Assembly (NCBI GenBank): GCA_024679065.1 | Contig: JAGIQG010000012.1 | Coordinates: forward strand, 15,996,001 to 16,060,000 | Length of the DNA: 64,000 nt | Direction of reading: 5' to 3' | DNA from: Sphyrna mokarran | Taxonomy: Eukaryota | Part shown: positions 1 through 64,000 of the stretch, in pieces | How the letters are laid out: every line of letters begins with the position of its first letter | Position numbering within the stretch: position 1 is the stretch's first letter | Notes under the pieces: generated by a model | Told to the model about the DNA's origin: nothing | Databases searched by the model: none | Seen by the model: the letters and a program-made list of their open reading frames with translations, nothing else | Position numbers and translations under genes: made by a program

Positions 1-219
1 ATAAGTTCATCACAGGCTCAGAATCAGACAAAGTCAGGGAGAGGGATGAAGTCAATGGCTAAAAAAGAGAAAGATTGTGGCAAGGACCAAAAACCACGGT
101 TTTACTTTCCCATAGTTTTAGTTGGAAAAATCTCTACTCAGACAGTACTAGCCGTCGGTGAAGCAGTCGGATAAGTTAGAGACTGTGAAGGAGTCAAGAT
201 ATTGGCAGTTAAGAGGAGC

Positions 220-540
220 AGTGTCAGCTGTTGCTCAGTGGGTAGTGCACACACACATCGAAATCAAAATGCTGTGGGTTCAAACTCCACTCCAGAGACC
301 ATTAATTAGACATTAAACCATTTTGCCTCTCAGGTGAAGATGTTTTCCCCCAGTCTCCTGACTAATACATATCCTTTAAATCATCTCTTTAAAATATACA
401 ATACATATCAATGTATGCTAATACATGCGACAATAATAAATCAAATATACGATTTTGTCAATATTGCATTGCTGTTTGTCAGGCTTTGTTGCATGCACAA
501 GGGCAGTTCCATCTCCTGACATTACAACAGTGACAGTGGG
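220..540 (+). mobile_element. Degenerate tRNA-headed DeuSINE/SacSINE1-like SINE fragment
   Basis: Head 'gtgtcagctgttgctcagtgggtag...tgtgggttcaaactccactccagagac' is shared with the copies at 5029, 35126 and 54945; tail 'cattacaacagtgac'. Confidence 0.55.
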
Positions 541-2969
541 CAGGACTTTTCAGCTTGCTTGGCCAAGATGGGAAATCACTGACCGAGGTCAATGGAGATT
601 TCCATTGTAGGTTCCTTGCCCATACCTATTCCATGGTAGGCAAGATGGCACGATTCCGGCCTACATGTCCATAATATCTGCTTGAACAGGAGTGGAAAAT
701 GAGGTGATAAGAACCTATAAAGGGCAGAACACCATGGCAGGTAGGTGAAAGCAACAGATCAACTGGACAGTTGATTTTAACTATAATTGGTGGTAGAAAG
801 CAGGTGATCGTTGATCCACTGTCATTAAACATTCTGTTGATGCTCCTGTTCCACTTGGGTCAAAGATGTGTATGGGACAATCTCCTTGTGAAGGCCGAGC
901 AGAATTGTTAATGAGTTAATTTGCTTTCAAACTTGCTACATTCCACTGTCTTCATTTGAATAAAAGTAAAACACTACATCTATCAAAGTCAAATCCTGAA
1001 CTACATTCTCTCTTCTCACTTGTCCTCATTGTAATTTCATTAGTCCAGGCTCTGAACATGCAAATCTAATAGCAATACGGTTTCATAGGTCAGCTACTGA
1101 GAAGTACAGATTTTGGGCAGAGATAGGTGCAGGATAACTGAAGCCTAATGAAGATTAGGTGGAAACAAAAGATCTCCTGCAACCCTTCAAAAGCACCATC
1201 TAAAATGTTAATCAGTCATAATTTTAGTGATATGCAGTCAGTTATATAGGATAGATTAAGAGCAGGTATGGGAAAGGTGTGGTCAGCAACAGATAGGATA
1301 TTGCAGCAGTTGCTGTGCTTAAAGCACAACAGATGTTATAATGATCAGGACCTGGCAGTATGTTATTGGACCAGGAACACCCATAACAATTCTCTGTTAG
1401 AGAAGGAAGTATTCAACATCCAGAACTGTGAACATTACCTTGTTTCTGGCAACTGAATTAGTAGTAATGTGACAAAACTGGCAGCTGAGCAATATAGAGC
1501 AACAAACTTCAGAGAGAAGTCCGACTTAGAGAACTTAAAAACAGGAGTAGAATTGTCACCTGCTACGCCACAAAGAAAAACTTCTACAATCTGGTCTCAG
1601 TATATCACTTGTGAATCAACATGGCTAGGAAGAGTTGCAAAACATATTTGCTGTTTAATTAAATCTCTTGCTGATTAAATAGACTATACAAATTTCTCAT
1701 CTATGTTGATGAAGGACTCAATACTAAGATCAAGTGGCAGTGCTGAGAATTAAATGGATTGTAATGATTTTCCATCCCTACTTCCACCTTCACAAACACA
1801 CTCATGGGCACAAAATTACAAGATGTTCTGACAAGGATTTAACATCTGGGGAACAAGCAGTGAGGTAGTGTGTGACAATGCTCTAATTACAATCCAACCA
1901 GGATTAATGTACAGAAAACTTGAAGGGTCTACTTGCAGTTAAGGGTTCTGAATGAAATGAAATAGGATAGCCTAATCAGTTCCTACTGGACACAAGTCTA
2001 CAGCATAAAACAATTTGCAGCTTAAAAAATGACACTGAAGTAATTCTACCAGTACAGCTCAAATGGAAATTGTGACAGTAATGCCAAGCACTTGCAATAC
2101 TGCAACTCAAGAAAGAAACCATAAGAAATTGTAGGAGGTTACTCAAAACCATTGCAGCTGAGCACAATCCCGTTCTGAACCTGATACCTGCCATGTATGC
2201 ACATTTTAAACTCTGTTCATTGAATATTGATCAGCAGTGGGAATCTTGACAGCTGACTCCCACTCTATTCTCGGCCAATGGATGATGTATGAAATGGGAG
2301 TTCTGGCTAGTTTTCCCTTTTAGGCCACAACCACTTATTTATTCCTAGAATTTAGACTTCAGTGGCATCTTTAATATTTGTTTATCCCTACTTGCTCTCA
2401 AGATGATAGCTGCAGGGCCTCTTCCTGCACTGTGACAGACCATGTGGTGAAGACATTCCTACAATGCTATTTGGTAGGGAGTTTGAGGCTTTAATTCCAG
2501 CAACAGTGAAACATGTCCAAATTAGAGACTTGGAAGGACAGGGTTACAGAGGTAATGGACTTTTCATACATTTTTTTGCCCTTGCTCTTCCGGATGATGG
2601 AAGTCTTATGTTTGTGCAGTATTGCCAAATGCTTGGCTACTTGCTACAATACATTTTGCTGATATTAAGATGAGCCAAAAGACTTGCTGCTCCACACAGT
2701 TGGTTAAACTCTCTAAATCATAATGATAGTCTGCTCTCTTCAGCTCATTCTCAAGCAAGTTAATTCTTACAGACAAATCAGCATTTAGCATAGTACTATC
2801 ACCGTGGTAATAAATAAATAAGTTTTATTAAAACTACAAGCACTTATCTGCACATACAGATTGGCAGATCAACATGTCTACCCATTTGTTGTTTCCAGTT
2901 GCATACAAATAAATGTAAACATACGAAGAATACTTCAACACCAAGTGTCGTGCTAGCCTCCGCACTTAC

Positions 2970-3020
2970 CTAAGTCAGGTTTCAGTTCAGTCGGCAAGCT
3001 TAGTTTTCTTGACATCTTCG
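2970..3020 (-). CDS. STXBP5: STXBP5 alternative exon (present in m/b-tomosyn, absent in s-tomosyn), 51 nt: AKMSRKLSLPTELKPDL
   Basis: Boundaries ttttttcag|CG...TTAG|gtaagt; matches recalled AKMSRKLSLPTDLKPDL; phase 1 to 1. Confidence 0.93.
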
Positions 3021-3289
3021 CTGAAAAAAACCCACAGAAAGTTAGGTTTAGGCAAAATGATACAAACCAGTACTGAAGCGTGGAGTCATAAACTGATATA
3101 TTTCCTTGTCGATTCAAGACCACTTAATACATACTGCAGGATTAACACAAGCCAAGATTCCAATGAGATTTGCCAAACACCTCCCCCTTTGAAGGGTTTA
3201 CCTTAGAACACAAAGATGGTTTCCAAACACCATTTTTGAAACTCAGCATATCACTCCACCCCACTTCAATGAAATACAAGACAATACCA

Positions 3290-4330
3290 GCAGCAGCCAA
3301 CACTCGCATTTAAATAATGCCAAGGCCCTTTAAAGGATCAAATATCAGAAAAAGAATGTTGAGCTACATGAAGAAATATTACAACAGGTGAACAAAAGTT
3401 TGACCAATCAAGTAGGTTTTAAGGAACATTTGAGACAAGGAAAGAGATTTAGGGAGGAAATTCCAGGTATCAGCAGGTGAGCTGAAGTAGGGTTGAAAGT
3501 CAGCATTCATTGTGACAGAGAGGAAGTTCAGCTCTAGATCAAACTGGATGGCAAGATAGTCAATCATACAATTTAGCCTCAATTTGTGACCAGTGAGAAG
3601 GATGGAGTTAGTGAACAGGGAGCAGAGTTTATCTTTTTGACTTTCTCAATACTACACTACAGAAAATGCTAGATATCACATGAGTAGGTTGACAAATCAA
3701 CTACAGCAGTGGGGTGGTTGAGAGTAGTATTGTTAAAGTAGAGCTGGGTGGCATCACTAGATACGTAGAACAGGTCGTCACTATTTATGATGACACCAAA
3801 GGGCAGCTTCTTGGGGAATACCAGAGGTAATGGCATAGAAATGGATAAATAAGCCATTGCAGATGATTTTATGACTATGACTGAATAGACAGAAACAGAA
3901 CCAATGTGGACTATACAGGAGTCGGAGGTGGATGATGTGGCTACCTAGTTAACGGCCGCAGATAAGTCAAGTGGGTGAGAAGATAATTTAATACTGTGAC
4001 AGTCACAATGTCACGTGATTTTGATGAGGGCTATTTCAATATTGAGGCAAAAATAGAAATCTGATTGATGGGGTTCAAAAACGGAGTTGCAGGAAGAATC
4101 GAGATGACAACACATTTAAGCAGCTTTAAGAGGAAAGAGATGCTGGAGAGGAAGCAGCAGTTTGCCAATATAGAGCGAACAAGGACTATTTTTTGGTGAT
4201 GTTAATGACAAGGACAAAGAATATGAGACAGCACTTGAGGAGAATAACAATCAATGGGGGGGAAACAAGAAAGGAAGTTGGATGCTCAGATAGTAGGGTT
4301 AGGTAGGCTGCATGAACAAGGTGAACTTGT
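3290..4330 (-). mobile_element. Old L2-type LINE fragment(s)
   Basis: Purine-rich plus strand with L2-like phrases ('agagctgggtggcatcactagatacgtagaac', 'gataagtcaagtgggtgaaga'); related segments at 60-220, 11590-12320 and 28900-29530. Confidence 0.5.
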
Positions 4331-5028
4331 AAAGGACACAAAGAAAAATAGATAAATCATGGAGATAAAAGGTATGTGGGGGAGGGGGGGCAGTGTTGGG
4401 GCAGGAGAAAAGAGGGGAGGAATTTAAAAAGACAGTTTGTAATGGAGGTGAGAAACTACTGACTATATTATTTTAAGTTAATGCTGGAAGAATAGGCAAT
4501 TTTGCAGAGAAGAACAACACCAAAATGGTGTTTTATGTAGTCCAGTCAGATCTGCCAATGTATTGCCAGATCAGCTGTCCAACAGCAATTTTCAATTCTG
4601 CTATCCATAAATTTTACTTCAAAGCTAGTTCTCCTTCCACTGGAATACAAAGGTAGTTCTTTCAACTGTATTTGCAACTCAACAATATCACTTCATCAGT
4701 AAAATATAAAGCAGCTTTTCAGTTTTCTTTGGAGCTCAATCTACCCTTATCATTGAAATACAAGGCAACTTCTGTCACAATATTTGGAACTCAGTAATCT
4801 CTCCTTTCACCTGAATACAAGACAATTGTTCCAGTCATATTTGGAATTCATCAATACCTATTTTCAAATAGAAAGCAATCTTTTATTTACAAATTTGCAT
4901 CAAGCCATATCCCACATGACCTTTCTCACCCCTCCAATTGGCTGGGATTGTACATTATCACCTACATCTCAAATTTTATACTTGTATGCTAAAACTAGGA
5001 TGGGCCCACCCAACCAGTGATTGTTAAG

Positions 5029-5410
5029 GTGTCAGCTGTGATTCAGCTGGTACACTTCAGTCTGAGTTAGAAGCTTGTGGATTCAAATTCTATTCCACAG
5101 AATGGAACACTGTTTAAGTTGGCATTTCAGTGCAGCTTTGAGAGACTGTTGTACTGCCTTTCTGACCAATAATTGAACAGAATTTTCCATCTGTTCTCTT
5201 GAGGTTAAGTGCAAGTTTTCTGCTGTGTCCTAGACAATATTTATCTCATTGCTGACAGGTGTGGCTGTGCATAAACTGACTGGTTTATGAGTATTTTGTG
5301 CATAAATTGTCTATTTCAATTGTCTACAGTTCAAAGTAGTACATTGGTTGCAAGTGTTTTGTGGTGTCTAGGGTACACGAAAGGCATTAGGTAAATGCAA
5401 TTCCTTTTTT
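5029..5410 (+). mobile_element. DeuSINE/SacSINE1-like SINE
   Basis: tRNA-like head 'gtgtcagctgtgattcagctggtacac...ctgagttagaagcttgtggattcaaat'; tail 'aaggcattaggtaaatgcaattccttt'. Confidence 0.6.
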
Positions 5411-5499
5411 CTTTAACTAACTTTAACTAGCTAGCATTAGCTCGCTTTCTTCTGAATCTTGTCTTTTGGAGGAAATCCCCATTTGACAACATATCATAC

Positions 5500-6135
5500 T
5501 GTTGCAGAGGGACCTGGGGTGTAGTGCATAAGTCTCTGAAGGTGGCAGAGCAGGTGGAGAAGGTTGTGAAGAAAGCATATAGTATGCTAGCCTTTATAGC
5601 AAGGGGTATAGAGTACAAGAGGTGGCTTTTAATGTTGCAGTTGTATAAAACGTTAGTTAGACCTCATTTGGAATACCGCGTCCAGTTCTGGTCGCCTTAC
5701 TACCAAAAGGACGTGGAGACTCTGGAGAGAGTGCAGAGGAGGTTTACCAGGATGCTGCCTGGTATGGAAGGTCTGAGTTACGAGGAGAGGTTAGGCAAAT
5801 TGGGGCTGTTTTCCTTGGAAAGACATAGACTTAGAGGAGATCTAATAGAGGTGTACAAGATTATGAGGGATATAGATAGAGTAAACAGGGTTAAGCTTTC
5901 TTCTAGGATGGACTCGAATAGCACGAGGTGTCATGGGCTTAGGGTGAGGGGGATAAGGTATAATTTGGACGCTAGAGGGAGTTTTTTCCACACAGAGGGT
6001 GGTGGAGGTATGGCATATGCTGCCAAGTAAAGTGGTGGAGGCAGGCACTCTGGAATTATTAAAGAAATACTTAGATGGGCACATGAACAGAATGGGAATG
6101 GAGGGGTATAGAAAATTGATTTAAAATAGGGATCA
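5500..6135 (+). mobile_element. CR1/HER1-type LINE, 5'-truncated; C-terminal ORF2 still open for 168 aa
   Basis: ORF 5524..6030 'LYKTLVRPHLEYRVQFWSPYYQKDVETLERVQRRFTRMLPGMEGLSYEERLGKLGLFSLE..RLRGDLIEVYKI' is the hallmark CR1 ORF2 C-terminus. Confidence 0.92.
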
Positions 6136-6334
6136 TGAGCCTTGGAAGTCCCTGGGAAGTGCATAAATAGATGATGATATTGATGTACTTGTTTTTATCC
6201 TACAGGTGCTTTGGTCCACCTTGTTGTCTAACAAGGGGGTATACATGCGATGGGTTGTGAGAAGGCTGCTCTTGGATTTTGAGAATATCCTAGTGCTTCA
6301 CATCGTTAGTGTACGCTTGACTGGACCATTTGAT

Positions 6335-6650
6335 GGGCAACACAACAGCTCAGTGACTATCGCTGTGCTGTGCAGATACATGAATTTGGGCCTGTGTCTG
6401 TGGGAGTTTGCGCTTTCTCCCCGTGCTTGCGTGAATTATCTCTGGGTGCTCCGGTTTCCTCCCACATCCCAAAAATGTGCTCTTAGGCTAATTGGCAAAA
6501 CAAATTCTCCCTAAATTGTCTCAAATTTGTTTTTAAATCCATAGATCTATAAACATAGACAGGAATCACAGGTAGAGGTGGGAACATCGGGGCGGCGGCA
6601 CAGGCTCGTTGGGCCGAAGGGCCTGTTTTCCATGCTATTCTGTTCTTTGT
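6335..6650 (+). mobile_element. HE1-like V-SINE with CR1-derived tail
   Basis: V-domain 'gtctgtgggagtttgcgctttctccccgtgcttgcgtg...ctccggtttcctcccacatccc'; tail 'gggccgaagggcctgttttccatgct'. Confidence 0.7.
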
Positions 6651-6889
6651 TAGGTCTTTTACAGGGACTGGAACTGCAACAGATCATGGAAGAGCTAAAT
6701 TCCATCCTGCTGAATCGTATTAATGGGATCCTTAGACGCCTGCATCCAGATGCAAATCAACATTTAGAATGGGCATGGAAGCTCTGGCATATTAGTGCAT
6801 TGGATAGAAAATGAATTAACAACAGAAAATAGAAGTGATAACAGCAAATCAGAAAAAAAGCTTTGAGAACGGCCAAAGGACAAGATAAG

Positions 6890-7066
6890 GATTGCCTGTT
6901 GTAACAATGGAGTCAGATACTTTAGGAACTTTGAAGCAGTTATTGGAAAGGCACATGGAGCACAGCAGAATGATAAGCTTGATCTTGGTTTCGGACAAAG
7001 GTCGGCACAACATTGAGGGCTGAAGAATCTGTGCTGTGCTATAGTGTTCTACGTTCTCTGTTCTAC
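6890..7066 (+). mobile_element. CR1 3'-end fragment
   Basis: 'ggtcggcacaacattgagggctgaagaatctgtgctgtgctatagtgttctacgttct' resembles the CR1 3' UTR and tail. Confidence 0.65.
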
Positions 7067-9809
7067 AAGGGAAAAGATAAAGGAGATACTGCAAGATAAA
7101 ATACTTTAATGCCACTGTTTCCCTATTCAGGCGATATGGAGACAGAGGAGGAGTTGACCCCTAGACTCCTAGATTCTCGTCAATTGGTTATTATTAAATG
7201 TGTTGCATATACGAAGAGGGACGCTCCTGTGCAATTAGGAAAGCCTGTCCTGATTTCTCAGCATGAGAAATAATAAGGGTAAAGTTATTAAATGCCCTTT
7301 TGGAACCACTCTCTTGCCAGATGGCCCTTTTGCCTTTGTACAACTTGATTTTATTGAATAACCTACGACATTCAATGACCCTGCTAGCAGCGCTAAATGT
7401 TGAAGTGGAAACTTTCCTGCTTCTTGAATGTGGTAGAAAGACGCAACAAAGTTTGTTCCACCAAAATAAATTCCAAGAAGAAGTTTCAGAAAGAAATACA
7501 GAATAGGAGGGACCAGGCCAAATGGTCCCTCTAGTCTGCCCTGTCATTCAAAAAAAAATCACACCAGATCTTCTAGCTCACCTCACTTTCCAACCTAATC
7601 CACCTTTTGCTGAATTCTCATATTGTCTTATGATCTAGAAATCTGAGTCTTGAACGTAGTCAATAACTAAGCAAATACAGGCCTCTGCAATAAAGATTCA
7701 GTGCTCTGGCTGAACAGATTTCTTCCCAGACATAATCAATGATTTCAAAAGGAAACTTGATTGGCACCATAAAGTTACAGGGGAGTGGGATTGGCTAGAG
7801 CAGCTGGGATGGTATTAATGGGACAAGTGGCCTCCATCTGGGTCATAAATGGTAACAGCTCAAATCTCTCTAAGAATTTTGTACATTGCACTAAAATCAT
7901 CCCTTATTCTTTTAAGCTCCACAGAATATAGGCCCCATTAAATTGGACAAGTCAACTGCAAGTAGATTTTAAACACAGATGAATGTAATGAACACTGACA
8001 TAGAAGATATGAAAAATGCCTGCACACAGACAAAAAACAGTAAAAGGATATGGTTGTTGCTGCTGGTTATTCACTAAAAGTTCCCAATCAATATAAAACT
8101 TTTCAACAGGATAATGATGTACTGGGATGTTGTTCAAGTCTTGTACACATCAGTTGCTGAGATAATGTGCTAAATATAGTTCTGGGCATCCTAACGTCAC
8201 CATATGTTAAAAGAGAATTCAGAGAAGAGCAGGAAGTGAGATTCAGGTACTGATTTCTCAGTATAAACTAAAACTGAAATTAGCATTAGTGAAAAGGTTG
8301 GTGAAGGCATTATTTTGCAATTATTTAATCTATCTGCAGAGAAATTGAACAAGTTGCCTTCCTTTGCTGTCACGCTGCGGATCACTCAAATTTGTGTCAC
8401 ATCTATAATTCAAAGGCTGATTGTATTTTAACCAAACAAACCAAGAAAATCACAACAAGCAGATGGTATGAATTAATAAGCAGCAAGCAGAATGAAAAGT
8501 ATTATTGCATTGGAAAAATCAACATCAAGTCCGTCCAGCAAGAGTAAAAGTTTGAGTCAAACATTTTAATAGGATCATTTAAAAGTACTTTTTCTCTCAG
8601 TCTGCCAAGATTTATAACAGAATTAAAAGATTAGAAAACATTTTCAGTTTGCAAATATTTATCAAATTGCTTTCGTATCTTCAGCATCTTCATGAAGATT
8701 ACACTAACAGAGACACCGTCATGTAACTATGTAAAATCAGCTGCAGTGCCCTGCATCTGCCCGTAACACAGTACACAGGCTCAGGCTGTTCAGTCCGTTG
8801 GGTCTGCCTGTAATTTAATAGTGTCATGTTTGACTATTAATCTTAACCTCATTTACCCACATTGGTCCCACATCCCTTAATACACTGGCTTTACATACAC
8901 CTATCAATGTCAATTTTTAAAAAAAAATTCAATTGCATTTTGTTTCATTTGAAATATTTATCCATTTCCTATAAAAAGTCTGTCTCAATCACAATGGAAC
9001 TGCAGATATCCGCCACCATTGATGGGCTGAATGGTCTTTATGCACTGAACATTTCTATGGTACGAGCTGTGACCAATATCCCCAGAATTTCCCAGCTTGA
9101 ATCAACATAATTCCCTCGTGGCAGTGTGTAGAATTTTTGCATAATTTTGGACACCTGTCCATTCTTTTAACACTTAGAATCAAGAATACTCATAGGAAAT
9201 GTATTTATTACCCCAAGCGTAAGTCAAATTACATCTTTCCAGACGTGTAGTATTTTTTGAAAATCACTTGAAAGCTAAAGGAAGATTAACTTGAAAGCCT
9301 TTAAGCTGAAACTTCAGTGACACAGAATTTGCAAATCTGTACTCTGTTTATATTTAGAAATCTAAGACACTTTCAGCTGTGGTGCTTAAAGGAAATAATT
9401 TTTCAAGAACTCATTTCAATGTCACTGGAAAGTGAAATCTGAAGACACTTCTTTCAAAATTCTTGCACTATTGCTGTGCATCTCATTTCTACTTCTACAA
9501 TCCAATTGCAAAATTCGCAAACTCCAGAATTATTCCCTCATTGTTGCCAAAGAATCTGCTCTCAGAGCTATCAGATTGCAGGATGTCACTTTGTAACTGA
9601 CTACCAAATACCTCTCCAATGTCGTAAATTCTCATTCTGCATTATACAAAACCCCAGGTCACAAACCCTTGATAACATTCTGCAATTCCACAACTACCCA
9701 CTCCATGCCCCACAGGTGACAGCTTTTGCCAGTGATGACTCTTGCTTCAATCAGCTTCACGGATTGAAGTTCCATTCCAGAGGTTAACACCATAATGCAA
9801 TACCTTCTC

Positions 9810-10055
9810 AGGCAGGCAAAATAAATCTCATGACACTATCTGAAGCATAACAGGAGTTCTTGCTGAAGTCCTGGCCAATATTTAACTCTCAATGAACACC
9901 ACTAATACAGATGATTTCATCAACTTGTTGCTTTGTGAGAGAGCTTGCTGAGCACAAATTAGCTCGTGATGCGTTTTCTTACAATGGTACAGATATTCAA
10001 AAGCTAATTGGTTGCAAAGCACTTTAACACATCTTGAGTTCTTAAAAGACATTGT
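9810..10055 (+). mobile_element. DeuSINE-like 3' fragment
   Basis: 'caggagttcttgctgaagtcctggccaatatttaactctcaa...gagcttgctgagcacaaattagct' resembles the Deu domain. Confidence 0.55.
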
Positions 10056-10619
10056 ATAAACTCAAGTTTATGTTCTCCCAAATCACAGGAAACTAATTCC
10101 TCCCTTCTGCTAAATCCCTTAAACAAAGGTGTTCTAGGTTCCAGGGCTCCCAACAACAATGTCAAAACTTCAGAGTCCCCTTTTCATTCTGCTAAGTATT
10201 AGAACCGCCAGCACAGTTCAGTCAAACCTTCAGAATTCCAATTCCAAGGCTTCCAAATTCTAAACACCCTATTATACAAAACTAAACACTTCCCTTTCTA
10301 TATCCACCAATTACACAACTAACTTGAAAATGGCACATGCTGCCCATCAAATTACTATATTTCCTGAGCTTCACCAAAAGATAATGGATAAAATCAAATA
10401 CATAATAAAAGAAACACTTATTCATGAGGTCACAAATGTAGTTTACACAGAGCAATGGACACTTGGATTTTCAGATTCTCAAGACAACTTGTGTGGTATT
10501 ACAGTCTATGAGTAATCAGAGGAGATAGGTACTTTCATCTGGTTTTGGTTTCGTTCAATCCAACATATATGGAATTTAAAAGCTAGTTGCCATAAAATCC
10601 ATGCCCTTGTCCAAGTCCA

Positions 10620-10940
10620 TCCAGGGGAGATGGTGAAATGTGACTGGACTGGTATTCCGGAGGTCCAGGCCAATGTTCTGGGGTTCAAATGCTATCATTG
10701 CAGTTGGTGGAATTTAAATTCAATTCATAATCTGAAATTGGAAAGCATGTCTCAGTAATTATTGGCAAAATATATCAAAAACATGCAGCTCACCAATGTC
10801 CTTACATGTGATTCAGACCAATAATAATTTGGTTGAAAAACAATTGCTCTCTGAAATAGTGTGGAATGCCACTCAAAGGCAATTAGGGATGGGCAATAAA
10901 TACTGGTCTTGCCAGCAATGTCCACCTCCCATGATAAAAA
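10620..10940 (+). mobile_element. SINE with CR1-like tail
   Basis: 'ccggaggtccaggccaatgttctggggttcaaatg...aattagggatgggcaataaatactggtcttgccagcaatgtccacctcccatga'; related copies near 18330-18660 and 30760-31150. Confidence 0.55.
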
Positions 10941-11589
10941 AATCCAAATATTTTGATAGTTTTTGTCTTCAAGGTTTCTGACTTGAGAAAGTACCAAACC
11001 AATTATTTCAGATATTAGCAACTACATGCTATTTGCTTTATTTTGTAGCTACCAGTTAACTTTTGAATCTGGCAGGGAATTTGTCAAAGCTAAGAAGCTG
11101 GAGTTTTCAGGAATATTTAATGCATTAAGTTCACAAAATTAGTTTGAAACTTTCACAAGTTAGGTCAGACTTGTTTAGTTCCCACAATGGCACAAAACAG
11201 ATGGTAAAAGCGCATTAAGTGCTATGAAGAACATTAAAGCTGGTTGTTGATTCATGGCCATGAATACAGCTATACACATATTATGATTGATATCCCCTTT
11301 CAATTGTTCATCAGCCTGCTTTTCAAGAGGGGATCGTTCAACAAGTTGTAAGGTCAAGTAAAGTACACTTTCAACGTGCAGCTTCAGAATATATAAATCG
11401 GGCTCCAAACAAACCATTATTTCAACATTTATAATGTGTAATGCCTCTGGAAAAGTATTTCACATCTTAAAGGAATATTATCCCTATTAAAAGCTATTAA
11501 ATAGTTCACATTAATGAACACTTCAATACTGAGTTAAGATACATTAATTATTCATGTAACAAAGCCCTCAGTTCGCTGACATCAATGAG

Positions 11590-12320
11590 CAGCAATAACT
11601 TATATTTATATAACATAACAAAATTGTTCGAGGTGCTTCATAAGAGGAGCATTATAGAACATTATAGGACACTGAGCAACATAAGAGATATTAAATCAGA
11701 TGATCAAAAGCTTGGTCAAAGTTGTAGGCTTTTAGGGGTACAGTTATGTTGGAAGGTTGCAGGACTGTACATGATTAAACAGAGACGAGGAGGCGGAGGC
11801 GGAGAGGTCTGGAGGGATTTCAAAAACCAGGATGAAAGTTTTGAAATTGAGGTGTTGTTTGAATAGGAGCTAATTTAAATGTGAGCACAAGGATGATGGT
11901 TAAGACATGGGCAGCAGAATTTTAGATGACAGGAGGGTACAAAGTAGGACAGAACAGCTGTGATGGACTGAAATAGTCATGTCTAGAGGGATACAAAAGG
12001 TAAGGACGAGTCCATCAGCAGCAGACAACAGTGAGGACAAAATAGGGCAATTTTACGAATGTGGAAACTGTTCGTCTTAATGACGGAATGACAGCTCATC
12101 TCAGGATCACGTGACATCAACATTGCGAACAGACTGGTTTAGACTTGCACAAGTGGCAAATGGAGGGGAATAAGTCAGGACTCAGGAAATGAAGCTATAA
12201 GTAAGTATTCCCAATAGTTAATTGGAGGAAATTTCTGTTCATCCACTATTGAATGTTGAATAGGCACAGCCTGATAATTTAACAACTGTAGTGGAGACAA
12301 GAAAGATGGTGAGGTATAAC
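11590..12320 (-). mobile_element. L2-type LINE fragment
   Basis: Similar to 3290-4330, e.g. 'gatcaaaagcttggtcaaag..taggctttt' and 'ttcccaatagttaattggaggaaatttctgttcatcca'. Confidence 0.5.
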
Positions 12321-13009
12321 AACAGAGTTAATGAGTGCTGTCCTTACTACTTCTTCTCCAGGCTAACATACTGTTAACTTAAAAGCAATATCTCAAGAAG
12401 GCCAGCTGTTTTTGCTTAGTCCAGACAAACATCTGTGACCTCAATCTATTAAAGAGATGAGGTTACTTGAAATACCATTTCCTCTGGCCAACCATGAGCA
12501 ATTCCATGGGAGATTCACTAACATTACATATCTAACACATTTGAAAAGTTTGTTAAAAAAGCTAAACATGATATATTGAGGTCTGACTAGAGATGCAAAG
12601 TTCCATTATTCTCACGTGACAAATCATTTCACAATTTATACAAGAAATACTACAACTTACCACCACTGAGGAGATATCTGCCATTGATATCCTGAGTGTA
12701 AGAGTAGAGACAGAATATAATTATTCAGTCTCTACTTAGATAACTTATTTACCTGTCAGGACTAAGACTTGCATAAGTACCCAGAAAATAGTGCATTTTA
12801 GTCATTTTGACAGTGTTTACATTCCAGTTCTATTGATTATTGACATTATAAATAATTAATGGAGTTTTCAGCATTTCTCATGATGAGACAGGGATATGTT
12901 TTATAATGAATGGAATATTTGTGGTCCAGTGAAAAATGCATTATTTTGGTGTTATATTACCTAGTAAAAAATTATAATGAATAGTAGGTAAAATAATTGC
13001 ATATAGAAT

Positions 13010-13697
13010 TTTAAAAATGCTACAATTCTAAAGGGAATCCAGGACCAAGGGAACCTGCTCAAATCATTGAAGTTGGCAGGACTGTTGAGAAAGCAATCAA
13101 TGAAGCATATGGGATTTGGAGCTTTATAAATAGCAGCACAGTGTTAGATAAAAGTAAGGAAGTTGTGATGAATCATAAAACACTGGTTCTGCCTCAACTG
13201 AAAAACTGTGTCTCATTCTGAGCAGTACACTTTAAGAATTATTGTAAAAGTATTTGAGAGGGTGGAGAGAAAAAAAGGCTTACAAGAATAGCTCCAGCAT
13301 AAAGGGCATCAGCTGCATAGGTAGATTGGAGAAACTGGGGCTGCTCTCAGAAGGCTGAAAGATTTGGGAGATGTTCAAAATCATGATGGGGAGAAATTGT
13401 TCCTGTTTGTGGAGATGTTGGAAACGCAGAATATTCTGATTTAAGATGATTGGTAAAAAGTAATGGCAGCATGAGGAAAAACATTATTACACAAGTGGTA
13501 AAGACCTGGAACGTACAAAATGTGCAGTGGAAGCAGATTCAAGCAAAGCTTTTAAAAGAGAATTGGACCATATTCTGAACAGAAAGGAATTGCAGGGCTA
13601 TGGGAGATGCGGCAGAGTGCAACATGAGTTGCTCTTGGAGAGCCGGCATGGACAAAACTGGCCAAATGGTTTCATTCTGAACTGTAACCATTCTATG
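13010..13697 (+). mobile_element. Degenerate CR1 LINE 3' portion
   Basis: Decayed 'YKTLV.PQLE.CV.FW' coding sequence plus 3' UTR 'gccggcatggacaaaactggccaaatggtttcattctgaactgtaaccattctatg'. Confidence 0.75.
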
Positions 13698-13899
13698 GAT
13701 CCAAAATAATGAGATAAAATTATGTATTAATTACAACGATGATTCCCTTTTGGTTTGATCAAATTTGTCAACTTAATAAATTGCATATAAAATATTACAC
13801 TATTTACTAAAATCTTCTGTGGCATTGCATAACAGAGTCAAAATGACATATTTCTGGATGCTGACCAAGACCATTTAAACTTTGGTGTTTTAATTGACA

Positions 13900-14510
13900 C
13901 TTAGCTCAGTTTCTGACCACTCATCATCTCTATTATTAAGACTGCCTACTTCCAAGTCTACGACAGCACATTCCTGTCCCACTTTGGTCCATCTACTGCT
14001 GAAACACTAATCCTTTTGTTACCTCTCTACTCAACTACTTCAATCCTCTGCTAGTCGGCCTCTCATCTTCTGTTAACTCAAGCTCATCCAAAGTTTTGCT
14101 GTCGATATCCCGAATCATAGCAAGTCTGGCTTCTGTTGACCTACATTGGTTCCCAGTCTAACAACAAGTATCAGCAGTTTTGGAATTCATATCCTTGTGA
14201 TCAAATCCTACATTGGTCATACCCTTCCTCCACTATATAACCTCTTCCAGCTGTACAATTGTCTCATGGGCTCTTAAATATCTTGATTTCCGTTGCCCAT
14301 CCATTGATGGCTTAGCCTTTAATTGCCTATGCTCTAAGCTGGTACTCCCTTTCAAAACATCTTTGTTATTTCTACCCCTCTTGCATCTGTGATGATCTTT
14401 AAAAGCTACCTCTTTGATCAGGCTTTCTGTTACCCAAAGTAAACACCTTATGTGGTTCAATGTCAATTAGCAGCTTTGGTCATTTTATTAGGTTGAAGTT
14501 GCTAAACAAA
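13900..14510 (+). mobile_element. L2-type LINE 3' fragment
   Basis: 'aagactgcctacttcc...ctgctgaaacactaatcc..tttgttacctct..actcaactacttcaat' is a decayed AETLIHAFVTSRLDYSN-type motif. Confidence 0.65.
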
Positions 14511-15669
14511 AAGTTGCTAAAATTGGTTCCCAGCTGATGACAAAGAATTGGCTGGAGGACAACAGAAATGCTGGAGACAATTGGAGCAGCTTTGGGAACA
14601 AATTGGATCTCTATGTGGAACGTGGTTCTGCACGTGCAATGGAAAGTTGAGGAGGATGAGAGAAAATTTGGTATAGAAGCTCAGCATGGAAGGATGCAGT
14701 AGCCCTTCATAAGCAAACTAGGAGTGAGGCTTCTGGTAGATTAGCTGGTATCAGAATAAAAATCAGATGAAGTCACTTCAGAACAGAAAAGGTGATTTTT
14801 ATACTTAATTTAGAACTAACTTTTCATACATGTAAAAATCTGATAAAAGATGTACTTTGAACATAAATTTCTTACTAAGAATATTAAGTAGAATAAAGGA
14901 TGAGAGAATATGTTCCTTGACTGAGTCATTTAAATGGCCTCCATCTAGATTCTATCTTTATGTGTGAACAAGTTTGAAATGAACAAGTCAAGGGGAAAAT
15001 AAATTGATTGAAGCCAAATATTTTATAACCAAGTGAAAGAAAATAATTCAGATAGTTATATATCTAGATACATGTATAAATGTGATGGTTTAAGTGAGAT
15101 TTTATTGAACTAGAACATTACAAAGACTGGCTGATGTGCAATATCATTTTAAAATCTTCCAATCTGTGACAACATTTTCAATTTTAAACCCACATTTAGT
15201 GAAAACTGCTAATGTAAACTTGCCAAGTTTTGATTACATCCTTCCCAGCAATGCAGCCCCAATACATGTGAGCAAATGTTGTACAATATGGTGTGTTTAC
15301 ATCAACAGTTTTTAATATGGATTATAGACATAGCAACTTATGACAAACATGAAAAAAGGACTGTACTAACGCAAGATGAGAACTGAATTATATCTGTGTG
15401 CCCTGGTTCAATTATCTCCCATCCTCTAACCCACCTGAGCTCACGACTGCACTTGGTCTGACTCTCTGTATGCAATGCCAAGAGAGATCAACCAGCATAG
15501 ATTTATATTACAGTTTGAATACTAAGTGCCACATATTCTGTTACAGCTTTCCAATAGACATATGGCTACTCACTGGGAAGCAGGAAGTGCTCTTCTGTTA
15601 CCGGTATTTAACAATTTGGTTGCACTGATAATTTTCATTTCTTGCAATAATCAGTGCCGTGAACCATAT

Positions 15670-15978
15670 GGGCCGCACGGTGGCACAGTAGTTGGCACTG
15701 CTGTCTCACAGCACCTGGGACCTGGGTTCGATTCCCAGCTTGGGTCACTGTCTGTGTAGAGTCTGCACGGTCTCCTTGTATCAGCATGGGTTTCCTCCGG
15801 GTGCTCCAATTTCCTCCCACAGTCCGACAGACGTGCTGGTTAGGTGCATTGGCCATGCTAAATTCTCCCTCAGTGTATCCGAACAGCTGTTGGAGTGTGG
15901 CGACTAGGGGATTTTCACAGTAACTTCATTGCATTGTTAATGTAATCCTACTTGTGACATTAATAAATAAAATTAAAA
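15670..15978 (+). mobile_element. Full-length tRNA-derived V-SINE (HE1-related head, distinct tail)
   Basis: A box 'ggtggcacagtagttgg', B box 'gggttcgattcc', V-domain 'gggtttcctccgggtgctccaatttcctcccacagtcc', tail 'cttgtgacattaataaataaa'. Confidence 0.85.
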
Positions 15979-16529
15979 AAACAGTTTCTACCAGAGAGAT
16001 CCTCAGTTGAGGTCAATCACCTCATCTGAAAAGAGGCAAACCACCAAATATCAAGCAATATCATCTACCAATTAACTGATTTAAAACTGAACTAAAATAG
16101 ACATGTAAAAAACGTTATACCATCTGAATCATTAGGAAAACATTCAATTATATGCTAATAAATTGGTTTCACAACTGTTGTACAGAATTGCGTTCTATCA
16201 GGTACCTGTAAAATCATCTGCCTATACATATCCTATAAAAAAAACTAACATCTTCATTAATATAATTATTTTGATTTAAAAAAAGCAAGATCTGGGAGAT
16301 AAAGCAATTAAAATAGTTCATCTGTAGTTCAGTCTGAGATTACAGCGATCCCTACTGAATAAAGAGTGATCAATCACAATCATGCACTGCGTTCCCAGAT
16401 CAGAAACAGCCCAAAGCACAGTGTGGATTAGAAAAGCCACCAAGCAAGGTGCTTTGATTATCTGTTTGCATTTTGGTTAGTGCTTCAGAAAGAAAGGCAT
16501 TAGCAAAATATGGAATTGTCACATCATAC

Positions 16530-16577
16530 CTATATCAGATACTACGGTCTTGGAAAACTTTCTGCTTTTGTGTTTCA
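16530..16577 (-). CDS. STXBP5: STXBP5 alternative exon (b-tomosyn region), 48 nt: VKHKSRKFSKTVVSDI
   Basis: Boundaries atgcttttccag|TG...ATAG|gtatga; matches recalled VKTKSRKFSKMVANDI; phase 1 to 1. Confidence 0.9.
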
Positions 16578-16676
16578 CTGGAAAAGCATAATGTTTTATA
16601 TGTAAATAAAAAGAAAAATACTGATACAGAAGAAAAATCTGAACTGAAATGATATTGTACCATAATAATACTGTAC

Positions 16677-16736
16677 CCCTTTCTATAAAGTTAGGCATTT
16701 TTTGTTCATCTTCAGAATTGCATGAAGAGGTAGAAC
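16677..16736 (-). CDS. STXBP5: STXBP5 alternative exon (b-tomosyn region), 60 nt: GSTSSCNSEDEQKMPNFIER
   Basis: Boundaries cccgtatag|GT...AGGG|gtacag; matches recalled GSSSPHNSDDEQKMNNFIEK; phase 1 to 1. Confidence 0.9.
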
Positions 16737-18061
16737 CTATACGGGAATACATTGACAATATATTAAATAAAAAAAAACAGCACAAACATTTAATCTTCCT
16801 CCAACTTAATCCAGGTTTAAATGTGCAAGGTGCAAATGTGCTTTATTTCAATCAGCCCCATGTTAAGACACTCTAATGAGATACCCATGTTTCTGTACAG
16901 AAGGACACACTTCAGCAATTCAGAAACAACCATCTCCCTACCCCTACATCATTCTGTTCCTCTTCCGGCATCAAGTGCGATCTGACTGTACCATGCACAT
17001 TTTTAGAACTTATTTTAAGCATTAGCATAAGCCACTTCCAATCCAGTCACCTGACATTCAGGTAAATTACCCCTCAAATAGTCATGCATTTTTATTGCAA
17101 AAAAAATCCAAAATTTCTCTGAAGGGCGAGTCTATTCAGAATATTTGATCTTTTATCAGCTTCTCCCATTTTACTTGGGGTTGCTACAATGCCGGTCGAT
17201 TACCCTTCTCCATTTCTTTCCGTCAGTCATCCATTCTTTTTCCAGCCTGTTGTGTTTAAGTCTCCCGCCACTGTATTCTTCCAGCTGCTGTCAGGTTTTC
17301 CTCCTTTCTGTTTGTCTCATCTCCATCACGGATCTCACAACATGTCCTCCCTCTCTATGCAGCGTACGACCATATCATTTCAATCTCCTCTTGGCTACTT
17401 TCTTTGTTACTTCCATAATCTTTACTAATCCATTGATGTGCTGGTTCCTGATCTCTGCTTTTTCATTAGAACATTTAATTACAAGCTAATCTCATTAAAA
17501 TGTAACAAAAGAAGCTGTGTTACACCTTTAAGATTAGATCAAAATGTGGGGGACAGAAACACTCCTCTCCTGAAGGAACTGACTCCTTATTCATTACTGT
17601 CCAGCAGGAACCATCTACTAGCTCATCCATTTGCTCATCATTCATGTGAGAGACTTAACAGTGAGAACCATCAACAGCAAGTGCTCTTTGATTATGAGGG
17701 ATGTCAGCCACCAGCTTGATTCTTCCTTGGCATGATATCTTCACACAAATATCCCTGTCAGAGGATGATGACTAACCATCAGGGGCCATGAGGTTCATTA
17801 ACTCAACACTGTGAGAATCAAAACTGCAACCCTTGTGATCTAAATGGTGAGCTGTCTTAATCAGCGGAGGAAAAGATGCTCTGTAAATCTAAATATTAAT
17901 CTTTGAAGGAATACCATTCACATTAATTTGCTAACTAAAGCCAATATTTTTTCTAAATAGAAAGCCTCTCTCTGCTACTACTTGCATCAGAAGCAATGGG
18001 TGAACATACTTAAAGTACCCAATATACTGGGTACGTTGAGTATATATTCAATATACTCAGA

Positions 18062-18290
18062 GTAGCAGGTGCCTAGAACTCATTGCTTTGGGGGAAGGGG
18101 GGGGTCGGTGATATTGAAGTGGATACTGTACTGACTTTTAAGAGGTGTCTTGACAAGTACACAAATAGGTGGGAATAAAGGGATATGGTCCCCACAGGGG
18201 TAGGAGACTTTTAGTTAAGTTGGGCAGCATGGTTGTGCAGGTTTGGAGGGCCGAAGGGCCTGTTCTTGTGCTATAATTTTCTTTGTTCTA
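18062..18290 (+). mobile_element. CR1 3'-end fragment
   Basis: 'gggcagcatggttgtgcaggtttggagggccgaagggcctgttcttgtgctataattttctttgttct'; same family as 47910-49030. Confidence 0.75.
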
Positions 18291-21129
18291 AAATAATTCT
18301 AATCCCAACATCTCGGTTGCAGATTCTTCCACCAACAATGATTCTCACCAGCCAGCTGGGCTTGGGTCGCAGCAGTGTAGTATTTATGTTCATTGGCTGT
18401 GCAAGTTCAAATTTGCACCATCTCTTGGCAGTTTGAGAATATAAATTTTAAAACGTAGAAATAAAAGTGGTATCGATAAAAGTGACCATGAACTGTCAGA
18501 CTACTGTTAAAAACCCAATGCATTCACTCACGTTTTTAGGGAAAAAAGCCTGTTGTTCTGGTCTGGTTTATATGCAAGTCAGTCAGTGCCAGAAAAAGAT
18601 TGGTTAATATGTCTTTTCCATTTTCAGAAATGCAGAACTGCTCTGCTGGCCTTGCCATTTCTTATCTTTATTATTTATTTAACAGCAATAGCTCCAGTAA
18701 GAGTCAACGCATCATGAACCAGTACGCTTTAACAGAAATGACAATGTCAGGGACACAAATCTCTATAGAATCTCAATAGAAGTATAACACAGCAACACGC
18801 ATCATTTGTGATCAGAGATGCACTATTGTCTCTGCAGTTACGCAAGACAAACACATTTTAATTCAGCACTAATCGTAAACTGAATGCAATGCAACATATT
18901 CCAACATAGCTATAATAGTGTACATACATGGATGACAGATGAGACATTAAGCCAAGATTCCATGGCATTATTTCTCCCATTTTCTGGTTACCACCCCTAA
19001 AAAAGATTCAGCTGCTTATCTTCTCACACGCAACCTTGGTGCACTCAAACTAGCTGTCTACATAACAGTGACTTCAGATCATAAGCATCTTTGATTCACT
19101 GCAAATATCTCAGAACATCCTGAAGGTATGAAGTACGCTCTACAAATCTAAAATCTTTTATTACCTGTATTTTGCTAGTGTTAAGCTGTAATACATGAAG
19201 ACAATAAAAAGCATAACACATTAATATGCAAGAGGGGATTAGAAAACTGTGGATCTCAGTTACGTTACAAGATAAAACAAGAATGCAGACGATCAGAAAA
19301 AGAACAACAAAAAGACTAGCAAGTGGAACGTAATAATAAAAAGACTATTCACACTTAGGAATCTTCTATTGGACAATTCAGTGTATCAGAAAGTAAGCTA
19401 TTTTAAAATTAATAAGTGCCTTGTCCAAATAACTTGTATCTTTGAGTCTTTCAGACAAGACATCAAACTGGGCCCCAGCATTCTTTTCGTGATAATGGAT
19501 AAAATTGCACAACACTGAGGAGAATTTAGAAATTCTCCTCGATGTTGTGTTCCAATATGTATCCCTCGATCAACATCACTAGAACAGTTCAACTGGTCAT
19601 TATTGCATCATTGTTTGTGGGATGCTGCTTTGCGTTAAATGGTTGCTACATTTTCTACACTATAACATAACTATAAAGCACTTTGAAACTTCTGTAAAAG
19701 CACAGGTCCTCTATTCTTAAGGCATCAGGACGTGACAAATCTTTAACTACATCCACTCCCATATTTCCTGAAGGCATCAACTCCTTTGCTGATTAGGGTC
19801 CTGCAAGCACATTCCTTCTCTGGAGAAATGGGGAATGAAATTAGTATCAATTGCATTTCACTGGAACGTAAAGTGTTCCACGGGTGAAAATGCTTTTGAC
19901 AAGGTGTTGCCAATGAAAAAGCATAAGAGAAAATTCCGACACTAATGGGACTACTAAACACAAGCCAACAAATCAAACATTAGGGGTCTAGCACCACTGT
20001 ATTCTGACAAAGAAAGGCAGTCAGCAAAAGACTGGAGGGCAAACAATAGGTAACTAGAAAAACAGAATACTGCAGATGCCAGCAACAACTGGCACTGATA
20101 TGAGGGGATTTAGAAAAATGTAACTGGGCCAAGATCTTTTCAATATACTAAAGTAAAATCCAATGCAACATAATAATTGGGACCCAAGACAAATCTAAGT
20201 TCTTAAGATATTTGAATATTTCAGAATCATGGAGAATATTGTTTAATATTCCTTCTTCCCTTTTTACCTGGCTTCACAAACATTGCTCCCCATTTCATTC
20301 TCTTTTACCAAGATAAGAATTCATCATTTTCCATCAATATTACCTGCTGGCTTTGGTTCATTAAGGATTCTCTCCTTAGGTACTTTATCAAAGGCTTTGA
20401 GAATCTTGGTAAACTACAAAATGTTAGCTTTTTGCATTTCCTATTGTGTGTATATTTTTACCAACTCAAAAAATTCTTCAACTTACAAAACTTAAAAAAA
20501 TGTCCTTAGACAGTTATTGTGTAGAACTATTACGGAAAAATTATAAATACCCTAAAAAAATGATCTACAATTCCTGCCAAAAAGAAAGTTGGCACTCAAT
20601 GCAGACCAGCATTGTGACAACAGTCTCATCGATTTAAGCTTAATCCAGTTAGGCTTCAGACAATCCCAAGGTTTCCCAGGACTAACTAGGCCACAATTAC
20701 ATTAATTACCTCTGTCCCCCTCAGCTGATGATGGGCAAAAGTTGAATGTGGGCAACAGAACAAAGTGAGGTTATTCCATGAGGAAGGCAACCATCATGAC
20801 TGCTGGCAATTACATCAAGTTCAAAACCCACAAGGACACAGACATTCAACATGGATGGAGCACATTGTTAAGAAAACAAAAATGTTTTGGAACTGGGGAT
20901 CTGACCATGCAGACCAGAACATTCTGTTACGACAAGCGCAAAGGGTTGTTGATTAAAATAAGGAAAAGATGATCAAAGGAAAAATAGTCTTGACAGTGCA
21001 TTAAGGCGGCAACACCTGGACACCATTACTAAAGCAAGAAGCTGTGGAAATTGGAATCCTTCCAATCCCCTTCTAAAGGGACCCTATGCAATACCCTGCT
21101 CCGATTCTCCATCATCCCCAACAACAAAC

Positions 21130-21860
21130 TAACCTATTTTTCTTTCAACCGCAGGAGGTACAACATTTGCCCCTTTGATCTCTTCCCATCCTGCAAGGTC
21201 CCAAAACACTCCTTCCATGTATAACACCTATTAACTTGTGTTTCACCCAATTTATTCTACTATTTTCAAAGCTGACCACGTGGTCTCTTCCACACTGGGA
21301 AGACCAAATGCACACAAGGTTGCATTTGTAGAACGTCTTTGTACAGCTGGCAAACGTGATCCCAAAACTTCTGATCGTTTTAATTCCCCACCTTCCTCCC
21401 ACTCTGATCTGGCTGTCCTTGGAACTTGTAATGTTTTGAAGAAGCTCAATGCAAGTTGGAGAACTTTTTCATGTCTGGACACTTTACAGCTTATTAGACT
21501 TGCTGCATTCAAAAAAATTTAGTTCATAATCTCTGACCTCTCATTTTTTCCACTACTTTCCCCTGTTCCTTTCCTTGACATTCATTCCTCCGGACATACC
21601 TGTGTTTCCTTACTATTCTCATTACCACTCCCATTAGCCAAGCATCATGAATCCCACTGCCATTTATCCTCCATCCCATCACAGATCTACATTTTAGTTT
21701 TTTCACCCACCCTCCTCTCTTTCACCTGCTCAAAATCGATCACATTTCTAAATTTTCCCAGTTCTGATGAAATTTCACAAACCTCAAACTTACCTTTGTT
21801 TCCCGCTCCACAGATGTCGTCAGGCTTGCGGAATAGTTCCAGCATTTTCTATTTTTATTA
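21130..21860 (+). mobile_element. Penelope-like element 3' fragment (decayed GIY-YIG region plus terminal repeat)
   Basis: Decayed 'YCI.CSRCGL.Y.G.TK.....F.EHL....HFNSPP.SHSDL.VLG' coding remnants, then 'gttctgatgaa...tccacagatgtcgtcaggcttgcggaatagttccagcattttct'. Confidence 0.7.
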
Positions 21861-22924
21861 TAATTGGGTAACATTGGCAGACAGAAGACAAAAATGGGTC
21901 AGATAACCATGGATGCAATAGCTGCACCAATATTTCTCACCAGAATGGGGATCAATACTTAATTCCTTCATTAGTGCTGTAAGTGACTGGAATTGATTGT
22001 AAGCATGTCCATGCTCCATTTACTTCATTTTGCAGGAGATACAGCTTGCTTTTATTAGAAGAAGTTGCTGCAGTTTCAACTACAAATTCTGTTTGCTGAA
22101 GTTTAGGAGAGGCTGTCTTTAAATTGAATCTGTAAATAAACTGTGTTTGCTTTGCTGCGACATACACAACTTTGCTGTCGTTCCAGTGCTCACCTCTAAC
22201 TCAATGACTGATACTGTACTACGAACAGAACATTTCACTCACCACCTACTTTTTTCTGACTGCTAAAAAATAAATAATAAATCTGACAAAATTGATCCAG
22301 AATAAATAACTGGAATCTGAAGCATTATTTGAATTGTTTTGTTGTACAGAATTTTGTAGGAAAATGGTATGCAAACACAAACTTTAAGAATCACAGAAAG
22401 CAAGTGACAGATAAATCTTAATTAGGTTTTATTGTAATTCAGAATGAGTATTAACTGGGCGCAAACGTTGGATAAAAACTATCCTCCTCTGTCACTGTTG
22501 TGTTAATTGCTTTGTCAGGATATCTTAAGATTCAAACTTTCTTTGGTGGCTTATACAGGAGATTGCAACAGAACATTATCTCAGGATTAATCCAGAATGT
22601 CTGTTGTACCATGGTCACTCAGATTGGATTATTCTTCTATTTGAGGGCAAACCATCATGAATTTATTTTAGAATGAAACATAAAACTGGGATTCCACTGT
22701 TTATTTTCATATTACTCTTTAGCTACACACCATGAAAATGTTGGGTGACGAGATATCATTTAAAATGATTTAGGTGTGCAACACTAGATTCTATCAATCA
22801 ACAAACCACTTTCACGACTATCCACTGCTGCTCCTTGCATCCTTTTGTGCAAATACAAACACCACATTTTCAATTAATCTATTCCCTGAAAATAAAATTC
22901 CCATAAACTCACTGACACACTTAC

Positions 22925-22987
22925 CTGATGTGGGAGATTTGCAGCGGTCATCTAAAGTTGTAGAACCCTCATTGATATCACAGAGAC
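22925..22987 (-). CDS. STXBP5: STXBP5 exon, 63 nt: (G/S)LCDINEGSTTLDDRCKSPTS
   Basis: Boundaries ctttctttgtcag|GT...TCAG|gtaagt; matches recalled mammalian GLCDISEGTVVPEDRCKSPTS; phase 1 to 1. Confidence 0.93.
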
Positions 22988-24314
22988 CTGACAAAGAAAG
23001 TCAGCACGTTACCACAAAGAATACAATGATAAGGGGGTTAAGTTTGCATTTGTTAAACTCCATTAATGCAGAAGAACATCTCAAGTCATTTCAGAGCCAA
23101 AATAGGCAAAAATGGACAGAAATAATTGCTCAAGAAAACAAAGTTACTCCAGAAAGCATTTGGATCACAAAGGATCAGAATTTCATCACAGTGCTATGGG
23201 AATAAATGGGATGCCCGAGCAGCATAATGTCAATGTCTGTGGAACATCTCATTTTGAGATGGAGAACAGGTCAGCGAAACCAGAAGGGTTTCATAAGCCT
23301 ATTACAATCAATCAGAAAAGGCTTCTTTTTTTAAACTCCATTGCAGCAAAATTTTAAAATCCCTCAAATGAAGTATTTTATCTTTTTTTGATTCTTACAC
23401 CTGCCTAATGGACTGGGAGAACATTGCTGCATGACTGTACTTGAGGAGGAAACATTGGTGAGATTCTTATTGCACTTAGAAAGTACATCAAAATCCAGTT
23501 TCTTCGATTCAAATCCATTCTTTCTGAACATTAATGCAGCCAGAGTCCATCCCCTTGCTACATTAATTCTCCCGTCAATCTATTCTTATGATAAACTCTC
23601 ACATTGGAATGCATTCATCTAGTATGTAATGTCTTCAATCAAAGCCAAGCTTCTTCGCTACATTAATTATGCCATCAAAGCAAATCATTTTGTATAGTAA
23701 TTCATCTAAAAACCCACCTCTCTCATGCAATACTCATCCTATTGAAGCCCATCCCACCAGGGCATTTAATTCCCAAAATCCTTATCGCATGATGGCAGTC
23801 CAAGGTAACTTTTAATCATTCTAAAGTAGAATGCGTATTCTATTTGCCCGACAACACATTTCACCCCGGAGCCAGATCATAAATGAAAATGTACATTTAT
23901 GCACGCATCGCACAAAGCCACACGGTACAAATGCAGGGATCTTGTAACTGAACAGCTAGCATCTCCCTGCCCTTCAATGAACTTTGGGTAGAACTCTCAA
24001 AAGTCTGCATCATACTAGATATTCAGATTTAGACTCCTATTTCTCTTTCTAGTGCAACCAGCTAATCTACAGTACCGAATACATGCCAGGGCAATACAGT
24101 GGAAGTCTATCCTCATGTATCAAAGAATATTGTGAAGCAATGTTGGAATTTACAGAACAAAAATGTATTTTCACAACACTCCCAAAATATAGCATGATGA
24201 TATCTGTCCTATCTGACAATACAGTGCAATGTTCCTGAACTTGTATCTCATGTTTTTTTGTTGCATGAATTCCTGAATCTCAACAGGCAGAACCTACCAA
24301 CGTTAAGTTATAAT

Positions 24315-24430
24315 ATGGCAATGCCAGTGTTGGACTGGATGGGCACATAAGAAGTCTCACATCAGGTTAAAGTGCAAGAGGTTTAGAAAAATAAACCTCT
24401 TGCACTTTAACCTGGTGATAAGAGACTTCT
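24315..24430. repeat. Fold-back fragment of a Penelope-like terminal repeat; 23-bp perfect hairpin
   Basis: caggttaaagtgcaagaggttta-gaaaaa-taaacctcttgcactttaacctg (24363-24414); same family as 60780-61347. Confidence 0.8.
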
Positions 24431-25085
24431 AAGGCTTCTTGAACAATTCATAAAGCTTGTGTTCGAAGTGACCATAAAATTTAAAAAAAAACACACTAAA
24501 TGTGGTTACTTAAACAGACAACCACGATCAGTGAAGAAAACAGAATGTTTAGTCAGAGTCCAAAGACTGAATCAGGAGAAAAGAGCACAGAAGCCTAGTC
24601 TCTTCAATATTGAAAGAAGACAAACCAAACTAAAATAGATGTTACCATTAAAATGCTAACTCCTCCAGTGGTCTAATGATATGCTGCCAGCAAACATTTG
24701 GGCTGGACTGATCATTAAATTTTTGCTGATCTGTCTGTTTTATGAGGCCAATACAGGTGGTTGATAATATAAGAGACAGCAAATGTTGACTCTCTGCCAA
24801 ATAGAATATTCTCCATTGAAGCTTCAGCTTCTTATCTTTAATAAAACTGCTCAACCTATTTAACACAAGTACCCTCTTATAGAGCAGCTACTGAACCAAA
24901 GTCACTCAAGAGCAGCTCCAAGCATTATGCAACCAAAGCGTGCTGCTGTAGTAAACTATTTTTAATAGTTTATGTGCAAAGATAAAAGGGACCCATTGCA
25001 AATGATTTCAATAGCCGATGCCATGTATAGTAACTTCAAAATCCAAACACAAGACAGAAGTTTGTATCAGCGCGAGATGACTTAC

Positions 25086-25169
25086 TTAGATACGAAGAGC
25101 GTAGTCTTTTCACAGACTCAGAATATAAACTAGAAAGACCACACATGCAAGAAGTCACCGTCAGCATGC
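25086..25169 (-). CDS. STXBP5: Probable alternative STXBP5 exon, 84 nt: GMLTVTSCMCGLSSLYSESVKRLRSSYL
   Basis: T-rich tract then catcctaag|GC...CTAA|gtaagt; phase 1 to 1, stop-free; resembles the recalled STXBP5L segment 'DFCMRGLSNFYPDLTKRIRTSYQ' at the equivalent position. Confidence 0.75.
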
Positions 25170-26364
25170 CTTAGGATGCAGTAGAAAAAAAAAGCACAAC
25201 ACCAAAATAATAATTTGGCTGTAATAACCTGCAGAACAAAACTTAGAACACAGCAACAGATAACGCAATCTGTATAAAGACAGAAAATTAAAATCAGAAA
25301 TCACTGGGGCTATTTCCACATGATATTTTTATGACCCCAAAATAATATTCATGACATGTAGGAAAATCACATGCTAGAGTTCAAGCCATGAAGACAAACA
25401 CACAGTCATTCAGAAGAATGCAGGATATTAAAGAAAAAACCTTTTGGTTCCATAAGCTGAATGTCAGCTGATATGTATTTAATGTGTATGTTAAAAGTTA
25501 CTGAAGAATTTCAAGTTACTGAATTATAGAAGATGGAGATAAAATAAAATTAACAACATGTGAAGAGGAACTCAGTGCAGTAGGTAAGTCATCTTGCAAA
25601 AAGGCTGTTTTTGAAAATGCTCTAAGTGAACAGCGAGTGGGATTGCTCCCAAGGATGGTGGACATGATGGACTGAATGGCCTGCACCTCTGTTCTGCAGA
25701 TTTCTAGGTCTATGTTGAGAAGCAAGGCTGCTCCAAAGCTAGAAGTAGAAAATGACAATCCTCACAATTATGTTAAGTGGAAGCTGGGTCTGGGTAACAT
25801 GACACAGAAGCAGCAGATACAGAGAATATGTAAAATTATGTCCTTCCTCACAGGTGGTCAAAAGTATCCTTCCCACAGTTTTGTGTTCTCTTGCTGGAAT
25901 ACCCCGATTTACTTTCAAGTATGTTTTAAGGTTACCTAATTTTTTACACTTCAACTAGATAATCTCCTTTTGAAGGCTAAAAGCACTCCAAGATTCCCTG
26001 TTCTTCCTCTAAAACTGAGGATCACCCTCCTGTCTCTTTGCAATGTTTCCCTCTCTTGTTGACCCAGAGTGAACTCAGTACTCAAGATTTGTCCATAATC
26101 AGAAACTGTTCAATCTCAGAACCATATAGTCTCTTTGCATTCACTGAAGGAGTGATACAATTCAGCACTTTACTCATTGCATTCATTGCTCCTCCGCAGT
26201 GATGGTAAATGTTAATCTATAAGCAGTTACACATTTTTTTCTGTTTTTGCTTTAGTTGTTTCTTTTGTACCATATAAGCAAAGGGGGCCATTCCTGTGTT
26301 GCCTCTATAAAGAACTATCCAAGTAGTCTCATCTCTGGTGCCTTTTCAAGTCAATACTACTCAG

Positions 26365-26510
26365 CATATATTTTGGAATGTGGGAGGAAACCGGAAACTC
26401 ATGCTGACATGGGGAAAACGTGCAAACTCCACACAGACAGCAACCCAAGCTCGGAATCAAACCAGGTCCCTGGCACCATGAGGCTAACCACTGTGCCACC
26501 ATGCTGCCCC
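26365..26510 (-). mobile_element. HE1-like V-SINE fragment
   Basis: 'tttggaatgtgggaggaaaccgg...tgcaaactccacacagacag...gctaaccactgtgccaccatgctgccc'. Confidence 0.8.
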
Positions 26511-27218
26511 AAAACTTGACTGTCTCTCCTTAACATGCGCAAATTCGACTGTTTTTGCTTGTCAGAATAATACAGCAAAAAGACCACTTGACCGATAGAT
26601 ATTGAGTCATTCTCCACTTTTCCTTATTTCAGGCCTCACAAACCTATTCTACTATTCAGTAATGGCTGACTGGAATGTGGTCTTAATACCCCACCACCTC
26701 CTTCTCAATAACCTCAGACTCCCTTATAGATCCAAATCTTTAGAATCAAAATCTTAGAAGCTCCAGCACCAATTCCTAAGGCTCCTGTTGGCTCGACTAA
26801 CAAGTTCACAGTATGCTTTCCTTCTGTCAATTTCTTATCCAATCAATTTGTTCCAATTTCAGTGAGACACTTTAGTGAGAAGCCTTGTAACATTTGCATA
26901 CTGCTTGCAGAACACACTTTATTTAATTCTATCCCAAGTAAGTAATAAAAAGCAATTCATTCAATGAACTTAGGCAGATGATGATACTCCCTTCAACAGG
27001 GAATCTTTCCATCACATCAGTGGCGTTGTTGCTCAGCTCTTCATGCTACCTTACAATACCTGGACATGAGTGAACAGCTCACTGCACTGGACTTCTGCCT
27101 AATTAATGCTTCCACACTACAGATTCCTTCTTACAAACATAGTGCCTACATTGGTTGAGCACATCAAATCTATTTTAACTCCAGAAGGTGTTACAAAAAC
27201 AGAAGCATCAGTGCTTAC

Positions 27219-27370
27219 CTCCTGAGGCTTGTCGTGTTTTACGTGGGGACTTTGGTTGTCTCTGGTAAGGGTCGTTCGACCCATACAGTTCAATTGTGCC
27301 CAGGTTTAGCAGCACAGTTTTCTGAATGTAATCTACCATTGCAATGCCATTGCAGTTTCCAAACACCAAA
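27219..27370 (-). CDS. STXBP5: STXBP5 exon, 152 nt: LVFGNCNGIAMVDYIQKTVLLNLGTIELYGSNDPYQRQPKSPRKTRQASG
   Basis: Boundaries ctctttag|T...GGAG|gtaagc; phase 2 to 1. Confidence 0.95.
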
Positions 27371-28389
27371 CTAAAGAGAAAAATGCATTATATTAAAGAA
27401 CATCTTCAGTCCACCAATAAATCCCAAACACTCAAACCTATATCTTTTCTTGAAAATCCAGAACTTTAAGCAAATGCATGCATGTAAACCAGAAGTTGAC
27501 TAGAAAGGACAATGGAATAACTCACATCAATAGCATATCCCTTGTTCTAACATTACCATTAAGCTAGTGGACCAAATCTACTTTAATAGAAGTGCAGAAG
27601 AGCACGCTAGGAGCTTTATCAAACTCTCTTAAAAATGAGGTGTCAAACTAGAGAAGTTATGATAGAAGTGATTCCCACAACCAGTGGATCACATTAAAAC
27701 TCTGCACTCCTAACATGTCCAGTTCTGAACGATGGGGGACAAACAAACAACAGATGGAGGGCAATCAAACAACAAATGGAAGGAGCTGACCAATGAATAT
27801 CCCTATCCTCAACCTAGAATAATGGAAGCCAGTAGAAATCTGGACAAATCCTATCTATCTCACCAATTGGTGTTTTTTCCAATATACTTTTCGGTGGTTT
27901 GGTTGCCAATCCAAAAAATCAGTAGTGTTATTTGGGAAGATTTTTGTGCGTGTCTTTATCCAGATACACTGGATTTCTGGAGTACAGCAAGTGGGTCAGA
28001 ATGCTCACCTCAAAGGCTAGGTAAGGCACAGATCCAGGATAAACTCCCCAATTAAATCTGTGTAATAATAGGCTGCATGTATATAACAATTCATGCAACA
28101 AAATACATCGAGGTTTTCAAAACATCAACTTATTTAATGTCTTTCATAAAAATGATTAAAGAAAACTTGATTCCAGGCCACATACAACAATTTTAGGAGT
28201 TGGCTTACTGCATGGTTAAAAAAAGATACATTTTTGAGGAGTGTCTTAAGAGTGCACAGTAAAGACACATATGTCTAGAAAGTTAACGTAGCAATTAGGT
28301 CACAGATCATTGAATGATGGAACTGATTCGATATGATAAACAGCATACTTGTTCTTTTACGTTCTTACAGATTTAGGGAGAGCATTGAA

Positions 28390-28900
28390 TTCCATAAGTA
28401 TAAATTCTGTGGCTAAAAGAGCAGGTAAGTTGCTGGGGATTCAGTGGCAAGTAACTCATCTGTACTCCCCAAAACCTGACACCATTTACAAGGCATGAGT
28501 CTGGAATATGATATAATGCTCTCCACTTCCTAGTGGAGTGCAGCTTCAACACAAGTTAAACACCAACCAGCATCCTCCATCTACCAGCTTAAACATTAAT
28601 TCACTGCACCATTGGCATACAGTGACAGTACTGTGCACATCTACAAGATGCACAACTTGCAACAGCTCTTAAGGCAGCACCTTCTGCCAATTTCAACAGC
28701 AGGTAAGGACAAGGGAAAGAGATGCATGAGATCACTACCTGAAAATCTTATCCTCCAGCCTACCCCAAGCCATTTGCATGCACCTACATTGGATGGACTA
28801 CATCAGGTGATTCACCTTTACCATCTCAAGGGAAATTAGGAATGAGCAACAAATGTTGGCCTTGCCAGTAATGCTCATATCCCAGAAATGAATAAAGAAT
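28390..28900 (+). mobile_element. CR1-class LINE 3' fragment (second family)
   Basis: 'ccatttacaaggcatgagtctggaatatgatataatgctctccact...catctcaagggaaattaggaatgagcaacaaatgttggccttgccag'; reverse copies near 2360-2700, 39230-39400 and 63070-63660. Confidence 0.65.
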
Positions 28901-29624
28901 ACATGCAATGTCATGGAGGTAAAAGTAGGCATTGCTGACGGCACATGTATGGAGTCAGACACTAAACTCAGTCTCAATTAGAACAATCAAGTTACCAATC
29001 ATTTGGTTCAGCCTCAAACACAGAGGGATGGCGTCAGTGGCTAGTAAACCAAGATTACAGCAGGGACCAAAGGCAATGGCCTTTCAGTATTTAAGTGGAG
29101 GAAATTACTGACCATTGTACAACTGGATATCAGACTAGTAGTGACAAATCAGCAACAGTGGAGGGGTTGAGAGAACTAGTGGTGAGGTCAAACTGGGATA
29201 TAGTCATTGTATGTTTGGAATCTGACATTGTTTTTTGGATGCTGACACAGCGTGAAAGTGAGAAATAGAGTGGGGCAACAATGCAGGAGAGAATTTAAGA
29301 GAAAGTTTTGAAGGTATAGACAAAGGGATGAGAAAGAGTGTACACAATACCAGAATAAGGTGAGTGAAAGCTGTCACTGAGGATGAAGATAACAGGCTTC
29401 ATGACAGGGTATGGTGAACACAGTTCCTGGTAGAAATTTGCTATTAGGAAACCAAGAAGAAAGTAGATGTGGAACAAAAAGTTAATTTGAGGTGTCAAAG
29501 CAGGAAATCTACTCAGGAGTGCTGTAATATCACATTTTAACCACTAGAATTTAGGACGAGTATGCTAGAACATATTTTGTGCAAGGTGATCAAGAGATTT
29601 AATGACAGCAAGGCTGATACTCAC

Positions 29625-29750
29625 AGTCCGTATGAAGAATTCACCGCTAGGCTGCTTATCTGCTGTGGAGGTTCACCATTAACCCATACTAGTTGAATCA
29701 CTACTTCAGCCTGATAGCCTGCCCCTTGTTTTAATGGAGTACTTTTAATT
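29625..29750 (-). CDS. STXBP5: STXBP5 exon, 126 nt: IKSTPLKQGAGYQAEVVIQLVWVNGEPPQQISSLAVNSSYGL
   Basis: Lies in ORF 29621..29812; boundaries ccttctccag|A...GGACT|gtgagt; phase 2 to 2. Confidence 0.95.
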
Positions 29751-31723
29751 CTGGAGAAGGAAACGTATATTTGATTAATTTGCAATTTTTTAGGATTATG
29801 TGAATTACACATAAAGATTGATTAATACATTATAGTGCTTGGAATTGTCCACTTAGTCTACGCTAAACACAATCTTCAAATCACAATAAGAATATAATGA
29901 GGTTTAAATTTCCTCATCAATATTTCTCATTCTCATCTCAGATGACAATTCCTCACTTAGCCATAGTTCTACACTCCTAGATCATACAGGGGAGCCCAAA
30001 TGATAACTGCAGGGAGAGTTGGTGTTCACACCTGAGGCTGACCCTGACCAGATCCTAGTACCATTTTTATTAGCAATTAAGAGTAGATTCCAGTTGGGTT
30101 TAAATGCCAAATGCAGTAGCCCTACCTTAAGTGATGATTGGCTCATTTATCATAAACTGGGATACAACTTGGGCCCATTCTAGCTCAGCTATATTTTCTA
30201 ATCAATTGATCCATTGTAAACTTGGTTCCCAAGTACAAAATTCACAAAGGCTATTCCACTGTACAGAGATGGGGCTACAGCAATTAATTAGAATTATATA
30301 GGACAAATCTTTATTTGCAGGAACCAATGTAGTAATTAGAAAGGTTTTTTTTGAAGTATAAAAAGTTAGCTCTTGATTAATATGAATCTGGAATGTGATC
30401 GTGTAGTGGTCATGTTATGGACCAGCTTTCCAATGGCCGTATATGTTTTTTTTAAACGGTGAAGTTGACCACATTCATCATCTGGGCATTTGGTAGGGTT
30501 CCAGTAAGTGCATAGGTAACTGCCAAGACTAAGCTGCGTAAGGAAGATTTTACAGCTAATAGGACATAATACTGCAGACGAATGAACTTTGAATAAGTTG
30601 TTGGCTTAGGATTTCCTCTCCTGACATTTACTGTCTGCCTCTGATAAGCGCTTGCTTTCGAAGGAGGACACACCGTTTCTCATTTGGCTGTATCAAATAC
30701 AGGAATTCTAGGCATGTTTATCCTCCATAGATTCAAAGTTGGTGTTAAAACTCCGAAGTAAAGGCTTCCGAGTGTCCTCATGGCACTTCCTCTCAACACC
30801 ATGAGAGCATACCTCAGATTTAAGCTCTCCACAAAAGATTCACTGGACAAAATCTAGAGACTGCAAATCTCACCACGGTAGTTTGAGAATTTAATCTCAG
30901 TTTTTAAAATCGGAAATATAATGCTGGCAGTGAAAGTGAACATAAAACTGTCAGATTGTAATACAGTTCAAACGTTTAACCAACACCCAACAAGGAAGGA
31001 AACCTACTGTCCTTATCTAATTGGACCTATACGCACACAAATCCACACCAACAGTTGATTCTTAATTGCTCTGAGGTGACCCAGCAACTGTGTCGAACTT
31101 TCTTACAGCAACTAGTGCTGGGCAATAAATGCTGTCCTTTCCAGCAAAAACAACATCAATTCTTTACAATGTTTATAGTTGAAGAAAGCAGACAAAGCAT
31201 TTTTAGTGTGTGCAAGTCAAATGGTAGTACAACATATAGCAATGCAAATGTGGCAAAAACATTTACTGGAGATAAATTTACCTCATGCTTTTAACAATCT
31301 CAATCAGGTGGTGCATAGATCATAGTTATCAGCCCTACTCAGCACCAGAGTAATGCAAAATATTCATTAATTCACCAAAAACTCACTTTTGGTCTACTCA
31401 TTAGATAAATTGTATAGGGGCGGGAAGTCACTTAAGATATTGCTTACTATTTAACTGAAAATCCAAACATCATTAGCATTAATTTGCATATCCCTAATTT
31501 CCTTTCACATTCTCAACTAAAAGTGAAATCTCAAAGAGGATGGCATTTGAGACCATGTGAGTGTCTTGAATTCAACACCAAAATGCAATGAAAATATCAC
31601 TAACTAAAATTGTTTCACTCAGCTTGCAAAACTTAGAAATATAACGAGATATTCACTCCAATTGCTGTGTGCAATGGGAATTCACTTTTCATTGCAATAA
31701 AGCAACCGATTTATGCACATTTA

Positions 31724-32706
31724 TGAACTATCCAGAAGCCTTTGGTTTCTTATTACTTTCCCCATGGCATTGCCTTGGCTGATCAGAATTGACTTGCTAA
31801 CCAGTCAGTACTCTTTTCCTCCTGTGGTGTAATTGTTGTGATAGCTTGGACAAGTGCAACAATGCCAAATTTCAATGAGTGAAAGAGGAAGAACTCAAAC
31901 GTCTCTCTCTTCAGTGTTCACATATCCTACTGCCAAGCAACTACAGCGGTTTAGTGTTTTAGTAACTGAAGCAAGTTATTATATTAATATAAACAAAACT
32001 AACAGAGTGCTTGTGCTTTCATTTCTTCACAGCAAAGTCTGACTTGAAGGATTAATCTTCTTTACAAGTCACTCTATCTCATGAGAATTGTATAAACTGT
32101 GATGTTGTTATCTTTATGATTGGTTAATGATCAAGCTGATTTTTCAGAAAATTCTGAGGCACTTGTGCCATAGGAAATACAGTTTCTCAAGATTCTGGTG
32201 ATTGCTCCAACAAGGGCAGCATAAAAGAGCCAGGCAACTTTGGTGTGGCATAAGAGTTAGAATAAAAACACAGGTTGGTCATGCAGAAATTTGCATTCAT
32301 CACATGGTATAGGTTTTCAGGAAATTCTCGGCCATTAAGATCCTTGCAAAGGATTATTTAAATAATACATCAGGAATCAAGGTAAACTGTTTGCCAAAAG
32401 ACGTGGTGCGTCCCTTCTGAGTTAATTACTTCACCACTGGGAAACAGGCCTTCAGTTACTAAAAAACTAAACCGCTGTAGTTGCTTGTAGGACAGGTGAA
32501 CACTGCTGAAGAGAGAGACATTTGAGGTTCTTCCTCTTTCACTCATTGAAATTTGGCATTGTTGCTCTTGTTCAAGCTATCACAACAATTACACCACAGG
32601 AGGAAAAAAGTACTGACTGGTTAGCAAGTCAATTCTGATCAGCCAAGGCAATGCCATGGGGAAAGCAATAAGGAACCAAAGGCTCCCCATGCTTCTGGAT
32701 AATTCA
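31724..32706. repeat. Long inverted repeat: arms 31724-31971 and 32450-32706, spacer about 480 bp
   Basis: For example ccccatggcattgccttggctgatcagaattgacttgctaaccagtcagtact is the exact reverse complement of agtactgactggttagcaagtcaattctgatcagccaaggcaatgccatgggg. Confidence 0.92.
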
Positions 32707-33346
32707 AGTAGCTTGAACATATTCCTTTTGTTTGTAGAAAACTGTTGCCAGTGTATGAATGGATGTTGCTTCCAGCAAGTATAAATGAGCCACATTACAA
32801 GCTTGACTGATTATTTTAAATTGGTCATTCGAGTAGCAATGAGCACACTCAGGATTGTTCAGGAAGTGTTGTCCAATTGCAAAATCACATCTAAGAGTAG
32901 TTATTTTGTTTTATGTTTCACAAACACAGGCTGGTTTGGACTTGGCCTACTTAGCACAGCTGAAGAACATGTTTCATTTGGTTAGCCAATCACTGGGATG
33001 TATAGCTTAAGTACTGGACATCACATTGATACAGAAATTCATATCTGGACTTCCTCAATTGTGGGGTAATCAGAATGTCTTTCTGGACTGATGGCAATAT
33101 TCTATTAGTGGAAAATAATGTGCTGCCATTATATAGTAACAGTGTGAAATGACTGACTTAACTTGCTCAAATTTTTTTTTTTTAAGATATTTTGTCTTCT
33201 AGGGTAACTTGAAGTAGACTGGCACTCTTCAGTTCTATATTAACAATCTTTGTTCTATTTGTGAGTTTGTACAATATACAGTGAACAACAAAGGGATTGG
33301 GGTTGCAATTGTCCTGCAAGATAGCTTTGGTGTGCTTTATTCCTTG

Positions 33347-33414
33347 CAAGATAACCAAATAACCTCAGCCCTATTTACAAGATTACCAAATAACCTCAGC
33401 CCTATTTACAAGAT
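33347..33414. repeat. 31-bp tandem duplication (2.2 copies)
   Basis: Unit caagat(a/t)accaaataacctcagccctattta occurs twice, followed by caagat. Confidence 0.9.
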
Positions 33415-34289
33415 TGCTAATAAATAGCACATGGAACTATATGAATCCCAATGTAAATACTAACTGGTGAAGAAATATTTGCAATAGACAACAGTAGAGA
33501 ATCATTATTGAGTGCCAAATGAGCATTCTGAGGAAATGGAGTTTGTTAAACTGTTCTGCCTCAACTGAATTGCAGGGTGGGATAGAGTACATTAGGCATG
33601 CAAGGAAATCCTTCTGTGCAGCTGTAGATTCAAAGATCGTGAATGCATCATGTACAGATTCAAAACATGCACAGGGTAGGATGTTAGGGCTCTTTCATAA
33701 AACTCTGTTTTTCATGGAAACTGATAAAAAAAATGTTAGGGAGTGCTGGACTGAGAGAGGATTCCACAGCTACAGATATCTGGGCATAGGTGATGTTATT
33801 AAATCTAAACTAGACCTCGTAAAACTGTTAAGTTCAAGATAAATGGACACAAATTTAGAAAATAACGGCATATTCATATTGTCATGATATACTGGCAAAC
33901 ATCAAACACTTCCTTTAGTAGGCTGCTCATAATTAAGTCAACAATGTTGAAGTACATAGACAAGCTATTACCAACATGTATAGACTTAGCTAAGGTGCAG
34001 GAATCCTCCATGTACATTTCAAATTGAGGAAGAACTGGTTGCAACTCTCTCACTTATTTGGTCAATTCAGGCTGTGTAGGATCAGTCATTGTAAAATCAG
34101 ATATAATAAGACATCATATCTGTGTGTATTTGGCAACCCATATATATGTGGATGTACTGAACCATGAAAATGAATCCCATCATATACATCATGCAGTTCA
34201 TTACTGTTACACAAATTCAATATTTACTGTTAGATTGGGCAGCACTTTCCAAATGATCCCGAATGGGCTTTTGGTTGGATTAGCAACAA

Positions 34290-34430
34290 ATTTAAGACAA
34301 TCAGCAGATCTCTTAATGTGGTTCACTTACACTTGCAATTTGTTGTGACTGTTTGAAATTTCACCTTCTTGCATTTATCCTAATGAGTGCAAGACCAAAA
34401 GCTTCAACAATGTGTCTGTTTTCAGTAATC
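34290..34430 (+). mobile_element. Penelope-like terminal-repeat fragment with degenerate hammerhead motif
   Basis: 'ttgaaatttcaccttcttgcatttatcctaatgagtgcaagaccaaaagcttcaacaatgtgtctgttttcag' is similar to 43100-43170. Confidence 0.6.
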
Positions 34431-35125
34431 TAATTCGGTCTTAACTTTTCTCATTACAGGTTTAAAATTCTTAATACCGATCTGCCTTAATTACTTGTAT
34501 CAAATATTGTTAATAACAATCTTGTGAAATGATCTGAAGGCGCTACATAATACAAGTTGATGTTGAAAGTTTAATTCTTTTAAGTCAAACTTTTCTACTG
34601 AGAAATTGGAACCCTTTAAAACTGTCATCATGCAAGTTCATGGGTGAAATATTTCATAAAAAGTAAAGATGATTTTAATCTCAAAAACTCGCATTTCTGC
34701 TTACACACCTTCAGCATGTCCCAAGTGCTATATAAGTAACTCATACTTCTGAAGTGCAGTCACTGTTAAATATACAATTCACTGTAAACCTCCATAAAAT
34801 AAGCAGGATGAATGATTCTTTTTGACAAACAGGGCCTCTATTTAGTCCTAAAAATAGCATCTCCAAGAATGTAGTATTCCCTCAGTCACTTCACTTGATG
34901 GGTCAGCCCAGATTACATGTGCAAGTCACTGAAGTGAGGCTTCAACCCTCAGTCTAAAACAGAGATATGAGCATCGGCAACTAAGCTTGGATGAAACATT
35001 ACAAGAACAGCGAGCATGTAAAGCACAGGAAAACGGGTGTGATACAAATAAAGGTAACAGGAGTTGGTGCTGTGACTGATACTATCACACCAGCTTGGGT
35101 TCCTCAAACAGAAAATCTGACGCCA

Positions 35126-35735
35126 TGTGTCAGTTGTGGCTCCATTAGACACACTTTCCTCTGAGTCAGGGAGTTCAGGTCCTACTTCAACACAACATTC
35201 TAGGTTGATATTCCAATACAGGGAGTGCTGCACTGTCAGAGGCATCTTCTTTCAAATGAAAAGTTAAACTGAGGCCTCGTACTCTCAGATGGAAGCAAAA
35301 ACTCCTATGAACTAAAAGAGAAGCAGTGGAGTTATCCTTCATGCCATAAATCAAATTATAAAAACAAATCCAACAGGAACTGTGGAGAGAGAGAGAACCT
35401 AAATCAGATCATCTAGTCATTTTTCTCATGAGCGTTTGAGTTCCCTGCATTACAACAGTGACTGCATTTCAAAAGTGCCTGAGTTTTCCAAAGAAGTCAT
35501 TTTGGACTCAAAACATTAACTCAGATGCTGCCAGACCTGCCAAGCATTTTTTCAGCATTTTCTGCTTTTATTTCAGATTAAGAAGTCTCACAACACCAGG
35601 TTGTTTCAAGTAATAACCAGGTTATTTCAGCTTGCCAGCATCCATGGTATTTTGCTCTTATTTCAAATTGACTGTAAAGCGCTTCAGGACATCATGAAGT
35701 CATGAATACAATATATAATAGCAAGTCTTTTTAAA
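35126..35735 (+). mobile_element. DeuSINE/SacSINE1-like SINE interrupted at about 35483-35668 by Penelope-like terminal fragments
   Basis: Head 'gtgtcagttgtggctc'; Deu domain 'gggagtgctgcactgtcagaggcatcttctttcaaatgaaaagttaaactgaggcc'; insert 'cagatgctgccagacctgcc...ttttatttcagatt agaagtctcacaacaccaggtt'. Confidence 0.7.
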
Positions 35736-35789
35736 CAGAAACTTACTTATCAAAGTCACCTTAATTTTCTTGAATAGATCAATACTCAC

Positions 35790-35968
35790 TTAAGACAGGG
35801 CACATTATCGCGGAGACCATCTGATGAGCTGCTACTTGTAGAGGGATGTGACTGAGAGTTTGCAGTCTGAGAGTTTGGTCCCTGGCATGATGTCACCAAC
35901 GATGGTACTTGTTCAGTGTCTGGTGATTCCAAATCATTTATTTCATAATGCAATCGTATTTCGAGCAT
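35790..35968 (-). CDS. STXBP5: STXBP5 exon, 179 nt: MLEIRLHYEINDLESPDTEQVPSLVTSCQGPNSQTANSQSHPSTSSSSSDGLRDNVPCLK
   Basis: Lies in ORF 35786..35968; boundaries ctgttcag|ATG...CTTAA|gtgagt; phase 0 to 2. Confidence 0.95.
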
Positions 35969-37371
35969 CTGAACAGGAGAGAGAATAATACTGTTATACT
36001 ATTGCACTGTAATCATCCACTCATTTAATGTCCAGCAACCTAAACAGTACTTTGACTTGACTAAAACAAACAAGATGATAATCAATATGCAATTCATATT
36101 ATCCAACAGTTCTAAAGTGCAGTACTGCGAAACACTGGATGATTAAGTCATTTTAGTTACATCACAATGTAAAACAGCTTTGTCATGAAGAAAATTAACT
36201 GTTAGCACTGCAATGGAGAATGATTTAAATCAAGAACAGCAGAATTCACGATATGAATTCTAAACTCGTAATGTGAACAAAGATACCAGGCATACGCATT
36301 ACAACACCTTGGGCTCACATCGCTCGTGGAATTTGATCCAGGAAGCTTGAATGCCTAAACCCAGGCCTCAGCTGCTGAAGGTATTATGTCAGCTTCTGAT
36401 GAATAATTACCACGTTAGCTTATAGTCCTGCCAAACGCTTCATGGTAACAAGTGTATTATGTTGATGCTCTGTGGCTCATTCCGATAGGTGCCACTAATG
36501 TATCTTGGTGCAATTTTCAATGTCATTTAATTTTAATAAAGTTAAGAACGATATTGATAAGGGTAAGTAAGCTGAAATCTTTTTCACTGGCAGGCAGGTG
36601 GGTAACCAGAGCAACAGATAATGATAACAGGCACAGAGACCAAACGTGAGAAGAATTTATGTTCTGCAGCAAGTTTCTGACCTGAAATGTATAGTCCAAA
36701 AGGTTAGTAACTTCTAAAATGGAATTGAGTGTATACGAAAAAGCTAAAATTTGTTGAGCTTTGAGGAAGGAACAGGGGAGTGGATTCAATTGGTCGCTCT
36801 TTAACAGTAAGAATGGTGGACTAAACTCTATCCAGTATGAAACTATGAAATATCTCAAAATTTCATAGTCAAGACTACTGCCAGTTTACCAGCTGATGTG
36901 CTAAATTGTACCATAGATGCCGGAGTATAAGTTGACTTACGAAGCCTTGAAAAACTTATTGGAAAACAGGAGTCAAGTGCCCTCCAGGCAGGGGTGCTGG
37001 CAATTGCCTTTTAGAAATGTGACTAGCATTCAATGCAGAATGGACATATCTCAAAACTCCCACACATCTTCGCAATGCAGCCTGTATTGCTGACTTGATC
37101 TCTTGCACCCAATTATAAGATACCGGTAAGTAATAAAACACGTGTTTATGAAGTGAACAATTGAGACTGACTGCAAAGGCAAGTATAGCATATTGTGCTT
37201 GAAAAAGTGTGTGGGAGTATGGGAGCTAATGGTTGCCAACTTATACACCAAGAATATACAAAAGAATGATTTGCAAAATTGGGTTGTCTTCTACACTACA
37301 ATCTACTTTAGATATAATCAGCTATTACATCAGTATGGATCCAATATCTAAATCTTAACTGTTGGTCATAC

Positions 37372-37592
37372 CTGGATAGTCTCTGTTGTCACTTCCTGTC
37401 TGCTGAATTTGTAAACTATTACATGTGCTGATACTCCTGCCACACACAGCATTCTGCTTTCAGGACACCATGTGATGATCTGAATGGCGTATGGGTCTTC
37501 ATCCACAATGTCTGTGTTTGGTTTTTCCTCTTTATTCCGAGATTTTTCAAATACCTTGGATGTCTTCATCTTGTACAAAACTTGTAATGTTA
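37372..37592 (-). CDS. STXBP5: STXBP5 exon, 221 nt: ITLQVLYKMKTSKVFEKSRNKEEKPNTDIVDEDPYAIQIITWCPESRMLCVAGVSAHVIVYKFSRQEVTTETIQ
   Basis: Lies in ORF 37366..37662; boundaries cttgttag|TA...CAG|gtatga; phase 1 to 0. Confidence 0.96.
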
Positions 37593-38934
37593 CTAACAAG
37601 TAAGGAAAATAAAAATGTGGAGAATAAGAACATGTTACAATATCTGTCCAAATTAAAAGCAACTTAATGCATATTCAATATTGAGCTTACTCATTTAGAT
37701 GAACTACAATACTCTTGGTCCTAGAAACACCATGGCTGATCAGCCAGTAAATACTAAGAACCCAACTTCTGAGACACGGTCAGATTTTAATTTTTAAAAA
37801 AAATTCTTAAGTATTCCCTATGATCAGTCTCCTGTGCAAGAATAACAAGACAAATTAAACTACTTTCACTTTTGAAGAAACATCAGATCTCAAAAACAAC
37901 CAATTTTTGTATGCCAGCATAAAACTGTGAAAGAGAAATGTTCAAACTAAATAGTCCTCCGTATATTATGAACAGGGACGTAAAATCATGTGGGCTCTTT
38001 CAAAGAACTATTTTATTGACATATTCCACAGCTAGTGCCTCTGCACATTCCAAATAATGGTCTGGCATCCTAAATGTGGAGGGCTTTCCCCAATAATTAG
38101 AAACTAAACCTTTCAACTGAACTTGGTTGAAGGCAAAGGAGAAGAATTGGGATGGGGAGGTCTATTACATCTTTGGCAGGTAATTCACTTTATTTCTTCT
38201 CCCTGTCTAAATATTAAATGTTAAGAATAAATTCACTCCAGCAATTAAACCCAAATCATTTTACAGAATATTTATTTTGGAGGCAGAAATAGTAGAATAA
38301 AGCCAAAGTAAGTTGATTTCCTCAAATTATTTAAGTCAGGTCCTATTCAGAATGTTGTGGCTTTCATTGATTCTGCCCACTTGCATAGTGCATTTTGTAT
38401 AAGGAAAAAAACGTAGTTGGAAGTGATGGTTGGTCGTTCTGAGGTTAGAAAAAACACTCAGTTGAAGTCAGATTTTGCAGACAGACTAAGACTCTGATGT
38501 TAAAACTTCAAAAGTTTTAATGAACAGTAAGAAAACATAATCACAGCATTGTTAAATATATGTTTGAATTTGATCTGATGAAAGCATATTACAGATATTA
38601 GAAATGTCAGTTACTGAGAAAAAAATATGGCAAATTAATTTCTTCACCAAGAGCATTTTAAATAATTTGATAATCAACAAACTATATACTGGGAATTCCC
38701 ATCGTGGGACTATCCATGTTTGATCTAATTTAACAAAAGATAATCTGGCTTGCCTGCATAGAGGGAAAGACAAACTCACAAGATGTAACATCATAACTTT
38801 AGTCTAATTTTATAAATACTATATCAACTCCCTGCAGTGATGTCCATGACAAAAATGTTTTAAGATACATCAATAATTTGTCCTTTGGAGAAGAATATTT
38901 CATTAAGGATTTTGAAGGAATTTAGCGAACTTAC

Positions 38935-38975
38935 TGGCTGAAGCATCCCAGAATTTCAATGATCCATCTGCATGC
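38935..38975 (-). CDS. STXBP5: STXBP5 exon, 41 nt: HADGSLKFWDASA
   Basis: Boundaries ttctttag|G...GCCA|gtaagt; contains the WD40 'KFWD' signature; phase 2 to 1. Confidence 0.95.
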
Positions 38976-40171
38976 CTAAAGAAGGCAAAGGAAAAATGTG
39001 TTTTAAAATTTTGTCCACTTGCATTTTCAGTGTTTGAAAAGTATATTGGCACTTATACAAGAAGATTAATTTTAGTATGCCTCTCTATCTTACTTTTATG
39101 CAAAAGACTTTTTTTGAACCAATTGAGTAAGCCTTATTCATAAGAGGGAACGAATCTCATTTCACATTGGAAAGTTAAGAACGAGTTAAACCAAGCTGGT
39201 CATGCTATCAGCTTGTTAGGTCGGTCCTTGTTTGGTTTTATTTGTGCTTAGAATGCAGGTACTGTTGACAAGGTCACATTTAATGTCTGTCACTAAATGC
39301 CCTGAAATTGTGATGAGCTCAGTCCTTGTGCTGATGGCACTTCTACAATGTTGTTAGGAAAGGGATCCTAGAATATTCATCCAGCTATATAACTCCTTAT
39401 AACCTGTTAGGTGCACCCAGATCAGACATATCAGGAATGGAATGTGGTGACTGCTGGAGTTGCTGGAGCTAGCATGCAGGGTTATCAATCTAAAACTCAG
39501 CTTGTCGCTGGTCCAAATCAAGCTCTGGTTCTGTAAATGCTTATGAATTCTATACACCAGGGACATCATACCAGACATCATTCCAGTCTTGCCACCATTT
39601 TGAGACAATGTTCTAGCCATGGTTAACATGTGAAACTTTCTGAAGTCAGATGTATCATTTTCTCTGCAGGATTTTTTTTTAATGGAGGTGATGACTTTTT
39701 TTTTTAAAATAAAATCTTAACCTACCATTCTCTATGTCCAAACAACAGGGGATTCGTGGGTCAGTCCACAGCATTGCAAAAGCTGATCAAAATTATTAGC
39801 TTATTTTTGAGCCTGTTGATTTGAGCTTTTCATAGCAACTGCCACTTGCCTGCTAAAAAGGTCATAATTTCTAATTTTGTTGAGAGTTAATTGTTGGCAT
39901 TGGTCACTTACAAAGAAACTGAACAAAAAATATTTTTAGGAATTAGCATTTATTTGGTACAGCTTGTTCCTTTGTCAGAAATTAGACAATTCTCTTTTCC
40001 CAAAGTGCATTCAATCATCTTGAACTGGTTTACACATCAGCCTTGGTTGACTGACTTATATGACATATTATCAACATTTAGATTGAAAGACATTTCCACA
40101 AGTTTTTTTTTTAAATTCACACCTCTAGCTATTTAAATCTTTCATTACAACAATTGTAGCTCGGTTATAAT

Positions 40172-41095
40172 ACATAGGAGTAGAATTAGGCCACTCGGGC
40201 AACCGAGTCTTCTCCACCAATGAATCATGGCTGATATTTTTTCTCATCCCCATTCTCCTGCCTTTTCTCCATAGTCGTGATCCCCTTATTAATCAAGAAC
40301 CTAAGAACCTATCTATCTCTGTCTTAAAGACTTCCACAACCTTCTGCGGCGAAGAGTTCCACAGATTCACCACTATCAGGCTGAAGAAATTCCTCCTTAT
40401 CTCTGTTCTAAAGGATTGTCCCTTTAGCCAGAGGTTGTGCTCTCTGGTTCGAGTTTTTCCTACTAGTGGAAACATCCTCTCCACATCCACTCTATTCAGG
40501 CCTTGCAATATCCTATCCTCCCTCGTCCTTCTAAACTCCAACAAGTATAGAACCAGAGTCCTCAACCGTTTCTCATACCACAAGTTCTTCATTTCAGAGC
40601 TCATTCTTGTCAACTTCCTTTGGACTTTTTCCAAGGCCAGCGCATCTTTCTTTAAATATGGGGCCTAAAACTACTCAATATTCCAAATGGGGTCTGACCA
40701 GAGCCTTATACAGCCTCAGAAGTACATCCCTGCTCTTTATTCTAGCCCTCTTGACTCAAATGCTAACATTGCATTTGTTTTCCTCAGTGCTAACTGAATT
40801 CGCACGTTAACCTTAAGAGAATCTTGAATAATGACTCCCAAGTCCCTTTGTGTTTCTGATTTCCTAAGTATTTCTCCATTTAGAAAATAGTCTATGCCTC
40901 TATTCCTCCTTCCTAAGTGCATAACCTCACTTTTCCGCATTGCATTTCATCCACCACTTGTTTGCCCACTTTCCTAACCTGTCCAAGTCCTCTGTAGCAC
41001 CCCTGCTTCCTCAATACTACCTGTCTCTCTACACATCTTTGTATCATTTGCAAACTTAGCATCAATGCCTTCAGTTCCTTCCTCCTTCTGTCAAT
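40172..41095 (-). mobile_element. CR1/HER1-type LINE, 5'-truncated
   Basis: ORFs 40293..40634 'EKVQRKLTRM...RRNFFS..VVNLWNS' and 40737..40940 'EVMHLGRRNRGIDYFLNGE...QRDLGV'. Confidence 0.9.
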
Positions 41096-41989
41096 TCCCT
41101 GCATATTCTTGGAAACAAATAAAGACATCTCAAAGTCTGCTTCTCCAAAGAAACAAAACCCAATTGCTTTAACATTTTCTAGTTACTTTCCTGCTTAGGT
41201 GGAACTATCTTGTTCCCAGTTTTTCTCATGACCAAAGTTTGTCTCCTTGGGATTACTGCAAAATTGTACACACAGATTCCACCCAGCACAGCCTTTTAAT
41301 TTCTGCATTCCAAACCTGTTAACAGTCCTATACAACCCTCAATTTTTAACCCATGTCTTATTTTTAGTATTTATTCATTTTCAATTTAATTCCTCAGATG
41401 CCTATCCAGTTGAATGAATGAGCGAGCTACAGTCTATGCATTTACTACCAAAAAAACTAACCTTATCTCAATTAGTTTCACTATTTTGTAGTTTAGAAAC
41501 AACAAAGATTTCAGCTTCACTCAAAAATCCTTCTACTTTGATAGTACGCCACTTAAATTCTCTGCATTTCCAATTTTTAAATTTGTTTTTCACCAATCCC
41601 ATGTCATAACTTGAACTTTTGTAGTTTTTATTTTAATTAGAATCATCCATGTAATTCTGGAAATAATAAATACTTAGCAATTAGACAACAGCATCTTCTT
41701 CACTGATTTCTTCATCTTACTCTTAAAATTGATTCTGCTCTTTTTCTTGATACTGAAGTTAAGCTGACAGATCTGTATTTGCCTGGGGCAAACTTGTTGC
41801 TTTCAAAATATACATCCCATCTTTAAGTACACGTGTGAAAGTGATAACCACCTACAGCTCTATCTAATTCCTTCCCTTATTGCTTCTATTCTTATACTGA
41901 ACAAACATTTTGCTTCAGATCTCTTACAAACACTTCTGTTGGTTTCCACAAGAAATATATCTGCGACGAAAAGACACACAACTTCCTAG

Positions 41990-43172
41990 CCCTTACATGT
42001 TTCTGATACATAGATGATTTGTTGCAGATATCTGAATACACAGATGCGTATAAGAACTTCTTTACACACTTCAATGGGTCCATCATCCTGCGTTGAAATT
42101 CACCTTTAAATTAGTGCAGTCAAATAAACTTCCTTTTCTCAACATGCTAGTTCTTAAGTTGAGAAATCTGAGAATTGGTTTTCTATTATTATTTACCACA
42201 AGCCTATCTTTACTGGTCAATATACATAAGGATTCCTACGGTACAATGCGCTATAAGATTGGCCTCAATGGCAACCTCAAATATGGCCTGAGCCACTTGC
42301 TCTTCATGCAAGCTTGATACTGAAACAGGGCGCAAAGCCATCCTGCAGGATAATGACTACACCGATCAGATCATTGCTCATTTATATCATGGAAATTCAT
42401 GAATGGGTCCCAAGGTTGCCACTTTCAGCCCTGAAAAATGTGTCCAGTCTGCCTCAGATTTGGGGAAGTGTATGGTGTCTCAAAACTCTGAGCAACAATA
42501 AAGTTAGTTGTTGCATACTGTTACTATGCAGTAGCAACACTAAGTAGTAGGGTCTAATAAAAGGATGCTGCCGTCAGGCCAAACAGACGTTCTGCCTGTC
42601 ACTCAAATGAGTAATATGGTCAATGAATTTCAGTGCCTTTGGGGATGCTAGGTATATAGGCCATATGTCCCAACAGTTGGAAAGTCATATCACACAGCAT
42701 GATCCATTTGGATGTTCAGAGAAATGCAGACCGTACCCAACTAGCCCGTGCTTGCAAAACTCAAGTAGTTAAGATTAGATGTGATTCTACAATTGGACAA
42801 TACTTGCTAAACAATTGTACCAATTTAAGATTTTCAGTAGGACTTGCAGTGTGGCTCATTTACACATGCTAAAAATCACATATGTTCACTCTTAAGGGTC
42901 CTACCCTTTCCAGACAAAAGAAGCATGTCCACACAGTGTGCCTTTCCAACTGAAAAAATGCTAGTGGATTGCCATTCTCTGGTTCATTCCCCATAGCAAT
43001 GCCTTGACCAGCTGATCTGCCTGCCTTGAGTTTCAAACAAAAGCTTGGCAGTTAACTGTTCTCTGCTGCATTGTCAATGGCAATGTCTCTATTTCCTCTT
43101 GGTTCATCTTGCATAGCTATCCTGATGAGTGCAAAACAAAACTTCAATTGTATGTCTCTTTTTTCAGCAATT
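41990..43172 (+). mobile_element. Penelope-like retroelement remnant (RT C-terminus, GIY-YIG region, terminal repeat)
   Basis: 'LKFTFKLVQSNKLPFLNMLV', decayed 'KP.FTGQY', 'RYKIGL.GNL', 'KAILQDN.Y', 'SN.V.EFQC...ARYIG', then 'cctgatgagtgcaaaacaaaacttcaattgtatgtctcttttttcagcaa'. Confidence 0.8.
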
Positions 43173-43609
43173 GCAAACTCAACAAAAAACTACAAGACTG
43201 ACAGATAATATTTCAAATAGTAACTCCAACACTCACTTAGTACTGCATTGAAGTTGTTGCCTGAAATATGCACTCATATCCTGAACTGGGGCATGAACAC
43301 ACAACTTTCAGACTCAAGGAGGTGTAAATACTACATCAGCCAGTTGTTGAGCAAAAGAAAGGAGACACATGTTAGCCAAAGAAAAGAAGGTGAGGTGAGC
43401 CAGTTAAGTGTAGCATTATGAGGCTGATAAAGAATTAAAAAGGCAAAATGTAGTAATGGTAGGGTTTCAGAAGAGATAAAAATTCCTAACCCTCCTGTCT
43501 CCTTACTCGTTTTCCTTGCAGCCTGCAATTTGTTTTCCCTTCCTATTCCTATTTTAAATAGGAATTATTCATTTGCTTGCTTCAGGATTCACTTCTACTC
43601 CCTCTATCT

Positions 43610-43915
43610 ACATAGAATCCCGACAGCGTAGATCATTTGGCTTACCAAGTCTGCACCAATCACAATCCCACTCAGGTTCTTTCCCCGTAACCTCACATTT
43701 ACACTGCTAATCCCCCTGAACTATTGCCATGCTAAATTGAACCACCAACCTGACCCGCATATCTTTGAACTGTGGGAGGAAGGCGGAGCGTCCGGAGGAA
43801 ACCCACACAGACACAGGGAGAATGTACAAATTCCACACAGACTATGACCCGAAGCTGGAATTGAACCTGGGTCCCTGGAGCTATGAAGCAGCAGTGCTAA
43901 CAACTGTGTCACCCT
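43610..43915 (-). mobile_element. HE1-like V-SINE
   Basis: 'catagaatcccgacagcgtag...tgtgggaggaaggcggagcgtccggaggaaacccacacagacacagggagaatg...gaacctgggtccctggagct..gcagcagtgctaacaactgtgtcacc'. Confidence 0.85.
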
Positions 43916-44753
43916 TTTATCTTTGTTAACAGATATTTTGCAATTAAGCTCATCTTTCAGTCCTCTGAATCTTGTCTTAAAACTGGGAGAACAGAGGAAA
44001 GATAGGTGCTTCATGCCAAAATAAAAATGCCAATACAAAAACTGTGAATTCACCTTCCAAATAAGAGTTCAAAATATATATTTCATCCATAAATAACTGG
44101 GACAGAGAGAAATTTGCTGAATAGAGAAATGCTACAAAGCAGTTGAGATAGAGCAGAGTTTTAGGTAAAAATACAAATAACTACAAAATAAGTTTGAAAA
44201 GAACAAACAGTTGCATCTCAAATGAACAAAGCAAAACAGTACTACAAATACACACAGAGCTATAATCTTTCATTATCAATAAGGCATATAATCACCTTGT
44301 TTACCCATGGATTCATAAAGATTACCACAGACGATCTGCAATTCTTTCATGTTCCAATCTTCGTCATTGTCAAATGACATATTCCAAACTAACATGAACA
44401 TTAGATATCTGATTGTATACTTTATACGCAATCACTCTTTCATGATCGAAGATGATGCATTTTGTACTTTGCTGGGTTCAATTTAGCTGCTAACGCTATA
44501 CAGATTCAGCAATTCTAAATTGTGCACATCAGCAAATGCAAGGAAAATTAATTTGATAAACAAAATGTCATTTATTTTTCAACAGATTAAGCACCAACAA
44601 ACCACAATTTTATTGATTGCATGTTGAGTTCAAGTAACATAAGTATATACATCAGTTTCTTAAATATTAACAATGTGATTTGTACTTAAAAGACACAACT
44701 GTACTTAATGAGGCATATCTTGAATAACCAGAGACAGAATGTTCCATACTTAC

Positions 44754-44821
44754 CCTGTAATAATTATCTCTGGATAACTTTGAGTGCCTAAACCCCAATT
44801 CCCTCCATTGATGGGCCATTC
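44754..44821 (-). CDS. STXBP5: STXBP5 exon, 68 nt: EWPINGGNWGLGTQSYPEIIITG
   Basis: Boundaries cttatag|GAA...ACAGG|gtaagt; phase 0 to 2. Confidence 0.95.
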
Positions 44822-45908
44822 CTATAAGGCATAACAAAATAAATATAGACACCATAAGAGATTTCCTTTTCAATAGATGCTCTTACCATTAATCATACTA
44901 TCCAAAAATTGAGGTAAACATTTAAGGCAGTCCTAGTGGGCAAGAAAACTACGCTGCAATATGAACCTCTCACCAATAACTGTGAGACCCACTGCATAAA
45001 CAGTGCCTTTTCTGCCTTCAAACATAAGGTCAAATTTAAGCAATGGATCAAATAAAATCAGGAATTAATAAGGGAGTCCCAACAGCCCCCCACCCACCTA
45101 CCCATACCCCACACAGGAGGATAGCAAAAAAATGGCAATTCCTTCACAAATAACTTTCCCAATTATAGTTTGGCAACTTCAGGGGCAATCAAATTCTCTG
45201 CTTCCCTCTTCATCTTCAAATAGAACACAATTAAAACATTTGGAAATATGGTAGCAGGACATGAGTTCCAAAATTTCAGTCAAGAAATGAAACTACACTG
45301 AAGACACCCGAAATATAAACATAAAAGTCTGCAGCTCAGGAGCCAATTCACCCCATTTGATAAGGTACAACATTGGAGATTCGTTACAAAAATGAATGAC
45401 ACGAGCAGAAAAAGTAAACTTAAAGTGCTGGAGGAACACTGATAGTCAATGTGTTAATGCTTCAAGAAGGCATAGCTGTTCCAGCTTTGCAGATATCAAT
45501 GAAAATCTACGCATTGTTCAAACGCCACTTTTTTCTCCGAATGGAGACCATAAATAATTGGATGTAAACACAGGATCCTATTTTAAGTCATGCCATTTAA
45601 AAGGTAATCTAATTTTAGAAACAAAACATTTGACAATGAAGAGAAGCTCTGAATACATGAAAATAGCAGGAGTATTAACAAACGTAGAGGCGTGTTTATT
45701 CACATACGCAACAGGATCAAAAAGGTCACACTGAGAAGAGATACATTACTCTCCCAAGGGAACTAAGTTAACGGTGTGGTGCACAATATGCTAAATAGCA
45801 AGGAAATTCTGTATAAACATTCGTGCAAGAGGCCGAACATAGAGGAAATACACAGTAGCACAAAAAAAACCTGCATAGTTTTTAAATTTTGAAAGACAAA
45901 TTCTACAC

Positions 45909-46056
45909 CTTTTTGCTGTATCCTTGCCGCTTCTGCTTTGCCCCAACAGAATAAAGTGCAGGAATTAAATCAACAGGACAGTCAGCAAAATACTCGCAAC
46001 AGGTGACAGGTGATTCATGTATATCCAAGGGGTATGGGTTCTCAAATATAGGATAA
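45909..46056 (-). CDS. STXBP5: STXBP5 exon, 148 nt: YPIFENPYPLDIHESPVTCCEYFADCPVDLIPALYSVGAKQKRQGYSKK
   Basis: Lies in ORF 45903..46085; boundaries tcttccag|T...AAG|gtgtag; phase 2 to 0. Confidence 0.95.
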
Positions 46057-46459
46057 CTGGAAGACAAAAAAAAAACACCATGCATTCAGAGTCTTAAAAT
46101 AAGCAGTGGCAATAGACATTTCATTAAAAAAAACTATAAAGTTAGCTTCCAACAAAGTTAGGACTTTTCATATAAATCCATTGACCTAAGTTATAAATCA
46201 GGCTAAGATTGTACACAGTGATTACGCCATAACAGTTACGATGAAAAGGAGCATATTGTCAAGGATTTGCCCATTGATGACAGACTCGTCCAGTGCTTTG
46301 CATTAATTATTCCTTTAACAAAAGTATTGTATCCTGTTCCATATCATTTCTGGTTAGTTTTAGTAAGAACAATAGATTCAATATCACTTATCAGATAGCC
46401 ATTTCAAAATATCCAGCTCCCAATTAAACAACAAATATGAACATATTCGAATCAACGAA

Positions 46460-47905
46460 TAGTTACAGTGTAGAAGGAAGCCATTTGGCCCCTCACGTTT
46501 GTGCTGGGCTCCCTGTAGGAACAATTTACGAAGTGCCATTCCCTATCTTTTGCTCATAGCCCTGCACATCACTGGCCTTTTCATTTAATGACCAATTTCC
46601 TTTTGAATGCCATGACGGAAGTTGGCTTCGCCACATTCCTCAAACAATGTCATCCTGATCTCAAACACTTGTCGTGTAAACCAAAACGGTTATTATTGCT
46701 TCTTCTGTCAATTATTTTAAATCAGCATCCTCTCGTTATCAATCCTTCCATCGATGTGAATGATTTTGCCCCAACTATTCTGTTCAGACCCTTCAAGATT
46801 TTGAAAACCTCCATCAAATCTCTCAAACAAGAACAGCCCCAGCTTCTCCAAACTGTCAAAATGACTAATACCCTGGAACCATTCTCATGAATCTTTTCTG
46901 TACCCTTTCTAACATTTTCGCCTAAAGCGTGGTGTCCAGAACTCAATGCAGTACTCCAATCGAGGCTGAACCAATGTTTTATTTTTGGTACCTTATGCTT
47001 CTACTTATCATACCATATATTTTATTAACCACACACTCAATCTGTCCTGCTGCCTTCAACAATTTGTGTACACATACATACAAATTGCTCTGATCCTGCA
47101 TCCACTTCAGAATTGCACCCGTTAATTTATAATGCGTCTCTGCGTTCTTCTGAGCAAAGTGAATTATTTCACACTTCTCTGCATTAAATTTCATCTGCCA
47201 CGAACATATGTCCTTTTGAAATTCTACACTATCCTCCGCAATTCACAATGGTGCCACATTGTGCGTCATATCCACATTTTACAATTGTGCACTTTACACT
47301 AAGGTCTGAATCATTAATATATAATCAGAAGGAGCAAGGATCCTAACATATTGACCACCACGAGTAAATGTTTCTTCAGTCCAACGAAAACTAACTGCTC
47401 ACTGCTCCTGTTTCCTGTCACTCAGTCAATTTTGTTTTCATGTCACTACTGTTTCTTTTATTCCATCAGTTCTAATTTGTTCACACGTCTGTTGTATGGC
47501 ACTACATCAAATGCCCTATGGTATCCTACGTACACCACACCAATAGTGTTACCATCATCAACCCTCCCTGCTACTTCATCAGAACATTCAAATAAGTTAG
47601 TTAAACACGATTTTCCCTCAACAAATCCATACTAGCTTTCCTTAATTAACTAGCATTTCTGACAGACACTATTAATTTTGGCTCGAATTACTTCTTCCAA
47701 AAGCTTCACAACCACCGACTCTAAACTGACTGACTTGTAGTTGCCAGGCTCATCTTTTTTTGAACAAGAGCATGACTTACAATTTGCCAGCCCTCTGCGC
47801 AAGACCCCACACAGTCTAAGGAAGACTGGAAAGTTATGGCCAGTGCTCACTTAATTTCCACCCACTTCTCTCTGTATCTTTAAATGCATCCCCTGGTACA
47901 CTATA
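46460..47905 (-). mobile_element. Degenerate CR1 LINE (RT region to 3' end)
   Basis: ORFs 'MKFNAEKCEIIHF' and 'LRDLMEVFKIL'; sequence encoding 'PGNYKSVSLESVVVKLLE'. Confidence 0.85.
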
Positions 47906-47909
47906 TACA

Positions 47910-49030
47910 ATCAAAGAACAAAGAGAATTACAGCACAGGAACACGTCCTTCAGCCCTCCAAACCTGCACCGACCATGCTGCCCAAATGAACTAAAACCCC
48001 CCCCCACCCTTCCAGGGGCCATAGCCCTCTATTCCCATTCTATTCATGTATTTTTCCAGACACCCCTTGAAATTCACTACTCTGCCTCCCCAGCAGAGAA
48101 TTCCAGGTACCCATCACTCTCTGTGTAAAATATTTGCCTCGTACATCTCTTTTAAACATTGCGCCTTGCACTTTAAACTTATGCCCCCTAGTAATTGACT
48201 CTTCCGCCCTGGGAAAAAGCTTCTGACTATCTGCCCTGTCCATGTCCCTCAATTCTGTAGACTTCTATCAGGGTGCCCCTCAATTTCTGTTGCTCCAGTG
48301 AGAACAAACCAAGTTTCTCCATCATCTCCTCACAGCTAATGCCCTCCAAACCAGGCAATATCATGGTAAATCTTTTTCCAAAGTCTCCACATTCTTCTGG
48401 CAATGATGCAACCAGAAATGAACACTATATTCGAAGTGCGGCCTAAGATTCTATAAAGCTGCAACATGACTTGCCAACTTTTAAATTCAATGCCCCGGCC
48501 AATAAAGGCAAACATGCTGTATGCCTTGACTACCTTCTTCATCTGCGTTGCCACTTCAGTGACCTGTGTACCTGTACACACAGGTCCATGTGCATATCAA
48601 TACTCTAAAGAGTTCTGCCATTTATTGTATATTTCCTATCTTTATTAGGCCTTCCAAAATGCATTAACTCACATTTGTCTGGATTAAATTCCACCTGCCA
48701 TCTCTCCACCCAAGCCTCCAACCGATCTATATCCTACTGTATCGTCTGACAGTCATCATCGCTATCCACAAATCCATCAACCTTTATGTCATCCACAGAT
48801 TTACTAATCAAATCAGTTATATTTTTTTCCCAAATCATTTATGTATATTATAAACAGCAAAGACCCAGCACTGAACCCTGAGGAACATCACTTGTCACAG
48901 CCCTCCATTCAGAAACACACCCTTCCGTTGCTACCAATGTAACGGCACCTTTTTTGTTTTTTGGCTCTAGCCAAATAGGCTCTGTCCTGGATCCCGCTGG
49001 GACATCCTCTCCCTTCAGTACTGCCACCAT
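47910..49030 (-). mobile_element. CR1/HER1 LINE, internally deleted
   Basis: 3' tail 'caaagaacaaagagaattacagcacagg'; ORFs 'MRDMDRADSQKLFPR...KYFTQRV' and 'KAYSMFAFIGRGIEFKS'; sequence encoding 'SEWRAVTSDVPQGSVLG'. Confidence 0.9.
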
Positions 49031-49553
49031 CCTCCTTTCTTTCCTTCCCTTGCTGCATGAAAACTGACATCAAGCTCGTTACGCTAGTGGTCAAAGTGTG
49101 ATATGCTTGACCATACTGAAAATTCGATATGGGAAAATTCTCCAACCAAGGATAAAGTCAGTAACTGAAGTTTTGAATGTTATATTTTTGTTCAAAGAAA
49201 CCTTAGATGAAACAGTGAGTGAATAGTGTTGAGGGATCTGTTAGATATCTAAAAAGGAATATGCTAGTTAATGGCCTTTGATTGCTGAAAAGTATTCTGC
49301 ATTTAACTTTTTCTAAAAGATACCTCCTTGAAGTCCCCATGTCCTCAAACCTTTAAGTTACCTCAGTCAGGCACCTCTTTTTGAAGAGCAATGTTATTAC
49401 TAAACATCAAAACATTTCCACAAATTAAAACAATAATCAGATATGGCAGGGATATATACCTCCATTGATTGAATTTTATTTAAGTTAAACTGCTATTCTT
49501 GAACCCAGTTTATTGGTCATTATTGCAACTGTCAATTTCAGTACAATTCTTAC

Positions 49554-49626
49554 CCATTCTGTCCAAGATCTACAACTACTAAGTCCTTCTCCAGAAGGAC
49601 AACCACCGCATACGGCTCCTGAAAAT
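49554..49626 (-). CDS. STXBP5: STXBP5 exon, 73 nt: DFQEPYAVVVLLEKDLVVVDLGQNG
   Basis: Boundaries tttctacag|AT...AATGG|gtaaga; phase 1 to 2. Confidence 0.95.
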
Positions 49627-50489
49627 CTGTAGAAATACAATAAATAAAACCTGTCAGAAATAGATGCACACAATTGGAAAAATGATCTTCAGATCAATCA
49701 GGCATGTGGAGTGCAATGCTAATAGTTGGGAATTTTATTATTTTCTAATGCAGAGAAAAATCAAATTGCAATTCTATAATTTTTCACTGAAAGCAGAAAA
49801 GAATGATCGACATCAACTTATCTTCCAAATTTGAATAGCAATAAATCATGTGATTGCAGAGGCCTGGAGAGTGTGGAATTAAGCTGCAGGAAGAACCATT
49901 GAGACTTAAACACTGATGCTTCCCATTTATATATTTTACTGTATTTTAATACTATTTTCAAAGCCTTCATTTTATACATTCAATACTAAGTGGAGTGTTT
50001 GAAATTGTTTATTTGGTCAATGAAGAAAAAAACAAAAAATGGATGTGGATTTCAGCCCTAGAGCTGCAGCTGTATTTGCATTTCTTCCCAGTTAATATTC
50101 TTGTGAAATAAGAGTTTGATTCTTGTGAAAGTATGCTGCTCATGACAGATCCAGTTAACACAGTCTGTTTATTCCTTAAATGAGGCACAAAGGGATGCAG
50201 GGAACCCTCGTTATGTATATAAAGTGTAATGAGAGGGCCACCCTGGATCCTCCGTGCAACCAGGAGTAGCATGAAATATCAGAAATTTGAGCTGAAGTCT
50301 CTGTTGGAGGAAAAACTGCTTGTTCTAAAGCAGAAATCATATGCAGTTTCTTGGTCTTCCGTCCCAGAATATCACCACTCAAAGGACAGTACCGGGCAGT
50401 TAAGTATACAGAGATAACAGGGAGGACGACATGCACATTAATCTGCAAGAGAAATAGAGGAAGGCAACATTCATGTGCACGAGGATTAG

Positions 50490-52395
50490 ACTTGTATAGG
50501 TTTACAGCATGAAAACATGCCCAACTTGTCCATACTATCCTTTTGTTTTAAACCCTAAGCCAGTCCCAATTGTCCACATTTGACTCATATCCGTCTATAA
50601 CCATTTTACCCATGTAGCTGTCTAAACGCTTTTTCAAAGACAAAAAATTGTACTCACCTCTACTACTACATCTGACAGTTTGTTCCAGACATGTACCACT
50701 TTGTGCGGGGAAACAACTGCCCCTCTGGACACTTTTGTTTCTCTTCCCTCTCACCTTAAACCTATGCCCTCTAGTTTTAAACTCCCCTTATCTTTGGGAA
50801 AATATATTGACTATTTAGCTGATCTATGTCCCTCATTATTTTATACACTCCTATAAGATCACCCCTCAACCTTCTAGCTCCAGAGAAAAAAGTCCCAGTC
50901 TATCCAGCCTCTCCTTACAACTCAAGCCACTAAGTCCCAGTAGCATTCTAGTAAACCTCTTCTGCACTCTTTCTAGTTTAATAATATCCTTTGTATAACA
51001 GTGTGACCAGAACTGTACACAGTATTTCACGTGTGGCTTACCAATGTCTTGTACAACTTCAACAAAACGACCCAACTGCTGTATTCAATGTTCTGACCAA
51101 TGAAACCAAACATGCTGAATGCCTTCTTCATCACTCTGTCCATCTGTGGCTCCACTTTCAAGAAGCTATGAACTTATACCTGTAGATCTCTGTTCTGTAA
51201 CTCTCCTCAATGCCCTACCATTAACTGAGTAAATCCTGTTCCAGTTCAATCAAAATGCATCACCTTGCATTAAACTCCAACTGCCATTCACCAGCCCACT
51301 GGCCCAACTGAGCAAGATCTCACTGCAATCAGAAAAAACCTTCTTCATTGTGCACTATGCGATAATCTTGGTATCGTCTGCAAACTTACTAACCATGCCT
51401 CCTATATTCACATCCAAATCATTAATATAAATGACAAATAACAGTGGACCCAGCACTGATCCCAGGTCTCCAGTTTGAAAAACAACCCTCTACAACCACC
51501 TCTGGCTTCTGTCATCAAGCGAGTTATGTATCCATTTGGCAACCTCACCTTGGATCCCATGGGATTTAACCTTATGCAATAACTTACCATGTGGTACCTT
51601 GTCAAAGTCCTTATTAAAGTGCACGTAGACAACATCAACTGCACTCACTACCTTCTTGGTTACCCCTTCAAAAAACTCAATCAAATTTGAGAGACACGAT
51701 TTTCCGCTCACAAAGCTATGCTGACTGAACCAAATCAGTCCCTATTCTTTTGCCTCACTAAACGCCTGTACAACCCATCTCTCAAAACATCTTTCAACAA
51801 CCTATCCACCACAGATGTGAGACTCATCGGCCTGCAGATCCCAGGCTTTTCTTTGTAGCCCTTTCTAGATAAAGGCACAACATTTGCCACTCTCCAATCT
51901 TCAGGCACCTCACCTGCAACTGTCGTTGATTCAAATTTCTCCACTAGGAGACCTCCAATTTCCTCCTGGCCTTTCTCAATGTCCTGGGATGCACTTCATC
52001 AGATCTCAGGAATTTATCTATCTTGATGTGCTTTAAGACTTCCAGCACTTCCTTCTCTGTAATATGTATACTTCTCAAGACATCACTATTTATGCCCCCA
52101 AGTTCCCCAATATCCATGCTTTCCTCCAAGTAAATATTGATAAGAAATATTTAGGATCTCTTATGGATGATGACATAGATGACGTTGTTGATCCTTAAGA
52201 GGCCCTATTCTCTCCTTAGTTACTCTTTTGACCTTTATGTATTTATAGAAGCTCTTTGCATTTTCCTTTGCCTTACCTGTCAAAATAATCTCACATCTCC
52301 TTTTTGCCCTTCTGATTTCTCTCTTAACTCTATTCTTCAAGGGATTCACTTGATTCTAGCTGCCTTTGCATGTCATGTGCCTCCTTCTTCTTCTT
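50490..52395 (-). mobile_element. CR1/HER1 LINE, about 1.9 kb of the RT region
   Basis: ORFs 'GKSCLSNLIEFFEGVT...VDVVYVHFNKDFDKVPH', 'GEVPEDWRVANVVPL' and 'KYCVQFWSHCYTKDIIKLERVQKRFTRML'. Confidence 0.92.
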
Positions 52396-53474
52396 AGGAG
52401 GAAAATTCATTGAACTGTTCAGACACTTGGCATTGGACAGGAAAGAGACGGACACTGACCATGACAAGTGCAGCATCCTGGAATAATGAATTAAGAGGGT
52501 AGGATGGGAGGAGGGGGCAGGTGAGACTCGGTGGAAATTTCATCTTTTTCCCTTTGATTTCTATCATTAGCCAAATGGATTCTATCTTAAATTGACTCTT
52601 TAGGTCCTATTTTCATTCCACTCCTGATAGAATCCTTCACAAGCATAGCTATGCCTGCTACTTACAAGCAACATATTTGTCCCTTCCCCCTATAAGGCAC
52701 TGCAGTTGCTTAGCCCCAACACAATTCAACTCAGCTCTCTGGAATAGTGTCCAAACAGTTGAAAGTGTTTTCTTGCTCATTTGAATGGACTACATGAAGC
52801 ACAATAGCACCATGCTCCAATCTGCTAAATTTACCACTCCACAATGAGAAGATAATCCAGCTTCTTTTTTCTATTTTAAAACATGCTAAAAACTTTCTCC
52901 TGTCTTATTCACCCTTGCCTCCAATAACAATTGCAAGTTTGAGATCGTGCATTCTGCAATTTCCCTGTTTCGTACTACACTGGATCAAACATCTTTGAAA
53001 GATGCCTCTGCCCCAGCCCTAAATTTGCATAATTCTCCTCTTTCTCCCTTGTCCCCTCATGCCCTCTCTGAATTTATCCTATCCACGGGACCTACCTCTG
53101 CTTCCTCAATGTTACCCCCATTAAATAGATCATCCAACTTGGCCCCTGTGTTAGCTAATGATCCTCTCATCCCACAACCCTTTTTCTCACTCAGCCAGCT
53201 TGACTTTTGCTAACATCAGGCACCAGGTCCCTGCCTCCGTCTCACAAATGTCATGTTCCCTAAGTACTGCTATGCTCCTCATATTCCAGCTCCCACCCAA
53301 GCTCCATGCGGCCATACCTCATCACCATCTTAAGTGTCAACACTCTTCCTGTGTCATCACAGGACAAATTCAACCACAGCAGCTGTGAAGGAGTGCAGCT
53401 AACTGGATTCATACCTGAGGACCCTCGCAAATTGGGGGGCGAGCCCTTGACCTGAACTATAGCTAATGCCTTGG

Positions 53475-54255
53475 TTACAATACAGGAAGAGGGCATTCAG
53501 CCCATTGCACCCATGCTGACTCTGATCCCAATTCTATTTTTTAACCAATAGCCCTGCAAATGTTTTCTCTAAGTGTTTTCTCTAATTTTCAACTAAGTAC
53601 AGTGAATCAATGGTCCTATTGAGGCCAAATCAGTGTTTTATACAGGTTTAACATAAATTCCTTGTCTTTGTACTCTTGAGCCCCAATTGATAAAGTCCAG
53701 GATGCCACATACTTTATTAATTCTTTTCTCAAATTGTCCTGGCACTTCCATTGATTTGTGCATGTGTACCTGAAAGTCGCCCTGTTCTGGTATGCAGTGT
53801 AGAATTGTACCCTTTATATTGCCTCTCCACCTCCTTCACACTCTTCTGCATTAAATATCATCTGTCATTCGTCTGTTAATTTCACTAGCATGTCTGTATT
53901 CTCTGTAGTTCTACACCATCCTCAGTTCACAATAGTGAGATGTCTCATGTCAAAGACAAGATTGAAGTTGCAGCCTGTACACACACGCATCATTGACATG
54001 CATCAGGAGAAGTGGGGCTTGTAACACCAATCTCTGGGGAACCCCACTACTGAATATGCCATCCACCAGTTTGAAACACATCCATTCACCATTACTGTTT
54101 CTTTTTACTCAGCCCATTTTATGCTGCCATTATTCTTTGATTCCATGAGCACCAACTCCGCTGACAAGCCTGTTCCATTGTACTTCACCAAATATTGTTT
54201 TGAAAATCCATACACAGCACACCAACCACATTACTTTCTCTGTTACCTCCCCAAG
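53475..54255 (-). mobile_element. Old degenerate CR1 fragment
   Basis: 'cattcagcccattgcacccatgctgactct' 3' UTR, then decayed ORF2 reverse sequence ('tctgcattaaatatcatctg', 'tgaaaatccatacacagcac'). Confidence 0.65.
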
Positions 54256-54944
54256 ATCATCTGATTCCATCTCACCTCAACTTGTGTCTCCTGCTGAAAA
54301 CTCAAGAGTGCTGCAGTATAGCACATGTTTGAGGCCATTATTGGGGCAAGCACACTTTCCAAGACTTGTAAATCTAGCAGTCTGTAACTAAAGTAGTTAA
54401 AACACTCCACTCATAACCAATACTGCACTTACTTGAACTTCATTAAATGAATACTTCATAATGATGCACATACAGTAACTTGAATCTGAAGTGAGACAAA
54501 CACAAGCAACATGTAAAGACCGTATAAGCATTATGGAACCCCAAGATGGCTTTTTACTGAATTTTAGGTCCTTTTTAAGCCAGCAGCTGGTCTCAAAACT
54601 TTGTGATCGACAAATTCTTCTGTTATTGATGGGAGACAGTTTCAACCATGATTAGGGGTTCACCATCAGAAATGCTTACACTTCCGTGGGTACAAATGGG
54701 ATTACTGCATAAGTAGCCACTTGCCAGCAAGTGCCAATTTAACGTAGACCAGAGCACGTTTACAAATGTTTCACTCGTAATATTATCTTTAGGGCTACCA
54801 TAGGCAATTTCTAAATTTTTTTGGTGTCTTCTCTGCTTCAAACATAAAAACCAATGAATAAATTGCAATGAACTGTAAGATTGCCTAAGAGGGGTGAACT
54901 TCTTGTGATAAAAATCTCAGTCAGAACTACCCTTTTCTTTTAAT

Positions 54945-55750
54945 GGGGTCAGCTACAGCTCAGTGGTATAGCATATTTGAGTCAGCAGCCATGGGTTTAA
55001 GTACCAATCCAAAGATTGCAGCATATAATCTACATGGTGTATAAGAAAGTCCAGAGTGTAAGACAACCACAATTTTGTGGCCCCAAAAATCACGTAAAGT
55101 TGATCCCTCCTTTTCAACCATGATATACTATACTCATTAGTAAACAGGCTCAATTTTTCACCCACAAATGCATGCTTTCTCTATCAGTACTTAGTAACTT
55201 GGTACAAGTAATCATGGTAATAATGGCTGTATTGCAAAGATGCATGGGAAGTTTGCATCCACACAGAGCAGACCACCTGCCAACAACCCTCTCACCCTGC
55301 CCCCACAAAGAATGACAAATATGGTTACCATCCACACTAGAAATTCACTTTCATACTAGGTGCATCAGTTATACGATTACTAGTGTGATCTTTTGAAGCA
55401 AACGCCAATTTATACATCAAAGTCTATGACAGATTGACACCAGTACATTACTGATGGAGCACTACATTGTTGGAGGTGCCATCTTTCTGATGAGATGTTA
55501 AAACAAGGCCCTCATGCCCCCACAGGTAAAAGATCCTATGACATGACTGAAACACAACAGGGAAGATTTCTCTGGTGAGATGACTAATATTTATCTCTCA
55601 ATTAAGATTACTAAAATCAGATCAATTCACGCATCTCATTGTTTGTAGGTTTTGCACAGTGACGATACTTCAAAATTATGCATTGGTTACAAAGAACTTT
55701 GGGACATCCTCAGGCTGTGAAGCACTATTTGAATGCAAATCCTTTCCTTT
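54945..55750 (+). mobile_element. DeuSINE/SacSINE1-like SINE split by an insert of about 400 bp (roughly 55035-55430)
   Basis: Head 'ggggtcagctacagctcagtggtatagc'; resumes at 'ttgacaccagtacattactgatggagcactacattgttggaggtgccatctttctgatgagatgttaaaac'. Confidence 0.6.
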
Positions 55751-55926
55751 CCTATAAATAGTTTGCATCTAGAAGGTGCCACATGTTCAGATTCAATTGT
55801 CTTGGGTGATGCCCATAAAAAGCAAATACATTTGCAACAGATTTTTATTTTCAGATTTGTGGAAAGAGGGCTGCAGAGTGCAAAACTGTCACAGCTGATA
55901 CATATTGAGCAACTGAATAAACTTAC

Positions 55927-56081
55927 CGCTAGGATATGGCGTTTCACAGAGGGTGAGGAAATCAACAATCGGGTAGTCCATCTCAAGTACTGCAGTGCTC
56001 TTCCCATGCATCACTGTTAAGCATGGTCTTCTGCCTACAGTATCATAGGACAGACCTCCTGAGAATATGATGAAAGGATCT
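55927..56081 (-). CDS. STXBP5: STXBP5 exon, 155 nt: DPFIIFSGGLSYDTVGRRPCLTVMHGKSTAVLEMDYPIVDFLTLCETPYPS
   Basis: Boundaries ttttgcttccag|A...AGCG|gtaagt; translation matches the tomosyn WD40 region; phase 2 to 1. Confidence 0.95.
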
Positions 56082-56294
56082 CTGGAAGCAAAAATTATAA
56101 ATATTACTTTGAAAAAATGTACACTTTTAAGATTTGGTTTTCTATGCTAAAGTGGCACAAAACTGCAAAATCCCAAACTAATATTTCACTGCAATTATCC
56201 ACTCAGAGCTATTGGAATGCTCATCTTTCAAAATAATGTGCATGTTATATATAAATCTGATGCAATAGCCTAAAGACTAGAATCTCCAATAGTA

Positions 56295-56600
56295 AGGTGC
56301 AATGCTACCTTACAACGTCAGGGACCTAGGTTCAATTCTGGCCATGGATGACTATGTGGACTTTGCATATTCTCCTCCTGTATCTGCTCTGGTTTCCTCC
56401 CACAATCCAAAGATGTGCAGGTGAGGTAGATTGGCCATGCTAAATTTCCATTAGGTACCCCAAAATGTGTAGGTTTAAGAGGATGAGTGAGGTAAATGTG
56501 TTAGGTTACGGGGATGGGAGCAGACGTGGGCTGAGTAAGAAGGCTTCGTCAGAGTCAGTACAGACCCAATGGTCCCCTTCTGCACTGTAGGGATTCTGTG
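56295..56600 (+). mobile_element. HE1-like V-SINE
   Basis: 'cagggacctaggttcaattctggcc...ggtttcctcccacaatccaaagatgtgcaggtgaggtagattggccatgctaaat...ccttctgcactgtagggattct'. Confidence 0.85.
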
Positions 56601-57519
56601 AACAATCCTATTAGCTTCTTATACTATCAATTTTGTGAATAAATTGTTCACTTAAGTAAAAAGTCCTTCCGTAAAACTGATCAATCGCTTCACAAAATTA
56701 TAGTCTGAAATGCTACACAAGTGCTTTCCATTAGGGAATGGATATTTAATATTTTAGAAAAGGGAATTTTGGAATGTTATTAATCTGTATACAGAATGTA
56801 ATTTTGTTTCTATAGATAGATTAAAAACTTAAATACCCATATTTGTAGGGAGATTTGCAATGTATACAATATTTCAATTAACGTATGGACGCAACATGCT
56901 ATGAGCTGATGTTAGTCTTATAATTGTAGCTGATACCTTTGGATGCTTAAATTGGTGGACAAAGGCCAAACAAACTGAAAATAAACTTACCCAGAGCATT
57001 AGCTCAGTACTGTGCACAATTCTGATGACAGTACAAGGGAATTCTGGCACTGCAGGGTGCACAGGGAAAGATAATTGAACAGACTGGGACCTTGGCAGTC
57101 TCCAGAAATGGAGAATATTTGCAATGGGAAAAGACAGCTGAGACACATCGTACTGATATTTTCAATATTTTAGAGATGTATTAAATATGTTTGACATTCC
57201 AAATTGTACAGATTTACACTGAGAACAGGAATAGCTAATACCCTGTTCAAAATGCATTACTTTATACAGGAAATGAGAAACGCAAGGGAAAAGTGTCCAG
57301 AGAAAGGAGGAGTGCTTAAATTTGAGAGAACTAAATATGAAAAGGAGACAGAAAAGCAAGAGGAGAAGAGAAAGAAAGAAAGGAGGAAGGAAGTCAGGGA
57401 AAAGACCTGCAGAATTACCCACATACTTTTCCAATTCAGGGGCCAAAGATCATCTCTGGCCCTGTTTATCACTATCCTGCATCACAAAAGGGATCCCTTC
57501 TCTGATCAGTACATCATTG

Positions 57520-57797
57520 GATCACTCAAGCTCATACTAGGGCACAGAAGAGACTTTTTTCCCTTAGGTCGCTGAATCACTTTGGAACACAGCATCAGCA
57601 GGAGGTGGATGTGAGATCACTGAACATTACTGAGCAGAGTTAGATTTTTGCTCGGAAAGGCAATCAAAAGTTAATCATGATGGTTGGTAATGGGGAATCA
57701 GAAACAAACAGATCAGCCACAATGATCAATCAACTAAATGGCAGAGCAGACTCGAGGGGCTGAACGGTCTATTTCTGCTTCTATTTTGCATGTTCGC
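57520..57797 (+). mobile_element. CR1 3'-end fragment
   Basis: 'aaatggcagagcagactcgaggggctgaacggtctatttctgcttctatttt'. Confidence 0.6.
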
Positions 57798-59504
57798 ACC
57801 CACATTTGTTTACTGAACTGCAAATTATATGAGCTCCGTGGATTTAATCATTCTGAATCTGTTTTTTTCCCTCATTTTTTGTTTCGCCCCCAGTATAAAT
57901 TAGTAATATCTGAACTAACTTTCCATTTCAACAAAACCACTTACACTATTAAATAGCACACAGCGCTAATGCTACAGATTTCAGAGAGCACAGTGCTAAT
58001 GCGGTGAGACCAAGAGTTAGAGGAAAGTTTATACCTAACCACCTCTACCAGGATGGGATTTTGGCTTCTTCTCAGGGATCCCACAATCCTGTCCAGTGTG
58101 TCCCTGTTAACAGTGCAACTCAGACATGATTTAACCAACTGTAACCATACATTCAAAAAAAAAGACAATTGATATTATAAATTCCCACTAGTAATTCAGT
58201 CAAGTACGAGGTTCCCATCACCAATATCCTTCACTGTAAAATGCACAAAGTCAGGTAGTCCACCTCAGGATCTACAATCACGGTCAGGGTAAAACTTAAA
58301 AACCCCTGCTGACTGCTTCTCATTGGGCAAGCCTCTGCTCAGTCAGTAAGGCAACTCATATGCCATGAGGCACATGGGAATATCTATAGTAGATACCCTG
58401 TGGATTTTATGGCCTCACATCCATCTTTCTTCCATGTTTCATTTATTGTTTTCCCCACATATTTGTTTCATGTAATGTTTCAAAACAGAACATACAAGTT
58501 ATTGCCGCGCAAGGGAAAGTGACAGATGACATGCAGAACCAGAAAGGCAGCATCGAAGGCAAGACAGAAACAGCTAACAGGAAACAATAGGCAGCAATTA
58601 GAAAAAGATCAAGAAACAAAAGCAAGAAGGTATGATGTTATAGAGTGGCAGAATGCAAGAACAACCAGTGTTGCAAGTAAAGGATTGAAATTCCTTAAGG
58701 ATGTTTTCATTTGCGACGTTCATTATTATGTCAGACCAAGAAAAAAGAAAATTGGCAGGAGGTCAGAGGTACATGAATATTGTGATGCAAGTGAAAAATT
58801 GGGCTACCTTCAGTGTTGCACAAATGGTAAAGTATAATTGTTACTCAAGTGATCCACGAATATTCTTCTTATTGGAGCAGTATTGAGAATGTAGAGAATG
58901 ATTAGCAGAAATCGCACAGCAAATCCAATCAAAATATAGAGAACCAAATAAAACAAACGAAATAAATTCATTGAGAAAAAACATCTGTGTCAAATAACGT
59001 TTGAGTAAAGTAACTGTGAATTTAGGTGTGTTTCACACTCGTGATTAAAATTATTAATTTATGAGAATTGAATATAATTAAATGAATTGTTGAAAAGTTT
59101 CCAATATATTACTCAATTGATGCATTTTTGTGGTCTGTCTTTCAGCTTTAGTATTTATTTCATTCAGCTGATATTCCAGTAGGGCAGACATAGCAGTTTA
59201 TTAGTTCATAAAAACTTTTTATTTTCTAAATCTTATTTTTGAACTTTCACTCCTTAAGTTCACAGACACGAGAGGTAGCCCAGCTTGTTACTAGTACTGG
59301 ATGTGATAATGTGTATGGTCAATGCACAGATGGCCACCTGCATATATGTAGTTTAGGAAGAGGAACAGGATGGTATGGTTTACTATTTCTCGTCCTCATG
59401 AGGAAGGAACTCTTGCTGAAAAGCATTAACTTTGTCCCCCCTGTCACAGATCAGTGCAGGTACATTCTTGCATTGAGAAAATTTTTATAAGTTAAAAAGG
59501 TTCT

Positions 59505-59770
59505 CTATTAGTCACATGTAAGCTTACATTATTACTGCACTGAAATTACTGTGAAAACCCACTAGTCGCCACACTCGGGTGCCTGTTCGGATACACTGAG
59601 GGAGAATTAGCATGGCCAATGCACCTAACCAGCACGGCTTTCAGTGTGTGGGAGGAAACCTACACAGACACGGGGGGGGGGGGGCATGCAGATCCCACAG
59701 AGATAGTGAGCCAAACTGGGATCCCTAGAACTGTAAGGCAGCAGTGCTAACCATTGTGCCACGATGCCAC
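59505..59770 (-). mobile_element. V-SINE of the same subfamily as 15670-15978
   Basis: Reverse complement of the 15670 copy: 'tattagtcacatgtaagcttacattattactgcactgaaattactgtgaaaaccc.ctagtcgccacactc...gcagtgctaaccattgtgccacgatgcc'. Confidence 0.85.
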
Positions 59771-60184
59771 TCTGCAACGCAAAAATCGCAGAAAGTTGGA
59801 GGGAACATCATCTTGCCAATTGTGCATTCTGAGATAGCCAATAACACAGCAGCATAATCAGAGAGAGACCGACAACAAACCAACTGAGAAAATATTTTGA
59901 GAGGTGACAAATGGCTCAGTTAAAGAGATAGATTTTAAGTGGTATCTTAAAAGAAAGAAGAGAGCGCGCAGAGAAATTGAGGGAACCTTTCAAGTTTTTC
60001 CACCATATCTCATCTCAGCCGATCAGTATATCTTGCAATTGTTTTCTTCACGTACTTACCTAGTTTCCCCTTACAAATGTGCTATTTGTTTCAACTACTC
60101 AGTGATAGTGAATTACACATTCTGACCATTCTGGATTTTTTCCAGATGAACTTTTTCCTAAATTCTCTCTTATGAATGACTATC

Positions 60185-60760
60185 ATAATCATAGCCCATA
60201 GTTTTGGGCTCTCCATTAATGGCTGCTGTTTGCCTGGCACAAAGGTTGCTTCTTTGGGTCCCTTCTCATTTTCCATTTATATCTGCCTCATTGTTCACAT
60301 CATCTATAAGTGCGGGGTTTTAACTTTCCACTTGTTTGCTAAGGATACTGAGCTTCACCTCTCCAGCATCACTCCATTGAGAACTAGTTGTGTCGTGATA
60401 GGCTGCTTACGATGTTGTAACTACACAGAATGACTTGAAGCTTGGTATTTGTCTAAGCCATTTTGTTTTGGCACCTGTCGAAAAGTAGCCTGACTGCGTC
60501 TTTTTTCTGAAATGCCTAAGTTCAAGTGAATGGTGCACAAACCGCGTTCAATGTTTAGAACCAAACATGGAGCTAAATACAACAAAGTTGCCTATCACCC
60601 AATCAAAACATCACCCATCTGTGCCCGAACTTACCCACAATCCCTCTCCGTCCACTACCATTGAAATCTTCATTCATATTTGTCACTTCTGGACAAAACT
60701 CTGAATACTCTTTGCTGGCGTCACACCACTTACTACCTCCAACTCATTCAGATATTTGTT
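60185..60760 (+). mobile_element. Degenerate L2-type LINE RT fragment
   Basis: Decayed 'G.PQG..LGP..F.IY' and 'FHLFAKDTELH' (YADDTQLY-like) in ORF 60176..60433. Confidence 0.55.
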
Positions 60761-60778
60761 ACCACTATCAAGTATCCA

Positions 60779-60907
60779 TGATGTGGAGATGCCAGCATTG
60801 GACTGAGGTGGGTACAGTAAGAAGTCTCACAACCCCATATTAAAGTCCAACAGGTTTATTTGGAATCACGAGCTTTCGGAGCACTGCTCTTTCATTAGGT
60901 GAGTCTC
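60779..60907 (-). mobile_element. Penelope-like terminal repeat with minimal hammerhead ribozyme motif (G5A mutant)
   Basis: Minus strand reads TCAC-CTAATGA-AAGAGCAGTGCTCC-GAAAGCTC-GTGA, followed by ttccaaataaacctgttggacttt. Confidence 0.75.
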
Positions 60908-61174
60908 CCTCAAATTCATTTCCAGGTTGCAGCATCTGCTGTAGAGCTGGTATACAAGGTGGTTGAGGAGTAAGAGAGAGGTGTGATGACCGAGCCTCGC
61001 AACATAGTCTGTGTTGTAGGTTGACTTGAGTGGGTTTGTGATCTGTAGTCCTTTTGGGATCTTGTCTGCTTTCTAGCGGACCTTGTCGAAACTTGCTGTC
61101 TGTGTTGATGTGCATTATCTTCTTGGTGTTCCTCTCCACTTTGAACCATCAGTTTGTGATGTTGATGGTAGCCA

Positions 61175-61347
61175 TGATGTGAAGATGTCAATGTTGGACT
61201 GGGGTAGGCATAGTAAGAAGTCTCACAACACCAGGTTAAAATCCAACAAGTCCAACAGTCCTTGATGAAGGAACAGTGCTCTGAAAGCTCATGATTCCAA
61301 ATAAACCTGTTGGACTTTAACCCGGTTTTTGAGAGAGACTTGTTACT
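61175..61347. mobile_element. Two oppositely oriented Penelope-like terminal-repeat pieces; the second carries a degenerate hammerhead motif
   Basis: 61175-61257 has the same orientation as the 60779 copy; 61258-61347 is reversed: 'cttgatgaaggaacagtgctctgaaagctcatgattccaaataaacctgttggactttaacc'. Confidence 0.75.
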
Positions 61348-61487
61348 ATTGAGTACATTATTATTTTATACACTTTCCACAATTCACCAGGGGAAGGAGG
61401 AGACATGGTTACTGCGGCAGGCAGTGGAGGATCCATCCATCTAATTTTCCTTTGTAAAAGGACTGTCATTTCTAAGAACTCCTTTAA

Positions 61488-62924
61488 TTGCCAATGCTCT
61501 TCCTTAATATTTTCTGGCTTTCTCAATCAAACTATGCTCTTCCATAGGTCCACAAATCCTTTAAATTAATTCTAGAGATTTTTACTTCATAGGTTTTGGA
61601 CATCTGCTACTCATGAAAAGGATATTACAGCATTCTGATATGCAGAAATTGACCCCTTGACAATTAATCTTAACAGAGCACATTATGCGTAAAGTGGACA
61701 GAACACCTCAAACTGCAAAGACAGGATATCATTTTTCATACAATTATTTATGAGAGATCAAAACAATCACTATGAGTTATGCTGGGCATCTTCTTCCTTC
61801 TCTCCATAGGTGAATGGTTGTTGTTGAAAGATAATACTTTTATTTTGGCTAGGTTTTAATTTTTAAACTTAAAATCCCTACATCACAAGACTCACTGCTC
61901 GACTTAAAACACCAGCAGCATCTGGGCATATATAAGGCATCACCTGCAAATGATAATTGTATTACAATTCTGAGAATCATATCAACAGTATTGAAGTGTT
62001 CAAAGTTGAATTGAATTGCACATTGTTTATTTTGGTTGAGCAAATGGACACAATATTCTGCAGGTGAATTATGCAAGGACAAGAGCAGAGGAGTTGTTAC
62101 TAAGAAGATTATGGTGGGGTTAATATTTTCTAGAGTTTTGATGAGGTGTGGTCTGTATACAAGGGTGGCCAAAAGGATCGCCTAAATAAACAGGTGAGCA
62201 TTGTACCATCCTGAGTAATATTCAGTTCCCTCTTAGTGCTGGATTGTGAAGATGGAATGTGCTTTTTTTGTGGTGCTTGCTTGTAGATTCCATGACTTGC
62301 AGTAGTGAGCCAGCTTTGTAATATCATTACTTTAAACATCTTCCAGTTCCAGGAAAGTCTCTGAGCTTGTATGCCAACAGCAAATTTGTCTGCATTGATA
62401 AACTTCCAGGACTGGATTGGGGAAAGAGTCTATGGTGCAAAATTAAAACAGGGTTGGACCAAGACAGGCCCCAGGGGAAACCCAACTGTGTGTTTCTTTC
62501 AGACGCTGGTCTTGCTACCAATGTACATAATGAATCATTTGTCCTAATGTAGCAGATCAATGGTGTCCGTAACCTAGCGGGTGAGAACTCTTGATATTTT
62601 GGTAAATATGCAGTGAGGTCAAAGAAAACAGCTTCATTTTGAGATTGTATTGTTTTGATTTCTTATAAATGATTGTATGAAAAATGACATCCCGTCTTTA
62701 CAGTTTGAGGTGTTCTGTCCACTTTCCTCACGATGTGCTCTGTTCATATAAGCTATCAAGGGTCAAATTCTGCAAACCAGAATGCTGCAATATTCTTTTC
62801 ATGAGTAATAGACATCCAAAACCCCCATTAAGTAAAAAATCTGAAATTAATTTAAAGGATCTGTACACCAATGGAAGAGCACAGTTTGATTGAGACAGAA
62901 AATATTAAGGAAGAGCACTGGTAA
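61488..62924. repeat. Long imperfect inverted repeat: arms about 61488-61767 and 62649-62924, spacer about 880 bp
   Basis: For example aaagtggacagaacacctcaaactg pairs with cagtttgaggtgttctgtccacttt, and gctcttccttaatattttct pairs with agaaaatattaaggaagagc; collinear over about 280 bp. Confidence 0.88.
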
Positions 62925-63069
62925 CCTGCAGTGAAGTCAAAGAAAACGGATCCATTTTGAGATTCTGTTGAAAGCAAGCACTGAAATCCAGAAGGAAAAA
63001 AAATCGTTTCCTCTGTGAGCTAACACTACATTGATGAAACTGCATGTTGTGGGTAGCTGACTTATTTTT

Positions 63070-63660
63070 ATAAATGAAATGACAGTATTGCTGGCAAGGC
63101 CAGCGTTTATTGTCCTTCCTTAATTGCCCTTCAAAAGGTGGTAATGAGCCAACTTCTTGAACCACTGTGGTCCATCTGGTTTAGGTAGGGAATTCCAGGA
63201 TTTTGACCCAGTGCCAGTGAAGGAGTGAGACAGAATAGGAGTGGAACATGCAGAATGGTGTGTTTTCATACACTGGCTGGAAGCAGAGGCTGTGAATTTA
63301 GAAGATGCTGTCAAAGAAGCCTTAGCAAGTTGCTGCAGTAATCTTGTCAGATGGTGCACAGTGCTCCCAGTGTGCACTGGTGGTGCAGCGAGTGAATGTT
63401 CAATCAAGTGGATTGCGTCAGGCTTCAATCTTTTGGAGTTGTGCTCTTCCAAACAAGTGGAAGAGTAATCCATTACACTTCTGACTTTTCTTGATGGTGG
63501 AATACAAAGTTGTAGATGGGGGAAGAGGCTTTGTAGAGTCAGGAGGTGAATTGCTTATTGGAAAATTCACAGCCTGCTAACCTGCTCTCGTAACCACATT
63601 ATTTATATGGCTATTCCTGTTGAGCTTTCGGCCACTGCTAACCTCCAGATCGTTGATAAT
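63070..63660 (-). mobile_element. CR1-class LINE 3' fragment (family of 28390-28900)
   Basis: 'ttgctggcaaggccagcgtttattgtccttccttaattgcccttc'; ORF 63120..63473 'GSKSWNSLP...FKKLAHYHLLKGN'. Confidence 0.75.
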
Positions 63661-63954
63661 TCTAGTTCAAGCCAATGAATATCTGACTCATCCTATCTAG
63701 GGATGTACAATGAATTAAACATCTTAACTTCTCCATTTGACCTGGTTTTACATCAGGCTGATAATTGTTTTATACCTGTAACCTATGGCGTAGTAAAGGG
63801 ATGCCAAGGAGAAATAAGGGGAAAGTACATTTAATGTTCATTAATCTACCTTTTTGCAGACATATTTGTCAAGTATTTCATATTAAATAAGAATTTCTCA
63901 CAAATTTTGACACTGAGCATTTTAAAGGTCATGAAGGAGCTGTGTCTGAGTACA

Positions 63955-64000
63955 TGATGAGGAGATGCCGGCGTTAGACTGGGGTAAACACAGTAAGAAG
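63955..64000 (-). mobile_element. End of another Penelope-like terminal repeat, continuing past the window
   Basis: 'atgatgaggagatgccggcgttagactggggtaaacacagtaagaag' matches 60779-60825. Confidence 0.7.

Follow-up and report, generated by a model that had tools for sequence, protein, structure and literature searches.

A conserved optional 84-nt exon in shark STXBP5 (tomosyn-1) and its counterpart in STXBP5L

Introduction

Tomosyn-1, encoded by STXBP5, is a brake on vesicle release. Its hypervariable region reportedly yields the b-, m- and s-tomosyn-1 splice variants, which Yokoyama in 1999 and Groffen in 2005 are said to have described. These variants use optional in-frame exons of the same loop as the exon studied here, and their homologs lie at 16677-16736, 16530-16577 and 2970-3020 of the window, by which we mean the whole stretch of 64,000 nt of shark DNA that was analysed; our exon differs in lying upstream of all of them. 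In the accessible parts of the literature, three tomosyn-1 and four tomosyn-2 isoforms are counted, and the hypervariable region is described as both SUMOylated and phosphorylated by PKA (PMC3188574, PMC3948876). The accessible part of another study gives four mouse reference transcripts and uses the 1116-residue m-isoform, including for rescue (PMC10495110).

A regulated cassette in the tomosyn hypervariable region has also been described in the paralog STXBP5L (tomosyn-2). In the accessible parts of these papers, the regulated tomosyn-2 exon under study is a 171-nt one (PMC3636136, PMC5199341), and a Sam68/SLM2-regulated Stxbp5l exon appears under other numbers elsewhere (PMC7409371, PMC11077083). 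The exon repressed by T-STAR/SLM2 and Sam68 (exon 23 in the accessible part of PMC3636136) is this 171-nt, 57-residue exon of Stxbp5l, which is not the twin of the shark cassette. The exon that does correspond is a 72-nt cassette of mouse Stxbp5l, included at 35% in wild-type adult brain and at 43% in the T-STAR knockout (PMC3636136, Dataset S1, row 30, in the accessible supplement). We therefore rejected the twin as the T-STAR/SLM2 target, as it shifts by 8 points and the 171-nt exon by 30 points (PMC3636136, accessible part).

The mouse Stxbp5l cassette shares with the shark STXBP5 exon the intron position, phase 1-1, the donor position, an exonic TGCATG over Cys-Met, a Gly-Leu-Ser core, an Arg-x-Ser end, and occurrence in both skipped and included form. 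It differs in an acceptor placed 12 nt further downstream and in an Arg in place of the second Cys; furthermore, the STXBP5L exon measures 72 nt in tetrapods and 66 nt in cartilaginous fish, and mouse Stxbp5l has a downstream TGCATG, whereas none occurs within 400 nt downstream of the shark STXBP5 cassette.

Results

Anatomy of the exon and its host gene

The host gene in the window is STXBP5: another eleven exons correspond to annotated STXBP5 of sharks and rays, two more optional ones were found besides, and when the upstream exon was used for a protein search, the best 120 of 889 matches were all STXBP5 where named. The exons and splice elements are as follows.

25086..25169, minus strand: cassette exon of STXBP5 (tomosyn-1), 84 nt or 28 codons, phase 1-1, and the first of the optional exons in the hypervariable region (splice sites and frame; identical peptide in annotated ray and catshark isoforms; donor joined to 22987 in a run X1 contig)
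25170..25200, minus strand: pyrimidine tract and AAG acceptor of the cassette (sequence)
25080..25085, minus strand: GTAAGT donor of the cassette (sequence; joint 22985-25084, CT..AC ends)
27219..27370, minus strand: upstream constitutive exon, 152 nt, with the last propeller strands and the start of the loop
22925..22987, minus strand: downstream exon, 63 nt (annotation match; run X1 joint)
16677..16736, minus strand: 60-nt optional exon of the hypervariable region, present in longer isoforms (annotation; joints in run X2)
16530..16577, minus strand: 48-nt optional exon of the hypervariable region (annotation; joint 16577-16677 in run X2)
2970..3020, minus strand: 51-nt optional exon, whose homolog bears SUMO site K730 of mouse tomosyn-1 (PMC3948876, accessible part)

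A preliminary description of this DNA had proposed an 84-nt in-frame exon with an AG acceptor, a GTAAGT donor, phase 1-1 and no stops, and this was confirmed when a script spliced it between the flanking exons, whose boundaries lie at 27219 and 22987. Phase 1 holds both at the end of the upstream exon (27370-27219) and at the beginning of the downstream exon (22987-22925), and the inclusion and skipping forms are both open in one frame. Inclusion adds GMLTVTSCMCGLSSLYSESVKRLRSSYL, followed by Ser as the next codon. This Ser had also been predicted; it is the sole form seen in sharks and rays, but bony vertebrates mostly have Thr-Gly there. At this junction of the 63-nt exon, proteins of bony vertebrates come in two forms that differ by one residue, whether or not the cassette is present, and the shark acceptor (22988-22990) is a single CAG. 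The one-residue difference, with Thr-Gly in bony vertebrates, is likely due to a tandem NAGNAG acceptor.

Seventeen of the 20 bases in the tract before the cassette are pyrimidines, and AAG is a less common acceptor type. The nearest further AG lies 49 nt upstream, and four other AGs within about 130 nt upstream were dismissed as rival productive acceptors because each runs into an in-frame stop. As DNA, the 84-nt stretch is single-copy in the genome. This anatomy alone is suggestive and not proof, because a crude splice filter (pyrimidine tract, AG, GTRAG, frame-preserving, stop-free) passes three candidates on the minus strand of the 64 kb, namely the cassette and two others (45 and 21 nt). 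The two others lend some plausibility to a chance pseudo-exon in an intron, but that reading is refuted: more than 30 species have annotated orthologs, the matching intron of the paralog holds a corresponding exon, and one contig is spliced. The 84-nt exon is a real optional exon of shark STXBP5, which we regard as proven by conservation, the paralog exon and the spliced contig.

Several further observations concern the rest of the gene. When positions 1-23000 were searched for short exons with isoforms of gar and shark, no additional hypervariable exon came up. In cartilaginous fish and gar, further optional segments that are lineage-specific come after the 51-nt exon, and in gar, sturgeon and some teleosts a segment of 16 residues stands ahead of it; neither was found in window positions 1-23000. 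The 99-nt intron between the 60- and 48-nt exons (16530-16736) is a multiple of three without an in-frame stop, so that its retention would add 33 mostly hydrophobic residues; run X2 shows splicing there. Highly repeated elements occur at about 18100-18300 and 24330-24400, where contig depth reaches thousands, and intronic fragments at 40300-54000 are, judging from their motifs, presumably broken reverse-transcriptase-like LINE pieces.

Transcript evidence

Contigs over 16300-26300 were taken from two runs, X1 and X2, which are RNA by guess, come from related organisms and contain 10% and 6% of the sequence words. In run X1, a single contig of 323 nt at depth 5 runs from 25084 straight to 22985 and leaves out 2098 nt bounded by CT..AC; the short side of this joint measures 28 letters. 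The cassette donor is used in transcripts, as seen in this one contig of a related species from a run that is RNA by guess. The contig continues through about 200 nt of the upstream intron, so it may be a splicing intermediate. The upstream junction, 27219 to 25169, lies beyond the stretch covered by the contigs and is present in annotated proteins of other species. Where the run X1 contig covers the exon and some 200 nt of intron ahead of it, 10 differences were counted in 292 nt, compared with 158 in 2265 nt for five other intronic pieces of the same run (Fisher p 0.023). Run X2 gave an unspliced contig across the exon with no joint there, which is neutral as evidence, and shows the joints of the 63-, 60- and 48-nt exons.

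Occurrence and conservation in STXBP5

The identical 28-residue peptide is found in RefSeq predicted isoforms of catshark and four rays. Identity to the window peptide is 28/28 in catshark and ray, 26 in sturgeon, 24 in gar, 23-24 in amphibians, and, among amniotes, 23/28 in crow, 22 in mouse and 23 in marmoset. In the same rows the upstream propeller exon retains 40-49 of 50 residues and the downstream exon 13-20 of 20; the cassette is thus about as conserved as the upstream propeller exon and mostly more so than the 63-nt exon.

The preliminary description had granted that annotation in many orthologs would make the exon real and not new. The exon is already annotated in STXBP5 of more than 30 species, and its novelty is not supported. 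These species comprise five rays, catshark, sturgeon, gar, bichir, three amphibians, many birds, and, among mammals, mouse, grass rat, marmoset, sperm whale and black bear; a diverged toothfish model also has it. As annotation, the exon is known across jawed vertebrates, and every STXBP5 record with it that we encountered is an automatic prediction. Predicted isoforms with the exon include the following.

Scyliorhinus canicula X1 (XP_038661079.1), Hemitrygon akajei X1/X3/X4, Mus musculus X2 (XP_036012002.1) and X9
Callithrix jacchus X6, Xenopus laevis X1/X2, Lepisosteus oculatus X1

Between these predicted isoforms and the shark exon, position, frame and exon are alike and nothing substantial differs. 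Included and skipped forms are annotated within one species, as in Hemitrygon (X1/X3/X4 and X2/X5/X6, respectively), and likewise in Mobula, Narcine, gar, newt and a frog (Leptodactylus). Mouse X2 has 1164 residues, which equals 1116 (m-isoform) plus 28 (cassette) plus 20 (60-nt exon), and the m-isoform therefore lacks the cassette. Nor are b- and s-tomosyn-1 known to contain it. Mouse X9 (XP_036012006.1; 760 residues) is a model that includes the cassette and ends soon after the 63-nt exon, without the second propeller half and the SNARE helix.

In an untargeted search, 10 of 120 proteins carried the insert among the matches listed. A search aimed at the insert returned 22 of 27 candidate proteins and cluster members added more, so that the figure of 61 among 229 STXBP5-side rows with the exon is inflated by this search. 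Among shark proteins other than rays, the exon was found in catshark X1 only (15 of 40 members listed), and no human STXBP5 protein at all was among the members listed (15 of 204). The corresponding exon of STXBP5L is carried by 54 of 120 proteins, from chimaera to birds, and missing from 66, again among the matches listed. Inclusion in STXBP5 may thus be low, given 10/120 against 54/120 and catshark X1 as the only case among non-ray sharks.

The rarity in annotation, the AAG acceptor and the silence of the accessible tomosyn-1 literature would fit a decaying duplication relic that is rarely spliced and has no function in STXBP5. We consider this very improbable: zero amino-acid changes separate the shark from catshark and four rays, mammals keep 22-23 of 28 residues, and the reading is largely refuted because a relic would not retain such conservation.

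The literature searches, judged mostly from their listings, surfaced no study of the STXBP5 exon or its paralogy, with most subscription papers and splicing databases outside their reach. The accessible parts of PMC13232099, PMC3632591 and PMC8377282 hold nothing on it, and the accessible tomosyn-1 passages of PMC3188574, PMC3948876 and PMC10495110 do not mention it. As far as these searches reach, the biology of the exon is unstudied, and its annotation is already known.

The twin exon in STXBP5L and the age of the cassette

Besides its own locus, the upstream exon matches the genome at a single further place, on contig C335, where the best protein matches are named STXBP5-like. The 28-residue peptide was searched against the whole genome, and a twin was found at this locus; it is the sole other match in 2.77 Gb (E 0.035).

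C335:16181496-16181561: STXBP5L twin exon, 66 nt, with CAG acceptor and GTAAGT donor

The twin lies 9.1 kb after the homologous upstream exon and ahead of the homolog of the 63-nt exon, and intron and phase match. Between the shark paralogs, the cassette region (including the 12 nt upstream of the STXBP5L acceptor) is identical in 20 of 26 residues and 74% of bases, compared with 31/50 and 27/43 residues and 63% of bases in the two upstream constitutive exons. The cassette DNA alignment scores 83, and the maximum in 300 shuffles was 49. The proposed resemblance to the STXBP5L alternative exon is therefore borne out as homology, by the matching intron and by this score. Because the twin occupies the same intron of the paralog, the exon evidently predates the STXBP5/STXBP5L duplication, in agreement with the ancestral cassette originally postulated.

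The paralogs share the donor position but not the acceptor, which sits 12 nt further downstream in STXBP5L and thereby leaves the Gly-Met-Leu-Thr codons of STXBP5 within the intron there. Across this offset, 11 bases beginning GGCATGC are identical, exonic in STXBP5 and intronic in STXBP5L. By eye, the mouse Stxbp5l 72-nt exon has GGCATGCT at the matching intronic place and TGCATG over Cys-Met (PMC3636136, accessible supplement). About 90 nt upstream of C335:16181496, the intron looks strongly conserved between shark and mouse, by eye and in the accessible mouse sequence, and contains TGC repeats, which are a possible site for MBNL- or CELF-type factors.

The age of the exon may extend further back. 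The lamprey model S4RZ55, a long branch with unusual letter make-up, groups with STXBP5L (99/97). Immediately behind its upstream exon, 9 residues match the cassette with a score that 2 of 108,051 windows attain, this one counted; the rest of the exon is missing. This trace weakly suggests that the exon is probably older than the split between jawless and jawed vertebrates. Among 150 invertebrate representatives with one isoform each, no profile match was found. Weak profile matches fell on the basic loop of Lgl-like proteins.

The 51-nt exon with the SUMO motif also has an STXBP5L twin, at C335:16237563-16237610, which is optional in annotated shark and bird STXBP5L; thus at least two optional exons are common to the paralogs. 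The SUMO site is said to be absent from mouse tomosyn-2 (PMC3948876, accessible part).

GCATG elements and splicing control

Two GCATG elements are common to shark STXBP5, shark STXBP5L and mouse Stxbp5l.

25165..25169, minus strand: GCATG at the first exon bases, candidate Rbfox site; in STXBP5L of shark and mouse the same element lies in the intron, 12 nt ahead of the acceptor
25144..25149, minus strand: exonic TGCATG spelling Cys-Met, candidate Rbfox site; also in the shark and mouse STXBP5L exon

The exonic TGCATG, at 25149-25144 over the Cys-Met codons, had been noticed in the preliminary description and is indeed present. The background of TGCATG is 0.42 per kb, and a single copy near an exon is weak when taken alone. 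Rbfox sites in or upstream of an exon repress it. By this rule, Rbfox proteins bound to the acceptor GCATG and to the exonic TGCATG would make skipping more frequent in mature neurons and muscle, and such repression would explain why the three named tomosyn-1 isoforms are not known to contain the exon. From the position of these elements, the cassette is likely repressed by Rbfox-type factors, which fits its rarity in annotation. In the titles and abstracts of the literature searched there was no statement on the exon as an Rbfox target.

These elements also bear on the question of what is conserved in the exon. It might be kept mainly for RNA-level reasons, as a splicing element fixed by factor-binding sites, with the peptide as a tolerated passenger. 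Shark and mouse STXBP5L (the latter from an accessible supplement) conserve GGCATGCT at an intronic position, the codons of the invariant Cys-Met read TGCATG in three of three DNA sequences, and the first Met has become Val in parrots, grass rat and marmoset. Identical codons at shared residues number 9/18 in the cassette and 10/31 and 7/26 in constitutive exons, all small numbers. This excess is not special to the cassette, since the 63-nt exon has 8/10 identical codons. Nine of the 18 shared residues other than Met and Trp have different codons in the two shark paralogs, and we therefore conclude that the peptide itself is under selection. Furthermore, exon lengths of 84, 72 and 66 nt differ by whole codons, and the frame is kept in every record examined. 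We accordingly hold an explanation mainly at the RNA level to be unlikely and prefer an exon whose peptide also matters, in which the TGCATG element may contribute to the retention of the shared Cys-Met.

Peptide and loop

In an AlphaFold2 model (89-row alignment) of the catshark isoform with the cassette included, residues 678-753 have pLDDT below 50, and the cassette (residues 691-718) forms no helix. An amphipathic helix is not supported, as none was modelled and the helical moment is not above shuffles (p 0.073). No solved structure covers the loop: for tomosyn there is a single entry, of the SNARE helix, and among Lgl structures the best stretch reaches no further than residue 542.

Cys-Met, Gly-hydrophobic, a Tyr and Arg-x-Ser occur in every one of the 26 distinct variants collected from the two paralogs. 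The features named first belonged to the selecting pattern, and Arg-x-Ser held in 115 of 115 rows under a looser pattern. The basic kinase-type motif of the preliminary description is thus well founded, with Arg-x-Ser kept in 26/26 variants of both paralogs. Its CMC cysteine pair stood in part: Cys-Met is shared by the paralogs, but the second Cys is specific to STXBP5 and is Arg in STXBP5L. Of the cysteines, one is left in the toothfish model and none in the lamprey trace.

We propose that inclusion would insert 28 residues into the predicted disordered hypervariable loop. The invariant Arg-x-Ser would offer basic-directed kinases a handle in the loop that holds the PKA and SUMO sites, Cys-Met-Cys would possibly be acylated by palmitoyl transferases, and the new loop motif would tune the place and strength of the restraint of tomosyn on SNARE assembly. 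Judging by titles, none of the listed papers on tomosyn palmitoylation deals with the exon.

Comparison with Lgl proteins

LLGL1 (PDB 8r3y) and LLGL2 (6n8p) carry their aPKC loop as the same loop of the common double-propeller fold, and a short likeness of the type Ser-hydrophobic-basic-basic-Leu-Arg is shared with the cassette; the cassette has far fewer basic residues, a negative profile score, and is optional. The Lgl basic loop is constitutive. One could suppose that the exon brings back a basic-hydrophobic helix like that of Lgl proteins, which carry theirs in this loop, and that the helix serves as a membrane anchor which aPKC switches off. The cassette loop is the position of the SLKKSLRQSFRR motif in human LLGL1, and the Glu-Ser-Val-Lys-Arg-Leu-Arg of the cassette is similar to the last part of that motif; on the Lgl profile the cassette scores higher than 97.6% of shuffles (p 0.024, post hoc). 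On the basic-hydrophobic scale, with its threshold of 0.6, the STXBP5L versions score 0.56-0.62. However, the best score near the STXBP5 exon is 0.45-0.49 and lies upstream of the exon, compared with 1.0-1.1 for Lgl; the Lgl profile score is -6.8 against 26.5-56.0 for 19 real Lgl motifs and is not the protein's best window; and the net charge is only +2, in a segment about 30 residues further into the loop than the Lgl motif. An Lgl-type membrane motif was thus rejected as a candidate, with the same loop but a failed basic-hydrophobic score and profile match, and we find the idea that the exon restores such an anchor quite doubtful. In the literature searched, no paper linked tomosyn with Lgl, polybasic motifs and aPKC together.

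Discussion

We think it reasonably probable that the shark exon is a conserved, frame-preserving optional exon of STXBP5 with a twin in STXBP5L, likely repressed by Rbfox, which likely adds a phosphorylatable and possibly lipid-modified motif to the loop. This reading builds on the exon itself, its frame, its conservation in jawed vertebrates, the annotated included and skipped forms, one donor junction and the paralog exon, all of which are established above. A bolder version, which we put forward only tentatively and consider improbable as a whole, would be an unstudied splice choice as old as the vertebrates, with a dual-coded exon in which Cys-Met doubles as an Rbfox site, an acceptor that slid by 12 nt after the duplication while a second such site was retained, and a membrane-contact motif controlled by phosphorylation and acylation in the loop that holds the aPKC switch of Lgl.

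For annotation the value of this finding is small, as databases already hold the exon, and it serves as a pointer for specialists on tomosyn. For the biology of the family, the cassette is better conserved between the paralogs than the neighbouring propeller exons, and this within a regulatory loop. In addition, it illustrates neatly how both copies can retain a cassette after an early vertebrate duplication, here with a 12-nt acceptor shift around a conserved GCATG. If the bolder version is true and inclusion is cell-type-specific, studies of m-tomosyn-1 would have missed a differently regulated brake on exocytosis.
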